A stretch of 64,000 nt of DNA from Pseudomonadota bacterium. Lineage in GTDB: Bacteria; Pseudomonadota; Gammaproteobacteria; Burkholderiales; Ferrovaceae. A program made the translations under genes and the position numbers. The notes under the pieces are model-generated. The model made no database searches and was not told the DNA's origin. It saw only the letters and a program-made list of their open reading frames with translations. The stretch spans positions 313 to 64,312 of the forward strand of contig JAGWIJ010000004.1 of the NCBI GenBank assembly GCA_028873535.1. The letters are read 5' to 3'. Below, one piece after another: positions 1-64,000 of this stretch (the first letter of the stretch is position 1; each line of letters starts with the position of its first letter).

Positions 1-264
1 CCAAAATGAAACATCAACCCGCCCTGATGTAACGTCATTTTGAATTTCGATTTAAATTTTTACGGGGTTGCGTCGTTAGCGATTACGGTTAAGCGCTTAC
101 AGCCTATTTGCTGTTGCAGCCTTAGTCTGCATAGCGCGGCAAGAAGGGGTCCGGTGACCGCGACCTTGCTCGCGACCAGGAGCTGCGCGCTGCTGATCGC
201 TGCTGTGACCGTCCCGATTCCCTTGGGGGGGATCGAACTTCCGACTGATTTCAAGGAGAAGTTG

Positions 265-3200
265 ATGCAACACCTGGCCTATCCAGGCACACGAAAGTGG
301 CCGATGATTGCCGCTGCCGTTGCTGCCGTGCTGTTCACGGACGTCAATGTATTTGCCGGGCCGGGTATTGCGCCGGTCTACAGCAAGAACGCCGCGCCGC
401 CGCCCGCTGCACCTGATATCGCGGCGCCGACCTACTTCGCCAACAGCCCGCTGGGTCTGCGCCCCGACCTGATCGGCGGCGCCGGCGCGCCTGGAATCAA
501 CACCGGCGTGGCCATGCGCAAGTTCGTCGATACCCTGCCGGGTGTCGCCGGCTGGGCGCCGACCACCACCATCGGCACCGGCAACATCGGCGGTGTCGCG
601 CCCAAGTACATCCCGGTGGCCGTGCCCAAGACCTGGCCGGCCGACGGCGCCGACTACTACCATCTGGCCATCGTCGAAGCCAGCGAACCCCTGCATACCG
701 ACCTGCCCAAGGCCACCACGCTGCGCCTGTACGTGCAGATCGAGGAGCCGGGCGAGACACCGACGCCAGCCGGCTCGCTGCACGTGCCGCTGTACTACCC
801 GAACGGCACCGCAATCACCCTGCCGGATGGCAATGGCGTCCAGCAGCCGGTGTACGGCTACGACACGCCGCACTACGACGGTCCGATCGTGACCAGCACG
901 CGCAACAAGCCGGTGCGCATCAAGTACTCCAACCTGCTGCCGATCGGCGGTGCGCTCGATGTCTTCGGCAACGGCGTCCCGGGCCGCAACGGCGACCTGT
1001 TCCTGCCGGTCGACGCCACCCTGCCGGGCGGCGCACTGCAGCAGAACCGCGTCGACATCCATCTGCACGGCGGCGTGACGCCCTGGATTTCGGACGGCAA
1101 CCCGCACCAGTGGACCATCCCGGTGGGTGACCCGCGCTTCGGCCTGGTGACCCAGGCGGCCATCACCAATGCCGGCGGCGGCTACAGTGCTGCCCCGGTG
1201 GTGGCCATCGATGCGCCGCAGTCGGTGGCGGTGGCCACGGCCACGGTCGGCTCGACCGCCACTGCGGTCGGCGCCGTGACGGCGCTCAATGTCAGCAATG
1301 CCGGCGCGTTCTACACCGCGGCCACGCCGCCCGCCGTGACGCTGGCGGCGCCGCCCGGACTGGCTGCCGGCGCTGCCGCGCCGGTGGCGGCCTCGGCGAC
1401 TGCCACGGTTGCCAGCGGCAAGGTCGCGACCATCAGCGTGCCCGCTGGTGGTGGTGGCATCGGTTACCCGATCGCGCCGACGCCGGTGGTGTCGGCGCCG
1501 ACGCCGTCCGTCAATGCCACAGCCACTGCCACCCTGGGCGTGGCTGGTGCCAAAGGCGCCACGGTCACGGGCCTGGTACTCGGCGTCGCCACCCCCAACG
1601 TCGGCTACGCCACCGCTCCGGCGGTGAGCATCGGCGCGCCGGCACCCGCGGTCGCGGCCCGCCCGGCGCTCGCCGTGGTGGCCAGCAATGGCAGCCTGAG
1701 CCTCAGCAATCCGGCCAACTTCGGCTATTGGACGGCCCCGGCCGCGCCTGCGCTGCCGGCCCCGAACGCCGCCGTGAATGCCACCGTGACCGGTGCCACG
1801 TTGTCGGTCAATGCCGTCACCGGCAGCCCGCAGCTGGCCACCATCACCGGCCTCAATGCGGCCAACTTCGGCTACTGGCCGGGCACCAACCCGGTCGTGA
1901 CCATTGCCGCGCCGGCGTACACGCCGACCCAGGCCAAGGTCACCAACAATCTCAAGATTTCGACCACGCGCGGCGCCGCCACCGGCACCGTGCTGGCCAG
2001 CGCCGGCAACGCCGGCTACTGGCTGAGGGTGCCGAGCAGCAATGCCAGCAGCGTGGTCAGCGTGTCGGCGCCGCCGGCCAATGTGCAAGCCAACGGCACG
2101 GCCACCGTCGGCCCCAACGGCACCATCACCGCGATCACCCTCGGTGCTGCAGGTCAGGGCTACTTCTCCGGCGCCGGCACCGTCACTGCCACCCTGCCGG
2201 CTCCGGCTGCCGCTGTCACCGCCACGGCCAGCGCCACGCTGAATGCCGGTTCGCTGACCCTCGCGGTCGGCAATGCCGCCACCAACTGGGGCTATTTCAC
2301 GGCACCGCTGGTGACCCTGAGCGGCGGTACCCATGGCGCCGGCACCATCACCGCCACGGCCACCGTGAGCAATGGTCGGGTCACCGCGATCACCTACACC
2401 GGCACCGCCGTCTGGTCGGCGGCGCCGACCGTCAGCATCGCTGCGGCACCCGCCTCGGCCGCAGCCCGGATCAGCGTGATCGCTGCCACCGGCAGCGTTC
2501 CGGCCGTCAGCACCGCCGCCGCGCCGACCGGCAGCTACACCCGTCTGCTCAGCGCCGGCGCCGGCTACGCGCCGAACACCACCATTCCCATCACCTTCAG
2601 CGCACCCAACATCGTTCCGGCAAACGCGGTGGTCACCCCGACCATCGGCACCGGCATCAACGCCGGCCGCATCATCGGACTGGTGCTGAGCGGCGGCGGC
2701 GCGGGCTACGTGACCCCGCCGGTGGTGAGCATCGTCGCGCCGGTTGCCAACCAGACCGCCAGCGCGGCGCTGGTCATGAGCAATGGCAAGATCACCGGCT
2801 TCACCATCAGCGGCGGCGCCAACTACACCACGGCGCCCAAGGTGACGATCAGCGCTGCGACCAAGGGTACCCAGGCCACCTTGACCGCCACGGTCGACGG
2901 GCTGGGCCACCTGAGCTATGCCCTGGCCAACCCGGGCACCGGCTATGCCACGGCACCTGCGCTGGCAGCACCGGCGCCGGTGGCCAGCGTGACGGCAACG
3001 GCCACGGCCAGCGTCAACGCCAGCGGCAGCGTGACCGGCTTCACGGTGACCAACGCCGGCACCAACTACGTGCCGGGCAGCGTGCCGACGGTGACCGTTG
3101 GCAACGCCACGCTGGCCGTGCCGGCCACCGCCACGGCCACCCTCAACCCTGCCACCGGTTCAGTCACCGGCTACACGGTGACCAATGCCGGCTTCGGCTA

Positions 3201-6200
3201 CTGGACGCCACCAACGGTGACGCTGGCGGCCCCGCCGACGCCGATCCAGGCCACCGCCACCGCCAATGTGGCGGCTGACGGCAGCATCGGCGGCTTCACC
3301 ATCACCAACCCGGGCCAGGGCTACACCCTGCCGCCCAGCGTGACCGTGGCCTGGCCCGCGGTGGCAGTGCAGGCCACGGCCAGCGCCACCACCACCGCAG
3401 GCGCCCTGTCCAGCGTGGCCATCACCAACCCCGGCGGCGGCTACACCGCGACGCCCGGCTTCACCATCACCGATGTGAGCGGCAAGGGCGGCATCATCAA
3501 CGGCCTCGTCAGCACGCCGGTCGGGCCGAGCTTCCGCAATGTGCCGGACATGGTCGGCAATCTGGCCGCCGCGCAGGCGCCGGCGTTCTACGTGCCGCCG
3601 GCGACGGGTGAGGGCACGCTGTACTACACGAATCAGCAGACCGGCCGGATCATGTGGTACCACGACCATACCTCGGCGATGACGCGTCTCAACGTCTATG
3701 CCGGCCTGGCCGCACCGTATCTGATCCAGGATCCGGCCATCGATCCCGTGCTGCCGAACGCCGTTCCGGCGGCAGGCGCGCCGGCGCCGGCACTGCAGGG
3801 GCTGGTGCCCGCGGAAACCATCCCGCTGATCTTCCAGGACAAGACCTTCGTGCCGCAGGACATCAACCTGCAGGATGCCTACTGGGACCAGGCGCACTGG
3901 GGCAGCTACGGCGACCTGTGGTTCCCGCATGTCTACGAGACCAACCAGAATCCCTCCTTCCTGCGTAACCTGTCCAACCTGGGGCGCTGGGACTGGGGTC
4001 CCTGGTTCGCGATCGTCTACCCGGCGCAGTACGCGCTGCCGACCGGCCAGTATGGCGACGTGACCACCACGCCGGAAGCCTACCAGGACACCATCGTGGT
4101 CAATGGTGCGGCCTTCCCGACCATCACGGTCGAGCCGCGCGCCTATCGCCTGCGCATGCTCAATGCCGCCAACGACCGTTTCATGAACATCGGCTTCTAC
4201 CTGGCCGATCCGGCCCAGGTGTCGGCGGATGGACGTGCCAACACCGAGGTCAAGACCGGTCCGGCCGGAACCGCGCAGCCGGGGACGGTGGCGGGCGCTG
4301 CGCCCAACGTGTTCCAGTCCAGCGCCACCAGCCAGGCCTATACGCCGTGGCCGAGCGATGGCCGCACGGTGCCAATGCCGACCGAAATGGGTCCGCCGAT
4401 GTTCCAGTTCGCCAACGAAGGCGGCCTGCTGCCCAACTGGGTGGAAGCGGATCCGGTTCCGGTCAGCTTCGACTACAACCGGCGCAGCGTCACCGTGCTG
4501 AACGTGTCGCAGAACAACGACTTCACCCAGTTGTGCTACCCCGAGTGCCACGGCATGTACCTGGGGCCGGCCGAGCGTGCCGACGTGGTGGTCGACTTCT
4601 CGCACTACGCGGGCAAGACGCTGATCCTGTACAACGACGCGCCGGCACCCAACCCTGGCTACGATTCGCGCATCGACTACTACACCAACGACGACCCGGT
4701 CTATCCTGGCACCATCAACTACGCCAATGGTGGCGCACCGAACACGGCGACCGGTTTCGGTCCCAACACGCGCACCATGATGCAGGTGGTGGTTGGCACG
4801 GTGCAGAACGCGGCGGGTAGCCATCCGATCGACTACACGGCGGCCATCAGCCCCACGCCGGCGACCTATATCGATCCGGTCACCGGTGTGCAGAGCGCCC
4901 TGCAAGCCTGGGATCCGAACGCCCTCGGCGCCGGCAAGGTGCTGGGCACGCTCACCACCACGGCACGCGGCCCCCTGCAGACCCTGTATGCGGCTACCCA
5001 GGCGGCGCCGATCGTCGGCGAGTCGGCGTACAACAACGCGCTCAACCAGAGCTATGTCGACCAGTACGGCGGCATGCACCTGGCCTCGGCGGACCAGCCG
5101 GTGTTCTATGTCACCGATCCGGGCCCGCTGACCCTGACCGGCGTGACCCTGGTCGGCACCACGGCCAACGTCAATCCCTCGGGCGTGGCGACCAACGGCA
5201 GCAACCCGAACAACGGCAAGGGTGTCGGTACCGGCTACACGGTCGCGCCGACCGTGGTGCTGTCGCCGCCCAACTGCGTGGCGGGTCCGACCTGCGTGCA
5301 GGCCACCGCCACGGCCACGGTGGCCAACGGCCAGGTGACCGGTGTGACGCTGAACAACGTCGGTGCCGGCTATACCGAGGTGCCGTTCGTGAACTTCGTG
5401 TCGAGCGGCAACCTGACCACCATCTCGGTCAGCAACGGCGGTGCCGGCTACAGCCCGGCCAGCCCGCCCACGGTGACCCTGACCGGTGGCGGCGCCGGTG
5501 CGGCCGGCACGCCGCCGGCGGTCCCGGCCACTGCGGTGGCCACGGTGAGTGCAGCCGGCGTCGTGACCGGCATCACCATCGTCACGCCGGGCTCCGGCTA
5601 CGCCGTGGCGCCCACGGTCACCATTGCCGCGCCCAGCGTCGGCACGGGTGCCAGCGCCAGCGCGGCGCTCAGCGCCACCGGCACGGTGGCGGGTCTGACC
5701 CTGGGCGCCGGCGGCACCGGCTACACGGTGGTGCCGGCGGTGTCGATCCAGGCGCCGGCTGCCTCGGTACCGGCGGCAGCAAGCGCCGCGGTGCCGGTGG
5801 CCGGTGGCGGCATCACGCTGACCACCACCTCGGTGGGCACCAACTACAGCGTGGCGCCCAACGTCACCATCAGCGCACCGCCCAGCGCGACTGCGACCGC
5901 GACCGACACCACCACCTTCCCGGGTTATGGCGCCGGCACCTACGCAGGCCTGGTGCTCAATGCCATCACCGTGACGGGCGGTGGCGCCGGCTATGCGGCC
6001 GCACCTGCCGTGACCATCACCGACCTCGGCGCGACCGGGACCGGTGCTGCCGCCACGGCGACGGTCAGCAATGGCGTGGTCACCGGCATCTCGGTGACCG
6101 CAGTGGGCTCCGGCTACAAGGGTCCGCTTGCGATCAGCGTCGCTCCGCCTGCCGGCCCCTTCACCCCGGCAACGGCGACCGCCACGGTGGTGACCCCCGG

Positions 6201-7572
6201 CGCGGTGCAGCTGACCTTGAGCAATCCGGGTTCGGGCTATGTGGTTGCGCCCAGCGTGACCATCGATCCGCCGCCGGTGGCTACCCAGGCCACGGCCACG
6301 GCCACGGTGGCCAATGGCGCGGTGACCGGACTGACCCTGACCGGCGCCGGCAGCGGCTACACCACGCCGCCGCAGGTGACCCTCAGCAATCCGGCGGCGA
6401 CCAACGCCACGGCCATCGCAGCCGTGACGGGTGGTGGCTACGGCGCGGAAGCCGTCGCTGTGGCGTCCACCACCAAGGTGTTCGCCGTGCCGACGACGGC
6501 GCCGCAGGCGGCCAATTCGGTGCCCTTCACGCTGCCGGCCCTGCCGCCGGGCGGTGTGGTCGGACGCCTGATGAACCCGGCGATCCAGGAACTCTTCGAG
6601 CCCTACTACGGCCGCATGAACGCGACCCTGGGTATCGAGATGCCCTACCAGTCGCTGGCCGTCCAGACCACCGTGCCGCTGAACTTCGTCGACCCGGATA
6701 CCGAGACGATGGAGCCCAATACCGTGCAGATGTGGAAGATCACCCACAACGGCGTGGACGCACATCCGGTGCATTTCCATCTGGTCAACGTGCAGGTGGT
6801 GAACCGGGTGGGTTGGGACGGTACCGTCAAGCCGCCTGAGGACAACGAGATCGGCTGGAAGGAAACGGTCAAGATGAACCCGCTGGAGGATGTCATCGTG
6901 GCGATGAAGGCGGTGCTGCCGCAGGTGCCGTTCGGCGTGGACCATAGCGTCCGCCTGGACGATCCCTCGCAACCGCTGGGCGTGCCGGGTGGCTTCACCC
7001 AGTTCTCGACCCTGGGCCTGAACGGCCAGATCGGGGCGGGTGCCGCAGCGGTCTATCCGCCCAGCATGGTGCCGGTCGCCACGGCCGCAGCGCCGGGCAT
7101 CGGCCAGCCAGCCACCATCGTCAACTCGATCGAGAACTACGACAACGAGTACATCTGGCACTGCCACATCCTGGGGCATGAAGAGAACGACTTCATGCGG
7201 CCGTTCGTGTTCACCACCAGCCCGACGGTGCCTGCTGCCGCGACGGTGACGGCGGTGGGCCAGGCTGCCGCCGCAGGCGCGATCACGGTCAGTTGGACCG
7301 ACCCGACGCCGACCGGTGCCCAGGCCAGCGTGCCGGCAACCTACGGCAATCCGGCCAACGAGCTGGGCTTCCTGCTGCAGCGTTCGACCAGCCCCAACGG
7401 ACCCTGGTTGACGGTGGCGAAGGCGCCTGCCAATGCGGTCAGCGCGGTCGACCCGCAGTACAGCCCGACCACCGCCGGAACGCAGTACTACTACCAGGTG
7501 GTGGGCTACAACGTGGCCGGCAACGGCCCGGGCTCCTCGCAGAGCGTCGCGTCGAGCATCGTCGCCAAGTAA
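265..7572 (+). CDS. Giant secreted multicopper oxidase (2,435 aa), MofA-like, with two internal repeat arrays and an Fn3-like C-terminal domain
   Basis: ATG at 265 lies 5 nt after AAGGAG (254-259). The N-terminus MQHLAYPGTRKWPMIAAAVAAVLFTDVNVFA looks like a Sec signal peptide. All four MCO copper motifs occur in canonical order: HLHGG (nt 1060-1074), WYHDH (3655-3669), HPVHFH (6763-6780), HCHILGHEENDFM (7159-7197). The C-terminus ITVSWTDPTP...YYYQVVGYNVAGNG resembles Fn3. Confidence 0.85.
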   Translation: MQHLAYPGTRKWPMIAAAVAAVLFTDVNVFAGPGIAPVYSKNAAPPPAAPDIAAPTYFANSPLGLRPDLIGGAGAPGINTGVAMRKFVDTLPGVAGWAPTTTIGTGNIGGVAPKYIPVAVPKTWPADGADYYHLAIVEASEPLHTDLPKATTLRLYVQIEEPGETPTPAGSLHVPLYYPNGTAITLPDGNGVQQPVYGYDTPHYDGPIVTSTRNKPVRIKYSNLLPIGGALDVFGNGVPGRNGDLFLPVDATLPGGALQQNRVDIHLHGGVTPWISDGNPHQWTIPVGDPRFGLVTQAAITNAGGGYSAAPVVAIDAPQSVAVATATVGSTATAVGAVTALNVSNAGAFYTAATPPAVTLAAPPGLAAGAAAPVAASATATVASGKVATISVPAGGGGIGYPIAPTPVVSAPTPSVNATATATLGVAGAKGATVTGLVLGVATPNVGYATAPAVSIGAPAPAVAARPALAVVASNGSLSLSNPANFGYWTAPAAPALPAPNAAVNATVTGATLSVNAVTGSPQLATITGLNAANFGYWPGTNPVVTIAAPAYTPTQAKVTNNLKISTTRGAATGTVLASAGNAGYWLRVPSSNASSVVSVSAPPANVQANGTATVGPNGTITAITLGAAGQGYFSGAGTVTATLPAPAAAVTATASATLNAGSLTLAVGNAATNWGYFTAPLVTLSGGTHGAGTITATATVSNGRVTAITYTGTAVWSAAPTVSIAAAPASAAARISVIAATGSVPAVSTAAAPTGSYTRLLSAGAGYAPNTTIPITFSAPNIVPANAVVTPTIGTGINAGRIIGLVLSGGGAGYVTPPVVSIVAPVANQTASAALVMSNGKITGFTISGGANYTTAPKVTISAATKGTQATLTATVDGLGHLSYALANPGTGYATAPALAAPAPVASVTATATASVNASGSVTGFTVTNAGTNYVPGSVPTVTVGNATLAVPATATATLNPATGSVTGYTVTNAGFGYWTPPTVTLAAPPTPIQATATANVAADGSIGGFTITNPGQGYTLPPSVTVAWPAVAVQATASATTTAGALSSVAITNPGGGYTATPGFTITDVSGKGGIINGLVSTPVGPSFRNVPDMVGNLAAAQAPAFYVPPATGEGTLYYTNQQTGRIMWYHDHTSAMTRLNVYAGLAAPYLIQDPAIDPVLPNAVPAAGAPAPALQGLVPAETIPLIFQDKTFVPQDINLQDAYWDQAHWGSYGDLWFPHVYETNQNPSFLRNLSNLGRWDWGPWFAIVYPAQYALPTGQYGDVTTTPEAYQDTIVVNGAAFPTITVEPRAYRLRMLNAANDRFMNIGFYLADPAQVSADGRANTEVKTGPAGTAQPGTVAGAAPNVFQSSATSQAYTPWPSDGRTVPMPTEMGPPMFQFANEGGLLPNWVEADPVPVSFDYNRRSVTVLNVSQNNDFTQLCYPECHGMYLGPAERADVVVDFSHYAGKTLILYNDAPAPNPGYDSRIDYYTNDDPVYPGTINYANGGAPNTATGFGPNTRTMMQVVVGTVQNAAGSHPIDYTAAISPTPATYIDPVTGVQSALQAWDPNALGAGKVLGTLTTTARGPLQTLYAATQAAPIVGESAYNNALNQSYVDQYGGMHLASADQPVFYVTDPGPLTLTGVTLVGTTANVNPSGVATNGSNPNNGKGVGTGYTVAPTVVLSPPNCVAGPTCVQATATATVANGQVTGVTLNNVGAGYTEVPFVNFVSSGNLTTISVSNGGAGYSPASPPTVTLTGGGAGAAGTPPAVPATAVATVSAAGVVTGITIVTPGSGYAVAPTVTIAAPSVGTGASASAALSATGTVAGLTLGAGGTGYTVVPAVSIQAPAASVPAAASAAVPVAGGGITLTTTSVGTNYSVAPNVTISAPPSATATATDTTTFPGYGAGTYAGLVLNAITVTGGGAGYAAAPAVTITDLGATGTGAAATATVSNGVVTGISVTAVGSGYKGPLAISVAPPAGPFTPATATATVVTPGAVQLTLSNPGSGYVVAPSVTIDPPPVATQATATATVANGAVTGLTLTGAGSGYTTPPQVTLSNPAATNATAIAAVTGGGYGAEAVAVASTTKVFAVPTTAPQAANSVPFTLPALPPGGVVGRLMNPAIQELFEPYYGRMNATLGIEMPYQSLAVQTTVPLNFVDPDTETMEPNTVQMWKITHNGVDAHPVHFHLVNVQVVNRVGWDGTVKPPEDNEIGWKETVKMNPLEDVIVAMKAVLPQVPFGVDHSVRLDDPSQPLGVPGGFTQFSTLGLNGQIGAGAAAVYPPSMVPVATAAAPGIGQPATIVNSIENYDNEYIWHCHILGHEENDFMRPFVFTTSPTVPAAATVTAVGQAAAAGAITVSWTDPTPTGAQASVPATYGNPANELGFLLQRSTSPNGPWLTVAKAPANAVSAVDPQYSPTTAGTQYYYQVVGYNVAGNGPGSSQSVASSIVAK
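1150..3480 (+). repeat. Coding repeat array 1 inside the MCO: about 18 degenerate modules with core N-x-G-x-G-Y-x3-P-x-V-[TS]-[IL]-x2-P
   Basis: Counted by eye in the translation, e.g. ITNAGGGYSAAPVVAIDAP, LSNPANFGYWTAPAAP, VLSGGGAGYVTPPVVSIVAP, VTNAGFGYWTPPTVTLAAP, ITNPGQGYTLPPSVTVAWP, ITNPGGGYTATPGFTITD. The array lies between copper motif 1 and motif 2. Boundaries are approximate. Confidence 0.75.
5210..6470 (+). repeat. Coding repeat array 2 inside the MCO: about 10 modules of the same type
   Basis: Examples: GVGTGYTVAPTVVLSPP, LNNVGAGYTEVPFVNF, VSNGGAGYSPASPPTVTL, IVTPGSGYAVAPTVTIAAP, LGAGGTGYTVVPAVSIQAP, LSNPGSGYVVAPSVTIDPP, LTGAGSGYTTPPQVTLSNP. Modules are often preceded by ATATATV-x-NG-x-VTG. 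The array lies between the second and third cupredoxin domains. Boundaries are approximate. Confidence 0.75.
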
Positions 7573-7588
7573 TCGTCGCAGGCAGTAC

Positions 7589-7615
7589 GGCAGGGCTCGC
7601 CGCCTGAGCCCTGCC
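7589..7615 (+). terminator. GC-rich hairpin 17 nt after the MCO stop (possible attenuator or partial terminator, no T-tract)
   Basis: GGCAGGGCTC-gccgcct-GAGCCCTGCC forms a 10-bp perfect stem. Two further hairpins follow at 7631-7644 (GGACC-GCAA-GGTCC) and 7692-7709 (GCGGCGCC-ca-GGCGCCGC). Confidence 0.35.
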
Positions 7616-7753
7616 GGCAGCACCCGGACTGGACCGCAAGGTCCGGTCGCCGCACCGGGCGGCGAGTCCTTCCCGGCCCCGAATATCCGGGGCGGCGCCC
7701 AGGCGCCGCTCCATCCCCGCTTCCTGCCTCACTTGTTCCGGAGTTGCACGTTC

Positions 7754-8500
7754 ATGAAAGCATTGCTCAGAATGTCCTTGCTCGTGGCCTGCCTGAATGC
7801 CGCGCTGGCCTGTGCTGCGGATGCCACGGCCACCCCGGCGGCCGCGCCTGCCAGCGCCGGCACGCCGGCCTTCACCAGCCAGAAGGACCGCATCAGCTAC
7901 GCCGTGGGCGTCTCCACCGGCCGCGCCCTGCGCACGGCCGACGGCGCCGAAGTCAATCTGGACAGTCTGGTGCGCGGACTGCGCGATGCGCTCGAAGGGC
8001 GCAAGCTGCAGATCCCGGACCGCCAACTGTCCGAATTGATGGGCGAGTTCCAGCAGACCCTGCGCCAGAAGATGGCGGCCTCGCGCGGCCACGCCATCAT
8101 CGAGAATCGCGCTGCTGCCGAGGCCTTCCTGGCCCAGAACAAGGTCAAGGAAGGCGTGGTCACGCTGGAAAGCGGCGTGCAGTACCGCATCCTGGCGACC
8201 GGCCAGGGCCCGATGCCGCAGGAGTCCGACGAGGTGCTGGCCAAGTACCACGGCGCCCTCCTGAACGGACAGGAGTTCGACGCCACCGAAGAAGGCCATC
8301 CGGCACGCATGCGCGTGTCGCAGCTGATCCCGGGCTGGCGCGACGCGCTCAAGCACATGCCGGTCGGGTCGCACTGGCAGATTTTCGTGCCGCCCCAGCT
8401 CGCCTACGGTGAGCGCGGCGTTGGCGCCGAGATCGGCCCCAACGAATTGCTGGTGTTCGACGTCGAACTGCTGTCGGCCAAGCCGGCCGCGCTCGACTGA
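7754..8500 (+). CDS. Periplasmic FKBP-type peptidyl-prolyl cis-trans isomerase (Mip/FkpA-like; MofB-like position)
   Basis: ATG at 7754. Signal peptide MKALLRMSLLVACLNAALACAADA. The FKBP C-domain shows GVQYRILATGQG...VLAKYHGALLNGQEFD...QLIPGWRDAL..MPVGSHWQIFVPPQLAYGERG...IGPNELLVFDVELL. Confidence 0.85.
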   Translation: MKALLRMSLLVACLNAALACAADATATPAAAPASAGTPAFTSQKDRISYAVGVSTGRALRTADGAEVNLDSLVRGLRDALEGRKLQIPDRQLSELMGEFQQTLRQKMAASRGHAIIENRAAAEAFLAQNKVKEGVVTLESGVQYRILATGQGPMPQESDEVLAKYHGALLNGQEFDATEEGHPARMRVSQLIPGWRDALKHMPVGSHWQIFVPPQLAYGERGVGAEIGPNELLVFDVELLSAKPAALD

Positions 8501-8511
8501 GTTCGCAGCCG

Positions 8512-10566
8512 ATGCCTGCCGTCGTGCCGTTCTTGCGCGTGTTGCCGCAGCGCCAACGCAGCACGCCGCTGCTGCCGCAGTGGGCGCTGTGCGGCTGCCT
8601 GCTGCTGGCCGCCGTGATGCTGCGGCCGGCACCGGCGCTGGCGGCGTCCGCCAGCGAGAGCGCCGCTGCCATCCAGGCGGCGGTGGCGCGCTCGGCCCAG
8701 GCACCGGGTACGCCGCCGGCTGCGGTGGCGGCAGCGCCTGGCGCGACGGGTCTGGCGGTGGCCGAAGCAGCGCCGTTGACGGCGGCCGACCGTGCACGTT
8801 ATCTGGCGCAAGGTCGACGCCTGTACCGCGACGGCGTGCGCCACGACGGCTCGCAGGTGCAGGCCTCACGCGTCGGTGCCGCTGCCGGTCAGTGGCAGGC
8901 GCCGGCCTGCGTGAGCTGCCACCGGCCCAGCGGCATGGGCACGGTGGAAGGCAACATCCAGGTGCCGCCGATCAACGGCCGCGCCCTGTTCGCGGGCGAA
9001 CGTCTGCGCGAGCGCGTGATCGTCTCGCTTGATCCGCGCCGTGGCCGCCTGTTCAATCCTTCGCACGCTCCCTACGATGCGGCCTCGCTGCTGCAGGCGG
9101 TGGCGGCCGGCGTGCATGTCAGTGGCCGCGCCATGAATGCGCTGATGCCGCGCTACGCCGTGGATCGAGAAGACATCCAGGGCTTGATGATCTATCTGTC
9201 GACCCTGTCCGACGCCGACGCGCCTGGCGACCGCGACGGTCACCTGCGCTTTGCCACCGTGATCACGCCCGAGGTGACGCCGGAGCGGCGCGCGATCTTC
9301 CTGGAGAATCTGCGCGCGGCCTTCGACCAGAAGGAAGGCGGTACGCTGCCCGGCAAGCGCCACATGGCGAGCGCCGCCGAGATGATCTATCGCACCGAAC
9401 GCCACTGGGACCTGGACGAATGGCAGTTGTCGGGGCCGGCGTCGGAATGGATGGCGCAGATGGATGCGCTGTACGCACGCCAGGCAGTGTTCGCGCTGGT
9501 GTCCGGGCTGGGCGAGGGCGAGTGGTCGCCGGTCCAGGCCTGGTGCGAGGCCCGCCAGGTGCCGTGCTGGTTTCCCAGCGTCACGGCGCCGCCGCCGGCC
9601 GGCGACACTTTCTATTCGCTCTATTTCTCGCGCGGCGTGCTGCTCGAAGCCGACGTGATGGCCACGACGATCGGGCACTGCGCCGCGGGCAGCCGGGTGG
9701 TGCAGTGGGTGGCCGACGATGCTGCGGCACGCGCGGCGGCGGCGCGCCTGGCCGCTGACCTGGCGGCCTCGGACTGTCAGGTGGTCGCGCAGGACGAGCC
9801 GGGTGCCGACGACATCCTGGTGCTGTGGCAGCGCGCCGATGGGCTGGCGGCGCTGGGGGCGCCACCTGCGGCGCGGCGGATCCTGGCCTCCGGCCAGCTC
9901 GCCGGCGACGAGCGCGCGCCCCTGCCGGCGGCCTGGCGGCCGCGCACCGAACTCGTGGTGACGCGCGAACTGCCGGCGCGTCGTGGTCAGAATCTGGCCA
10001 CCTTGCACTCCTGGCTGGCGATCCGTGGGCTGGCGCTGCGCGACGAGGCGCTGCAGTCCGAGGTTTTTTTCGCCTTCAACTATCTGCAGAACACCCTGAC
10101 CGACATGCTGGACAACGTGTATCGCGATTTCCTGGTCGAGCGTGGCGAGTCGATGCTCAACCGTCGCGAAGCGCAGCGTGCCGAGGAAGAGACCATCACG
10201 CGCATGCAGGGCCATCCGCCGGCGCCCAGCGTGGCGGCGGCCTCACGGCTGGCGCCGGGCGCGATCTTCGGCGCCGATCCGGATGGGCCGCTGGCCCAGC
10301 GCAACACGCCGGCCTACCTGTCACGCAGCGGCACCACCATCTATCCGCATCTGGGATTGGCGCCCGGCCAGCGCTTCGCCTCGCGCGGCGCCTATCTGGT
10401 CAGGCTGTCAGCCGCGGGCGCTGCCGACCCGGTGATGCAAGCCAGCGCCTGGATCGTGCCGGACATTGTCGGCAGCGAAATCGCGGGCCGTCTCGCCGCT
10501 GCTGCACCGGCTGCGGATGCGCTTTCTTCACACCACCCCATCGGAGTTGCTGCCCATGCGCCGTGA
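8512..10566 (+). CDS. Secreted mono-haem cytochrome c domain fused to a large (~500 aa) uncharacterised domain (MofC-like position)
   Basis: A single CxxCH haem-binding motif (ACVSCHRPSGMG) lies in a typical context (GRRLYRDG...). The N-terminus is hydrophobic with ALA|AS. The rest is unassigned and may be periplasmic-binding-protein-like. The gene starts 11 nt after the FKBP stop. Confidence 0.6.
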   Translation: MPAVVPFLRVLPQRQRSTPLLPQWALCGCLLLAAVMLRPAPALAASASESAAAIQAAVARSAQAPGTPPAAVAAAPGATGLAVAEAAPLTAADRARYLAQGRRLYRDGVRHDGSQVQASRVGAAAGQWQAPACVSCHRPSGMGTVEGNIQVPPINGRALFAGERLRERVIVSLDPRRGRLFNPSHAPYDAASLLQAVAAGVHVSGRAMNALMPRYAVDREDIQGLMIYLSTLSDADAPGDRDGHLRFATVITPEVTPERRAIFLENLRAAFDQKEGGTLPGKRHMASAAEMIYRTERHWDLDEWQLSGPASEWMAQMDALYARQAVFALVSGLGEGEWSPVQAWCEARQVPCWFPSVTAPPPAGDTFYSLYFSRGVLLEADVMATTIGHCAAGSRVVQWVADDAAARAAAARLAADLAASDCQVVAQDEPGADDILVLWQRADGLAALGAPPAARRILASGQLAGDERAPLPAAWRPRTELVVTRELPARRGQNLATLHSWLAIRGLALRDEALQSEVFFAFNYLQNTLTDMLDNVYRDFLVERGESMLNRREAQRAEEETITRMQGHPPAPSVAAASRLAPGAIFGADPDGPLAQRNTPAYLSRSGTTIYPHLGLAPGQRFASRGAYLVRLSAAGAADPVMQASAWIVPDIVGSEIAGRLAAAAPAADALSSHHPIGVAAHAP

Positions 10567-11122
10567 ACACATCGCCATTGCCCTGCTGGGCGTGCCCCTG
10601 TTGCTGTCCAGCCTGCCTGGCCAGGCGGCCAGCGTGTATGCCTGTCCGGGACCCGATGGTTCGACAGTGGTCAGCGATACCGCCAGCAGCAGCGCCTGCG
10701 AACTGATCGGCGACGACGGTCGCGCCGCTGCGCCCGCAGTCCCGGCCCCGAGCGCCATCGCGATGCCGGGCGCTGCTGCCGCCGAGGGTGCCGGTGTGCC
10801 GCACGCCGGCGATGCTCAGGCGGCCGCGACGCCGGCCGCAGGTGCCGGCCGCGCGCCGGAGGCCGGCGACCGGCCGCCGGCCGCAGCGCTGGTGGTCCCG
10901 GCGGTGGCGGTGACGCCACGTTCGGGTGCCCCGGCGGCGGCGCGCAGCGACGTGGTGGTGGCTCCCGAGGCCGCGCCGCAGCGCAGCGAATACGGCAGCA
11001 TGATGCGCTCGGACACTGATCTGGCGGGCAACCCGCTGCCGTCCGGTCCGACCTCGGCGCAGGGGCGCCGCTACAAGATGATCGATCGCGCCACCTACCA
11101 GCAGGCCGTCGAAGGCAACTGA
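10556..11122 (+). CDS. Small secreted protein, DUF4124-like N-terminus, Ala/Pro-rich linker, conserved C-terminal RRYKMxDRAxY motif (paralog A)
   Basis: ATG at 10556 overlaps the upstream stop by 11 nt. Signal peptide MRREHIAIALLGVPLLLSSLPGQAAS, then VYACPGPDGSTVVSD. The C-terminus is YGSMMRSDTDLAGNPLPSGP..GRRYKMIDRATY. Confidence 0.6.
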   Translation: MRREHIAIALLGVPLLLSSLPGQAASVYACPGPDGSTVVSDTASSSACELIGDDGRAAAPAVPAPSAIAMPGAAAAEGAGVPHAGDAQAAATPAAGAGRAPEAGDRPPAAALVVPAVAVTPRSGAPAAARSDVVVAPEAAPQRSEYGSMMRSDTDLAGNPLPSGPTSAQGRRYKMIDRATYQQAVEGN

Positions 11123-11248
11123 ACGCCGCCGTGGCGGCGGCGCGCCGGCGCGTCCGCCTCAAGTCGGGCCGCCGGCTGCCGTTGTCGTATCCAGGGGCAG
11201 TCCGCTTGGGGGCTGTCCGAGCGATGACCTTCGACTGGAGACGACCCG

Positions 11249-11656
11249 ATGAAACTCCGCAATGCAGTCCTGCTGACCGTGCTGGCGACCGCACTCAGCG
11301 ATGGCGCCTGGGCTGGCGTCTATGCCTGTAGCGATGCCCTGGGCAACACCACCCTTGCCGATACGCCGGTGTCCGGCATGCCTTGCGACAAGCTTGGCGA
11401 CGACGATCCTGGCGCAGCGCCCGGCGCGCCGGCAGCGCAGCCGGCGCCGGAAGTGGCGGCCGCCGTGCTGACGCCCAAACCGCAACCGAAGCCAGCCCCG
11501 GCTGCGCTGCCCCCGGCGGCGGACTACGCCGTCATGATGCGCACCGACTCCGACCTGGAGGGAAACCCCCTGCCGGGCGGTCCTTTGCAGGCGCGCGGCC
11601 GCCGCTACAAGATGCTGGACCGTGCGAGCTACATGGCGCAGAACGGCATTCAGTAG
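11249..11656 (+). CDS. Small secreted protein, paralog B of the preceding gene
   Basis: Signal peptide MKLRNAVLLTVLATALSDGAWAG, then VYACSDALGNTTLADTP. The C-terminus is YAVMMRTDSDLEGNPLPGGP..GRRYKMLDRASY. GGAGA lies upstream of the ATG. Confidence 0.6.
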   Translation: MKLRNAVLLTVLATALSDGAWAGVYACSDALGNTTLADTPVSGMPCDKLGDDDPGAAPGAPAAQPAPEVAAAVLTPKPQPKPAPAALPPAADYAVMMRTDSDLEGNPLPGGPLQARGRRYKMLDRASYMAQNGIQ

Positions 11657-11941
11657 GTGCTGTGCCGGCGGTGCTGTGACGGAGTGCAGCGCTGCCGACG
11701 ATCTGGACAGTGTCCAGTTCCGCCCGCGGGTTACACGCAGTTTCAGTCGGCCGCACCCAAACCCGCAGCCTGCCTTTATACTGCCTGCAGAGGGCGTCGA
11801 CGCCCCGATAACAACAGGATCCGTGCGCGCTTTCGATGGATCGGCGGATCCGAAAAAAATCAGCAGGGACGCGTTTGTCCCCCCGGGCCATCCCCGGGGC
11901 AGGTAAGCCATTACAGACTGCAGGCAGGAGAGGAACACACC

Positions 11942-13903
<1,962 letters not shown>

Positions 13904-13914
13904 TGTGCACGGCA

Positions 13915-13938
13915 GGGGCGGCAGGTGACAGCCGCCCC
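13915..13938 (+). terminator. Hairpin after acs (no clear T-tract)
   Basis: GGGGCGGC-aggtgaca-GCCGCCCC lies 12 nt after the acs stop. Confidence 0.3.
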
Positions 13939-13961
13939 CGTGCCGGGGCACACTGCGCCCC

Positions 13962-15038
13962 TTGAAGCTCCTCTACCGCTACATTGCCCGCGAAGTTCTG
14001 CAGGGTTTCGGTCTGGTGTTCTGCGGCCTGGTGCTGCTGTTCGCCTTCTTCGACCTCATCCACGAACTGTCCGACCTGGGGCGCGGCCACTACACTGTCG
14101 GCCGCATGTTCATCTTCGTGCTGCTGGAGATGCCGGCGCACGCCTATGACGTGTTCCCGATCTCGGCGCTGATCGGCACGCTGTACGGGCTCTCCAACCT
14201 GTCCCTGCATTCCGAGATCACGGCCATGCGCGCGGCCGGCCTGTCGCGCTTCAACCTCGGCATGGCACTCATGCGCGTGGGTGCGCTGCTGGTGGCGGCA
14301 AGCTTCCTGCTCGGCGAACTGGTGATGCCGATCAGCGAAAGCGAGGCCCAGCAGTGGCGCCTGTCGGCGCTCAACTCCCTGGTGGCCACGCAGTTCCGTT
14401 CCGGACTGTGGGTCAAGGACGAACGCAGCTTCGTCAACATCGAGGAGATCCTGCCCGATACCACGCTGCGCGGCGTGCGCATCTACACCTTCGACGGCAA
14501 GTCGCGCCTGAGTTCGATCCGCTTTGCCGACGCCGGCGAATACGCTGGCGAAGAAGGCTGGCGCCTGCGCCAGGTGGTCGAGACGCGTTTCCTGGGCGAG
14601 GGCACGGCCTTGCAGCGGCTGCCCGAGCAGCTGTGGCACTCGGTGCTGACGCCGCGCATCCTGTCGGTGCTGCTGGTCGAACCCGAGCAGATGTCGCTGT
14701 GGAACCTGTCGACCTATGTGCAGCACCTGCGCGAGAACCGCCAGAAGACCACGCGCTTCGAGATCGCGCAGTGGAGCAAGGCCCTTTACCCGCTCAGCAT
14801 CCTGGTCATGATGTGGCTGGCGATGCCGTTCGCGATGCACCGCGCGCGTTCCGGCGGCCTGGGGCGTCAGATCATGCTGGGCATCGGGCTGGGGCTGACC
14901 TTCTACCTCACCACGCGCCTGTTCAGCTATGTGGGCCAGCTCTACGACTGGAGCCCCCTGATCAGCACCCTGGCGCCGAATGTGGTGTTCCTGATGCTGT
15001 CGCAGGCTCTGGGCCGCTGGCTGGAGTCGCGCCAGTAG
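13962..15038 (+). CDS. lptG: LPS export ABC permease LptG
   Basis: YjgP/YjgQ family. DLIHELSDLGRGHY, GLWVKDERSFVNIEE and QWSKALYPLSILVMMWLAMPF match LptG rather than LptF. The only in-frame start is TTG at 13962. Confidence 0.8.
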   Translation: MKLLYRYIAREVLQGFGLVFCGLVLLFAFFDLIHELSDLGRGHYTVGRMFIFVLLEMPAHAYDVFPISALIGTLYGLSNLSLHSEITAMRAAGLSRFNLGMALMRVGALLVAASFLLGELVMPISESEAQQWRLSALNSLVATQFRSGLWVKDERSFVNIEEILPDTTLRGVRIYTFDGKSRLSSIRFADAGEYAGEEGWRLRQVVETRFLGEGTALQRLPEQLWHSVLTPRILSVLLVEPEQMSLWNLSTYVQHLRENRQKTTRFEIAQWSKALYPLSILVMMWLAMPFAMHRARSGGLGRQIMLGIGLGLTFYLTTRLFSYVGQLYDWSPLISTLAPNVVFLMLSQALGRWLESRQ

Positions 15039-15069
15039 TACCCCGGCCGGCGGGCTGGCCGGGCCTGGC

Positions 15070-15573
15070 CTAGCCGAGATCGACGATGCGCGTGTGCAGG
15101 ATGCGGTCGTGCAGGAACTGGCGATCGCGGTCGAACAGCGCCCACAGGAAGTGCGCGCCCAGCAAGCCGAAGCCGGCCCAGACCAGCACCATGCGCAGCA
15201 GGGCCTGGTCGATCGCCAGCGGACGTCCGTCGGCGCGGCACAGCCGGATGTGCCAGGTCTTCATGGGCAGGGTCTGGCCGCCGTGCAGCCAGAACCAGAT
15301 GAAGTAGGCGCTGCTCACGGTCATCATCCAGGCGCGCGTGAAACGCCGGAAGTCGTCATCCTGCAGGCCGGCAGCGTGCGCCAGTGGCACCAGCACGAAG
15401 CCGGCCAGCACCAGGGTGCCGACCAGCAGCAGGCCTTCGTAGAGCGCGCACAGCAGGCGCGGCAGCACGCCGGCCGACGGCAGTGCCGCCAGCGCGGCGC
15501 CTGACAGGCTGGTGGGACCCGGCGCGGCTGCCGCGTCGCTGGATGGGCCTTGCGTGCCCTGGCTGGGGGGCAT
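15070..15573 (-). CDS. RDD family membrane protein
   Basis: Contains TM segments and the C-terminal signature ALFDRDRQFLHDRILHTRIV. Its ATG shares one nt with the upstream stop (TGATG). Confidence 0.65.
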   Translation of the reverse strand: MPPSQGTQGPSSDAAAAPGPTSLSGAALAALPSAGVLPRLLCALYEGLLLVGTLVLAGFVLVPLAHAAGLQDDDFRRFTRAWMMTVSSAYFIWFWLHGGQTLPMKTWHIRLCRADGRPLAIDQALLRMVLVWAGFGLLGAHFLWALFDRDRQFLHDRILHTRIVDLG

Positions 15574-16055
15574 CAGTGCGGGACTTCGTCGCGCTCGGCA
15601 CGGCCGCGCGCAGCGGCATCGGCGGCACCGGCTGCAGCGGCATCGGCCGCAGCGGCGCCCTCAGCAGAGGGGGCCGGCGCATCACTGCTGCGCCAGCGCT
15701 GCTTGATCTCGTCGCGCTTTTCCTTGGGCAGGGCGTGAAACTTGCGGTAGGTGGCGCGCGCTTCATCGCGCGAATCGTGCGGCAGGCGCGCCCAGCCCGG
15801 CAGGCGGGCGCGGAAGCGCTGCTGCTCGGCCGGGGTCAGCTGTGGATAGTGCTTGACGGCGTTGAGCAGGCGCTGGCGCTGGTAAGGCGGCATGCGCTCC
15901 CAGTCCGGTGCCAGCGGCGTCAGGATCTGCTTCTGCTCCGGCGACAGCGACTCCCAGCGCAGGCCGCCGTCGGCGGCGCCGGCCGCCTGCGCCGGCACGG
16001 TCGCGCTGCACAGGCAGACGAGCAGGGCCAGGATCAGTGCGAACTGTTGACCCAT
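15573..16055 (-). CDS. DUF3106-like secreted protein
   Basis: Has a signal peptide and repeated W..L.PEQ..L / R...W..LP motifs (WESLSPEQKQIL, LTPAEQQRFRARLPGWARLP, LPKEKRDEIKQRW). The family name is from memory. Confidence 0.55.
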   Translation of the reverse strand: MGQQFALILALLVCLCSATVPAQAAGAADGGLRWESLSPEQKQILTPLAPDWERMPPYQRQRLLNAVKHYPQLTPAEQQRFRARLPGWARLPHDSRDEARATYRKFHALPKEKRDEIKQRWRSSDAPAPSAEGAAAADAAAAGAADAAARGRAERDEVPH

Positions 16056-16429
16056 TCCTTGAAATCCGGGTGGACGAAGGCGTGCAGGGGCAGTTCGCTG
16101 GACAGCATCTTGGCGTCCAGCAAGCCCTGTTCGTCGTCGTCGTCGTTGGCCTGTTGCCAGTAGAAGGCCCCCGCCAGCAGCGCCAGCAGGCTCAGGCCGA
16201 TGAACAGCATGCGCGTATGGTGCGGATGCTCCCCGTCGCCCCCCCCCAGGTGCAGGGCCAGCGTTCCGTTGCGGTGACTTGCCACGGCAGCCGGGCGTTC
16301 CGCGGCGCGCACCTTCCCCAAGGCACGCTGACGCGCCTGCTCCAGGCGATTCAGGGTGATACCATCGATCTGTTGGGTGGCAACGTTGAGCCGGTCCCGG
16401 ATCTTTTCAGAAAATTCCTTCTCATTCAT
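16034..16429 (-). CDS. DUF3619-like membrane protein (probable anti-sigma partner)
   Basis: ATG at 16429 overlaps the sigma-factor stop (ATGA). The N-terminus is MNEKEFSEKIRDRLNVATQQIDGITLNRLEQAR, and one TM segment (MLFIGLSLLALLAGAFYW) is present. Confidence 0.55.
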   Translation of the reverse strand: MNEKEFSEKIRDRLNVATQQIDGITLNRLEQARQRALGKVRAAERPAAVASHRNGTLALHLGGGDGEHPHHTRMLFIGLSLLALLAGAFYWQQANDDDDEQGLLDAKMLSSELPLHAFVHPDFKEWVNSSH

Positions 16430-17085
16430 AGCTTTACCCCCCTCGCGCCAAGCATCCCTGCCAGCGCATGAACCGCGCGCGAACAATGGGTCTTCACACT
16501 CCCTTCGGAGCATCCCATTGCCGCTGCGGTCTCGGCCACATCCATCTCTTCCCAGTAACGCAGCAGGAACGCTTCCCGTTGACGCGCCGGCAATCTTTGC
16601 AGCGCGGCCTCGATTTCGGCCAGAGTCTGCTGCTGGTCGACCTGGGCCTCCGGGTTTTCCAGCGGACGCTCTTCCTGCTGGCTCTGGAGCATTTCCAGCA
16701 CGTCGTGTTCTTCGTCGTCGTCCTTGGTGAAGAACGACGAGAACAGGCGCGTCCAGGTGTTGCGCACCTTGGAGCGGCGGAAATGGTCGTTGGTGGCGTT
16801 CTGCAGGATGCGCTGGAACAGCATGGGCAGTTCTTCTGCCGGCCGGTCAGGGTAGCGCTCGGCGAGCTTGAGCATGGCCTCCTGGACGATATCCAGCGCC
16901 GCGTCCTCGTCACGCACCGCATAGAATGCCTGCTTGTAGGCGCGCCGCTCGACACCGGCGAGAAAGTCCGAGAGTTGCTTGTGGGTAGCCAGTTTCTCTT
17001 CCTTGCTGGGCAGTCTCTGGCCGCCGCCCGCCACGGCCGTTCCGGCCGGGCAGGCGGCGGATTTCCGCCACCTTGACCTGCGCAT
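16426..17085 (-). CDS. ECF-type RNA polymerase sigma-70 family factor
   Basis: Region 2 (DAALDIVQEAMLKLAERY...FQRILQNATNDHFRR) and region 4 (LPARQREAFLLRYWEEMDVAETAAAMGCSEGSVKTHCSRA) are present. The start is uncertain: ATG 17085, or GTG 17031, which would clear the ilvI promoter. Confidence 0.8.
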   Translation of the reverse strand: MRRSRWRKSAACPAGTAVAGGGQRLPSKEEKLATHKQLSDFLAGVERRAYKQAFYAVRDEDAALDIVQEAMLKLAERYPDRPAEELPMLFQRILQNATNDHFRRSKVRNTWTRLFSSFFTKDDDEEHDVLEMLQSQQEERPLENPEAQVDQQQTLAEIEAALQRLPARQREAFLLRYWEEMDVAETAAAMGCSEGSVKTHCSRAVHALAGMLGARGVKL

Positions 17086-17101
17086 GTGCAGGGATTATTG
17101 T
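17073..17101 (+). promoter_or_regulatory. Candidate sigma-70 promoter for ilvIH-ilvC
   Basis: TTGACC (17073-17078), a 17-nt spacer, then TATTGT (17096-17101), about 65 nt upstream of the ilvI ATG. Confidence 0.35.
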
Positions 17102-17167
17102 TTCGGGTTCCCACTCAATTATATACGTGACCCTGCGCGGACTGCGGAGGTCATGCTCAGGGTCACC

Positions 17168-18873
17168 ATGCAACTCTCAGGCGCCGATATCACCCTGCGC
17201 TGTCTGGCAGAGGAAGGTGTTGAGTACATCTTCGGCTATCCAGGCGGCGCCGTCCTCTACATTTACGACGAAATCTTCAAGCAGGACAAGGTCAAGCACA
17301 TCCTGGTGCGCCATGAACAGGCGGCCGTGCACGCTGCCGACGGCTACGCGCGCAGCTCCGGCCGGCCGGGCGTGGCGCTGGTCACCAGCGGCCCCGGCGT
17401 GACCAATGCCGTCACCGGCATTGCCACCGCCTACATGGACTCGATCCCGCTGGTGATCATCAGCGGGCAGGTGCCCACGCGTGCCATCGGCCTGGATGCC
17501 TTCCAGGAAGTCGACACGGTCGGCATCACGCGGCCCTGCGTCAAGCACAACTTCCTGGTCAAGGACGTGGCCGAGCTCGCCACCACCATCAAGAAGGCCT
17601 TCTACGTCGCCACCAGCGGCCGGCCGGGCCCGGTGCTGGTCGACATCCCCAAGGATGTCAGCGCGCAGCTCACCGAGTACAGCTATCCCAAGAGCGTCAC
17701 CATGCGCTCCTACAACCCGGTCACCAAGGGGCACGCCGGCCAGATCAAGAAGGCCGTGCAGATGCTGCTCGAGGCCAGGCGACCGATGATCTATGCCGGT
17801 GGTGGCGTGGTGCTGGGCGAAGCCTCGCCGCAGCTCACCGAGCTGGTGCGCCTGACCGGCTATCCCTGCACCAACACCCTGATGGGCCTGGGCTGCTATC
17901 CCGCCACCGACCGCCAGTTCGTCGGCATGCTGGGCATGCACGGCACCTACGAGGCCAACCTGGCCATGCAGGGCTGCGACGTGCTGCTCGCGGTCGGCGC
18001 GCGTTTCGACGATCGCGTGATCGGCAACCCCGAGCACTTCTACCAGCCTGGCCGCCGCATCATCCACATCGACATCGATCCTTCGTCGATCTCCAAGCGC
18101 GTCAAGGTGGACGTGCCCATCGTGGGCAACATCGCCGATGTCGTCGACGAGATGCTGCGCCAACTGCGCGCCAGCGAAGCGCGGCCCGACGCCGCAGCGC
18201 TGGCGGCGTGGTGGGCGCAGATCGAGGAATGGCGCAAGCGCGACTGCCTGCGCTACGACCGCAGCAGCGAACTGATCAAGCCGCAGTCGGTGGTCGAGGC
18301 GCTGTACCGGGTCACCAACGGCGATGCCATCATCACCTCGGACGTGGGCCAGCACCAGATGTGGGCAGCGCAGTACTACAAGTTCGACAAGCCCCGTCGC
18401 TGGCTGAACTCCGGTGGCCTCGGCACCATGGGCTTCGGCCTGCCGGCGGCGATGGGCGCGCAGTTCGCCTTCCGCGATGCCACGGTGGCCTGCGTCACGG
18501 GCGAAGCGAGCATCCAGATGTGCATCCAGGAGCTCTCCACCTGCAAGCAGTACCACCTGCCGGTGAAGATCGTGAACCTCAACAACCGCTATCTGGGCAT
18601 GGTGCGCCAGTGGCAGGAACTGCAGCACGGCAACCGCTACTCCGAGTCCTACATGGAGGCCCTGCCGGACTTCGTCAAGCTGGCCGAGGCCTACGGGCAC
18701 GTGGGCATGCGCATCGAGCGCCCGGCCGACGTCGAGGGCGCGCTGCGCGAAGCATTTGCCCTCAAGGACCGAACCGTGTTCCTCGATTTCATGACCGACC
18801 AGGCCGAGAACGTCTTCCCGATGGTGCCGGGCGGCAAGGGACTCACCGAGATGATCCTCGGATCGGAGGACCT

Positions 18874-18877
<4 letters not shown>
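17168..18877 (+). CDS. ilvI: Acetolactate synthase large subunit
   Basis: The N-terminus MQLSGADITLRCLAEEGVEYIFGYPGGAVLYIYDE and the ThDP motif GGLGTMGFGLPAAMGA are present. An alternative in-frame ATG lies at 17153. Confidence 0.93.
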
Positions 18878-20444
<1,567 letters not shown>

Positions 20445-20445
20445 G

Positions 20446-21096
20446 TTGTCGCGCGCCCTCTACCCCCACCCCTTGATTGCCCGCGAGGGGTGGCCTTACC
20501 TGAGCGGGATCACCGGTGCTGCATTGCTGGTGACCCTGATGAACGGCGTGGCATGGGCGATTCCGCTGTGGATCGCCGCGCTGTTCGTGCTGCAGTTCTT
20601 CCGCGACCCGGCACGTGCCGTCACCGCCGCCCCCAACGCGGTGGTGTCGCCGGCCGATGGCCGCATCGTCGCGGTGATGCCGGTCACCGACCCCTGGCTG
20701 CAGCGGCCGGCGGTCAAGATCAGCGTGTTCATGAACGTGTTCAACGTGCACTCGAATCGCAGCCCGGTCGACGGCGAGGTGCTGGCGGTGCACTATCATC
20801 CCGGCAGCTTCGTCAACGCCGATCTCGACAAGGCCTCCGAGCACAACGAGCGCAATGCCGTGTGCCTGCGCACCACCAGCGGGCACGAGATCAGCTGCGT
20901 GCAGGTGGCCGGCCTGATCGCGCGGCGCATCCTGTGCTACGTGCAGCCGGGCAGCGTGCTGGTGCGCGGGCAGCGCTACGGCTTCATCCGCTTCGGTTCG
21001 CGTGTCGACGTCTACCTGCCGCCGGGTGCGCACGTGCGCGTGGCGATCGGCGACAAGGTGAGCGCCGCGCTCAGCGTGCTTGCCGAACTTTCCTGA
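20446..21096 (+). CDS. psd: Phosphatidylserine decarboxylase family protein (short type)
   Basis: [13 protein letters not shown] is at the N-terminus and the self-cleavage region is [13 protein letters not shown]. The start is TTG, 1 nt after the ilvC stop. Confidence 0.8.
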
Positions 21097-21109
21097 CCCG
21101 GAGGGCGCA

Positions 21110-21904
21110 ATGGCTGATCCGATCGGCGATCCCCTGACCGGCGGCCCGCGCCGCCGCGGCATCTACCTGCTGCCCAACCTGTTCACCACGGCGGCGCTGT
21201 TCTCCGGCTTCTACGCCATCGTGCAGTCGATGAACGACGACTTCGTCGGAGCCGCCCAGGCGATCTTCGTCGCCATGGTGCTCGACGGGCTCGACGGCCG
21301 CGTGGCGCGGCTCACGCGCACCCAGAGCGCCTTCGGTGCCGAGTACGACAGCCTGTCCGACATGGTCTCGTTCGGTGCTGCGCCCAGCTTGCTGATGTAC
21401 GAATGGGCGCTGCAGCCGATGGGCAAGCTGGGCTGGCTGGGCGCCTTCGTCTATTGCTGCGGCGCAGCCCTGCGGCTGGCACGCTTCAACACCCAGATCG
21501 GCACCGTCGACAAGCGCTGGTTCGTGGGTCTGCCAAGCCCTGCCGCAGCGGCGCTGATCGCAGGACTGGTGTGGGTGCTGCACGGCGAATACCAGGTGGT
21601 GGGGCGCGATATCCACTGGTTTGCCTGGGGCCTGACCCTGTTCGCCGGGCTGTCGATGGTGTCGAACATCAAGTTCTACAGCTTCAAGGACATCAATCTG
21701 CGCCGCGCCGTGCCCTTCTGGGCGGTGCTGGTGGTGATGCTGGGATTCGTGGTGATCACCATCGACCAGGCGCGGGTGCTGTTCGGACTGTTCGCCGCCT
21801 ACGCCCTGCACGGCTACGTGCTGTGGGCACTGAGCCGGATCGGGCGCTGGCGCCGCGGCCGGCGGCTCAGCCCTGGAGCCGGAAGCTCGCCACGTCGGCC
21901 TTGA
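21110..21904 (+). CDS. pssA: CDP-diacylglycerol--serine O-phosphatidyltransferase
   Basis: ATG at 21110 lies 6 nt after GGAGG. The CDP-alcohol phosphatidyltransferase motif [26 protein letters not shown] is present. Confidence 0.88.
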
Positions 21905-23486
21905 GGGTGTCGGCCACCTCGCGCAGGTCGACAGCCGTACGCGACACCGTCGCAATGGCCACGGCGTTTTCCTCGGAGGCCTGAGCCACCGTTTCGACCG
22001 AGCGTGCCAGTTCCTGCGAGGCCGCACGCTGCTCGTCGAGTGCGGCGGAGATCGACGCAATGGCCTGGCTGAGAGTTTCCGCGGAGGTGACGATGCCCTG
22101 CATCGAGCGGCCGGACTGCTGCGAACTCTCGACCACCTGCGCCACCATCTGGCGGCTGGTGTCCATGCTGGCCACCACCTCGGTGGCGCCGCGCTGGATG
22201 CGCTGGATCACTTCGCCGATGCTGTGCACCGAGGTGGTGGTGCGCTCGGCCAGCTTGCGCACTTCGTCGGCCACCACGGCAAAGCCGCGGCCCTGCTCGC
22301 CGGCGCGCGCTGCCTCGATGGCGGCGTTGAGCGCCAGCAGATTGGTCTGTTCGGCGACCTCGCGGATCACCGTGGTGATGCTGCCGATCTCGATCACGTC
22401 GCTGGACAGCTGCCCGACCTGGCTGGCGGTGTGTTCGACGCGGCCGGAGACATCGCCGACCTGACGCACCGCGGTTTCCACGCTGCCGGCGCTGCTGTCA
22501 GCCAGCGTGCGCGAGGCATTTGCGTGCTGATGGGCATCCTGGGCATTGCTGCTGACGTGGTCGATGCTGACGGTCAGTTCCTCGATCGCCGCGGCGGCCT
22601 GGGCGGTCGACTGCGACTGGCGCTCGCTGGCGGCCGAGGTCTGCTGGGCCGCGGTCGACAGCGAGGTGGCCGATTGCAGCACCGCCGTCGAGCCGTTGAC
22701 CACGCGTGCCAGCGTGGCGGATAGCCGTTCGCGCATGCGCTCCAGCGCCAGCAGCAGCTGGCCGATTTCGTCGTCCCCGGACGCGCGCGCGGCGCTGTCG
22801 CGGCGCAGGTCGCCGTCGGCGATCCGGGCGGCGATCCGGTTGGCCTCGTCGAGCTGGCTGCGGATGCGGCCGATGGCCAGCATGCCCTGCGCGCCCATCA
22901 GCGCGGCGGCCAGCAGCAGAGTACCGATGCCCAGCCAAAGTGCGCTGCGCTTGGCATCCAGGCCGCTCGCGGCGGCCGTTGTGCCGAGTTTCATGTTGTA
23001 CACGCGATGCGCATCGAAGGTGGCGAGCAGCTTCTCGGCGGCGGCGACTTCGTGTTCCAGCGCCGGCAGCAGCGCAGCGCGGTCATTGGCCCGCATGGCA
23101 GCCAACAGGCGCGCACGCGCTTCGTCGGAGGTCTGCAACTGTTCGCGTTCCAGGTTCCACAAGCGGCGGTCTTCCGCGTCGGCGAGCAGCGGCTCGTAGG
23201 CCGCCAGCTGGCGCTCCACGTCCTGGTGCACGGCGGCGATCCGGCTGTCCAGGTCGGCGCGCGCCGCCGGCGCGTCCTCCATGATCATGTGCGCGGTGCG
23301 CGTGCGCAGGGTGCCGTAGCTCTGGACCGCCTTGTAGAGGATGTCCAGGCTGGGCAACACGTTCTCGTTGGTGAAATCCGCGCGCCGGTAGATCTGTTCT
23401 GACTGGTAGAGGTTGACGCCGGTGATGCCGAGCAGACTCAGTACGGCGGTGGCGACCAGGAGCTGCAGCCGGTGGCGGATTTTCAT
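21867..23486 (-). CDS. Methyl-accepting chemotaxis protein (4-helix-bundle sensor, HAMP, MA domain)
   Basis: The conserved hairpin [38 protein letters not shown] is present, along with two TM segments and a HAMP domain. Its 3' end overlaps pssA by 38 nt (convergent). Confidence 0.9.
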
Positions 23487-23557
23487 TGTGATCTCGTTAT
23501 CTTGGAGGACCAGATCGCTATTTCGGCAGCTTCCAGAGCAACTTGAGCGGTTTTGCG

Positions 23558-25171
23558 CTAAAGCCTGAAACCGGCGACGCTTGCCTGCAGGCCTTCGGCG
23601 ACGCCCAGCAACTGCTGCGCGGTGTCCGACACCGTGGCCACCGCGTTCGCGTTCTCTTCCGAGCCCTGCGCGATCGCCTCCACGTTGCGCGCCACGTCCG
23701 CAGAGGCGACACGCTGCTCGTCGAGCGCAGCGGCGATCGCCGCGATCGATGCGCGCAGCACGTCGGCCGACCCGACGATGGCCTCCATGGCGCCACCCGA
23801 TGCGCTTGCCGCCGCGACCACCTCGCCGACCATGTCGCGGCTGGTGCTCATGCTGCCGGCGGCTGCGAGCGCGCCGCCCTGGATGCGTTCGACGACTTCG
23901 CCGATGCCGCGTGCGGAGGCGGTGGTGCGCTCGGCAAGCTTGCGCACCTCGTCGGCGACCACCGCGAAACCGCGGCCCTGCTCGCCCGCGCGCGCTGCTT
24001 CGATGGCCGCATTGAGCGCCAGCAGGTTGGTCTGTTCTGCGACTTCGCGGATCACCGTGGTGATCTTGCCGATCTCCTGCACGTCCTGCGACAGGCCCCC
24101 GATCTGTTGCGCCGTGTGTTCGATCCGCGTGGCCACGGTGCCCACCCGGGCGGCGGCGTCACGCACCTGGCGGCCGCCGCTTTCGGCAACGCTGCGCGAT
24201 TCGAGCGCGTGGGCATTGGCATCGCTGGCATTGCGCCCGACCTCGTCGATGCTGACCGTGAGTTCCTGCACGGTTGCGGCCACGGCGGCACTGGCCTGCG
24301 ACTGCTGCTGGCTGGCGCTGGCCGTATGTGCCGCCGCTGCGGAAAGCCCGCCGGCCGACTGCCGCAGGACCTGCGCCGACGTCACGACCTCGGTCATGGT
24401 TTGGGCGAGCTGTGCGCGCATGCGCTCGAGGGCGCCGAGCAGCGCGCCGATTTCGTCCTGCTCGGCGCGACTCGCCGGGTCCGCCCGGCGCAGGTCGCCG
24501 TCGGCGATGCGCTGGGCGATGGTGTTGGCGCGCGCCAGCTGGGCGGCGATGCGCGCCCGTGCATAGAAACCCTGCAAGGCCAGTGCGATGGTCGCGGCCA
24601 CCAGCACGCCGATCGAGATCCACAATGCCGCCTGCTTGGCGGCCATGGCGCGGACGGCGCCCTGGCGCCCCAGTTCGGCGTTGTAGGCGATGTGGTCTTC
24701 CAGGGTCCTGGTGATGTTCTGCGCCAGATCGACGTCCTGCGCCATGAGCGCGATCGCCTGGCTGCGTTCGACCGCGCTGACCGCGGCCATCACCTTGTCG
24801 ACATGGGGATAGAGCTGCTCCAGCAGCGCGCGTTCGTCGTCCAGATACTGGCGGTCGCGCGCATCGGACACTTCGGCCTGGTAGTCGCGCAAGGCCTGAT
24901 CCAGTTCGCCGCGCGCCTTGCCGACCAGCGGTCCCAGCCGGGCGCGCTGCGCCGGGTCGTCGAGCAGGGTGAAGCGGTACATGCGCACGCGCATGCGGCC
25001 CAGCGCGGCCACCGCGCGGTCCAGCGTGACCAGGCTCGGCACCGTGTTCTCGTTGCCGTAGTTGGCGGCCGCATAGACGTGTTCAGCCTGGTACATGTTG
25101 GTGCCGGCGACCAGCAGCAGGGCGCAAAGCGCGGTGCACACCAGCAGCAGCAGTCGGGTCGAAATGGTCAT
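23558..25171 (-). CDS. Methyl-accepting chemotaxis protein, tandem paralog
   Basis: It has the same architecture and an identical signalling hairpin. The N-terminal sensor is alignable with the neighbouring MCP (NENVLPSL / NENTVPSL). Confidence 0.9.
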
Positions 25172-25329
25172 GGCGGTAATGGCCTTGGCGTGGAATGGAA
25201 AGGCGTCAGGTAGTTCGCACTAGCGGCCGGCGGGCCGGGAACTTGAAGACGGCGCGCGCCGGCGCTTCCGTCTGCGGTGCCACTCGCGGTACAGTGCCTG
25301 CCCGCTCCGCCGGCCCGAGTCTTCCATCC

Positions 25330-26718
25330 ATGCCAGGCTTTCCCTCCTTTGCGCACTGGCGGCACCGCCTGCCGCCGGTGCTGCTGCGTCTGGGCTTCCG
25401 TCTCTACGAAGCGCTGCGCAGCGTGCGGCCGCGCGACCATCTGGTGCCGCTGACGCCGCTTCAGCGCGCCTTCGGTTTCGCCGCCTTCGTGGTACGCCGT
25501 TTCCACCGCACGCGCAGCCTGCAGACCGCCGGCAGCCTGACGGTGACGACGCTGTTCGCGCTGGTGCCGCTGCTGACCCTGGCGCTGACCGTGCTGACCG
25601 CCTTCCCCGGATTCAAGGTGCTGCTGGCGAAGGTGCGCGAACTGATGCTGACCCAGCTGCTGCCCGATGCGGCCAGCCGGATCATCGCGCTCTACATGAC
25701 CCACTTCTCCAACAACGCGGCACAGCTGCGCCTGGCCGGCACGCTGGTGCTGGTGGTGGCGGCGGCCATGGCGATGATGACGGTGGACCGCGCGTTCAGC
25801 GAGATCTGGCGTGTGCGTGCGCAGCGGCCCCTGGCCACGCGCCTGATCAGCTACTGGCTGCTGCTGGTGCTGGGACCCTTGCTGGTCGGCGTCGGCCTCA
25901 CGCTGTCGACCAGCCTGGTCCGCGCCTCGCTCGGTCTGGCGCACGGGCTGCCCTGGCTGCCGCGCACGCTGCTGGCGCTGCTGCCCTGGCTGGCCATCAC
26001 CACGGCGCTCACGGCGGCGTATCGCTGGCTGCCGCACCGCCATGTGCCGTTCGCGCACGCGCTGGCCGGTGGCGTGCTGGCCGGGCTGGGCTTCCAGCTC
26101 ATGAAGTGGCTGTTCAGTTTCTACGTGCACCACTTCCACGCCTACACGCTGATCTACGGCGCCTTCGCGGCGTTCCCGATCTTCCTGCTGTGGATCCAGC
26201 TGTCATGGTCGGTGGTGCTGGGGGGCGCGGTGCTCACGGCCAGCCTGTCGCACTGGCACCGCGACGCCTGGCGGGTGCCGCGCGACCATCCCGACCAGCG
26301 TTTCCGCGACGCGCTGCAGGTGATGCGCCTGCTGATGGCGCTTGGCGAGGAGGGCCTGGCCCTGCCGCAGCTGCAGCGGCGCGCCGGGCTGGGCTACGAT
26401 GACCTCGAGACGGTGCTGGAGCCGCTGCAGGCGGCGGCACTCATCCGCCAGGGCCGGCCGGGACGCTGGCAGGCCAGCGCGGGATCCTGGCATGCCAGTG
26501 TCGGCGATGTGTGGGTGCTGTTCCATCGCGGGCCGCTGGCCGGCGGCCACTGGTCGGGCGACGGCGAGTTGCGCGAAGTGGCGGCGGTGCTCGACGCCTT
26601 GCCGGCGCGTGAACTGGGCATGGGACTGGCCAGGCTGGCCGCCGTGCCCGCTGCCGCGGAGGCCGCTCAGACGCCGGCGGCGCCCTCCAGGATCTCGAAC
26701 TCGAACACGTCCACCTGA
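25330..26718 (+). CDS. YihY/BrkB family inner-membrane protein with C-terminal extension
   Basis: ATG at 25330. Contains QTAGSLTVTTLFALVPLLTLALTVLTAFPGF and multiple TM segments typical of YihY. Confidence 0.75.
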   Translation: MPGFPSFAHWRHRLPPVLLRLGFRLYEALRSVRPRDHLVPLTPLQRAFGFAAFVVRRFHRTRSLQTAGSLTVTTLFALVPLLTLALTVLTAFPGFKVLLAKVRELMLTQLLPDAASRIIALYMTHFSNNAAQLRLAGTLVLVVAAAMAMMTVDRAFSEIWRVRAQRPLATRLISYWLLLVLGPLLVGVGLTLSTSLVRASLGLAHGLPWLPRTLLALLPWLAITTALTAAYRWLPHRHVPFAHALAGGVLAGLGFQLMKWLFSFYVHHFHAYTLIYGAFAAFPIFLLWIQLSWSVVLGGAVLTASLSHWHRDAWRVPRDHPDQRFRDALQVMRLLMALGEEGLALPQLQRRAGLGYDDLETVLEPLQAAALIRQGRPGRWQASAGSWHASVGDVWVLFHRGPLAGGHWSGDGELREVAAVLDALPARELGMGLARLAAVPAAAEAAQTPAAPSRISNSNTST

Positions 26719-28196
26719 TAGGTGTGGTCGTCCAGGCGCACGGCACGTGCGCGCTGGCGGCCGTGCGCGCCGTCGAGGCCCCATTCGCGGCCGGCCTGGA
26801 AGGTGCCGCGGGCGGCCAGCAGCAAGGGCGGACGATTGAGCGCGGGCACCTCGGGCAGGCGCAGCCCCAGCCGGGGTGGGCCGCTTTCGGCGCCGGCCGG
26901 CTGCAGCGATACCACCTGGCAGGTCGGCGCCAGCAACTGCACGCCGCATTCCATCAACTGGTCCTGGCGGTCGTGCACCCAGCGCACGATGCCGGGCTGC
27001 CATTCGTCGACTTCCGGATGCAGGATCGCCACCACTTCGCCGACCGTGACATCGCTGGCGATCGGGCCGTCGCGCCGCAGCGCGAAGCCGCCCGGGCTTT
27101 CGTTGGCCACCTGCCAGTTTTCCAGCTGGGTGGTGAGGTCGCCGCGGCCGGCGGCAACGGCGCCGGCCACCAGCGGAATCCCGATCGCGACCGCGACGTC
27201 GTGGCCGCCGGTCTTGCGATTGGCGCCGCGCCGGGGTGGCGAGGTCCAGTGGCGTTCCAGGCGGGCCAGCAGGGCGTGCAGGGCGCCGCGCCCCTCGGCC
27301 ACCGGAATCAGCGTGAGTTCGGCGCTGTCGCCTGATTCGGAGCGACGCCGGGTGGCGCCGAGTTCCGCGACCAGACGCCCGGTGTCGAGCAGCTTGTCCA
27401 TCGGAGAGATCACCACGCCGCCCGAGGCCGCCAGCGGGCGCGGCGGCTTGTCCTGGCTGGCCTGGATCAGGAACACGCCATCGGTGTGGCTGACGTCGCG
27501 GTAGGGCTCGACCACCAGCAGGCGCTGGAAGTGCGACACCAGTTCAAGCACCGTGCGTGCCTCGCCCGGCTGCAGGTGATAGGGATCCATCAGCGCGAAC
27601 AGCAGGACTTCGCGATAGATGGCGCCCAGCGTGGTGCTGGGGTGGCCGCCGAAATCCTCCACCAGGCTGTTGTCCAGCCCATAGAACTGGGCGTAGTGGA
27701 AGATGTGGTGGATCTCCTGCCAGATCCCGGACGGGGTCGGGCAGTAGGTGCAGTAGGCAGTGACCAGGGTGTCGGCGAGTTCGCGCATGGCGCGGCACAA
27801 CAGGAAGGGCAGGGCCTTCTGGCCTTCGGCGGTGAGCTTCTGGGTATGTTCCATCAGCACGCGCTTGAAGCCGTAGCCGAGTTCAAGCTGGATGCTGCGC
27901 GCCACCGTGGCGGCATCCCGGAAGGGACCGGTCAGCGGCAGGCTGCCGACTTCATAGACGGCGGCAAGCTCGTCCAGCGTGGTCTTGGCGGTGGGCAACA
28001 GCGATTCCAGGGCGCGCAGGCGGTCGTCGGTCCTGGCGGGCGAACGGTTGGCCAGACACAGCCAGCCATTGAGCAGGCGGGCTGCCTCCGGCGCGGGCGC
28101 CTGCTCGACCTCGCGGATCAGCAGACCCAGCTGGCGGGGGCTGAAATCGGCGGCCTGATCGGCATCCAGCTCTGGTACCGCGAAACGGAACGACAT
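26667..28196 (-). CDS. Hypothetical 509-aa protein with PilZ-like C-terminal region
   Basis: No recognisable N-terminal domain. The C-terminal part has RRGANR, then 37 aa, then NESPGG, which resembles the PilZ RxxxR...(D/N)xSxxG c-di-GMP signature. It overlaps the yihY-like 3' end by 52 nt. Confidence 0.5.
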   Translation of the reverse strand: MSFRFAVPELDADQAADFSPRQLGLLIREVEQAPAPEAARLLNGWLCLANRSPARTDDRLRALESLLPTAKTTLDELAAVYEVGSLPLTGPFRDAATVARSIQLELGYGFKRVLMEHTQKLTAEGQKALPFLLCRAMRELADTLVTAYCTYCPTPSGIWQEIHHIFHYAQFYGLDNSLVEDFGGHPSTTLGAIYREVLLFALMDPYHLQPGEARTVLELVSHFQRLLVVEPYRDVSHTDGVFLIQASQDKPPRPLAASGGVVISPMDKLLDTGRLVAELGATRRRSESGDSAELTLIPVAEGRGALHALLARLERHWTSPPRRGANRKTGGHDVAVAIGIPLVAGAVAAGRGDLTTQLENWQVANESPGGFALRRDGPIASDVTVGEVVAILHPEVDEWQPGIVRWVHDRQDQLMECGVQLLAPTCQVVSLQPAGAESGPPRLGLRLPEVPALNRPPLLLAARGTFQAGREWGLDGAHGRQRARAVRLDDHTYQVDVFEFEILEGAAGV

Positions 28197-28439
28197 GGGC
28201 GGAACGCTTTCGAAGAAGGGAAAGGCAGAGCCTTCGACTTAACCGTGGAACTGAGGCGATTCTAGATCAATGCACACGCTACTTGCAGTTTTTTCGCATT
28301 ACAGGACTATAACTTGTTGAAAGGTTGAATGAATAGAGGGCGTTCAAGTGATCCGTCCGGCTGCCTGGCGGGCTGTCGGCCGCGCGCCGGCAGGGTGAAA
28401 CACTCGTCGCGGTGGCGTGCGCTGACTTATCATGCGCGC

Positions 28440-29093
28440 ATGTTCCCGGCCGTCAGCATCCCGTCCTCCCAAGCCAGACACGCGCTTGCTGCGCTGCTGG
28501 CGCTGCTGCTGCTGGGCAGCGCACCCGCGGTGCGCGCCGGCCAGCAGCGCGAGGAACCGCTCAGCGCCTCGGTGCGCTCGCTGCTCAGCCGCAGTGTCGC
28601 CGACAGCCCGACCGACCACAGCGGCCTGGGTGACGAGACGGCGGAGCGCAGCTGGCTGGCGGCGATGTCCGGCCGACTGGGTACGCGCATGCCGGATCTG
28701 CGCCAGCGGGTCGAGCTGCTGCGCACGGTGCACTACGAGGCCACGCGTGCCGGGCTGGAACCCGAGCTGGTGCTGGCAGTCATCCAGGTGGAAAGCGCTT
28801 TCCACAAATACGCCGTCTCGAATGTCGGTGCGCGCGGCTACATGCAGGTGATGCCGTTCTGGCTGCGCGACATCGGCAGTGCCAGCCAGGACCTGTTCCA
28901 CCTGCGCACCAATCTGCGCTATGGCTGCACCATCCTGCGCTACTACGTCGATCGCGAGCACGGCGACCTGTTCCGTGCGCTTGGGCGCTACAACGGCAGT
29001 CTGGGCCAGCCCGACTATCCGTCTCTGGTGCTGCAGGCCTGGAAATCCAACTGGGCCTCGCAGGGCCTGAGCAGCACCGCGCTGGCGCGCTGA
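28440..29093 (+). CDS. Lytic transglycosylase (SLT domain) with signal peptide
   Basis: The SLT catalytic region VIQVESAFHKYAVSNVGARGYMQVMPFW and a later YNGS motif are present. The signal peptide reads ALLALLLLGSAPAVRAG. Confidence 0.85.
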   Translation: MFPAVSIPSSQARHALAALLALLLLGSAPAVRAGQQREEPLSASVRSLLSRSVADSPTDHSGLGDETAERSWLAAMSGRLGTRMPDLRQRVELLRTVHYEATRAGLEPELVLAVIQVESAFHKYAVSNVGARGYMQVMPFWLRDIGSASQDLFHLRTNLRYGCTILRYYVDREHGDLFRALGRYNGSLGQPDYPSLVLQAWKSNWASQGLSSTALAR

Positions 29094-29106
29094 GGCGCCC
29101 GCGCGC

Positions 29107-29535
29107 TCAGACCAGCGGCTCGAACGCCAGCCCGCTGAAACGCGCAAAGTCACGATCGAAGGAAGCCAGTACGGCGCCGTGCTCGATGGCGAGCGCTGCC
29201 AGATGCGCATCCGTCGTGAGGTTGCCCGCGTGGCCGGCACCCGTCAGAAGTCGGGACAGCACCTGCAGATGCCGCTCTGTCGGATGGAGGATCCTGGTGT
29301 TCGGATGATCGACCCAATTCCGCACCAGCTCCAGCGCCTGCTGGTGATCGAGCGGGCGCGGCAGTATGGCGTGGCGGGTGCTCAGACGGATGAATCCCAG
29401 CAGGGACATCCATGCAAGGCCGACGCCATCGCGCGACTTGATGGCGGTTTCGAGCCAGTCGCGCGCCGCCGGGTGCTGCCGGGACGATGCATTGACGGCG
29501 TGAAGGAGGATGTTGACGTCGGGAATGACCATCAT
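29107..29535 (-). CDS. vapC: Type II toxin, PIN-domain VapC family
   Basis: MMVIPDVNILLHA... contains the first acidic residue, and TDAHLAALAIEHGAVLASFDRDF supplies the later PIN acidic residues. Its start overlaps the vapB stop (ATGA). Confidence 0.85.
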   Translation of the reverse strand: MMVIPDVNILLHAVNASSRQHPAARDWLETAIKSRDGVGLAWMSLLGFIRLSTRHAILPRPLDHQQALELVRNWVDHPNTRILHPTERHLQVLSRLLTGAGHAGNLTTDAHLAALAIEHGAVLASFDRDFARFSGLAFEPLV

Positions 29536-29804
29536 TCAGGAACTGAAGGTTGCTGGCCCATGCGCAGCAGGATGTCCAGATCTTCGAGTTCTCCAGCCAG
29601 GGCGTTGGCCTTGCTCAGGTCGACCTGTGGTTCCCCCAACTCGTAAACGCGCTGGCGGAACGGTTCCGCTGCGGGCATGGCCTGTCGTGTCAGTCCGGTG
29701 CGGATGGCCGCATTCAGGACTTCCTTGAAGGAGGCTTCGCGCTCGTGCATGGCACGCCGCAGCAGGGCCTCGACGTCTGCATCCAAGGTGACGGTGGTTC
29801 GCAT
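29532..29804 (-). CDS. vapB: Type II antitoxin VapB family
   Basis: The N-terminus MRTTVTLDADVEALLRRAM is typical of VapB-type antitoxins. The protein is 90 aa and lies immediately upstream of the PIN toxin. Confidence 0.8.
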   Translation of the reverse strand: MRTTVTLDADVEALLRRAMHEREASFKEVLNAAIRTGLTRQAMPAAEPFRQRVYELGEPQVDLSKANALAGELEDLDILLRMGQQPSVPE

Positions 29805-29805
29805 G

Positions 29806-29840
29806 GCATCATGACAGCAAAGTTCTTGCTGTCATGATGC
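29806..29840 (-). promoter_or_regulatory. Perfect 15-bp inverted repeat abutting the vapB start: candidate VapB(C) operator
   Basis: GCATCATGACAGCAA-agttc-TTGCTGTCATGATGC (29806-29820 / 29826-29840), 2 nt upstream of the vapB ATG. Confidence 0.55.
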
Positions 29841-29883
29841 TTTGGTGTGAGCGAGGCGTCAAGCCGCGGCACCCGCCCGCCTT

Positions 29884-31596
29884 TCAGTGGGCGATGGCGG
29901 CCTTGAGGGTGGCGACCAGATCGGCGGGGGCGATCTTGCGTGCCTCGGCATCGCGGCGTCCCTGGAATTCGACCAGGCCTTCCTTGAGGCCGCGCTCGCC
30001 GATCACCACACGGAAGGGAATGCCCAGCAGTTCCTGATCCGCCAGCAGCACGCCAGGGCGTTCATCACGGTCGTCGAGCAGCACGTCGAAGCCGGCGGCG
30101 CGCAGCGCGTCGTACGCGGTCTCGGCAGCGGCGCGCACGGCTTCGCTGCGGGCCAGCCCCATCGGCACGATGGCGACCTCGAACGGCGCGATGGCCCGCG
30201 GAAAGATGATGCCGCGCTCGTCGTGGTTCTGTTCGATCGCCGCCGCCACCACCCGGCTCACACCGATGCCGTAGCAGCCCATCTCGGCCGGGGTGGCGCT
30301 GCCGTTGCGATCGAGGAAAGTGACCTGCATCGCCTCGGAGTACCTGGTGCGTAGCTGGAAGATGTGGCCGACCTCGATGCCGCGGCAGATCTCGAGCGTG
30401 CCGCCACCGTCCGGGCTGGGATCGCCCGCTTCGACGGTGCGCAGGTCCGCCACCAGGTCGGGTTCCGGACAGTCGCGTCCGAAGTTGACGCCGGTGAGGT
30501 GGAACGGCGCCTCGTTGGCGCCGCAGCAGAAGTCGGCCAGCAGCGCGGCGCTGCGGTCGGCGATCACGCGCACGCGGCTGCGGTCCACGCCGACCGGACC
30601 GATGTAGCCCTTGGCGTCGCCGAAGTGTTCGCGGATTTCGGCGTCGCTTGCCAGACGCATGTCCGGCACCACCTTGTTGGCCTTGATCTCGTTGAGCTGA
30701 TGGTCGCCACGCATCAGCGCCAGCACCGGCCGGCCCTGGCCGTCGATCAGCAGCAGCGCCTTGAGGGTCTGCGCCAGCGCGATGCCGAGGAATTCGGCCA
30801 GCTCGGCATTGCCGGTCTTGCCGGGGGTGGGCACGCGCGTCAGCGCGGCGCCGGCAGCCGCACGCTGGCCGGCCGGTGCCAGCGCCTCGGCCAGCTCGAC
30901 GTTGGCGGCGTAGCCGCTGTCCGGGCACCACGCGATGGCATCCTCGCCCGAATCCGCCAGCACGTGGAACTCGTGCGAGCCCGATCCGCCGATCGCGCCG
31001 GTGTCGGCGGCCACGGCGCGGAAGTGCAGGCCAAGGCGCGTGAAGATGGCGCTGTAGGTGGCGTACATGCGCTGGTAGGTGGCTTCCAGCGAAGCGTAGT
31101 CCTCGTGGAAGGAATAGGCGTCCTTCATGAGGAATTCGCGCGCGCGCATCACGCCGAAGCGCGGACGGATTTCGTCGCGGAACTTGGACTGGATCTGGTA
31201 CCAGTTGACCGGCAGTTGGCGGTAGCTGCGGATCTCCTTGCGCGCCACGTCGCAGATCACCTCCTCGTGGGTGGGGCCGAACAGGAAGTCGCGCTCGTGG
31301 CGATCACGGATCTTGAGCATCTGCGGTCCGAACTTGTCCCAGCGTCCGGATTCCTGCCACAGTTCGGCCGGGATCACCGCCGGCATCAGCAGTTCGAGTG
31401 CACCGGCACGGTCCATCTCTTCGCGCACGATGTTCTCCACTTTGCGCAGCACGCGCAGGCCCAGCGGCATCCAGGTGTAGAGGCCGCTGCCCAGGCGCCG
31501 GATCAGGCCGGCGCGCAGCATCAGCCGATGGCTGACCAGCTCGGCCTCGCCCGGAGCTTCCTTGAGGGTGGAGATGAAGAACTGCGACGCGCGCAT
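29884..31596 (-). CDS. proS: Prolyl-tRNA synthetase
   Basis: ATG at 31596. The N-terminus is [46 protein letters not shown]. The protein is 570 aa and includes the editing insertion. Confidence 0.95.
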
Positions 31597-31696
31597 GGTG
31601 AAGGTCCTGTGCGGAGAAAGCCGACATTTTAGCTGACCGCGCGCATTCCCCGGGGACGGCGGTAGACTGCGGGCTTGATCCTGTGCGCTGCATGCC

Positions 31697-33418
31697 TTGC
31701 GTCCGATGCCTTTCGTGTTCCTTCTGCTTCCTCTGCTGCTGCTGTTGAGCGCGTGTGCCGGTGCGCCGCCGCGACCGGCGCCGGTCAGCAGCCCGGCGAT
31801 CCCGCCGGCGCGCCCGGACCTCGCGGCACCCGGCGATCCGCTGGCCCGTGCGCGCAACACCATCACCGCACGTGACCTGCTGACCGGCATCGAGAAGCTG
31901 GCGTCGGATGAATTCGAGGGCCGTGCGCCCGGCACCCACGGCGAAGCCGTGACCGTCGACTGGCTGAAGGCGCGCTTCAAGGCGGTGGGACTGTTGCCGG
32001 CGGGCGAGGGTGGCAGCTGGACCCAGATCGTGCCGATGGTCGCCTACACCTCGCAGCCGCAGCTGACCCTGAGCATCAAGGGCAAGCCGCACGTGCTCGC
32101 GCCACAGCGTGATTTCGTGGCCTGGTCACCGGCGCCACTGTCCGAGGTGGCGGTCGACAATTCGGATGTGGTGTTCGTGGGCTACGGCGTGATCGCCCCG
32201 GAATACGGCTGGAACGACTACAAGGGCATGGACCTGCGCGGCAAGACGCTGCTGATGCTGATCAACGATCCCCAGGTGCCCGACCGCAACCGGCCCGACC
32301 GGCTCGATCCGGCCATGTTCAAGGGCGCGGCGATGACCTACTACGGCCGCTGGACCTACAAGTACGAAATGGCCGCGCGCCTGGGGGCTGCCGCCGTGCT
32401 CATCGTGCACGACACCTCGCTGGCCGCTTACCCCTGGTCGGTGGTGGTCAACAGCTGGGGCCAGGAAAACTACATCCTGCAATCGGCCACGGCCAACTCC
32501 GACTACCCGCTGGTGCCGGGCTGGATCGAAGGGTCGCAGGCCAGGACGGTGCTGGCCGCCGCCGGCTATGACCTCGATGCCCTGCGCGCCCAGGCCGTGC
32601 GCAGCGACTTCCGTCCGGTGAGCCTGCCGATCCGCGCGCGCTTCCGCATCCAGAACCATTGGCGCGAGGTGCGCTCGGCCAATGTGATCGGCCGCATTGC
32701 GGGCAGCGATCCGGCGCTGCGCCATGAGGCGGTGGTCTACACCGCGCACTGGGACCACTTCGGGCGCGACGAGCATCGCAACGGCGATCCCGTCTACCAC
32801 GGCGCCATCGACAATGCCTCCGGCGTGTCGGGCATGCTGCAGATCGCGCAGGCCATGGCGCAGGCGCGGCCTGCACCACGCCGCAGCATCGTGTTCATCG
32901 CCACCACCGCCGAGGAGCGCAACCAGCTCGGGGCGCGCTGGTATGTGCGCCATCCGGTGGTTCCGCTGGCGCGCACGGTGGCCGACATCAACATCGACGG
33001 GCTCAACCCGCTGGGCCGCAGCAGCGGTGTCGATGTGGTGGGCTACGGTGCCAATACCCTCGAGGACACCCTGCTCGACGCGGCGCTGGGCCAAGGGCGC
33101 GAGGTTTTCCCGGAAGCGCGGCCGGATTCCGGCATGGCCTACCGCTCCGATCAGATCGAGTTCGCGCGCGTCGGCGTGCCCACGCTGTTCGTGACCGCCA
33201 ATCTGCGCCTGCGCGGACACAACCTCGCGTATGCGCGCGAACACAGCGAGGACTACGCGCGTCATGCCTACCACACGCCGCTCGACGTGGTGCGCGACGA
33301 CTGGGACCTGAGCGGTGCCGTCGAGGACCTGCAGCTGCTGCTCGATGTCGGCTACCGCACCGCCAATCGCGACGAGCCGCCGCAATGGAAGCCGGGCGCC
33401 GAGTTCCACCGGCCCTGA
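31697..33418 (+). CDS. M28 family metallopeptidase with PA domain, probable lipoprotein
   Basis: A lipobox LLLLSAC is present, along with the M28 signatures HWDHFG and [16 protein letters not shown]. An alternative start lies at 31706. Confidence 0.8.
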
Positions 33419-33425
33419 AGCCCGC

Positions 33426-34671
33426 TCAGCGCTCCAGCCAGGCGCGTGCGCCGAGTCCCGCAGCCAGTCCGCTGGCAAGACTGGCGGTGAGCAGGTAGCC
33501 GCCGGTCGGCGCCTCCCAGTCGAGCATTTCGCCGGCCACGAACACGCCCGGCCAGGCGCGCAGCATCAGCTGCGCATCGACGGCTTCGCGGCCGACGCCG
33601 CCGGCGCTGCTGATCGCCTCGGCCAGCGGGCGTGCCGCCTGCACGCTGATCGGCAGCGCCTTGATGGTGCGCGCGAGCAGATCGGTCTGCAGGATGCGGG
33701 TCTTGCCCAGCACCTCGAACAGCAGCGCCACCTTGATGCCGGTCAGGCCCAGGCGGCTCTGCAGGTGGCTGGACAGCGAGCGCGCGCCGCGCGGGTGGGC
33801 CACGGCCTCGGCCACGCGCAGCGCGGAATGATCGGGCAGCAGGTCGAGCGTGAAGCCGGCGCGGCCGCCGGCCGCCAGCTGTTCGCGCAGGATGCGCGAA
33901 CATGCGTAGACCAGGCTGCCCTCGACGCCGTGCGCCGAGATCACCAGCTCGCCGCGCTGGCGGTGCACCCTGCCGTGTGCGTCGATGACGTCGAGACAGA
34001 CCGACTTCAGCGGGGCGCCGGCGAAGCGCTCGCGCAGGTGCGCACTCCAGGCCACATCGAAGCCGCAGTTGGCAGCCTGCAGTGGCTGGATCGCCACGCC
34101 TGCCGCCGCCAGCAGCGGCACCCAGCTGCCGTCCGAGCCCAGCTGCGGCCAGCTCGCGCCGCCCAGTGCCAGTACGGTGGCGGACGGCCGCAGCGTGAGT
34201 TCGCTGTGCGCTGACGCCAGGCGCAGGCTGCCGTCGGCAGTCCAGCCCAGCCAGCGATGGCGCGTGTGCAGCTGCACCCCGGCGCTGCGCAGGCGTTGCA
34301 GCCAGCGCCGCAGCAGCGGCGCCGCCTTCATGCCGAGCGGAAAGATGCGTCCCGAACTGCCGACAAAGGTCTCGATGCCCAGGCCCTGCGCCCAATCGCG
34401 CACGGCCTGCGGCGGGAAACGGTCGAGCATGGGCTGCAGCCAGGCCTGGGCGTCACCGAAGCGCGCACAGAACTGCGCCGGATCTTCGGCGTGCGTCAGG
34501 TTGAGGCCACCGATGCCGGCCAGCAGGAACTTGCGGCCGGGCGAGGGCATGGCGTCGTAGAGGTCGACCTCGATGCCAGCCGTGCTCAGTGCCTCGGCAG
34601 CCATCAGCCCGGCAGGGCCGCCGCCGATGACGACAGCCGCTGCGCGCGGGCGCGACCCGGCCGCGCCGGGG

Positions 34672-34679
<8 letters not shown>
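33426..34679 (-). CDS. HI0933/BaiN-like FAD flavoprotein (TIGR03862-type)
   Basis: An FAD fingerprint [16 protein letters not shown] is followed by [16 protein letters not shown], and the C-terminus has [15 protein letters not shown]. Confidence 0.7.
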
Positions 34680-37061
<2,382 letters not shown>

Positions 37062-37331
37062 TCAGGCGTCCTGCGCGACCGGCTCGATCGAAGCGAACTT
37101 GCGCTTCATCGCGCCCTTGGTCGCAAACACCACATGGCCGTCGGCCTTGGCGAACAGGGTGTGGTCCTTGCCGATGCCCACATTGCTGCCCGGATGCACG
37201 CGGGTGCCACGCTGGCGGATGATGATGCTGCCGGCCGACACCAGCTGGCCGCCGTAGGCCTTGACGCCCAGGCGTTTCGCTTCGGAGTCGCGACCGTTGC
37301 GGGAACTCCCGCCTGCCTTTTTGTGTGCCAT
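37062..37331 (-). CDS. rpmA: 50S ribosomal protein L27
   Basis: [24 protein letters not shown]. Confidence 0.97.
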
Positions 37332-37354
37332 TGTTCAGTCTTCCTGAAGAAGGA

Positions 37355-37669
37355 TCAGTTGGCCGAGATCGCTTCGATGCGAACTTCGGTGTAGTGCTGG
37401 CGATGCCCCTGGTGCTTCTGGTAGTGCTTGCGGCGGCGCATCTTGAAGATCTTGACCTTGTCATGGCGGCCGTGCGCGATCACCGTGGCGGTGACCTTGG
37501 CGCCGGCAACCAGCGGGCGGCCGATCGTGACATTTTCACCGTCGGCGACCACCAGCACCTGGTCCAGGGCGATCTGCTCGCCGGCTTCGGCGTTCAGCAG
37601 CTCGACTTTCAGCTTTTCGCCGGGGGACACACGGTACTGCTTTCCACCGGTCTTGATGACTGCGTACAT
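37355..37669 (-). CDS. rplU: 50S ribosomal protein L21
   Basis: [23 protein letters not shown]. Confidence 0.97.
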
Positions 37670-37725
37670 GGCTAAACCTCGACACCCTGGGCAAACAGGG
37701 GCAAATTGATTGCGTGTAATCCACG

Positions 37726-37754
37726 ATATTAACCTGCGCGCCTGGTTCGCGCAA
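37726..37754 (-). promoter_or_regulatory. Candidate sigma-70 promoter for rplU-rpmA
   Basis: The minus strand has TTGCGC (37754-37749), a 17-nt spacer, then TAATAT (37731-37726). Confidence 0.45.
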
Positions 37755-37767
37755 GGGTCATGCCGCG

Positions 37768-38742
37768 TCAGCTGCTGCGGTTGATCGCCAGTTCTGCCAG
37801 TTCCGCCAGCGCGTCACGGTAGTGGCCGGGCGGCAGCGCTGCCAGGCAGGCGCGGGCGGAATCGGCCTCGCGGCGCGCGCAGCCGCGCGCATAGTCGAGC
37901 GCGCCCGAGCCTTCGATGGCAGCGACCACGGCCGCCAGGTCGGGCAGGCCGCCGTGCTCGCCCAGGATGGCGGTGCGCACCGTGGCGGCCTGGGCCGGCG
38001 TGCCGGCACGCATGACTTCGATCAGGGGCAGCGTCACCTTGCCTTCGGCCAGGTCGTCGCCCAGGTTCTTGCCGGTTTCGGCGGCGTGGCCCGAGTAGTC
38101 GAGCACGTCGTCGACCACCTGGAAGGCGGTGCCGAGGTGCGCGCCGTAGCGCGCCAGCGCGTCCTCGACGGCAGCCGGGGCGCCGGCCAGGATCGCGGCC
38201 AGGCGCGTGGCTGCCTCGAACAGGCGCGCGGTCTTGTAGCGGATCACCTGCAGATAGCGCGCCTCGTCCACGTCGGGATCGTGGCAGTTCATCAACTGCA
38301 GCACCTCGCCCTCGGCGATCACGTTGGTGGCGTCGGCCAGCACTTGCATGATGCGCATCGAATCCAGGCTCACCATCATCTGGAAGGCGCGCGAATAGAC
38401 GAAATCGCCCACCAGCACCGCAGCGGCATTGCCGAACTGCTCGTTGGCGGTCTTGCGGCCGCGCCGCAGTTCGGAGGCGTCGACCACGTCGTCGTGCAGC
38501 AGGGTGGCGGTGTGGATGAATTCGACCACGGCAGCCAGGGTGTGATGGCCCTGGCCCTGGTAGCCCAGCGCGCGTGCCGCCAGCGCGTGCAGCATCGGCC
38601 GCAGCCGCTTGCCGCCCGCCGAAATGATGTATTCGGAGACCTGGCTGACCAGAACCACTTCGGAATGCAGCTGGCTGCGGATCACCGCGTCGATGGCGGT
38701 CATCTCGGGCGCTGCGAGCTGCTGGAGCGTGGATTGGGGCAT
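37768..38742 (-). CDS. ispB: Octaprenyl-diphosphate synthase
   Basis: It is a trans-prenyltransferase with LLHDDVVD and VVDDVLD aspartate-rich motifs. The N-terminus has GGKRLRP. Confidence 0.9.
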
Positions 38743-38937
38743 GCGGAAAGGCGGCGGGGGAACAGCGGGTGGCCGGAGCGGCGGATGGAGCCATGGTAGA
38801 AAGTCCCTGCAGGGCCGTCAAATCCGCAAAGCCGGCGCCAACGGGCGCGACCCCCAAGATTCCACTGAAGGGTCTGGATTTTTGGCTCTCTTGCTGTTAC
38901 GATTGAGAGCTTCGTGGCGCTGCAAGCGTTGCGAATT

Positions 38938-39014
38938 CGGGGTGTAGCTTAGCCTGGTAGAGCGCCACGTTCGGGACGTGGAGGCCGGAGGTTCGAATCC
39001 TCTCACCCCGACCA
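38938..39014 (+). tRNA. tRNA-Pro (anticodon CGG)
   Basis: The acceptor stem is CGGGGTG/CACCCCG. The anticodon stem is CCACG/CGTGG with loop TTCGGGA. The T-loop is GGTTCGAATCC. The discriminator is A and CCA is encoded. Confidence 0.93.
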
Positions 39015-39237
39015 GTCTCCCATCTCCCGCAGTTCTCGAGTCGGTCCCAGACCTTCTCCCGCAGCCTCGCAAGGCTGAATCGCAGTGATCGGCGCCGCAT
39101 GCCTGGCCGCCTTGATCCCTCCGTGCCCTGTTGGACGATGTGATCCTCGAACCGCAAGCCGCTGGCACCTGCCTTGGCTTGCAGGCGCGTGCATTGGTGC
39201 GCGTCGTGTCCTTCAGGAGGCCCGTCCGCGGGCACAC

Positions 39238-40596
39238 ATGTCACAGACTTTTGCATCTCTCGAACTTTGCACTCCCCTGCTTCAGGCCGTTGAACGCCTG
39301 GGCTACACCGCACCCACCGCCGTCCAGTCCCAGGTCGTGCCTGCCGCCATGCGCGGTGGCGACCTGCTGGTCAGCAGCCAGACCGGCAGCGGCAAGACCG
39401 CGGCCTTCCTGCTGCCGGTGCTGAACGGCCTGATGGCCGAGGCGCTGGCCGGCCGCATCCTGCCGGGCCGTGCCTCGCCGCTGGCGGTGGTGCTGTGCCC
39501 GACGCGCGAACTCGCCCAGCAGGTGTCGGCCGACGCCATCGAACTGGTGCGTGGCGGTCGTGGCGTGCGCATCGCCACCATCATGGGCGGCATGCCCTAC
39601 GGCAAGCAGATCGCGGCGCTCAAGGGCGCTGCGCTGGTGGTGGCCACGCCGGGCCGTCTGCTCGACCTCTGCAACACGCGTGCGATCCGCCTGGACCAGG
39701 TGCGTTGCCTGGTGGTCGACGAGGCCGACCGCATGCTCGACCTCGGCTTTGCCGACGACCTGCAGGCGATCCATGAGCGCTGCGCGCAGCGCAGCCAGAC
39801 GCTGATGTTCTCGGCGACCTTCGCCGGCCGCGTGATGACGCTGGCCAGCGGCATGACGCGCGATGCCGTGCGCATCGAACTCAACACCGCGCAGGACCGC
39901 CACGACAACATCACCCAGACCCTGCACTGGGCCGACAGCCCGGAACACAAGCGTCGTCTGCTCGACCATTGGCTGTCGGATGTCACGCTCGATCAGGCCG
40001 TGGTGTTCGCCAGCACCCAGGTCGAGAGCGAACAGATCGCCGACGAGCTGCGCGCGCGCGGCTTCCAGGCCAGCGCGCTGCACGGCGCCATGCCCCAGGC
40101 GCTGCGCAACCGCCGGCTCGACGGCCTGCGCCGTGGTCAGACCAAGATCCTGGTGGCAACCGATGTGGCGGCGCGCGGCATCGACGTGCCCACCATCAGC
40201 CACGTGATCAACTTCGGCCTGCCCATGAAGGCCGAGGACTACGTGCACCGGATCGGCCGTACCGGCCGGGCCGGACGCAGCGGCGTGGCGGTCACGCTGG
40301 CCGAACACCGTGAACGCGTCAAGGTGCGCGCCATCGAGCGCTTCACCCAGCAGCCGCTGGACGCCTCGGTGATCGCCGGCCTGGAGCCGCAGCGCAGCGA
40401 GCGTCCGCGTGGTCCTTCCGACAACCGCCGCCCGGGTGGTCCGCGCGCCGGCCATCGCCCGGGTGCACCGCGCGGTGCCGGGGCGCCGCGTGGTCCCGGC
40501 GGTCCCGGCCGCGGCGGCGCGCCGCGCTCGCATGCGCCGGGCGGCAGCCGTGACGGTGTCGCGCGCGCGCCCTCGCGTCGCAGCCAGGAGCACTGA
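39238..40596 (+). CDS. rhlE: DEAD-box ATP-dependent RNA helicase (RhlE-like) with Arg/Gly-rich tail
   Basis: Motifs seen: Q (TAPTAVQ), I (SQTGSGKT), Ia (PTRELA), II (DEAD), III (SAT), VI (HRIGRTGRAG). Confidence 0.88.
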   Translation: MSQTFASLELCTPLLQAVERLGYTAPTAVQSQVVPAAMRGGDLLVSSQTGSGKTAAFLLPVLNGLMAEALAGRILPGRASPLAVVLCPTRELAQQVSADAIELVRGGRGVRIATIMGGMPYGKQIAALKGAALVVATPGRLLDLCNTRAIRLDQVRCLVVDEADRMLDLGFADDLQAIHERCAQRSQTLMFSATFAGRVMTLASGMTRDAVRIELNTAQDRHDNITQTLHWADSPEHKRRLLDHWLSDVTLDQAVVFASTQVESEQIADELRARGFQASALHGAMPQALRNRRLDGLRRGQTKILVATDVAARGIDVPTISHVINFGLPMKAEDYVHRIGRTGRAGRSGVAVTLAEHRERVKVRAIERFTQQPLDASVIAGLEPQRSERPRGPSDNRRPGGPRAGHRPGAPRGAGAPRGPGGPGRGGAPRSHAPGGSRDGVARAPSRRSQEH

Positions 40597-40631
40597 GCGG
40601 CAGCGGCTTCGGCCACCTGGCTGATCGAAAA

Positions 40632-40660
40632 CCCGCCGCGTCCGCGCGGCGGGTTTTTTT
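40632..40660 (+). terminator. Rho-independent terminator after the helicase gene
   Basis: CCCGCCGCG-tccg-CGCGGCGGG followed by TTTTTTT. Confidence 0.85.
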
Positions 40661-40798
40661 GCGCTCGAAATTTGCCAGGAGGCTTCCACGCCCGGCGTCG
40701 CCGGGGCGATGGCGTCCCCGCCTGGCGGCCTCAGGTCGATCGACTGCAGAGCGGCGAGCTCATTCTGAGCGGTGTGCGGACATGACGGAAGCTTCAGT

Positions 40799-40831
40799 TT
40801 GACGTTGCGAATGAGAATGATTATCATTCAT
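40799..40831 (+). promoter_or_regulatory. Sigma-70 promoter overlapped by a Fur box
   Basis: TTGACG (40799-40804), a 17-nt spacer, then TATCAT (40822-40827). GAGAATGATTATCATTCAT (40813-40831) matches the 19-bp Fur consensus GATAATGATAATCATTATC at 14/19 positions. Confidence 0.6.
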
Positions 40832-40861
40832 TTCATCGTCCACGCGTCAAGAGATCCCGTC

Positions 40862-41197
40862 ATGTCACTGCGTCAAACCCTGTCGTCCTGTCTGTTGCTC
40901 GCCCTGATCACGAACCATCCGGTGCTGGCCTCGGATGCCACCGTGCATCTGGTCATCCACGATCACCACTTCCAGCCCGAAGAGCTGCACGCACCGGCTG
41001 ACCGGCCGCTGGTGATCGAAGTCGAGAACCGCGACAGCACCATCGAGGAATTCGAGAGCTACGACCTCGACCGCGAACAGCGCGTCAAGGGCGGCGAAAC
41101 CGGTGCGGTGCGGCTGGGTGCGCTGGCGCGCGGCCGCTATCCCTTCTTCGGCGATTTCCATCGCAAGACCGCCCAGGGCGTGCTGGTGGTGGAGTAA
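40862..41197 (+). CDS. Small secreted cupredoxin-like protein (no Cys copper ligand)
   Basis: A signal peptide (SSCLLLALITNHPVLA|SD) is followed by a cupredoxin-like pattern VHLVIHDHHFQPEELHAPADRPLVIEVENRDSTIEEFES...GRYPFFGDFH...GVLVV. Confidence 0.6.
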   Translation: MSLRQTLSSCLLLALITNHPVLASDATVHLVIHDHHFQPEELHAPADRPLVIEVENRDSTIEEFESYDLDREQRVKGGETGAVRLGALARGRYPFFGDFHRKTAQGVLVVE

Positions 41198-41206
41198 GGG
41201 CACGCC

Positions 41207-41896
41207 ATGATCTTCATTTCACCGTCGGACTATGTGTACACCCCGGTGGTCGAGCCGGGCGAATACGAAATCGACCTCAAGTACGGCAGCGCCCGGCCGC
41301 GCCCCGGTGACGAGCAGCAGGCCGCCAACAGCATCGGATTCGGTGCCACGCCGGGCGAGCGCTGGTTTACCGAGCTGTATGCCAAGTGGCAGCAGAACCC
41401 GGTCGATGGCCATCATTTCGACGCCGTCGAATGGGAGAACCGCTACCAGCTGACCGAGCGTGGCGCCCACGACTACGAACTGGGCATCGTGAGCGAGATC
41501 GAGCGTCCGCACGATCGCAATGACGGCTACGAGTTCAAGGTCGGTGGCATGTACCAGACCCGTCTGGCGCAGCGTTGGGTGGTCAATGCCAATGTGCTGC
41601 TGACCCGCAATTTCAAGGCTGTCCAGGATGTCGGTCCGCAGCTGGGCTATCAGTTCCAGCTCAAGTACCGCCTGGCTGAGCGCTTCGAACCGGGTCTGCA
41701 GGTGTTCGGTGCGCTGGGGGACGCCACGCACTGGCTGCCGGCCAGCCAGCAGTACCACGCTGCGGGACCGGCGCTGTTCGGCGTGCTGCCGCTCGGCGGT
41801 GGCCAACACCTGCGCTATAACGCGGCCTGGCTGCGCGGGCTGACCGAAGGCGCACCGCGCGACACCCTGCGCGTGCAGGTCGAACTCGAGTTCTGA
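41207..41896 (+). CDS. Hypothetical beta-strand-rich protein, OMP-like C-terminus (…VQVELEF), no signal peptide
   Basis: Alternating hydrophobic pattern with aromatic girdle residues and a terminal Phe. It starts 9 nt after, and in the same frame as, the cupredoxin-like ORF (TAA GGG CAC GCC ATG). Confidence 0.45.
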   Translation: MIFISPSDYVYTPVVEPGEYEIDLKYGSARPRPGDEQQAANSIGFGATPGERWFTELYAKWQQNPVDGHHFDAVEWENRYQLTERGAHDYELGIVSEIERPHDRNDGYEFKVGGMYQTRLAQRWVVNANVLLTRNFKAVQDVGPQLGYQFQLKYRLAERFEPGLQVFGALGDATHWLPASQQYHAAGPALFGVLPLGGGQHLRYNAAWLRGLTEGAPRDTLRVQVELEF

Positions 41897-41908
41897 AGCG
41901 GGGCGGCG

Positions 41909-41931
41909 GGCGCCGGCGGCCAGCCGGCGCC
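41909..41931. terminator. GC hairpin between convergent genes (no T-tract)
   Basis: GGCGCCGGC-ggcca-GCCGGCGCC. Confidence 0.3.
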
Positions 41932-41933
41932 GC

Positions 41934-42317
41934 TCAGTGCGCCAGCGCGCGGTAGGTGGCCATGCCGGCGGCAGTCAGCGCGAAGGAGCCGAACAGGTGC
42001 ACCGAGGTGCACGCGAGTGCCCAGCCGAAGCGGCCGTCACCGATCAGGCCGACCACTTCCGCCGAATACGAGGAGAAGGTGGTGAGGCCGCCCAGGAAAC
42101 CCGTGACGATCAGCAGCCGCGCTTCCGGCGGCAGTTCGCCGTGTGCGCTCAGCCAGGCCACCGCGAGACCGATCAGGTAGCCGCCGATCAGGTTGGCCGC
42201 CAGGGTGCCGAGCGGAATGTAGGGAAAGACCGGATTGAAGGCCATGCCGAGCTGCCAGCGCAGCAGGGCACCCAGGGCCGAGCCCAGGCTGACGGCAAGA
42301 ATGGCGAGCAGGTTCAT
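41934..42317 (-). CDS. crcB: Fluoride ion channel CrcB/FluC
   Basis: 127 aa with four TM segments. Contains ALGALLRW and GFLGGLTTFSSY. Confidence 0.9.
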   Translation of the reverse strand: MNLLAILAVSLGSALGALLRWQLGMAFNPVFPYIPLGTLAANLIGGYLIGLAVAWLSAHGELPPEARLLIVTGFLGGLTTFSSYSAEVVGLIGDGRFGWALACTSVHLFGSFALTAAGMATYRALAH

Positions 42318-42357
42318 GCCGCAAGGTTAGCGTGTCGGCCGGCGATGGCAAAGCACC

Positions 42358-43305
42358 TCAGCGACGCACGCCGTGTCCGCCAGTGGCGCCCACCACGGCG
42401 CCGGTGGTGACCAGCAGCGCACCCAGCACGGTTTCGACCGTGAGCGCTTCGCCCAGAAACGGCACTGCCAGCACGGCGGATATCGGCGGCACCAGCGCCA
42501 GCATCAGCGAGGCGCGCGTGGGTCCGATGCGCAGCGTGGCGAAGCTGTAGCAGGTGGCGGCCACGATGCCTGCCACCACGCCCTGGTAGACCGCCTGCAG
42601 CAGGATCTGTCCGCCGGTGGCGGCAGCGAATCCCTTCGGCAGCCACAGCAGATAGACCGGAAGATAGAGCAGCGACGAGCACACCGCGGTATTTGCCGCG
42701 ACCGCGCGCGGATTGATCTGCCAGCGCCGCACCAGTTGACCGAACAGGCCCCACAGCGTGGCCCCTGCCAGGAAGCACGCATCGCCCAGCAGCACCTGCG
42801 AACCGTCACCCAGGCGGAAGGCATGACGGCCGATCATCAGCATGCCGAAGGCGGCGATCACCAGTGCCAGCCAGGACCTGCGCGTCGGATGCTGGCGGAA
42901 CACCAGCCAGCCGATCAGGGTGGTGAACAGCGGGATGCCGCCATTGACCAGCACGCCGGCATGCGCGGCCGGCGCCAGCGAGAACCCGACATAGACCAGC
43001 AGGCCGTAGCCCAGCCCACCGCTGCATGCCAGCGCCAGGCGGCGCGGCAGGGTCAGGGCGGGGTCGCCGACGGTGGGCAGGAACAGCGGCAGCAGCAGCA
43101 GCGCCGAGACGCCGAAGCGCAGCGCCGCCACGTCATAGGGCGTGAGCGGACTGCGCCCGCCCAGGCGCGACACGATGTTGAATCCGCTCCAGCACACCAC
43201 CACCACGCCGGCGGCGATGAATCCCAGGCGCACGCCGGCGCGCTCCTGCTGGCTGGCGGGGCTGGGTGTGGAGCCCGCGGGCGCCTGCAGGTCTGAACTT
43301 GGCAT
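42358..43305 (-). CDS. EamA/DMT family transporter
   Basis: About ten TM segments in two EamA-like halves. Length is 315 aa. Confidence 0.75.
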   Translation of the reverse strand: MPSSDLQAPAGSTPSPASQQERAGVRLGFIAAGVVVVCWSGFNIVSRLGGRSPLTPYDVAALRFGVSALLLLPLFLPTVGDPALTLPRRLALACSGGLGYGLLVYVGFSLAPAAHAGVLVNGGIPLFTTLIGWLVFRQHPTRRSWLALVIAAFGMLMIGRHAFRLGDGSQVLLGDACFLAGATLWGLFGQLVRRWQINPRAVAANTAVCSSLLYLPVYLLWLPKGFAAATGGQILLQAVYQGVVAGIVAATCYSFATLRIGPTRASLMLALVPPISAVLAVPFLGEALTVETVLGALLVTTGAVVGATGGHGVRR

Positions 43306-43350
43306 GGCCTCAGGGTATCATGAGCCCGACCTGGTTCCGAACGCACTCCC

Positions 43351-43572
43351 ATGCTCCTCCGCCTGCTGTTGACGCTGATCGCGATTGTCGTGCTGCTGCG
43401 CCTGCTGGGCTGGCGCCCGCCGGCGCAGCGTCCGCGCGACTTGCCGCCGCCCCCGCCCCAGACCGGCGATCTGGTGCAATGCGCACGCTGCGCGGTCTAC
43501 CTGCCACGCGCCCAGGCACTGGCGCGCGACGGGCTCTGGTACTGCTGCCACGATCATCGCGACGCCGCATGA
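43351..43572 (+). CDS. Small membrane-anchored Cys-rich protein (PP0621-like)
   Basis: An N-terminal TM segment (MLLRLLLTLIAIVVLLRLL) is followed by C-x2-C...CC-x-D-H (CARCAVYLP...YCCHDH). Its stop overlaps the kinase start (ATGA). The family name is from memory. Confidence 0.5.
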   Translation: MLLRLLLTLIAIVVLLRLLGWRPPAQRPRDLPPPPPQTGDLVQCARCAVYLPRAQALARDGLWYCCHDHRDAA

Positions 43573-45167
43573 GTGCCACAGCGGCGGCCACGGTCTGGAG
43601 TCGCGAAAGTGACGAGCACTGGACCTCGCTGTTCTATTTCTGCCTGTACCGGCTGATCTCGGCCGCACTGTTCCTGGGCCTGGGTGGTGTCGCGCTGTGG
43701 CGCGGCACGCTGGCGCCTGAGCGCGTCGCGCCCTATTTCACGCTGGGCGCGGTCTACCTGCTGCTGGCCGCCTGCTTCGTGCTGCTGTCGCGCGGCGAGC
43801 GCGCGCTGTTCCATCTGCAGCTGTCGGCCCAGGTGATGATGGATGCCTGCCTGATTCCCGTCCTGGGGTATGTGCTCGGCCCCCTGGGCGGCGGCATGCC
43901 GCTGCTGGTACTGGTGTCACTGGCCGGTGCCGCCATCATCGGCCGAGGCCGCCTGGTGGTGTTCTACGCCGCGTGCGCTGCGCTGATCCTGATGTTCATC
44001 CACGCGCTGAGCGTGTTCCTGGGCGAGTCCTCGAGCGCCGACTTCCTGCAGGTCGGCCTGATCAGCTGTGCCTACTTCGCCACCGCCCTGGCCAGCCACC
44101 GCCTGGCGCGCTCGGCACGCGCCAGCGAAGAGCTGGTGCGCCGTCAGGCGATCGATCTCGCCAACCTCGCCGAGGTCAACCAGGCGGTGTTGCGCGACCT
44201 TGAGCAGGCGGTGCTGGTGGTCGACCGCAGCCGCCTGGTGCGCCACTCCAATCCGCTGGCGCTGGAACTGCTGGGTCCCTTGCCCAACGATCCGGGGGGG
44301 CCGTCGCTGGCCCGCTACAATGCCGAGCTGTCCGAGCGCCTCGATGCCTGGCTCGACGGCGATACCGATGCCGCGCGTGCCACGCTGATGGCGCCCGCCA
44401 ACAGCCGCGAGCTGCGGCCGCGCTTCACCCACATCGGCGGCGAATCCGGGCAGGGCGTGAGCGTGTTCCTGGAGGATGTCACCGATGCGCGCGAGCAGGC
44501 GCGGCAGGGCAAGCTGGCCGCGCTCGGCCGCCTGACCGCCAACATCGCGCACGAGATCCGCAACCCCCTGGCCTCGATCAGCCATGCCGCCGAGCTGCTG
44601 GCCGAGGAGGGACGGCGCGATCCGGTCGAGCTCAAGCTGGTGCGCATCATCCGCGACAACACCGAGCGCCTCAATCGCCTGGTCAACGAGGTGCTCGAAC
44701 TCAACCGCCGCGATCGCGCCAGCCCCGAGGGCATCGATGCCGACAGCTGGTTCACCGAGTGGCGCGATACCTTCTGTGCCGCCGAGGGCCTGCCGACGCA
44801 ATGGATCGCGCTGGAACTCGCGCCGGGCCTGCGGCTGCGCTTTGACCGCAACCATTTGCATCAGGTAGTGTGGAACCTGGTCCGCAATGCCGTGCGCTTC
44901 TGCCGCCGCCGCAACGGCAGCGTGCGGATCTGCCTGGAGCGCGCGCCGGGAACCATCGGACTGCAGCTCGACATACTCGACGACGGTCCGGGGGTGCCGG
45001 TGGACCAGCTCAACCAGCTGTTCGAACCGTTCTTCACCACCGACAGCCAGGGAACCGGTCTGGGCCTCTACATCACACGCGAGCTGTGTGCCGCCAACGG
45101 CGCCACCCTCGAGTACATCGAATTCGCCCCGGGCGCGCAGTTCCGACTGCTGGTGCGCGAGGCATGA
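43569..45167 (+). CDS. Polytopic sensor histidine kinase, PilS-like
   Basis: About six N-terminal TM segments, a PAS-like region, the H-box HEIRNPLASISHAAELL, and HATPase N/G boxes (DDGPGV, GTGLGL). Confidence 0.8.
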   Translation: MSATAAATVWSRESDEHWTSLFYFCLYRLISAALFLGLGGVALWRGTLAPERVAPYFTLGAVYLLLAACFVLLSRGERALFHLQLSAQVMMDACLIPVLGYVLGPLGGGMPLLVLVSLAGAAIIGRGRLVVFYAACAALILMFIHALSVFLGESSSADFLQVGLISCAYFATALASHRLARSARASEELVRRQAIDLANLAEVNQAVLRDLEQAVLVVDRSRLVRHSNPLALELLGPLPNDPGGPSLARYNAELSERLDAWLDGDTDAARATLMAPANSRELRPRFTHIGGESGQGVSVFLEDVTDAREQARQGKLAALGRLTANIAHEIRNPLASISHAAELLAEEGRRDPVELKLVRIIRDNTERLNRLVNEVLELNRRDRASPEGIDADSWFTEWRDTFCAAEGLPTQWIALELAPGLRLRFDRNHLHQVVWNLVRNAVRFCRRRNGSVRICLERAPGTIGLQLDILDDGPGVPVDQLNQLFEPFFTTDSQGTGLGLYITRELCAANGATLEYIEFAPGAQFRLLVREA

Positions 45168-45186
45168 AGGGGAGCCAGTCCGCACC

Positions 45187-46671
45187 ATGAGTGCGCAAGC
45201 GAAGCCGGTGCTGGTGGTCGATGACGAGGCGGACATCCGCGACCTGCTCGAGCTGACCCTCGCCAAGATGGGGCTCGAGACGGTCGCTGCCGGTTCCGTG
45301 GCCGAGGCGCGACTGTGCATATCGCGTGGCAGCTATTCGCTGTGCCTGACCGACATGCGGCTGCCGGATGGCGAAGGCCTGGAACTGGTCAGCCTGATCG
45401 CCGAGGTGCTTCCCGGCACGCCGGTCGCCGTGATCACCGCGCACGGCAGCGCCGAGAATGCCGTCGCCGCGCTCAAGGCCGGCGCCTTCGACTACCTGTC
45501 CAAGCCGGTCTCGCTTTCCCAGTTGCGTGATCTGGTCAAGGCTGCGCTGCGTGCCAACGGCAGCAACGGGCGCGGTGCGCGCGGCGAGGGCGTGCCTTCG
45601 GCGGCGCTGGAACGGCTGGTCGGCACCTCGCAGAGGCTGCAGCAGGTGCGCGAGATGATCGCGCGTCTGGCGCGCAGCCAGGCGCCGGTCTATGTGACCG
45701 GGGAGTCGGGTACCGGCAAGGAGCTGGCTGCGCGCGCCATCCATGGCGCCAGTGCGCGCGCCGGCGGCCCGTTTGTCGGCGTCAACTGCGGTGCGATTCC
45801 CGAGAACCTGATGGAAAGCGAGTTCTTCGGCTACCGCAAGGGCGCCTTCACCGGCGCTGCCCAGGACCGCGACGGCTTCTTCCAGGCAGCGCACGGCGGC
45901 ACGCTGTTCCTCGACGAGGTGGCCGACCTGCCGCTGCAGATGCAGGTCAAGCTGCTGCGTGCCATCCAGGAGAAGCGCGTGCGCCGGGTCGGTGATACGG
46001 CCGAAGAGAATGTCGACGTGCGCCTGATCAGCGCCACCCATCAGAATCTGGCCGACCTCGTGCAGGCCGGCCGCTTCCGGCAGGACCTTTACTACCGGCT
46101 CAATGTGATCGAGCTGCGCATGCCCTCGCTGCGCGACATGGCCGAAGACGTGCCCGGCATCGCACGCACCCTGCTCAAGCGCCTGGCCGACGAGGACGGC
46201 AGCGCGGCGCCGGTACTGGCTGCCGACGCCATGGCCGCGCTGCAGGGCTATGGCTTTCCGGGCAATGTACGCGAGCTCGAGAACCTGCTCGAACGCGCCA
46301 TGGCGCTGTGCAACGGGCGTGAGATCCGGGCCGCCGACCTGCTGCTGGGGGACGGCGGCATGTCGCAGGAGCCGCCGCCGGAACCCAGGGCGCGCGCCGC
46401 AGCGGCGTTCGACGATGGCGGCTTCGACGCGCCGGAGGCCGAGCCGATGGCGCCCTTGCCGGGCCGCTACCACGCCGATCCGCCGGCCGATCCGCGCGCC
46501 GCGGCGGGTCTGCCGGACTGCCCGCTGCCCGAATATCTCGATCTGATCGAACGGCGCGCCATCGAAGCCGCGCTGACGCGCACGCGTTTCAACAAGACGG
46601 CGGCGGCGCGCCTGCTCGGCATCACCTTCCGGGCGCTGCGCTACCGCATGGAACGCCTTGGCATCGAATAG
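45187..46671 (+). CDS. Sigma-54-dependent response regulator, PilR/NtrC family
   Basis: A receiver domain (VLVVDDE..., DMRLPDG), an AAA+ domain ([18 protein letters not shown]) and a Fis-type HTH ([20 protein letters not shown]). Confidence 0.88.
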
Positions 46672-46698
46672 CTCCGGCGTCCGGCGACGGCTGCGCTG

Positions 46699-47253
46699 AT
46701 GCGCTTCGACGTCGACATGCACGGCTGGGTGCGCCAGGCGCGGCGCCTGCCGTCGCCCAACTGCGACGCGCGTCCGTGCGGCATGCCGGTATGCCTGCTG
46801 GTGATCCACTGCATCAGCCTGCCGCGCGGCTGCTATGGCGGGGCCGCCGTCGCGCAACTGTTTGCCAACACCCTCGATACCCAGGCCGATCCGCGCCTGG
46901 CCGATCTGGCCGGACTGCGCGTGTCCAGCCATTTCCTGATCCGCCGCGACGGCGAACTGCTGCAGTTCGTGTCTGGCCACCAGCGCGCCTGGCATGCCGG
47001 TGTCTCGTGCTGGCAGGGTCGCCCGGGCTGCAACGATTTCTCGATCGGCGTCGAGCTCGAAGGCGTCGATGACGGGCCTTACACCGATGCCCAGTACGAG
47101 GTGCTGGCGGCGCTCCAGCAGGGCCTGCTCGGGGCCTATCCGCTGCGCGCCCAGGCGGCGCACAGCGACATCGCGCCCGGCCGCAAGACCGATCCTGGCC
47201 CCGGATTCGAGTGGTCGCGCGCCAGCGCACAGCTGGAGCGGGTTGCGCGCTGA
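46699..47253 (+). CDS. ampD: 1,6-anhydro-N-acetylmuramyl-L-alanine amidase AmpD
   Basis: An Amidase_2 protein with VIHCISLP, SSHFLIRRDGELLQFV, AWHAG and DIAPGRKTDPGP. Confidence 0.88.
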   Translation: MRFDVDMHGWVRQARRLPSPNCDARPCGMPVCLLVIHCISLPRGCYGGAAVAQLFANTLDTQADPRLADLAGLRVSSHFLIRRDGELLQFVSGHQRAWHAGVSCWQGRPGCNDFSIGVELEGVDDGPYTDAQYEVLAALQQGLLGAYPLRAQAAHSDIAPGRKTDPGPGFEWSRASAQLERVAR

Positions 47254-47394
47254 ACGCTCAGGCGCCGCAAGGCCTGCGCGCCGGTGACATGACACGTTTG
47301 TTGCAATGCGGCATCGGGCGTCTGTCCATGACAAATCACCAAATCCCTGATTCGCCTTAAGAAAAATCGAGGCAAAAAAAACTCCTGACGGCTG

Positions 47395-47423
47395 TTGCCA
47401 TGGATCAGGCTGACCCCTAGAAT
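47395..47423 (+). promoter_or_regulatory. Candidate sigma-70 promoter of nrdAB
   Basis: TTGCCA (47395-47400), a 17-nt spacer, then TAGAAT (47418-47423). It sits in the only AT-rich patch upstream of nrdA. Confidence 0.5.
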
Positions 47424-47461
47424 CTGTGGTCGTTGCTGCTGCCAACCACAAGATCTGGTGT
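47414..47461 (+). promoter_or_regulatory. Two candidate NrdR boxes about 32 bp apart centre to centre
   Basis: CCACAAGATCTGGTGT (47446-47461) matches acaCwAtATaTwGtgt at 12/16 positions. CCCCTAGAATCTGTGG (47414-47429) matches at 9/16 and overlaps the -10 element. Confidence 0.4.
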
Positions 47462-47526
47462 TTTCTTGTCCACAGCTTGTGCACAGCCTTTCCCCAAGCC
47501 CCCCTGCCGACCGCCAAGGAGCGCGC

Positions 47527-50385
47527 ATGCAAATCAACCCCGAAATCTCCCACGCCGACAAACCGAATCCCGGCGCTGCCTTCCAGGCAAGTGAGGCCGG
47601 CAATACGCGCGACGCCCGTTTTGCGCAGTACAAGGTGATCCGTCGCAACGGCGCCGTGGTGGGTTTCGAGCCCGAAAAGATCTCGATCGCGTTGACCAAG
47701 GCCTTCCTGGCCGTCAACGGCGGGCAGGGCGCCGCCAGCGCGCGCGTGCGCGACCTGGTGGCACAGCTCACCCAGATGGCGGCGGCGGCCCTGCTGCGCC
47801 GTGAGCCGGCCGGCGGCACCTTCCACATCGAAGACATCCAGGATCAGGTGGAACTGGCCCTGATGCGCTCGGGCGAACACGAGGTCGCGCGTTCCTACGT
47901 GCTCTACCGCGAGCAGCGCAGCCGCGAGCGCGCGCGCGTCGCCGAGGACAGCGGCGCTGCGCCGCTGTCGATCTCGGTGGTCGACCGTGGCGTCGCGCGT
48001 CCGCTCGACCTCAAGGCACTCGAAGCGCTGGTGGCGGAGTGCTGTCAGGGACTGGAGGCCGCGACCGACACGCCGCTGATCGTGGCGCAGACGCTCAAGG
48101 ACCTCTACGACGGCGTGCCGCTGGAGGAGGTCTACAAGTCGGTGATCCTGTCGGCGCGTGCGCTGATCGAAAAGGATCCGGCCTATGCCCAGGTGACCGC
48201 GCGCCTGCTGCTCGACAGCGTGCGCCGCGAAGTGCTGGGCGAGACGGTGAGTCAGGCCGCGATGGCCACGCGCTATGCCGAGTATTTCCCCGTCTTCATC
48301 CGGCGCGGCATCCAGGCCGAGCTGCTCGACGAGCGGCTGGCCCAGTTCGACCTGCCGCGCCTGGCCGGCGCGCTCAAGGCCGAGCGCGACATGCAGTTCG
48401 ACTACCTTGGCCTGCAGACGCTGTACGACCGCTACTTCCTGCACGTCGAGGAAGAGCGCATCGAACTGCCGCAGGCCTTTTTCATGCGCGTGGCGATGGG
48501 CCTGGCGCTCAACGAGATCGACCGCGAAACGCGCGCCATCGAATTCTACGAAGTGCTGTCGAGCTTCGATTTCATGAGCTCGACGCCGACCCTGTTCAAC
48601 TCCGGCACGCGCCGCTCGCAGCTGTCGTCGTGCTACCTGACCACCATTTCGGACGACCTCGAAGGCATCTACGAAGGTCTCAAGGAGAACGCCCTGCTGT
48701 CCAAGTTCGCGGGCGGCCTCGGCAACGACTGGTCGCAGGTGCGCGCGCTGGGCTCGTACATCAAGGGCACCAATGGCAAGAGCCAGGGCGTGGTGCCCTT
48801 CCTCAAGGTGGTCAACGACACCGCCGTGGCCGTCAACCAGGGGGGCAAGCGCAAAGGCGCCGTGTGCGCCTACCTCGAGACCTGGCACCTCGACATCGAG
48901 GAGTTCCTCGAGCTGCGCAAGAACACCGGCGATGACCGCCGCCGCACCCACGACATGAACACGGCCAACTGGATCCCCGACCTGTTCATGAAGCGCGTGA
49001 TGGAAGCCGGCGACTGGACGCTGTTCTCGCCCTCCGACACGCCCGACCTGCACGACAGGTTTGGTGCCGATTTCGAGGCGGCCTACACGGGCTACGAAGC
49101 GCGTGCGGCACGCGGCGAACTCAAGCTGTTCCGCAAGGTCCCGGCGCTGCAACTGTGGCGCAAGATGCTGTCGATGCTGTTCGAGACCGGTCATCCCTGG
49201 ATCACCTTCAAGGATCCCTGCAACATCCGTTCGCCGCAGAACCATGTCGGCGTGGTCCACAGCAGCAACCTGTGCACCGAGATCACCCTCAACACCAGCG
49301 ACAGCGAGATCGCCGTGTGCAACCTGGGTTCGGTCAACCTGGTGGCCCACCTCAAGGACGGCCAGCTCGACGGCGTCAAGCTGCAGCGGACCATCCGCAC
49401 CGCCATGCGCATGCTCGACAACGTGATCGACATCAACTACTACGCGGTGGCCAAGGCGCGCAATTCCAACCTCAAGCACCGTCCGGTGGGCCTGGGCATC
49501 ATGGCCTTCCAGGACTGCCTGCATGCGCTGCGCGTGGCCTACGGTTCCGACGCGGCAGTCGAGTTCGCCGATCGCTCGATGGAAATGGTGTGCTACCACG
49601 CCTACTGGGCCTCGACCGAACTCGCCGAGGAACGCGGCCGCTACGCCAGCTACCGGGGTTCGCTGTGGGATCGCGGCGTGCTGCCGCAGGACAGCCTGGA
49701 CCTGCTGGGCGACGCGCGCGGCGGCTACCTGGAGGTGGACCGCAGCAGCACGCTGGACTGGGACGCGCTGCGTGCGCGCATCGCCAGCCACGGCATGCGC
49801 AACTCCAACTGCGTCGCCATCGCGCCCACCGCCACCATCGCCAATATCGTGGGCGTGTCGGCGTGCATCGAACCGACCTTCCAGAACCTGTTCGTCAAGA
49901 GCAACCTGTCGGGCGAGTTCACCGTGGTCAACCAGTACCTGGTGCGCGACCTCAAGGCACGCAAGCTGTGGGACGACGTCATGGTGTCCGACCTCAAGTA
50001 TTTCGACGGCTCGCTGTCGCGCATCGACCGCATCCCGGCCGACCTGCGCCAGCTCTACGCGACGGCCTTCGAACTCGACCCGCGCTGGCTGATCGAAGCC
50101 GCCTCGCGGCGCCAGAAGTGGATCGACCAGGCGCAGAGCCTGAACATCTACATGGCCGGCGCCTCGGGCAAGAAGCTCGACGAAACCTACAAGCTGGCCT
50201 GGGTGCGTGGTCTCAAGACCACCTACTACCTGCGCACGCTGGGCGCCACCTCGGCGGAGAAGTCCACCTCCAAGGCTGGCGCGCTGAATGCGGTGCCGGT
50301 CGATGGCGGACTGCCGGCGCAGGCCTCGGCCGATGAGGCCAAGTTCTGCATCATCACCGATCCCACCTGCGAAGCCTGCCAGTAA
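47527..50385 (+). CDS. nrdA: Ribonucleotide reductase class Ia alpha subunit
   Basis: ATG lies 5 nt after AAGGAG. Contains an ATP-cone ([17 protein letters not shown]), the active site NLCTEI and C-terminal redox cysteines (CEAC). Confidence 0.95.
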
Positions 50386-50446
50386 GCCTCGCTCCCGCCG
50401 GGCAAGCGCCTGGCGGGCCCCGCCTGCGAATCAAGAGGAATTCCCC

Positions 50447-51679
50447 ATGCTGACCTGGGACGACGAACCGACCCCGTTGCCTGCCCCCCAATCCCTGCCG
50501 CGCGTGCCCTTCGAGCCGCCGCGCATGCCTGCCGAGGTGTCCGCCGCGCGCCAGCAGGCGACCATCAAGCCGGTCGAGGTGCTCGCCGAGGAACTCGACC
50601 TGGATCGCCCGCTGCAGGGCCCGGTCCACCACGACGACGCCGGCCTGCACCCCGAGTCCAACGGCCGCGTGCGCGTCGAGGACAAGCGCATCATCAACTG
50701 CCGCTCCGACGTCAACCAGCTGGTGCCCTTCAAGTACAAGTGGGCGTGGGAAAAGTACCTGGCCGGCTGCGCCAACCACTGGATGCCGCAGGAAGTGAAC
50801 ATGAACCGCGACATCGCGTTGTGGAAGGATCCCAACGGCCTGACCGACGATGAGCGTCTGGTCGTCAAGCGCAACCTGGGCTTCTTCACCACCGCCGATT
50901 CGCTGGCGGCGAACAACATCGTGCTCGGCACCTACCGCCACATCACCAACCCCGAGTGCCGCCAGTACCTGCTGCGCCAGGCCTTCGAGGAGGCCATCCA
51001 CACCCACGCCTACCAGTACATCGTGGAGAGCCTGGGCCTGGACGAGGGCGAGATCTTCAACATGTACCATGAGGTCCAGAGCATCCGTGACAAGGACCAG
51101 TTCCTGTTCGAGTTCATCGAGACCCTGACCGATCCGGACTTCCGCACCGGCACGCCGGAAAACGACCAGAAGCTGCTCAAGAGCCTGATCGTGTTCTGCT
51201 GCATCATGGAAGGCCTGTTCTTCTACGTGGGCTTCGTGCAGATCCTGGCGCTGGGCCGCCAGAACAAGATGACCGGTTCGGCCGAGCAGTACCAGTACAT
51301 CCTGCGCGACGAGTCGATGCACTGCAATTTCGGCATCGACGTGGTCAACACCATCAAGCTCGAGAACCCGCACCTGTGGACGCCCGAGTTCCGCGAGGAG
51401 ATCCGCGGCCTGATGCTCAAGGGCGTGGAGCTGGAATACCGCTACGCCGAGGACACCATGCCGCGCGGCGTGCTCGGCCTCAATGCGCCGATGTTCAAGG
51501 AGTACCTGCGCTACGTGGCCAACCGGCGCTGCCAGCAGCTCGGCCTCGACGCGCTCTATCCCGGCGCGACCAACCCCTTCCCGTGGATGAGCGAGCTGAT
51601 CGACCTCAAGAAGGAAAAGAACTTCTTCGAGACGCGCGTCACCGAGTACCAGACAGGCGGCGCGCTGAACTGGGAGTAG
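50447..51679 (+). CDS. nrdB: Ribonucleotide reductase class Ia beta subunit
   Basis: Di-iron and tyrosyl-radical ligand regions are present ([35 protein letters not shown]). It has a long N-terminal extension. Confidence 0.93.
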
Positions 51680-51685
51680 TCGGGC

Positions 51686-54076
51686 TCAGGCCGCGTGCGT
51701 GACGCGGCGTCCGCCGCCGGCGCGCTTGGCGGCGTACATGGCGGCATCGGCGTGCCGCAGCAGCACGCCGGGGTCGTTGGCGGCGTGTTCGGGACCGACC
51801 ACGCCGATGCTCGCCGTGGCCAGCACGTGCTCGCCGTGCACGGTATAGGGTTCGGCGAAGCCGTCCAGCAGGCCGTCGGCGACGGCAGCGGCATCGGCAC
51901 TGCAACGGATGCCTTCCAGGACCGCCACGAACTCGTCGCCACCCAGCCGGGCGGCGGTCCAGGCCGAGGCGCCGGATTGCGGTGCGTGCAGCGCCAGGCC
52001 GGCGCGCAGCCGTTCCGCCATCTCGCGCAGCACACTGTCGCCTGCGGCGTGACCCAGGCGGTCGTTGATCTGCTTGAAGCCGTCCAGATCCAGGTAGAGC
52101 ACGGCCGGGCCGGCGTGGCCGTCCTGGTGCGCCGCTTCGACGGCCGCGCGCAGGCGGTGCTCGATCACCGAGCGGTTGGCGAGCCCGGTCAGGCCGTCGG
52201 TTTCGGCGTGCGTGCGCCAGCGTTCCTCGCGCAGCTTGCGCGCGGTGATGTCCATGTAGACGCCGACCACGCGCAGCGGTCGGCCCTCCGCATCGCGTTC
52301 GACCGCCGATCCGAAGGCCTGCATCCACACCCAGTGGCCATTGCGGTGGCGCACGCGGATGTCGCAGCGGTAGGGGGTGGCGGGATCGGCGAAATGGCGA
52401 TCGAGCTGCACCTCCATCCTGCGCCGGTCGTCCGGCTCGATGCGCTCGCGCCAGCGCGGCAGCAGTGGCGCGAACTCGGCGGCGCTGTAGCCCAGCATGC
52501 GGCAGCTGGCCTCGCTCCATTCGCGCTCGCCGGTCGTCAGCAACCATTGCCAGGTGCCGATTTCCGCCACCTCCAGGGCCAGCTGCAGCAGGGTCCATGC
52601 GGCGCGCTGCTCGGTGATGTCGACGAAGCACGCCACGGCGCCGCGGATGCCGCCGGCGGCGTCGCGCAGGGGCTCGCTGTTGATCAGCAGCCAGCGCTGG
52701 CCGTCGTCGGGCGTCATCACGCCCATGGTTTCGCCGCGCACACTGGCACCGGTGCTCAGTGAGCGCACCGTCGGATAGCTCTCGACCGGAAAGGGGCTGA
52801 GGTCCTCGTGCACGGTGCACCAGCGCGGGTCGATCGAGGCGCGCCCGAGCAGCTGGTCGCGCTGCAGTCCCAGCGCCTGTTCCGCAGCCTGGTTCGCTTC
52901 GACGATCACACCGTTGCTGTCGTGCTCGATGACGCCGGCGGGCAGGGCGTCGAGCAGCGCGCGCAGGCGCAGGCGTTCGCGCACCTGGGCGGTGATGTCG
53001 CTTTCGACGGCGATGAAGCCCGTGACGCGGCCATCCGCCGTGCAGATCGGCTGGATGTCGATGTCCAGCCAGTACTCGCGGCCGCCCTTGCCGCGGTTCA
53101 AGAGTTCGGCGCGCACGCCCATGCCCTGGTCCATCGCCCGCCGCATGCGCGCCAGCGTGCTGAGGTCCGTGGCCGGCGCGCCGAGCAGTTCGGCCGGGTT
53201 GCGGCCGCGCGCTTCTTCCAGCGTGTAGCCGGTGACGCGCGTGAAGGCTTCGTTGACCCAGACGATGGTGCGCGCGACATCGCTGATGACCACCATGTTG
53301 TTGGTGCGCCTGGCCACCAGGGCCAGTCGGCTCAGCTCCTCGCTGTGTTCGAGCAGACGGCGCTGCTGTTCCTTGACGGCGCGTGCAGCGGGCTCGACGA
53401 TGGTCAGCAGCAGCACCAGCAGCAGTCCGCCGCACAGCGCTGACGACACCAGCAGGCCGCGACTGGCGCCGCTGGACTTGGCGTCCGCCGCGTGCTGCAG
53501 CAGCGTGACCAGGCTGCGCACCGTGGTCAGGGTCCGATCGGCCTGGGCACGCAGCTGCGCGTCGGCATGCAGCGTGACCTGCGCGAGCGCGTGTGCGGAT
53601 TCGGGGGCTGCGAGGACGCGCACCTGCGCCCAGAGCAGGCTGCGCTCGACGCGCCAGCGATCGATGGCCGCGAGCAGGCGCGGCGCATCCTCGACGCGGT
53701 CGGCAACACCCTGCGCATCGAGCACGGCATCGATCTGCCGCGCCTCGTCCTGCGCGCTGCGCAAGCCGGCTGCCAGCGCGGCGTGATCGACGGAAGGCGA
53801 GGTTGCCAGCAGCGCCAGACGCATGGTCCACATGCGCTGCGCGCCCGCCAGATTGATGAGTTCGGCATCCTCGCTGCGGTGCTTTTCGCCCCGCCAGGCA
53901 ACACCGGCCGCGACCGCCAGCACCACGGCCAGCGCCAGCAGCGTGCCGTAGGTGGCCGCGCGCAGCCGGATCACGGCGGACGTGCCGGTGCCTCCTGTCT
54001 GCCGGTGGCCGTCAGGCAGTGCATCCCGGGCGCGATCGCGCTGGGGGCTGGCGCGCTTCAGAGGAAGGAATGGCAT
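51686..54076 (-). CDS. Membrane diguanylate cyclase: PilJ/NarX-P-box-like periplasmic sensor, multiple PAS domains, GGDEF
   Basis: The periplasmic segment lies between TM1 (LLALAVVLAVAAGVAW) and TM2 and contains LINLAGAQRMWTMRLALL. At least three PAS-like blocks follow. The GGDEF active site is RLGGDEFVAVL. No EAL domain is present. Confidence 0.8.
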   Translation of the reverse strand: MPFLPLKRASPQRDRARDALPDGHRQTGGTGTSAVIRLRAATYGTLLALAVVLAVAAGVAWRGEKHRSEDAELINLAGAQRMWTMRLALLATSPSVDHAALAAGLRSAQDEARQIDAVLDAQGVADRVEDAPRLLAAIDRWRVERSLLWAQVRVLAAPESAHALAQVTLHADAQLRAQADRTLTTVRSLVTLLQHAADAKSSGASRGLLVSSALCGGLLLVLLLTIVEPAARAVKEQQRRLLEHSEELSRLALVARRTNNMVVISDVARTIVWVNEAFTRVTGYTLEEARGRNPAELLGAPATDLSTLARMRRAMDQGMGVRAELLNRGKGGREYWLDIDIQPICTADGRVTGFIAVESDITAQVRERLRLRALLDALPAGVIEHDSNGVIVEANQAAEQALGLQRDQLLGRASIDPRWCTVHEDLSPFPVESYPTVRSLSTGASVRGETMGVMTPDDGQRWLLINSEPLRDAAGGIRGAVACFVDITEQRAAWTLLQLALEVAEIGTWQWLLTTGEREWSEASCRMLGYSAAEFAPLLPRWRERIEPDDRRRMEVQLDRHFADPATPYRCDIRVRHRNGHWVWMQAFGSAVERDAEGRPLRVVGVYMDITARKLREERWRTHAETDGLTGLANRSVIEHRLRAAVEAAHQDGHAGPAVLYLDLDGFKQINDRLGHAAGDSVLREMAERLRAGLALHAPQSGASAWTAARLGGDEFVAVLEGIRCSADAAAVADGLLDGFAEPYTVHGEHVLATASIGVVGPEHAANDPGVLLRHADAAMYAAKRAGGGRRVTHAA

Positions 54077-54209
54077 GCACCGTTAACGGCGCAGCCACTC
54101 CAAACTGATGTCGCGGCCGGCATGAAAGTGACTGGCCTGCAAGGTGCCGCCTACCCGCGCCTGGCGGCCACCGCGGGCTTGGTCTGACCGTGCGGCGCGC
54201 CGCCGCGGG

Positions 54210-55763
54210 TCATGGCGCGTCGTCGCGCAGACCCAGGCGGCGTGCCAGCTTGTGCAGATTGCTAGGGTCCACTTCGAGCCGGCGCGCAGCCTGGGTCCAG
54301 TTGCCACGGCTGTCGGCCAGGGCCTGGCGGATCGCCTGGCGCTGGACCGCCGCGACAGCGTCGCGCAAGGCGCCAGGCAGCGCCGCCGCGTCTGTGCCGG
54401 CCGGCGCTGCGTCCGGCAGTGCCGCGGCAGCAGGCGTGGCCTGGGCATCGAGATCCAGCAGTTCGGGCTCCAGGGTCACGATGTCGGCGCGCACCGCACC
54501 GCGGCTCAGGGCCTTGATGGCAGCCCGGCTGATCACGTGTTCGAGTTCGCGCACATTGCCCGGCCAGGGATAGCGCAGCAGCAGCAGTTCGGCCGCCGGC
54601 GACAGGCGCAGGCTGCGCATGCCGAGCCGCGCGCGATTGCGTTCCAGGAAACTGCCGGCCAGCAGCAGGATGTCCTTGCCACGCTCGCGCAGCGGCGGAA
54701 TCGTGACCGGGTAGACCGACAGGCGGTGGTAGAGGTCCGAGCGGAAGCTGCCGTCGCGCACGCATTGCTGCAGGTCGCGGTTGGTGGCGACGATGACGCG
54801 CACATCGACATGGCGGGGGCGATCCTCGCCCAGGCGCTGGATCTCGCCGTTCTGCAGCGTGCGCAGCAGCTTGGCCTGGACCGACAGCGGCAGTTCGCCG
54901 ACCTCGTCGAGGAACAGCGTGCCGCCGTCACCGGCCTCGAAGCGCCCGGCGCGATCGGTGGTGGCGCCCGAGAAGGCGCCGCGCACATGGCCGAACAGCT
55001 CGCTTTCGGCCAGCGACTCGGGCAGTGCGGCACAGTTGACGTGGACCAGGGGCTTCGGGCGCGCCGAGCTGCGATGCAGGCGATGCGCGAACAGTTCCTT
55101 GCCGACGCCGGTCTCGCCCAGCAGCAGCACCGGCAGTTCCGAGCGTGCGACCACCTCGATTTCGCGCAGCAGGCGTCGCAGTTCGGGGCTCTGGCCGATG
55201 ATCTCGTCGCCGACCGGCCGCCCCTCGACGGTTTCGACCAGGCTGGCATCGGCGCGCACCAGACGCAGGCCGCGCACCTCGTCCTCCAGGCGTGTCACGC
55301 GCACTGCGGCCTCCAGCAACAGTGCGTGGCGTTGCAGCAGCTTGCGGCGTTCGGCGGTGAAGACGTCGGTGCCGAGCGCGTCGAGCGTCAGCGCGCCCCA
55401 CAGTTCGCCTTCGACGAACAGGCTGACCCCCATGCAGTCGTGGACCGGCAGCGGCGCACCGGCGTGGGCCTGCAACAGGCCGTCGTAGGGGTCGGGCAAC
55501 TCGCTGTCGGCGGCAAAACGTACCGGCTCGCGGCGCGCCAGGATGGCGGCGAAGCGCGGGTGCTGGGCGACCAGGAAGCGCCGGCCCAGTGCTTCGTGGA
55601 CGAGTCCGTCAACGGCCATCGGCAGCAGGCAGTCGTCCTGCAGGCGCAGCAGGGCGACCGCATCGCAGGCGTAGTGGCTGCGCAGGACCCGGGTCAGGCG
55701 CTCCAGACGGATCGCTGAGGGGAGGGCGGTGACCAGATCGGCCAGCAGGGCATCTTCAAGCAT
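54210..55763 (-). CDS. norR: NO-responsive sigma-54 activator NorR
   Basis: A GAF domain, an AAA+ domain (GETGVGKE, GAFSGA) and a C-terminal HTH (NWTQAARRLEVDPSNLHKLARRLGL). I chose ATG 55763 (MLEDALL...); the track ORF starts two codons earlier at TTG 55769. Confidence 0.88.
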   Translation of the reverse strand: MLEDALLADLVTALPSAIRLERLTRVLRSHYACDAVALLRLQDDCLLPMAVDGLVHEALGRRFLVAQHPRFAAILARREPVRFAADSELPDPYDGLLQAHAGAPLPVHDCMGVSLFVEGELWGALTLDALGTDVFTAERRKLLQRHALLLEAAVRVTRLEDEVRGLRLVRADASLVETVEGRPVGDEIIGQSPELRRLLREIEVVARSELPVLLLGETGVGKELFAHRLHRSSARPKPLVHVNCAALPESLAESELFGHVRGAFSGATTDRAGRFEAGDGGTLFLDEVGELPLSVQAKLLRTLQNGEIQRLGEDRPRHVDVRVIVATNRDLQQCVRDGSFRSDLYHRLSVYPVTIPPLRERGKDILLLAGSFLERNRARLGMRSLRLSPAAELLLLRYPWPGNVRELEHVISRAAIKALSRGAVRADIVTLEPELLDLDAQATPAAAALPDAAPAGTDAAALPGALRDAVAAVQRQAIRQALADSRGNWTQAARRLEVDPSNLHKLARRLGLRDDAP

Positions 55764-55821
55764 GGTCAAGTATACCCGATTCGGGTGAATGGGACCCGAT
55801 CCAGTGTGGGTGGATATGACC
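55764..55821 (+). promoter_or_regulatory. Three NorR boxes (GGT-N7-ACC) forming the upstream activating sequence
   Basis: GGTcaagtatACC (55764-55776), GGTgaatgggACC (55784-55796) and GGTggatatgACC (55809-55821). Each is followed by CGAT. Confidence 0.75.
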
Positions 55822-55861
55822 CGATTGACTGACCTGGCATTGAATGCAAAAGGATTTCTTT

Positions 55862-55876
55862 TGGCACGCGGCTTGC
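55862..55876 (+). promoter_or_regulatory. Sigma-54 (-24/-12) promoter of the nor operon
   Basis: TGGCAC-gcggc-TTGC matches the consensus exactly. It lies 41 nt downstream of the last NorR box and 43 nt upstream of the first ATG, with an AT-rich stretch between. Confidence 0.8.
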
Positions 55877-55918
55877 GAGAAGGAACGCATCCCTAAGTTG
55901 CTGATGAGGAGACGTCCC

Positions 55919-56458
55919 ATGACCCAGTCCGAGCAATCACCCGATCCGCTCGCCGATGCCAGTGCCGAGGCTGTCAAGCACGACTGGCGGCGTGTCGGCA
56001 CCCAGGGCCTGATCGCCCACATCCTGGTGCGCTTTCACCAGCGGCATCGCGAACAGTTGCCGGAAATGATCCGCCTGGCACGGCGCGTCGAGGTGGCGCA
56101 TGGAGAACAGCTCAGTTGTCCGCGCGGGCTGGCGGACCTTCTGCTGGCGCTGCAGCAAGGTCTGGAGAGCCACATGATGAAGGAAGAGCAGGTGCTGTTC
56201 CCGAACCTGGCGTCAGCGGATCCCGCGGTGCTGGCGGCGCCGATCGCAGTGATGCGCTTCGAGCATGAGCAGCACCTTGCGGCGCTGGCGCAGATCGACG
56301 CCTTGACCGGCAGCCTCACGCTGCCCGCCGCAGCCTGCAACAGCTGGCGTTCGCTGTACGGCGCGCTGGCGACCTTCCGCCGTGATCTGCGCGAGCACCT
56401 GCAGCTGGAAGAAACGGTGCTGTTTGCGGGAACGGCAGACGTCGTGGCCGCTGCCTGA
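55919..56458 (+). CDS. Hemerythrin-like di-iron protein (NorA/DnrN/YtfE family, short form without ScdA_N)
   Basis: ATG lies 7 nt after GAGGAG. HHE-type motifs are present: RFHQRHREQLPE, HMMKEEQVLFP, RFEHEQH, HLQLEETVLF. Confidence 0.75.
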   Translation: MTQSEQSPDPLADASAEAVKHDWRRVGTQGLIAHILVRFHQRHREQLPEMIRLARRVEVAHGEQLSCPRGLADLLLALQQGLESHMMKEEQVLFPNLASADPAVLAAPIAVMRFEHEQHLAALAQIDALTGSLTLPAAACNSWRSLYGALATFRRDLREHLQLEETVLFAGTADVVAAA

Positions 56459-56501
56459 GCGCAGTCCCTTCGCATCCAACGTAGCGAACAAGGAGATCCC
56501 C

Positions 56502-58377
<1,876 letters not shown>

Positions 58378-58381
58378 CTTC

Positions 58382-58951
58382 ATGCGCGCGCAAGACCGCG
58401 AAGCCCTGCCGGGCGACCTGGCGATCTGGATCTTCATCTTCGCCGAGCTGCTGGTGTTCGGCATCCTGTTCGCGGTCTATGCCTTTGCACGCAGCGCCCA
58501 CGTGGCGCTGTTCAACCAGGGCCAGGCCCTGCTCGACCGCCGCCTGGGCCTGGCCAACACCCTGGTGCTGATCACCAGCAGCTATGCCGTGGCGCGTGCC
58601 ACCGAGGCGATCCATCGCGATCGCGTGCAGGCGTGCGGCAGATGGCTGCTGGCGGCGCTGCTGCTGGGGTCCCTGTTCGTCGGCATCAAGTGCCACGAAT
58701 TCGCGCGCGATGCGCAGGCCGGCATGAACCTGTCGCACGACCTGTTCCAGATGTTCTATCTGTCGCTGACCGGTTTCCACTTCCTGCATGTCGTGATGGG
58801 CATGGCGATCCTTGCGGCCGTGGCGGCGAAGACCTTCGCCGGCGGCTACCGCGCGCACGACTGCACCGGCGTCGAGACTGCCGGCGCCTGGTGGCACATG
58901 GTCGATCTGGTGTGGATCATCCTGTTCATCCTGGTCTACGTGCTGCGATGA
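58382..58951 (+). CDS. norE: NorE (cytochrome c oxidase subunit III family)
   Basis: Five TM segments with LAIWIFIFAELLVFG, FYLSLTGFHFLHVVMG and WWHMVDLVWI. Confidence 0.8.
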   Translation: MRAQDREALPGDLAIWIFIFAELLVFGILFAVYAFARSAHVALFNQGQALLDRRLGLANTLVLITSSYAVARATEAIHRDRVQACGRWLLAALLLGSLFVGIKCHEFARDAQAGMNLSHDLFQMFYLSLTGFHFLHVVMGMAILAAVAAKTFAGGYRAHDCTGVETAGAWWHMVDLVWIILFILVYVLR

Positions 58952-59244
58952 GCGCGCCGACCGTGGCCACGCTGCCATCGCAAGGCCTGTCCGGCGCCCG
59001 GCTGCGCCTGACCCTGGTGTGGCTGCTGCTGATGCTGCTGACCGTGGCGAGCGTGGAGCTCGGTGCACACGGCACGGCACGCCAGACGCTGTCCGGGGTG
59101 CTGCTGCTCGCGCTGCTCAAGGGACAGTTCCTGGTCGACCATTTCATGGGACTGCGCCGCGTGCATCGGGTCTGGCGCGCCCTGATGGCCGCCTGGCTGG
59201 CCACCGTCGGCGCGCTGATTGCCATTGCCTTCCTGCTTGCCTGA
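58948..59244 (+). CDS. Small 3-TM membrane protein, NorF-like / prokaryotic CoxIV-like
   Basis: ATG overlaps the norE stop (ATGA). Length is 98 aa. Hydrophobic helices include LTLVWLLLMLLTVASVEL, LLLALLKGQFLVDHFMGL and AAWLATVGALIAIAFLLA. Confidence 0.55.
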   Translation: MSAPTVATLPSQGLSGARLRLTLVWLLLMLLTVASVELGAHGTARQTLSGVLLLALLKGQFLVDHFMGLRRVHRVWRALMAAWLATVGALIAIAFLLA

Positions 59245-59267
59245 TCACCTGATTGCGGAGAACCCAC

Positions 59268-60077
59268 ATGAGCATCCTGTCCCTGAATCGCCGCGACGCA
59301 GCCCTGCCGCACTACACGCCCACCGGCGAGGAAGTGGCCGTCTTCGAGATGGCCTGGGCGTCACGCCTGCCGGTGCTGCTCAAGGGGCCGACCGGCTGCG
59401 GCAAGACGCGCTTTGTCGAGCACATGGCGGCCCGGCTGGGGCGTCCGCTGTTCACGGTGTCGTGCCACGATGACCTGAGTGCTGCCGACCTGGTCGGCCG
59501 GCACCTGATCGGTGCCGAGGGCACCTACTGGACCGACGGCCCGCTGACCCAGGCGGTGCGTGCCGGCGGCATCTGCTACCTGGACGAGATCGTCGAGGCG
59601 CGCAAGGACACTACCGTGGTGCTGCATTCGCTGTCCGACGACCGGCGCATCCTGCCGATCGACCGCACCGGCGAGACACTGGCGGCACCGCCTGAGTTCA
59701 TGCTGGTGATCTCCTACAATCCGGGCTACCAGCACCTGCTCAAGGGACTCAAGCCGAGCACGCGCCAGCGCTTCATTTCGCTGGCCTTCGACTACCCGGC
59801 GGCGGCGGTCGAGCAGCATATCGTGCGCGAGGAGACCGGACTCGACACGGCGCGTGCGCGGCAGCTGGTGCTGCTGGCGCGCGCGCTGCGCCAGACCGGC
59901 GAGCACGATCTCGACGAAGGCCCGGGAACCCGCCTGATCGTCGACGCCGCGCGCCTGATGGTGCGCGGTTGCGAGCCGGTGCTGGCGTGCCGCGTGGCGG
60001 TCATCGAATGCCTGTCGGATGATCCGTCGATCGTCGAGGCCCTGATGCAGGTGGTTCGCGCCGTCGTGGCTGCCTGA
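59268..60077 (+). CDS. norQ: NorQ (CbbQ/NirQ MoxR-type AAA+ ATPase)
   Basis: ATG lies 7 nt after GGAG. Walker A is LKGPTGCGKT and Walker B is ICYLDEIVEA. The track ORF begins at TTG 59253. Confidence 0.88.
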   Translation: MSILSLNRRDAALPHYTPTGEEVAVFEMAWASRLPVLLKGPTGCGKTRFVEHMAARLGRPLFTVSCHDDLSAADLVGRHLIGAEGTYWTDGPLTQAVRAGGICYLDEIVEARKDTTVVLHSLSDDRRILPIDRTGETLAAPPEFMLVISYNPGYQHLLKGLKPSTRQRFISLAFDYPAAAVEQHIVREETGLDTARARQLVLLARALRQTGEHDLDEGPGTRLIVDAARLMVRGCEPVLACRVAVIECLSDDPSIVEALMQVVRAVVAA

Positions 60078-60087
60078 GGCATCGGCC

Positions 60088-61911
60088 ATGGAAGAGCAGG
60101 TCGGCATCTGGTGGCACCAGCTTCTCAACCGCATGGCGGGAGCGCAGCATGCTGACGCCGGCGTGGCCTTGCCTGCATTGAGCCAGCAACTGGGCGTGCT
60201 GTTCCGCGCGCTGGGCGGCGCGCATGGCGTGCCCCTGGACGCGGTCGCCGGCGTGCGCCATGGCGCGCGCCGTTCGGTGCTGGAGCGCATGGCCGGTGCG
60301 CGCGCCAAGGTGGAACTGGCTTCGGTCGATGCACACGCCCTGCGTCTGCCGGGTCGCATCGACGCCTACGCCGATCCGGCACTGAACCGCGCGCTCTACC
60401 AGTGGCTGGTGGCGCTGTGCGCGGTGACGCCGCAGCAGGGCAGCTGGTGGCTGCGCAACCAGCAGGGCAGCCGTTTCCTGCTTGACCACTATGCCGGGCT
60501 GGCGACCAGCTACCGGCAGCTGCTGGCGGCCGAACTGCAGCGGCGGCCGGATCCGCAAGGTCTGCCGGCCGACCAGGCGCGTGCCGAGCGCCGCCTGCGG
60601 CGCGCCCTGGAAGACCCCGGCAGCGTGGCGGAGCTGCCGGTGTGTGCACGGCCGCTGGAGCCGGTGCTGCTGTGGCTGAGTCCGGTCGAGCCGTTGACGC
60701 AGGGCCGCTCCGGATCGGCCGCGTCGGCGGCCACGCCGCCGGCAGGCGCAGCGAGCGCGCAGCAGGACCGCAAGCGGCGCGCCGCGCAGCAAGCCGAACT
60801 GCCGAGCCGCGACGGCGGTCTGCTGATCTTCCGTCCGGAGTCGATCTTCAGCTGGACCGAGTACGCCAAGGTCGAGCACGAGATCCAGGACAATGAGGAC
60901 GAGGACCTGCTCCAGGCCGCGGACGATCTCGACGTGCTCAGCGTCAGCGACGACGAGCGCTCGGTCGCGAAAAAGCTGCGCATGAACCTGGACCGCGCCG
61001 CGCGCAGCGAAATCGCTGACAGCGGCGCGCCCGCCGACATCCGTGTGCCCGAGTGGGACTATCGCAGCCAGCAGCTCAGGCCGGCGCATTGCGCGATCCG
61101 TCTGCAGCCGCCCGGCACGACGACTGCCTGCGAACTGCCGGCACGCCTGCACGCCGACCGGCGGCGCATGCACCGCGGTCTGGCGGCACTGACGCCGGAG
61201 CGCCAGTTGCGGCGGCGTCAGGCACACGGCGAGGAGATCGACCTGGACGCCTGCATCCGCCTGCGCGGCAGCGGCGGCAGCGACGACAGCGACTGCTACC
61301 AGAGCGTGCGCAGGCGTCAGCGCGACCTGTCTTGCCTGCTGCTGGCGGACCTCTCGCTGTCCACCGAGGCGGCAATCGACGGCGAACTGCGCGTCATCGA
61401 CGTGATCCGCGACAGCCTGATGCTGTTCGCCGAGTCCCTGGCGGTGACACGCGACCGCTTCGCGCTGTATGGCTTCAGTTCGCGCCAGCGCCACGATGTG
61501 CGCATCAGCGCACTCAAGCGCTTCGACCAGGCCTACGACGGCGAAGTGCGCGGCCGTATCGCCGCGATCGGGCCGTCTTTCTACACGCGCATGGGCGCTG
61601 CCATCCGCTACGCCAGCGAGGTGCTGGGCAAGGAGCGCAGCCGCGAACGCATCCTGTTGCTGTTGACCGACGGCAAGCCCAACGACAGCGACTGCTACGA
61701 GGGGCGCTATGGGGTCGAGGACACGCGCAAGGCCCTGGTGGCCGCGCGGCAGAAGGGACTGCGGCCCTTCTGCGTCACCATCGACCAGACCGCCGAGGAC
61801 TACCTGCCGCACATTTTCGGCAACAAGGGCTTCGTGATCATCCGCCGTCCGGCCGAGCTGCCGCGCCGCCTGGCGCTGCTCTACGCGCAACTGACGCGCA
61901 GCGCGCACTGA
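60088..61911 (+). CDS. norD: NorD (von Willebrand factor A domain NOR maturation protein)
   Basis: The C-terminal VWA/MIDAS region reads LLADLSLST...ILLLLTDGKPND. Its position directly after norQ supports the call. Confidence 0.85.
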   Translation: MEEQVGIWWHQLLNRMAGAQHADAGVALPALSQQLGVLFRALGGAHGVPLDAVAGVRHGARRSVLERMAGARAKVELASVDAHALRLPGRIDAYADPALNRALYQWLVALCAVTPQQGSWWLRNQQGSRFLLDHYAGLATSYRQLLAAELQRRPDPQGLPADQARAERRLRRALEDPGSVAELPVCARPLEPVLLWLSPVEPLTQGRSGSAASAATPPAGAASAQQDRKRRAAQQAELPSRDGGLLIFRPESIFSWTEYAKVEHEIQDNEDEDLLQAADDLDVLSVSDDERSVAKKLRMNLDRAARSEIADSGAPADIRVPEWDYRSQQLRPAHCAIRLQPPGTTTACELPARLHADRRRMHRGLAALTPERQLRRRQAHGEEIDLDACIRLRGSGGSDDSDCYQSVRRRQRDLSCLLLADLSLSTEAAIDGELRVIDVIRDSLMLFAESLAVTRDRFALYGFSSRQRHDVRISALKRFDQAYDGEVRGRIAAIGPSFYTRMGAAIRYASEVLGKERSRERILLLLTDGKPNDSDCYEGRYGVEDTRKALVAARQKGLRPFCVTIDQTAEDYLPHIFGNKGFVIIRRPAELPRRLALLYAQLTRSAH

Positions 61912-62068
61912 GCGCTGCACAGGCCGCCGCGCCTGCTCACGCGGCAGCGTCGATTCGCGCCTGCGCCCTGCACCCGCGGTCTGGCAGGGCCTGGTCGTTG
62001 CTGGCACGACCTTCCGCTTTTTTGCGATCATGCACCACGCCGCTGACCCCCGGGAGTGCCATCGCGCC

Positions 62069-62941
62069 ATGCAGACCTGTCTTGAAACACCGTTCCAGCG
62101 CCTGTTAGTCGATCCCGCCCTGGGCGGCTCGGTGCTGCGCTGGGATTGGCGCATGCCCGACGGTCATTGGGAACCCCTGTTCCGGCCCGCCAGCGCGGGC
62201 GCCAGCGCACCCACCGAGCTGGCCTGCTTCCCGCTGGCGCCGTGGGCCAATCGCGTCAGCGCTGGCGGCTTCGATGTCGCCGGCCGCCACCATGCGCTGG
62301 GCCTCAACTGGCCGGGCGATGCCTGCCCGCTGCACGGCGACGCCTGGTTGCAGGCGTGGTCGCTGCAGTCTGCGGCGGTGGACACGCTCACCATGGTGCT
62401 CGACTCGGCGCGGCCGCAGCACAGCCCGTATCGCTTCCAGGCCAGCCAGCGCTTCGACCTGCTGGCCGATGGGCTGGTGATCACCTTGCAGCTGCGCGCG
62501 CAGGATGCGCTGCCGCTGCCCTATGGCATCGGCCTGCATCCCTATTTCCATGATGTCGACGATGCCGTGCTGCAGGCCGCCTGCGACGGGGTCTGGCTGC
62601 CCGAAGCTGGCCGGCTGGCCGCACGCCATGTGCAGCCGGTGCCAGCGCCGTGGTCGTTTGCGCATCCGCGCGCCACGCGCGAACTGCTGGTCGATCACTG
62701 CTTCAGCGGCTGGGACGGCAAGGCGGTGATTGCCTGGCCCCGGCGTGGTCTGACGCTGCGCATGACGGCCAGCCCCGCTTCCGGCTGGATGCAGTTGTGC
62801 CGCCAGGCGGGCTGGGAGTGGCTGTGCCTGGAACCGGTGAGCCATCCCGTCGATGCCTTCCATCTGCCCGGCATGCCCGGACTTGCCGTGCTCGCGCCCG
62901 GTGAAACCCTGTCCCTGGCAATGGACCTGCGCGTGGCGTGA
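62069..62941 (+). CDS. Aldose 1-epimerase family protein
   Basis: Contains PLHGDAWLQAWS, GIGLHPYF and LCLEPVSH. The start is either ATG 62069 or ATG 62030. Confidence 0.7.
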   Translation: MQTCLETPFQRLLVDPALGGSVLRWDWRMPDGHWEPLFRPASAGASAPTELACFPLAPWANRVSAGGFDVAGRHHALGLNWPGDACPLHGDAWLQAWSLQSAAVDTLTMVLDSARPQHSPYRFQASQRFDLLADGLVITLQLRAQDALPLPYGIGLHPYFHDVDDAVLQAACDGVWLPEAGRLAARHVQPVPAPWSFAHPRATRELLVDHCFSGWDGKAVIAWPRRGLTLRMTASPASGWMQLCRQAGWEWLCLEPVSHPVDAFHLPGMPGLAVLAPGETLSLAMDLRVA

Positions 62942-62972
62942 AGCGCGGCGGCTGACCCTTGCCGGCGGTGGT

Positions 62973-63000
62973 CTTGAATCCCGGGCCGCCGCCGCCATCT
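62973..63000 (+). promoter_or_regulatory. Candidate sigma-32 (RpoH) heat-shock promoter upstream of lon
   Basis: CTTGAA (62973-62978), a 14-nt spacer, then CGCCATCT (62993-63000), compared with the consensus CTTGAA-N13-17-CCCCATnT. Confidence 0.45.
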
Positions 63001-63075
63001 TCCCCTCAACAGACTATCGTGCCTGGACCAGCAGGGCATCCAGCCCTGGCAGTGCTTCAGGCCGTCGCAGGGGAC

Positions 63076-64000
63076 ATGGACATGTTGCAACAGGCTTGGT
63101 CGGCGGAAGGTCCGGAAGCGCTACCGCCGGGACACGAAGGGGGCAAGGAACCGCGCGCGCTCAAGCGCCTGCCGGAGGATGCCCTGGTGCTGATTCCCCT
63201 GGGCAGCGAAGTGCTGTTTCCCGGTGTGGTGGCACCCATCGCGTTGAGCGGCGAACGCGCGGCCACGGCGGCCGACTGGGCGGCCAAGGAAGGCCTGCGC
63301 GTGGGCTTCCTGCTGCAGCGCGAAGCCGACAAGGCGGATCCGGGGCCGTCCGATCTGCACTGGGTCGGGACCGCAGCCGGCGTCGTGCGCCGCCTGCGTT
63401 TCGGCAACGGCAGCGTGCAGCTGATCGCCCAGGGCGAGGAGCGCTTCCGCGTGCTCGAATTCCTCGAGGGCTGGCCCTTCCTGGTCGCGCGCGTGGCGAT
63501 GGTCGAACCGGCGCGCCAGGATGGCCCGGAGATCGAGGCGCGCCTGCTGCAGCTCAAGGAGCGCGCGGCCGAGACCATCGCGCTGACGCCGCAGGCGCCC
63601 GATGAACTGGCGGGCATCGTCGCGGGCATGGAGTCGGCCTCCGCGCTGGCCGACTTCGTCGGCCACTTCATGCACATCCGCAGCGAGGAAAAACAGGACC
63701 TGCTCGAAACCTTCGACCTGGTGCGGCGCCTGGACAAGGTGCTGGCGCTGCTCGCCAAGCGTCTGGAAGTGCTGAAGCTGTCGCGCCAGATCGGCGAAAA
63801 GACGCGCGCCACTTTCGACGAGCGCCAGCGTGAACATGTGCTGCGCGAGCAATTGCGGCAGATCCAGAACGAGCTCGGCGAAGGCGGCGAGCAGGGCGCG
63901 GAACTCGACGCGCTCGGCCAGTCGATCGAGCAGGCTGGCATGCCGGAAGAGGTCCACAAGCGCGCCGTGCAGGAGCTGCGGCGCCTGGAGCGCATGGGTG
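63076..64000 (+). CDS. lon: Lon protease, N-terminal part (continues beyond the window)
   Basis: The frame is open from ATG 63076 to the window end; it is absent from the track because there is no stop. My translation reads MDMLQQAWS...LPEDALVLIPLGSEVLFPGVVAPI...HVLREQLRQIQNELGEGGEQGAELDAL...MPEEVHKRAVQELRRLERMG, which is typical of the Lon N-domain and coiled coil. Confidence 0.85.
   Translation, partial: MDMLQQAWSAEGPEALPPGHEGGKEPRALKRLPEDALVLIPLGSEVLFPGVVAPIALSGERAATAADWAAKEGLRVGFLLQREADKADPGPSDLHWVGTAAGVVRRLRFGNGSVQLIAQGEERFRVLEFLEGWPFLVARVAMVEPARQDGPEIEARLLQLKERAAETIALTPQAPDELAGIVAGMESASALADFVGHFMHIRSEEKQDLLETFDLVRRLDKVLALLAKRLEVLKLSRQIGEKTRATFDERQREHVLREQLRQIQNELGEGGEQGAELDALGQSIEQAGMPEEVHKRAVQELRRLERMG

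Follow-up and report, generated by a model that had tools for sequence, protein, structure and literature searches.

The window, a stretch of 64 kb, carries on its forward strand, like all features described here, a single open reading frame at positions 265 to 7572, which begins with an ATG at 265, ends with a stop codon at 7572, and runs as an unbroken frame with high GC3. A Shine-Dalgarno-like AAGGAG (253-258) can be read in the sequence 6 nt upstream of the start codon. The frame encodes a giant, mofA-like multicopper oxidase (MCO) of 2,435 amino acids, to which the NCBI protein MDE3009448.1 is identical, including its start. The translation, read by eye, begins with a probable Sec signal peptide (265-357; MQHLAYPGTRKWPMIAAAVAAVLFTDVNVFA/G), and inspection of this signal region revealed no twin-arginine motif.

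At positions 7754-8500, the oxidase gene is followed by a gene for a mofB-like FKBP-type peptidyl-prolyl isomerase of 248 amino acids (Pfam FKBP_N and FKBP_C), whose start was set by the ATG at 7754 together with the gene call of the ortholog, and whose N-terminus resembles a lipoprotein signal (..LLVAC). A mofC-like protein of 684 amino acids with a single CxxCH haem motif (CVSCH) is encoded at 8512-10566 and was recognized by this motif and by a homolog that is conserved beside relatives of the oxidase. A terminator scan found no intrinsic terminator between mofA and mofB, and at the ortholog's locus the FKBP and CxxCH genes follow the oxidase gene in identical order. In the published mof operon, mofA is followed by the FKBP isomerase gene mofB and the cytochrome-c-like mofC (PMC8218464, PMC5566968), and MofC has been described (PMC5566968). 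Judged by gene content and order, the mofA-like gene stands at the head of a mofA-mofB-mofC-type operon. This operon context was absent from the first-pass annotation of the DNA.

Hundreds of relatives of the oxidase, 1,350 to 4,000 amino acids long, are found in Leptothrix, Rubrivivax, Gallionella, Ferrigenium, and Geomonas. Homology spans the full core, as in Leptothrix sp. P0084 (E ≈ 1e-208), Rubrivivax A210 P0086, and the Geomonas "laccases" P0078 and P0079. The Leptothrix, Rubrivivax, and Geomonas relatives share one tree with the mofA-like oxidase; in this family comparison, they stand in for L. discophora SS-1 MofA and GSU1394. The MofA/OmpB family and its Fn3 tail have been described previously (PMC5566968, PMC8218464), and by homology the product of 265-7572 is assigned to it as a secreted multicopper oxidase.

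The four copper-ligand motifs lie in this one frame, as had been proposed from the sequence, and keep the canonical order HxH, HxH, HxxHxH, and HCHxxxH. Motif 1, HLHGG (aa 266-270; 1060-1074), and motif 2, WYHDH (aa 1131-1135; 3655-3669), are parts of cupredoxin domain 1 and align to H105/H107 and H153/155 of CotA, respectively. Motif 3, HPVHFH (aa 2167-2172; 6763-6780), belongs to domain 3 and aligns to CotA H419-424, and motif 4, HCHILGHEENDFM (aa 2299-2311; 7159-7197), aligns to CotA H491-497. The T1 axial position, which is Met502 of CotA in the alignment, is Phe2310 here. Cupredoxin domain 2, together with family-specific insertions (aa ~1160-1627; 3742-5145), was placed by stretches 3 and 4 of the CotA alignment and by the Foldseek match of the array-free core model.

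Among solved structures, CotA was the top match, with six colinear stretches and E = 1e-31. An AF2 model of the core minus both repeat arrays, described below, reached a pTM of 0.78, and in Foldseek it matched the entire CotA chain with E = 2.6e-30 and a target TM of 0.74-0.79. Searches with Cu-oxidase HMMs gave a divided picture: Cu-oxidase_2 reached 38 bits, above its cut-off of 20.4, but Cu-oxidase_3 only 13.7 bits, under its cut-off of 21, and the Cu-oxidase (domain 2) profile had no match in the mofA-like oxidase. Matching of the Cu-oxidase profiles is penalised because array 1 splits domain 1. The catalytic part is modelled as an intact CotA-like three-cupredoxin core with complete copper ligands, and the three-domain MCO core claimed earlier is borne out by the ordered motifs, the CotA alignment, and the predicted core model.

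The C-terminal domain (aa ~2325-2435; 7237-7569), which the first-pass annotation had called Fn3-like, can be given this name only with reserve. The model predicts seven strands, and the domain aligns with the first post-catalytic domain of the relative P0018 (E = 2e-13), but the Pfam fn3 profile scores 13.7 bits, below its cut-off of 25. One such domain is present here, and several are present in many relatives.

Two arrays of a short module interrupt the core. A 44-position HMM built from the array copies finds 27-28 copies in the mofA-like oxidase, with i-E-values down to 1e-15. The 18 and 10 copies that had been counted by eye were recovered with it (17 firm plus one weak in array 1, and 10 in array 2), and the module size of 40-75 amino acids given at the time was corrected: the module has ~43 amino acids and its copies 40-50, since the two long gaps each conceal a degenerate copy. 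Across the six-frame translation of the window, no other ORF yielded a module. Protein identity between copies is 31-37% on average and 60% at most, and no DNA tandem repeat of the module period was found in the arrays, in agreement with the divergence at the DNA level that had been noted before. GxGY and PxVT, the hallmarks of the module, hardly vary among the copies, and the tyrosine is invariant.

An AF2 model of four modules (pLDDT 83.8) shows three strands in each, with a low pTM of 0.46 that leaves the arrangement between modules uncertain. Alternating-Thr β-strands (ATATAT, VTGxTVT, PTVTI) are predicted in all modules. A paralog alignment was built from non-overlapping four-module windows; the covariation pairs 22-39, 11-23/25, and 10-22 recur in both di-module halves, and couplings between the same positions of adjacent modules may reflect module subtype and not contact. 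The arrays are nearly uncharged and abundant in Thr, Ala, Gly, and Val, with 0.8-1.0% Asp+Glu, 0.5-1.9% Lys+Arg, and almost no His; the core contains 7-9% Asp+Glu.

The possibility that the module is an already well-characterised domain was not supported, as it matches no Pfam family and no PDB structure. A Pfam search of the arrays at E ≤ 10 returned only noise (Gp18_dom_I at 0.026; DUF4971) and no Ig-like family, array 2 had no match among PDB sequences, and Foldseek of the four-module model against the PDB gave nothing at E < 3. Against BFVD, the same model gave weak matches with poor TM to cyanophage structural proteins, which probably reflect local sequence and 3Di likeness of the repeat and not a common global fold.

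Array 1, with its 18 modules (aa 277-1071; 1093-3477), and array 2, with its 10 modules (aa 1628-2044; 5146-6396), were delimited with the HMM, and their insertion sites were fixed by the CotA alignment and by an alignment of the junctions with the array-free sister P0018. Array 2 occupies the linker between domains 2 and 3. The first-pass annotation had placed both arrays in linkers between domains, but array 1 lies within cupredoxin domain 1, to which motifs 1 and 2 both belong, and takes the place of CotA residues ~124-137, a surface loop of ~14 residues.

The two arrays differ in their distribution. Array 1 is limited to 17 relatives (P0001-P0017), which have 7-26 modules between motifs 1 and 2, and in all remaining relatives the gap between these motifs is just 14-52 amino acids. 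These 17 form a monophyletic clade on the tree of the array-free core, share 52-69% core identity, all possess array 1, and in every case retain all copper ligands. The tree and the alignments point to a single origin of array 1 in this clade. Between motifs 2 and 3, the number of modules varies from 0 to 24 across the whole MofA/OmpB family, with 4-6 modules in the domain 2-3 linker of the Leptothrix sp. and Rubrivivax A210 MofA-type proteins. This survey of repeat number in relatives, which had been recommended, qualifies the view of the architecture as departing from the textbook: it holds for array 1, but array 2 is a variable trait of the family. A module array inside a copper-binding domain is previously undescribed, and our searches of the literature, using peptide strings and MofA combined with repeats, insertions, or Ig-like domains, recovered no description of the arrays.

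Array 1 is laid out as two arms, an N-terminal one of GY[W/F]-type modules and a C-terminal one of GxGY-T-type modules, on either side of a central variant, and this polarity is conserved in the clade. The central variant module (aa ~688-733; 2326-2463) consists of a Gly-rich, Pro-free linker, TLSGGTHGAG, followed by ...TGTAVWSAAPTVSI, and lacks GxGY. In 13 of 16 clade members, an equivalent landmark sits at a fraction of 0.46-0.55 along array 1, in arrays of 584 to 1,090 amino acids. This suggests that array 1 is a back-folded, two-armed hairpin with the conserved variant module at its tip. Matched arm lengths were downgraded as proof of a hairpin: by our own hypergeometric estimate, if modules were lost at random from an ancestor with a centred landmark, the arms would stay balanced to within ±1 in ~60% of cases per event, and the hairpin is therefore only suggested.

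The source of the DNA is a metagenome-assembled genome, so we considered whether the arrays could be an artefact of assembly or annotation, in the form of a collapsed or expanded repeat or of separate genes that had been fused. This is extremely improbable. The independently assembled Logan data set SRR21686664 contains an ortholog that is colinear, 96% identical, and of equal length, reproduces the arrays without indels, and shares the neighbouring genes; full-length relatives, among them proteins of 2,653 and 2,680-2,687 amino acids, recur in many separate assemblies. The repeats are too divergent at the DNA level for mis-assembly, the frame is continuous with high GC3, and ordered copper motifs flank both arrays. 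Measured against this ortholog (dS ≈ 0.25), dN/dS amounts to 0.093 in array 1 and 0.072 in array 2, compared with 0.069 in the core. The arrays are under purifying selection comparable to that on the enzyme core, and the description of the modules as old and maintained is confirmed by these values together with the lack of recent duplication.

The module is not restricted to multicopper oxidases. A census recovered it in 20,793 representative proteins (protein clusters) at E ≤ 1e-3, and ~135 of the best 150 matches were non-MCO proteins. PHROG families of virion proteins match the array of the mofA-like oxidase with values from 5.7e-25 to 1e-11; PHROG 460, 701, 5342, 19630, 2885, and others contain the module. 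The tail tube protein of phage PseuP_224 carries two modules in a loop, and these are missing in HK022-type homologs. The link to phages came from the PHROG profiles and from a search with tail tube protein P0235 as query, and array 2 as a tblastn query retrieved nothing from annotated phage genomes, probably owing to the low-complexity filter. From profile and sequence matches, the GxGY/PxVT module is an unnamed, very widespread β-module that also occurs in phage virion proteins. We regard the Ig-like decoration domains of phage virions (Big_2, I-set, and Fn3, with Hoc-type adhesion) as a close analogue. Like these, it is a small β-module that occurs in variable number, at termini or in loops, and promiscuously among unrelated hosts. 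Unlike them, with their ~80-100 amino acids and seven-stranded β-sandwich, it has ~43 amino acids and three predicted strands, about half their size, and the Pfam search without Ig-like matches at E ≤ 10 and the lack of a PDB fold indicate that it is not a member of the Ig-like/Fn3 domains.

Our overall reading, to which we give an even chance of being correct, is a MofA/OmpB core bearing two module arrays as surface adhesion appendages. Both arrays would leave and rejoin the compact core and project from its surface, array 1 folding back into two arms that meet at the variant module. They would offer multivalent, low-affinity adhesion surfaces, comparable to the Ig-like phage decorations. The oxidase, for which Mn(II) and Fe(II) are candidate substrates, would thereby be held on polysaccharide outside the cell (sheath, stalk, or EPS) or on hydroxylated oxide surfaces. 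By analogy with the phage decorations and in view of composition and topology, such multivalent tethering is the most likely role of the arrays: they bear almost no charge, abound in Thr, Ala, Gly, and Val, carry an invariant Tyr, and are conserved like the core, which favours an adhesion surface. A role as a stalk, which the first-pass annotation had entertained, was rejected on topology, since each array begins and ends on the compact CotA-like core and would form an appendage and not a spacer from an anchor to the enzyme. A scaffold that binds cations through charged side chains was likewise rejected, because the arrays have at most 1% Asp+Glu and almost no His. In a more specific form, which we judge unlikely, array 1 would be a self-returning antenna with an aromatic N-terminal arm and a GSGY-type C-terminal arm of matched lengths, paired antiparallel, reaching tens of nanometres out of the cupredoxin domain to a conserved tip and docking the oxidase on sheath or EPS polysaccharide or on oxide by an adhesion fold shared with phage virions; if true, this would explain the matrix binding of MofA-type Mn/Fe-oxidising activity.

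Other roles for the arrays were weighed against adhesion. They could be inert spacers or shields, uncharged hydrophilic bristles that keep fresh Mn/Fe oxides or neighbouring proteins off the catalytic core without any specific ligand. The near absence of charged residues and His, the origin of both arrays at the core surface, and the descent of the relatives from lineages that oxidise iron and manganese and are known to face encrustation would fit such a role, but constraint equal to that on the core and the near-invariant GxGY and PxVT exceed the needs of a passive brush, and mineral shielding makes little sense on phage virions, which also bear the module; we regard this reading as rather improbable. 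The alternating-Thr β-strands predicted in each module, on an enzyme from a family of extracellular metal oxidases, invite a related proposal of mineral binding or templating, in which ordered ladders of Thr/Asn along flat β-sheets would attach to hydroxylated Mn/Fe oxide, as the Thr arrays of antifreeze proteins do to ice, and so nucleate or orient oxide deposition. The acidic and His residues for cation binding are missing, however, the module is far commoner in non-oxidase and phage proteins, and the searched literature gives no experimental precedent, so that templating seems somewhat less probable still.

Finally, the arrays might be near-neutral repeat expansions at permissive loops that contribute nothing past their own folding. 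Copy number does range widely, and the 25-35 extra residues that Leptothrix- and Rubrivivax-type proteins carry in the domain-1 loop mark this site as permissive. Such expansion is hard to reconcile with dN/dS values of 0.07-0.09 and zero indels at dS ≈ 0.25, with copy identities of at most 60% and no recent duplications, with the retention of array 1 throughout the 17-member clade, in which core identity is 52-69%, or with its conserved polarity and central landmark, and we consider it the least probable of these alternatives.

Variable arrays of a discrete, strongly conserved module in the MofA-type family provide a concrete hypothesis for the localisation of these enzymes, through association with sheath or oxide. 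MofA-type oxidases rank among the most highly expressed genes in iron-mat Leptothrix (PMC11412304). The tolerance of an array of ~800 residues within a cupredoxin domain, flanked on each side by a copper-ligand set, is domain insertion of an extreme kind and is relevant to protein engineering. The module itself, present in more than 20,000 protein clusters, lacks both a Pfam model and a solved structure, which makes it well suited to the definition of a new family and to structure determination.

MofA, encoded in the mofABC operon of Leptothrix discophora, is likewise a giant secreted MCO with four ordered motifs, motif 4 being identical in MofA-type relatives, and its operon likewise continues with mofB, for an FKBP isomerase, and mofC, for a cytochrome-c-like protein. 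The present oxidase differs from the MofA-type proteins in sharing only ~36% identity with them, in belonging to a different sub-clade of the family tree, and in bearing 18 modules in domain 1 where they have 25-35 extra residues. A function of MofA as Mn(II) oxidase is putative in published work and has never been proven genetically. OmpB of Geobacter sulfurreducens belongs to the same family and has a mofC-like neighbour and an Fn3-type tail, but as an MCO of the outer surface it is required for the reduction of Fe(III) oxide, and its published role is not in oxidation, and the Geomonas-type "laccase" relatives (1,425 amino acids) have zero modules at both sites. The CotA laccase/bilirubin oxidase (PDB 1GSK) resembles the predicted core in fold, copper-ligand geometry, and colinear sequence, but comprises 513 amino acids instead of 2,435, with a 14-residue loop at the site of array 1 and a short linker at that of array 2. 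Six-domain MCOs such as MnxG (Mnx complex) and ceruloplasmin are also enlarged past three domains, and some of these enzymes oxidise Mn(II); they have grown by additional cupredoxin domains, whereas the mofA-like oxidase carries arrays of a non-cupredoxin repeat within and between its three domains.

The oxidase, a giant multicopper oxidase (MCO) of the MofA/OmpB type, is encoded on the forward strand at 265-7572 by a single ORF of 2,435 aa, with an AAGGAG sequence six bases before its ATG start, and NCBI has the identical protein, on a MAG contig of 65.8 kb, as MDE3009448.1 ('multicopper oxidase domain-containing protein [Pseudomonadota bacterium]'). As the first-pass annotation had read them, four copper motifs lie in canonical order within this ORF: HLHGG (aa 266), WYHDH (aa 1131), HPVHFH (aa 2167) and HCHILGHEENDFM (aa 2299-2311; 7159-7197). 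Its assignment to the Cu-oxidase families held in part, Cu-oxidase_2 passing the Pfam cut-off but Cu-oxidase_3 falling short, and NCBIfam gave partial matches to PhsA and CueO. The nearest solved structure is that of the three-domain laccase CotA (E = 1e-31, six colinear stretches). At the T1 axial position the oxidase has Phe2310 (HEENDFM), not Met, aligned to CotA HEDYDM502M, and the fourth motif with this Phe is identical in all MofA/OmpB relatives examined. High-potential laccases typically have a non-coordinating axial residue.

Alignment with CotA paired oxidase residues 244-284, 1118-1158, 1430-1470 and 2141-2206 with CotA residues 79-123, 138-178, 291-334 and 393-471, respectively, and located two arrays of a β-module of about 43 aa. 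Both had been placed in inter-domain linkers, which is correct for array 2 (aa 1628-2044; nt 5146-6396), in the domain 2-3 linker, but not for array 1 (aa 277-1071; nt 1093-3477), which takes the place of a loop of about 14 residues within cupredoxin domain 1, between the strands bearing the first two ligand motifs. The array 1 junction, HQWTxPxGD-[array]-xxKGxSFxNVPDM, was fixed by aligning P0018, a sister protein that lacks the array; Leptothrix- and Rubrivivax-type proteins carry 25-35 extra residues in this loop. With both arrays spliced out, as had been proposed earlier, the 1,176-aa remainder was modelled using 39 natural relatives (pTM 0.78, mean pLDDT 66), both splice junctions forming low-confidence loops. 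A Foldseek search of the PDB returned CotA entries as top matches (E = 2.6e-30, target TM 0.74-0.79) over the entire CotA chain, so the core is predicted to be an intact three-domain MCO from whose surface the arrays emerge as insertions. Cupredoxin domain 2 (3742-5145, aa ~1160-1627) is about three times the size of its CotA counterpart through family-wide insertions, among them the conserved block WDxxHWGxxGDLWFPHVYETNQ and a pair of cysteines spaced CxxxC (C1424, C1428); another Cys pair, C1671 and C1677, lies at the beginning of array 2.

An HMM built from the copies first found by eye detected 17 firm and one weak module in array 1 and 10 in array 2, in agreement with the initial counts of about 18 and about 10, and no modules in any other ORF of a six-frame translation of the entire window. 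Module length, first put at roughly 40-75 aa, was right at its lower end only, the measured range being 40-50 aa. The copies share 31-37% mean identity (maximum 60%), those of array 1 being as distant from one another as from those of array 2, and no DNA tandem repeat of module period was found in the arrays, which confirms their divergence at the DNA level. An independent Logan assembly speaks against an artefact: its ortholog, 96% identical, differs neither in length nor in neighbouring genes, and codon-by-codon comparison was colinear with zero indels. dN/dS was 0.093 for array 1, 0.072 for array 2 and 0.069 for the catalytic core (dS ≈ 0.22-0.30), and more distant relatives, of 2,653 and 2,680-2,687 aa, turn up in many assemblies. 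Accordingly, the arrays are real and under constraint equal to that on the enzyme, and the view that the modules are old and maintained stands.

No Pfam family (E ≤ 10) and no PDB sequence matched the module. An AF2 model of four consecutive modules, based on 47 aligned paralogous windows of four modules each (mean pLDDT 83.8, pTM 0.46), predicted three strands per module (ATATAT, VTGxTVT and PTVT) and had no Foldseek neighbour in the PDB. Mean-field covariation over 1,890 di-modules recovered pairings between strands 2 and 3 (22-39) and strands 1 and 2 (11-23/25, 10-22) and loop contacts (8-28, 31-42) independently from both di-module halves. A few inter-module pairs (A39-B10, A41-B4, A34-B14) suggest that adjacent modules pack against each other.

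To survey the family, modules were counted between sequence anchors in 120 relatives. At the array 1 site (motifs 1-2), only the 17 closest relatives carry modules (7-26); every other relative has a gap of 14-52 aa with none. In a tree built from the core without arrays, the array 1 proteins, all of which retain the copper ligands, form a single clade with an array-free sister, and array 1 thus arose once, with later expansion and contraction. The array 2 site (motifs 2-3) holds 0-24 modules family-wide, for example six in a Leptothrix sp. protein and four in that of Rubrivivax A210, so array 2 is an old, variable trait of the family. In the alignment consensus, a trace of GxGY...PxV persists in the domain 2-3 linker even of relatives scored with 0-2 modules, and at least one module there may be ancestral to the entire family. 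Two giant relatives, P0029 (4,038 aa) and P0059 (4,058 aa), have 33-34 modules on the N-terminal side of the oxidase core and four in the domain 2-3 linker, so the module has been placed at three different sites.

Within array 1, GY[W/F] modules are enriched in the N-terminal half and GxGY-T occurs throughout the C-terminal half. A variant module (GGTxxxG...GTxV[Y/W], no GxGY) and a linker rich in Gly and free of Pro are found at fraction 0.46-0.55 of array length in 13 of 16 clade members, and the variant stays central in arrays from 584 to 1,090 aa. Since a loop insertion has to return to its origin, this central module suggests a hairpin of two arms with a tip of its own. The statistic behind it is weak: if modules were lost at random from an ancestral array with a centred variant, the balance would survive about 60% of such events.

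When 1.84 billion representative proteins were searched with a profile, 20,793 matched at E ≤ 1e-3, of which 1,953 reached E ≤ 1e-30, and about 135 of the 150 best were non-MCO proteins. Most of the module-bearing proteins examined lack a Pfam domain; one is a tail-sheath stabiliser of the T4 gp15 type. The PHROG virion-protein families that array 2 matched (up to 5.7e-25) carry the annotations head closure, baseplate wedge, tail fibre and structural protein. Pseudomonas phage PseuP_224, an isolated phage (OP795451.1, locus L013, 201-926), has two modules inserted midway along its lambda-type tail tube protein WAK44865.1, unlike the HK022-type and mEpX2 homologs, which have none. On this evidence, the module, so far unnamed, promiscuously decorates extracellular and virion proteins and can be inserted into loops.

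The first-pass annotation had considered a stalk role; both ends of each array are anchored on the compact core, and we infer that the arrays are appendages instead. Metal-ion chelation is unlikely because the arrays are nearly devoid of acidic, basic and His residues (Asp+Glu ≤1%, Lys+Arg ≤2%, His almost none; the core has 7-9% acidic residues). The uncharged composition, the multivalency and the phage parallel point to adhesion: Thr-, Asn- and Tyr-rich sheets would bind with low affinity, driven by avidity, to polysaccharide (sheath, stalk, EPS or cell surface) or hydroxylated oxide surfaces, and would hold the enzyme at the site of product deposition. Rival readings of the arrays to set beside adhesion are a shield, a mineral template or a near-neutral expansion.

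Directly downstream, also on the forward strand, lie an FKBP-type isomerase gene (mofB-like, 7754-8500) and a gene for a 684-aa protein with one CxxCH motif (mofC-like, 8512-10566), and a scan found no intrinsic terminator separating them from the oxidase gene. The mofB-like start is most likely ATG 7754 (248 aa, per ortholog call), not 7433 (a longer ORF overlapping the oxidase gene), and its N-terminus MKALLRMSLLVAC resembles a lipoprotein signal (lipobox LVAC). The 181-nt spacer between the oxidase and mofB-like genes (7573-7753) contains GC-rich inverted repeats, e.g. GCAGGGCTC...GAGCCCTGC near 7590-7615, and no T-tract terminator, which is compatible with co-transcription or an RNA-level control element. 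Elsewhere the window carries common housekeeping genes (ilvC, acetolactate synthase, lptG, proS, obg, nrdA and others). In a lake MAG (Umea3_bin-2771, CAISEB010000051.1; locus L001, 36-18884), two tandem array 1-type paralogs, P0014 (2,182 aa, 2528-9073) and P0009 (2,651 aa, 9980-17932), sit between mofC-like (36-1736) and mofB-like (18264-18884) genes.

Searches of the accessible literature turned up no description of the module, of arrays in MofA-type proteins or of an array inside cupredoxin domain 1. This domain-insertion architecture is unusual and of moderate interest; the arrays offer a testable handle on the localisation of MofA-type oxidases, and the widespread module merits a family model and a structure. 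The role of MofA is itself putative, and recent work has raised Fe(II) as a possible substrate. Hundreds of relatives (1,350-4,000 aa) were retrieved, from Leptothrix, Rubrivivax, Gallionella, Ferrigenium, Dechloromonas and Geomonas. Earlier work had already established the MofA/OmpB family with its operon and Fn3 tail, and NCBI lists the oxidase itself under a generic name. The three genes follow the mofA-mofB-mofC order known from Leptothrix discophora and its relatives, whose MofA is homologous to Geobacter OmpB, both with Fn3 domains (PMC8218464, PMC5566968).

Follow-up and report, generated by a model that had tools for sequence, protein, structure and literature searches.

The mof Gene Cluster

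The 64-kb stretch of DNA analysed here (the window) contains, close to its left edge, five open reading frames that are all read from the forward strand and occupy positions 265-11656, as the original prediction had placed them. The first encodes a giant multicopper oxidase (MCO) similar to MofA (2435 aa, 265..7572), the second a periplasmic peptidyl-prolyl isomerase of the FKBP/Mip type that resembles MofB (248 aa, 7754..8500), and the third a haem protein similar to MofC (684 aa, 8512..10566). They are followed by the genes for two small secreted proteins, here called S1 (188 aa, 10556..11122) and S2 (135 aa, 11249..11656). Inspection of the translations reveals a signal peptide at the N-terminus of all five products. 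The cluster ends at 11656; the genes beyond it encode acetyl-CoA synthetase and LptG, both named by inspection of their translations, and other housekeeping proteins. Taken as a whole, the locus is probably a mofABC-type envelope oxidase cluster to which a tandem-duplicated small accessory gene has been added, in the genome of an uncultured high-GC proteobacterium.

The cluster genes have a GC3 of 0.80-0.87, and a relative from an independent assembly (L001) has kept the same five genes. Exact-sequence look-ups with MofC and S2 gave no record, and the locus could be traced only to the MAG locus tags KGI67_01040 and KGI67_01050. The dN/dS values relative to L001 are 0.08, 0.06, 0.19, 0.36, and 0.36 for genes one to five. 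Together, the GC3 and dN/dS values indicate that these are real genes and not chance reading frames, and judged by the substitution ratios all five are under purifying selection.

The third gene starts 11 nt past the stop codon of the isomerase gene, and the ATG of S1 at 10556, with GGAG ahead of it, overlaps the mofC stop (10566) by 11 nt, both as predicted. This short spacer and the overlap, together with gene ends that lack terminator-like sites, only suggest that the five genes are co-transcribed. Scans of the cluster for sigma-70 promoters and intrinsic terminators gave no more sites than shuffled sequence, and the scans are therefore uninformative as to the operon structure.

Upstream of mofA there is a leader (1..264, forward strand) with the Shine-Dalgarno sequence AAGGAGA at 253-259, and the mofA ATG is found 6 nt after this sequence. 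From about position 40 on the leader is ~95% identical to that of L001, where it is preceded by a very AT-rich stretch of ~270 bp and a divergent fumarase gene. The mofA promoter is probably located further upstream, outside the edge of the window. Two of the spacers within the cluster are structured. The GC-rich spacer between mofA and mofB (7573..7753, forward strand, 181 nt) has a minimum free energy of -85.4 kcal/mol (z = -3.3), and is identical to L001 at 172 of its 181 positions, while the dS of the flanking genes is ~0.26. The spacer between S1 and S2 (11123..11248, forward strand, 126 nt; -72.7 kcal/mol, z = -2.85) is less conserved relative to L001. Both form stable hairpins, and neither contains a U tract. 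No Rfam family, and thus no manganese riboswitch, was matched in the leader or the cluster.

The Multicopper Oxidase

By inspection, aa 1-31 of MofA form a signal peptide. The protein contains the four copper motifs of the MCOs in the canonical order (HxHG, WxHxH, HPxHxH, and HCHxxxHxxxxxM). Motif A is HLHGG (aa 266-270, 1060..1074) and aligns to the HLHGG of CotA; motif B is WYHDH (aa 1131-1135, 3655..3669), motif C is HPVHFH (aa 2167-2172, 6763..6780), and motif D is HCHILGHEENDFM (aa 2299-2311, 7159..7197). All four are encoded on the forward strand, and in the alignment they match the copper ligands of CotA. The protein further has a match to Cu-oxidase_2 (E 1.7e-9). BLASTP aligns it to Leptothrix discophora MofA in three segments (E 8e-122, 1e-85, and 1e-44; 37-39% identity) which cover all three cupredoxin segments. 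The best match among solved structures is the CotA laccase/bilirubin oxidase (PDB 1GSK and 2XLL); six collinear segments include all of the copper ligands, and 1GSK is collinear with MofA across all cupredoxin segments. By its sequence, the product of the first gene is thus a three-domain, CotA-like MCO of the MofA family with a complete set of copper ligand motifs.

CotA is a protein of 513 aa, and MofA has ~1900 aa more. The difference is chiefly accounted for by two arrays containing altogether 26 copies of an uncharged 40-aa repeat, which were delimited using a repeat HMM. Insertion 1 (aa 293-1070, 1141..3474, forward strand) consists of 16 copies of the ~40-aa repeat, is ~780 aa long with only 18 charged residues out of 778, and interrupts cupredoxin domain 1 in the stretch from copper motif A to motif B. 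In domain 1 of CotA, a 15-residue loop (loop 123-138 in the alignment) takes its place. Insertion 2 (aa 1633-2044, 5161..6396, forward strand) has 10 copies of the same repeat and lies between cupredoxin domains 2 and 3; shorter forms of it are found in L. discophora MofA and in some other relatives. Both arrays sit in surface loops. The distance from motif A to motif B is 865 aa in the window MofA and in that of L001, compared to 61-116 aa in 45 other MofA relatives. This spacing is an architectural departure which leaves the homology to the family unbroken.

The repeat has no sequence match in Pfam, NCBIfam, or PDB. An AlphaFold model of four repeats, for which the protein's own repeats served as a pseudo-alignment, reached a pLDDT of only 37.6 and could not be used. 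The possibility that the repeats are an assembly artefact was rejected, as there is no tandem repeat at the DNA level and the length is equal in L001. Downstream of motif D there is one short C-terminal module. It scores against fn3 at E 0.1 and 13.3 bits, below the cut-off of 25, and L. discophora MofA has a corresponding part with which the region aligns.

The Isomerase and the Haem Protein

MofB contains an N-terminal dimerisation domain (FKBP_N) and a catalytic domain (FKBP_C), with Pfam E-values of 2.8e-23 and 1.9e-23, respectively. Judged by these domains it is a prolyl isomerase of the Mip/FkpA type.

MofC consists of a signal peptide, a class-I cytochrome c domain, a type-I periplasmic-binding-protein (PBP) fold, and a small C-terminal β domain. 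The single haem-binding site that had been predicted was found; the protein contains exactly one CxxCH, namely the CVSCH motif at C133-H137 (8908..8922, forward strand), which is invariant across 112 homologues. Met212 is invariant in the same 112 sequences and is likely to be the sixth haem ligand. About 500 aa of the protein had originally been left unassigned. An AlphaFold model (pLDDT 83.5, pTM 0.82) and a Foldseek search, whose matches (E ~1e-8) are binding proteins of the LivJ/LivK type and others for aromatic acids, show that this part adopts the type-I PBP fold already reported for MofC-like proteins (PMC5566968). As modelled, the product of the third gene is a MofC-family fusion of a putative mono-haem cytochrome c and a Venus-flytrap (type-I PBP) fold.

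The Small Secreted Proteins

S1 (forward strand) has a signal peptide, a hairpin containing cysteines, an Ala/Pro linker, and the C-terminal GRRYKMIDRATY. S2, also encoded on the forward strand, is a true paralogue of S1, as had been proposed; over their last 38 aa the two share 66% identity (E 8e-18), and their N-terminal Cys-hairpin regions are weakly similar. The family was defined here by a signal peptide, a short N-terminal DUF4124-like hairpin, an Ala/Pro linker, a C-terminal [YRD]xM...RRY[K/L]MxxRxxY motif, and a gene directly downstream of mofC. Both S1 and S2 fit this definition.

These proteins are difficult to find by standard methods. Neither S1 nor S2 has a significant match in Pfam or NCBIfam, and apart from the window and its 76% relative, word-indexed searches using the small proteins retrieved nothing but one fragment of 58 aa. 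The family could be detected only by means of local HMMs applied to the fetched loci and by an exhaustive HMMER search, where S2 gave only 15 matches in 1.84 billion representatives. Other members were found just after mofC in 12 fetched genome loci and on one metagenome contig (after mofB in one case). The loci with the gene directly after mofC are L007, L025, L028, L034, L036, L037, L045, L054, L058, L061, L062, and L083, and in L079 it follows mofB. The metagenome contig is 1.2 kb long and was the single match from a narrow S alignment. The exhaustive search also gave free-standing sequences that resemble the family and share its architecture. The original prediction of a small-protein extension of mofABC thus held as far as its presence is concerned, but the extension is not unique to this locus, as one S copy follows mofC in ~15% of the mof loci. 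Two copies were, among the fetched loci, found only in the lineage comprising the window and L001. The family appears to be rare, linked to mofC, and, as far as the literature search showed, undescribed.

Given the Ala/Pro-rich low-complexity middle parts, the lack of significant Pfam and NCBIfam matches, and the near absence of relatives in word-based searches, the two small reading frames might be suspected of being spurious, or unrelated hitch-hikers. This explanation is effectively refuted. Both genes have a dN/dS of 0.36 relative to L001, a GC3 of 0.80-0.82, and good Shine-Dalgarno sites, and relatives with the same architecture were recovered by the exhaustive search. The position directly after mofC is moreover kept across distant lineages, and a regular expression for the C-terminal motif gave one false match among 16,729 reading frames.

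When it comes to the N-terminal hairpin, S1 matches DUF4124 (PF13511) at E 0.006 and 17.3 bits, where the gathering cut-off is 22, while S2 gives no match. Among relatives in the family, 2 of 13 and 3 of 8 match DUF4124 at E <= 0.01, the best at 2e-6. The DUF4124 protein TfpC stabilises type IV pili, and the paper describing it raises the question of roles for DUF4124 proteins in type IV pili or type II secretion. By analogy, S1 and S2 could help to secrete the giant oxidase or to anchor it in the envelope, and take no part in catalysis. A secretin gene is found near the L. discophora locus, and in Ferrigenium the position after mofC is taken by a lytic transglycosylase to which an N-terminus resembling DUF4124 is fused, both of which would fit such a role. 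It is nevertheless an unlikely explanation, as S1 and S2 fall below the Pfam threshold for DUF4124 and no secretion genes are found in the window. In addition, the Cys pair of the hairpin has been lost in about half of the family, and the part that is conserved, the C-terminal RRY motif, is absent from TfpC-type proteins.

Occurrence of the mof Genes and Comparison with Known Systems

The mof operon was described from L. discophora SS-1 (Corstjens 1997; Brouwers 2000; both cited after PMC8218464 and PMC5566968), and the gene order mofA-mofB-mofC given in the original prediction is confirmed by these two papers, which refer to Brouwers et al. (2000). For the comparison, the genomic copy of strain CCM 2812 (L002) was used as the L. 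discophora reference. The similarity that had been proposed is clear for all three proteins, with BLASTP identities of 38, 45, and 44% for MofA, MofB, and MofC, and E-values of 8e-122, 1e-61, and 3e-135, respectively. The order and strand of the three genes are the same in L. discophora and in the window. Common to both are also the four copper motifs, repeats that separate cupredoxin domain 2 from domain 3, the FKBP_N/FKBP_C arrangement, and a single CxxCH followed by a PBP-like body. The MofA of the window exceeds that of L. discophora by 790 aa and contains the ~780-aa insertion between motifs A and B, whereas L. discophora MofA has ~380 aa after motif D where the window protein has its short module. 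Downstream of mofC, the L. discophora locus continues with a SCO1/SenC gene and a gene encoding an 83-aa exported protein, while the window has the two S genes and no SCO1. The 83-aa protein was considered as a homologue of the S proteins, and this was rejected because the sequences are unrelated.

A MofC relative is encoded in the genomes of 445 species, and the gene neighbourhood was counted in 80 fetched loci. These span Leptothrix, Sphaerotilus, Rubrivivax, Gallionella, Sideroxydans, Ferriphaselus, Ferrigenium, Methylococcales, and others. The predicted co-conservation in related genomes is borne out, as mofA, mofB, and mofC occur together in nearly all of the loci. A mofB gene adjoins mofA or mofC in 78 of the 80, and mofA is present in 58; of the 22 loci without it, 21 lie on contigs that break off within less than 4.5 kb on the upstream side of mofC. 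A gene encoding SCO1/SenC was found in 49 of the 80 other loci, whereas no match to this copper chaperone was obtained in the whole window or in L001. In other loci, the gaps between mofC and SCO1 were examined for S genes of greater divergence. None were found, the gaps being occupied by a toxin-antitoxin pair or a second FKBP gene, or lacking any convincing gene. Homologues occur frequently among Fe(II) oxidisers and methanotrophs.

The Mn oxidiser Rubrivivax sp. A210 has a putative five-gene mof operon (PMC8218464), and mofABC-like clusters have been described in L. cholodnii, Ferriphaselus sp. R-1, and Gallionellaceae of culture KS (PMC5566968). As in the window, these comprise the mofABC core and one or two small genes at the 3' end, with all products predicted to be exported. 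The loci from two Rubrivivax metagenome-assembled genomes (L004 and L044) contain no match to the S family, and L004 has SCO1. The class of cluster is thus already known, as the poorly understood MofABC type, and the new features do not affect this basic classification.

The original prediction pointed to a dedicated metal-oxidation module. In its most specific form MofA would be a Mn(II) oxidase, MofC would carry electrons, and the small proteins would belong to the machinery that forms the Mn oxide. MofA was identified from a Mn-oxidising fraction of L. discophora (PMC8218464; PMC5566968; 10.1101/2022.11.10.515945), and both the five-gene operon of A210 and the clear homology of the window locus to MofA, MofB, and MofC are in line with such a role. 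Deletion of mofA in L. discophora did, however, reportedly leave Mn oxidation intact (bioRxiv survey 10.1101/2022.11.10.515945), and Mn(II) is for this reason no more than a candidate substrate of MofA. The same cluster is also widespread in Gallionellaceae, Sideroxydans, Ferriphaselus, Ferrigenium, and methanotrophs (fetched loci; PMC5566968), and nothing manganese-specific was found within the window. A dedicated Mn(II)-oxidising module is accordingly a possible but not a probable explanation.

According to its description (PMC5566968), the OmpB cluster of Geobacter sulfurreducens (GSU1394-1398) encodes an outer-surface MCO that is homologous to MofA and bears a fibronectin-III-type module, together with a distant homologue of MofC and a SCO1-type chaperone. 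It is without mofB, and is implicated in the reduction of Fe(III) oxides, not in oxidation. As suggested for OmpB, electrons in the periplasm, derived from the oxidation of Fe(II) or from the quinol pool, might be handed by MofC to MofA, which would then act as a surface terminal oxidase or as a component of extracellular electron transfer. In favour of this, the oxidase can turn over its substrate without a haem protein, and yet the two are strictly conserved together; PMC5566968 places the mof clusters in one group with OmpB, a protein needed for the reduction of Fe(III) oxides; and the cluster is enriched in the genomes of iron oxidisers. On the other hand, a single haem combined with a large PBP fold is unlike known electron conduits, the cluster encodes no outer-membrane porin or multihaem partner, and there is no evident path from a periplasmic MofC to a secreted MofA. 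Such an electron outlet is therefore doubtful.

Possible Roles of the Cluster

The mode of action considered here starts from an ordinary oxidase. MofA would be exported via Sec, and MofB would aid its folding in the periplasm, where copper would also be loaded; MofA contains 239 prolines. The enzyme would then either remain on display at the cell surface or be released there, and the repeat arrays would serve as spacers or as arms that bind matrix or minerals. Its type-1 copper would take single electrons from Mn(II), Fe(II), or a phenolic substrate, and the trinuclear centre would reduce O2 to water. Since an MCO needs no external electron carrier, this simple model leaves the universal presence of MofC unexplained. 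The lack of the usual SCO1 gene in the window also speaks against it. MofC may be a periplasmic redox or assembly partner and not the catalytic electron acceptor, and translational coupling could ensure that it is made in a fixed proportion to S1. Judged by gene position and architecture, the S proteins would most likely be adaptors whose conserved basic C-terminal motif docks on MofC or MofA during maturation or export.

In Bacillus, the large Mn-oxidising MCO MnxG is encoded together with the small subunits MnxE and MnxF, which are compact and bind copper. No other homologues of MnxE and MnxF are known. The combination of a large MCO and two small proteins resembles that of the window, and for S1 and S2 this is an analogy only. 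They have no sequence relationship to MnxE and MnxF, and consist largely of linker, along with one Cys pair and the basic C-terminal motif. With this in mind it may be speculated, as a long shot, that the S proteins are hitherto unrecognised, dedicated subunits or maturation factors of MofA-type oxidases in the manner of MnxE/MnxF, or partners of the MofC flytrap, and that the 780-aa repeat array is functional and represents a so far undescribed route to an extended MCO that binds minerals or matrix.

Since the 1990s, MofA-type oxidases have been no more than candidate catalysts of Mn and Fe oxidation in the environment. The giant repeat insertion hints at how such enzymes may stay in sheaths or on mineral surfaces, and insertion 1 is a test case for how much loop expansion the trinuclear copper site of a cupredoxin protein tolerates. 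A member of the S family is found in the cultured isolate Actimicrobium sp. CCI2.3 (L062), where the genes are arranged as mofA-mofB-mofC-S-SCO1, and this offers a new experimental handle on the mof systems. With the mofABC triad present in hundreds of species, this is a widespread envelope system that is worth solving.

The mof Gene Cluster

The five plus-strand genes of the original prediction were borne out, including their spacing. They are the multicopper oxidase (MCO) gene mofA (265-7572), the FKBP gene mofB (7754-8500), the cytochrome gene mofC (8512-10566), and the genes encoding two small secreted proteins, S1 (10556-11122) and S2 (11249-11656). The spacer is 181 nt between mofA and mofB, 11 nt between mofB and mofC, and 126 nt between S1 and S2, while the ATG of S1 (10556) overlaps the stop of mofC (10566) by 11 nt. 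Ribosome-binding sites are recognizable for four of the five genes (AAGGAGA before the ATG at 265, GGAG before 7754, 10556, and 11249), and none is obvious upstream of mofC at 8512. The window has a G+C content of about 70%, so long spurious ORFs are abundant. GC3 is 0.80-0.87 across the five ORFs. The same five genes, four of them of identical length, are found in L001 (Logan SRR21686664), a relative from another sample and a separate assembly. Between the two, dN/dS is 0.08 for the MCO, 0.06 for the FKBP, 0.19 for the cytochrome, and 0.36 for each of the small proteins. All five genes are thus real and constrained, and the alternative that the small ORFs are spurious or unrelated to the cluster is effectively excluded.

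Acetyl-CoA synthetase, LptG, ilv, and further housekeeping genes follow 3' of 11656 (the first three names are from inspection of translations; a Pfam scan covered the genes from 21867 on), and in L001 the upstream neighbor is a divergent fumarase gene. The cluster therefore consists of five genes. On the minus strand at 11865-11882, between the S2 and acetyl-CoA synthetase genes, there is a terminator-like hairpin with a T run after it, although no minus-strand gene ends there. Also on the minus strand, at 15573-17085, between lptG and ilvB and 4-5 kb beyond the 3' end of the cluster, inspection of translations suggests genes for an ECF-type sigma factor, a putative anti-sigma factor, and a small secreted protein.

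In the sequence upstream of mofA (window 1-264; L001 1048-1753), the leader is about 95% identical between the assemblies from window position ~40. In L001 it is preceded by an extremely AT-rich stretch of about 270 bp in a genome of 70% G+C. This stretch is probably promoter or regulatory DNA, and the window begins just within it. The mofA-mofB spacer (7573-7753) folds into GC-rich hairpins of very high stability (-85.4 kcal/mol, z = -3.3); they lack a U tract, and the spacer has no Rfam match. It is identical to L001 at 172 of 181 positions, the synonymous divergence of the flanking genes being about 0.26, and might be a conserved element that acts in RNA processing, stability, or attenuation.

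Relationship to Known mofABC Loci

The Leptothrix discophora operon of the original prediction is confirmed by the literature: strain SS-1 has mofA, mofB encoding a Mip/FKBP-type isomerase, and mofC encoding a cytochrome c domain protein. Homologous clusters have been reported from Rubrivivax sp. A210, L. cholodnii, Ferriphaselus, and a member of the Gallionellaceae (PMC8218464, PMC5566968). The gene products were compared directly with those of the L. discophora CCM 2812 genomic locus, and the predicted similarity was found for all three. MofA is 37-39% identical in three segments spanning all cupredoxin parts (E 8e-122, 1e-85, and 1e-44), MofB is 45% identical (E 1e-61), and MofC is 44% identical over about 600 residues (E 3e-135).

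A scan using one genome per species identified 445 loci with a MofC relative. Carriers include Leptothrix, Sphaerotilus, Rubrivivax, Ideonella, Rhodoferax, Gallionella, Sideroxydans, Ferriphaselus, Ferrigenium, Methylococcales/Crenothrix, Azonexus, Steroidobacteraceae, and others. The expected co-conservation was also observed, as 78 of 80 fetched loci contain a MofB gene and 58 a MofA gene; in 21 of the 22 without one, fewer than 4.5 kb separate mofC from the upstream contig end. A SCO1/SenC copper-chaperone gene is present in 49 of the 80. With similarity and co-conservation both found, the mofABC reading survives its two computational tests, and its sequence features place the locus among the known mofABC clusters. 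Three features set it apart from the type locus: a repeat insertion of about 780 aa within a domain of MofA, the absence of a SCO1 gene, and the tandem S1/S2 pair. Among the fetched loci, only L022 (uncultured betaproteobacterium, chromosome OY968775.1) has a complete 10 kb 5' of mofC yet gives no MofA match. Its mofB is situated 1.5 kb 5' of mofC, and the locus may represent a mofBC pair that has become separated from the oxidase gene.

MofA and Its Repeat Arrays

The alignment of MofA (2435 aa) with the structure of CotA laccase (1GSK) is collinear. Its six segments take in all copper ligand motifs, and MofA is thus a three-domain MCO of the CotA/bilirubin oxidase type. The extra mass consists of a repeat of about 40 aa with the approximate consensus QATATATVxxGxVTGxTxTNxGxGYTxxPxVTIxxP, of which a repeat HMM found 26 copies. 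Ten of these (aa 1633-2044) lie between cupredoxin domains 2 and 3, where L. discophora MofA and some relatives have shorter versions of the array. The other 16 (aa 293-1070) lie between copper motifs A (HLHGG) and B (WYHDH), in a position where CotA has a loop of about 15 residues. The A-to-B distance is 865 residues in the window and L001, whereas it is 61-116 in all 45 other MofA relatives in which both motifs could be located, none of which shows the insertion. Size expansion is common in the family, but usually C-terminal: other members reach about 2900 aa with the extra mass after motif D, where the window MofA has only 137 residues. Two relatives of about 2900 aa (L056 378-9113 and L076 322-9120) have some 1800 residues beyond this motif.

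Both arrays are rich in Ala, Thr, Gly, and Val, and only 18 of 778 residues in the first and 6 of 412 in the second are charged. The repeats are old and diverged at the DNA level and are reproduced in L001, which rules out an assembly artifact. No sequence match to the repeat was found in Pfam, NCBIfam, or PDB, and an AlphaFold prediction of a four-repeat segment gave no usable fold (pLDDT 37.6).

MofB and MofC

MofB is a standard Mip/FkpA-type isomerase with FKBP_N and FKBP_C domains. In two loci a second FKBP/Mip-type isomerase gene is found directly 3' of mofC (L067 4709-5413 and L048 5890-6588).

The model of MofC, based on a 112-sequence alignment, is confident (pLDDT 83.5, pTM 0.82). It has an N-terminal class-I cytochrome c domain in which C133, C136, H137, and M212, the predicted haem-binding residues, are invariant; the single CxxCH site of the original prediction is confirmed. 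The approximately 500 aa that had been left unassigned are accounted for by a two-lobed alpha/beta body, for which Foldseek found type-I periplasmic binding proteins (E ~1e-8), including LivJ/LivK, aromatic-acid binding proteins, and glutamate-receptor amino-terminal domains, with target-normalized TM scores of 0.5-0.65. The rest of the model consists of a helical hairpin and a small beta domain at the C-terminus. A published description of the MofC type agrees with this reading (PMC5566968). The most conserved stretch, FCExxxVPCWFPS, contains two nearly invariant cysteines. Beyond the conserved WIVP end of the family there is a 34-residue low-confidence C-terminal tail (aa 651-684, window 10462-10566), seen only in the window and an 86% identical relative, and the overlap with the S1 start falls inside it.

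The S Family

The prediction that S1 and S2 are paralogues is supported by their 38 C-terminal residues, which are 66% identical (E 8e-18); the N-terminal Cys-hairpin regions are weakly similar. Neither has a significant Pfam or NCBIfam match, S1 reaching 17.3 of the 22 bits required for DUF4124, and word-indexed searches for relatives gave essentially nothing. An HMM was built from S1, S2, their L001 orthologues, and a weak tblastn match in L061, and run against all six-frame ORFs of the fetched loci. Some of the relatives are significant against DUF4124 (best E 2e-6). The further members are all on the mofC strand, directly 3' of mofC in L007, L025, L028, L034, L036, L037, L045, L054, L058, and L061, about 700 nt downstream of it in L062, and after mofB in L079. 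A regular expression for the C-terminal motif matched 15 of 16,729 ORFs. One of these matches is false; the others are S1, S2, their orthologues in L001, and ORFs of ten further loci.

The proteins consist of a signal peptide, a short hairpin (YxCxDxxGxxxLxxxPxxxxCE) in which about half of the members have other residues in place of the Cys pair, a variable-length linker rich in Ala and Pro, and a C-terminal module, YRDxM...NPAxxRRY[L/K]MxxRxxY. The family is rare; exhaustive HMMER searching of 1.84 billion representative proteins gave only 15 matches at E <= 1e-3, about 11 of them small proteins with this architecture. The S gene is an optional module, present in about 13 of 82 loci, and is linked to mofC wherever context is available. 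In L036, L037, L045, L058, and L062 it coexists with SCO1 in the order mofC-S-SCO1. A metagenome search yielded one contig, L083 (Ga0075019_10179195), from a relative of the window organism, in which the mofC 3' end is followed by a single S gene (P0125) and then by the downstream sequence that the window also has. This dates the duplication to the lineage of the window and L001, to which it is confined. The two small secreted proteins predicted to extend the cluster are both encoded by real genes; other loci that carry the family have a single S gene.

Both the S family and its association with mofC seem to be newly observed; the literature searched gave no description of the family. Among DUF4124 proteins, just one with experimental work came up there, the Neisseria type IV pilus factor TfpC, and by analogy the S proteins could be secretion or anchoring helpers, which is considered unlikely.

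The 3' ends of mof clusters gather varied small secreted proteins. In Candidatus Ferrigenium straubiae KS (L032 11766-12416) the S position directly 3' of mofC is occupied by a different protein with the same N-terminal module, on inspection of the translation a DUF4124-like N-terminus fused to an SLT lytic transglycosylase domain. A different exported protein of 83 aa with a C-terminal Cys pair is encoded 3' of SCO1 in L. discophora (L002 12690-12941) and a few relatives (L026, L033, and L074), and L023 has a similar gene (2623-2856). A Gallionellaceae MAG has an antitoxin/toxin-like gene pair between mofC and SCO1 (L020 11834-12344).

Putative Function

Three-domain MCOs oxidize their substrate one electron at a time at the type-1 copper and reduce O2 with four electrons at the trinuclear center. 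MofA would couple the reactions in the same way. With the export signals recognized by inspection, it would be exported by Sec and folded with the help of MofB as a dedicated prolyl isomerase, which is plausible because MofA contains 239 prolines, several in each repeat. Metallation would take place in the periplasm, in other clusters presumably by the adjacent SCO1; the window organism would need a chaperone encoded elsewhere. MofA might then be positioned at or beyond the outer membrane, where the uncharged arrays could be spacers or arms that bind mineral or sheath material.

An MCO does not need MofC as electron acceptor. The strict co-conservation of MofC therefore argues for another role, as an electron donor, a redox-sensing or ligand-binding maturation factor, or in copper handling. 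That MofC supplies an electron-outlet or terminal-oxidase system seems improbable. S1 is, judging from the gene overlap, translationally coupled to mofC, and the conserved basic C-terminal motif on a flexible linker fits an adaptor that would dock onto MofC or MofA. Any likeness to the MnxE/MnxF subunits of Bacillus is a functional analogy only.

What MofA oxidizes is uncertain. Mn(II) was suggested by the purification from L. discophora, but Mn oxidation reportedly persisted after deletion of mofA (bioRxiv 10.1101/2022.11.10.515945), and the carriers in the 445-locus scan show that the cluster is very common in Fe(II) oxidizers and methanotrophs. A strictly Mn-specific module is thus doubtful. 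The locus is not a new kind of system, but it is useful to work on bacterial Mn and Fe oxidation, and the S family offers a new component of it that can be tested.
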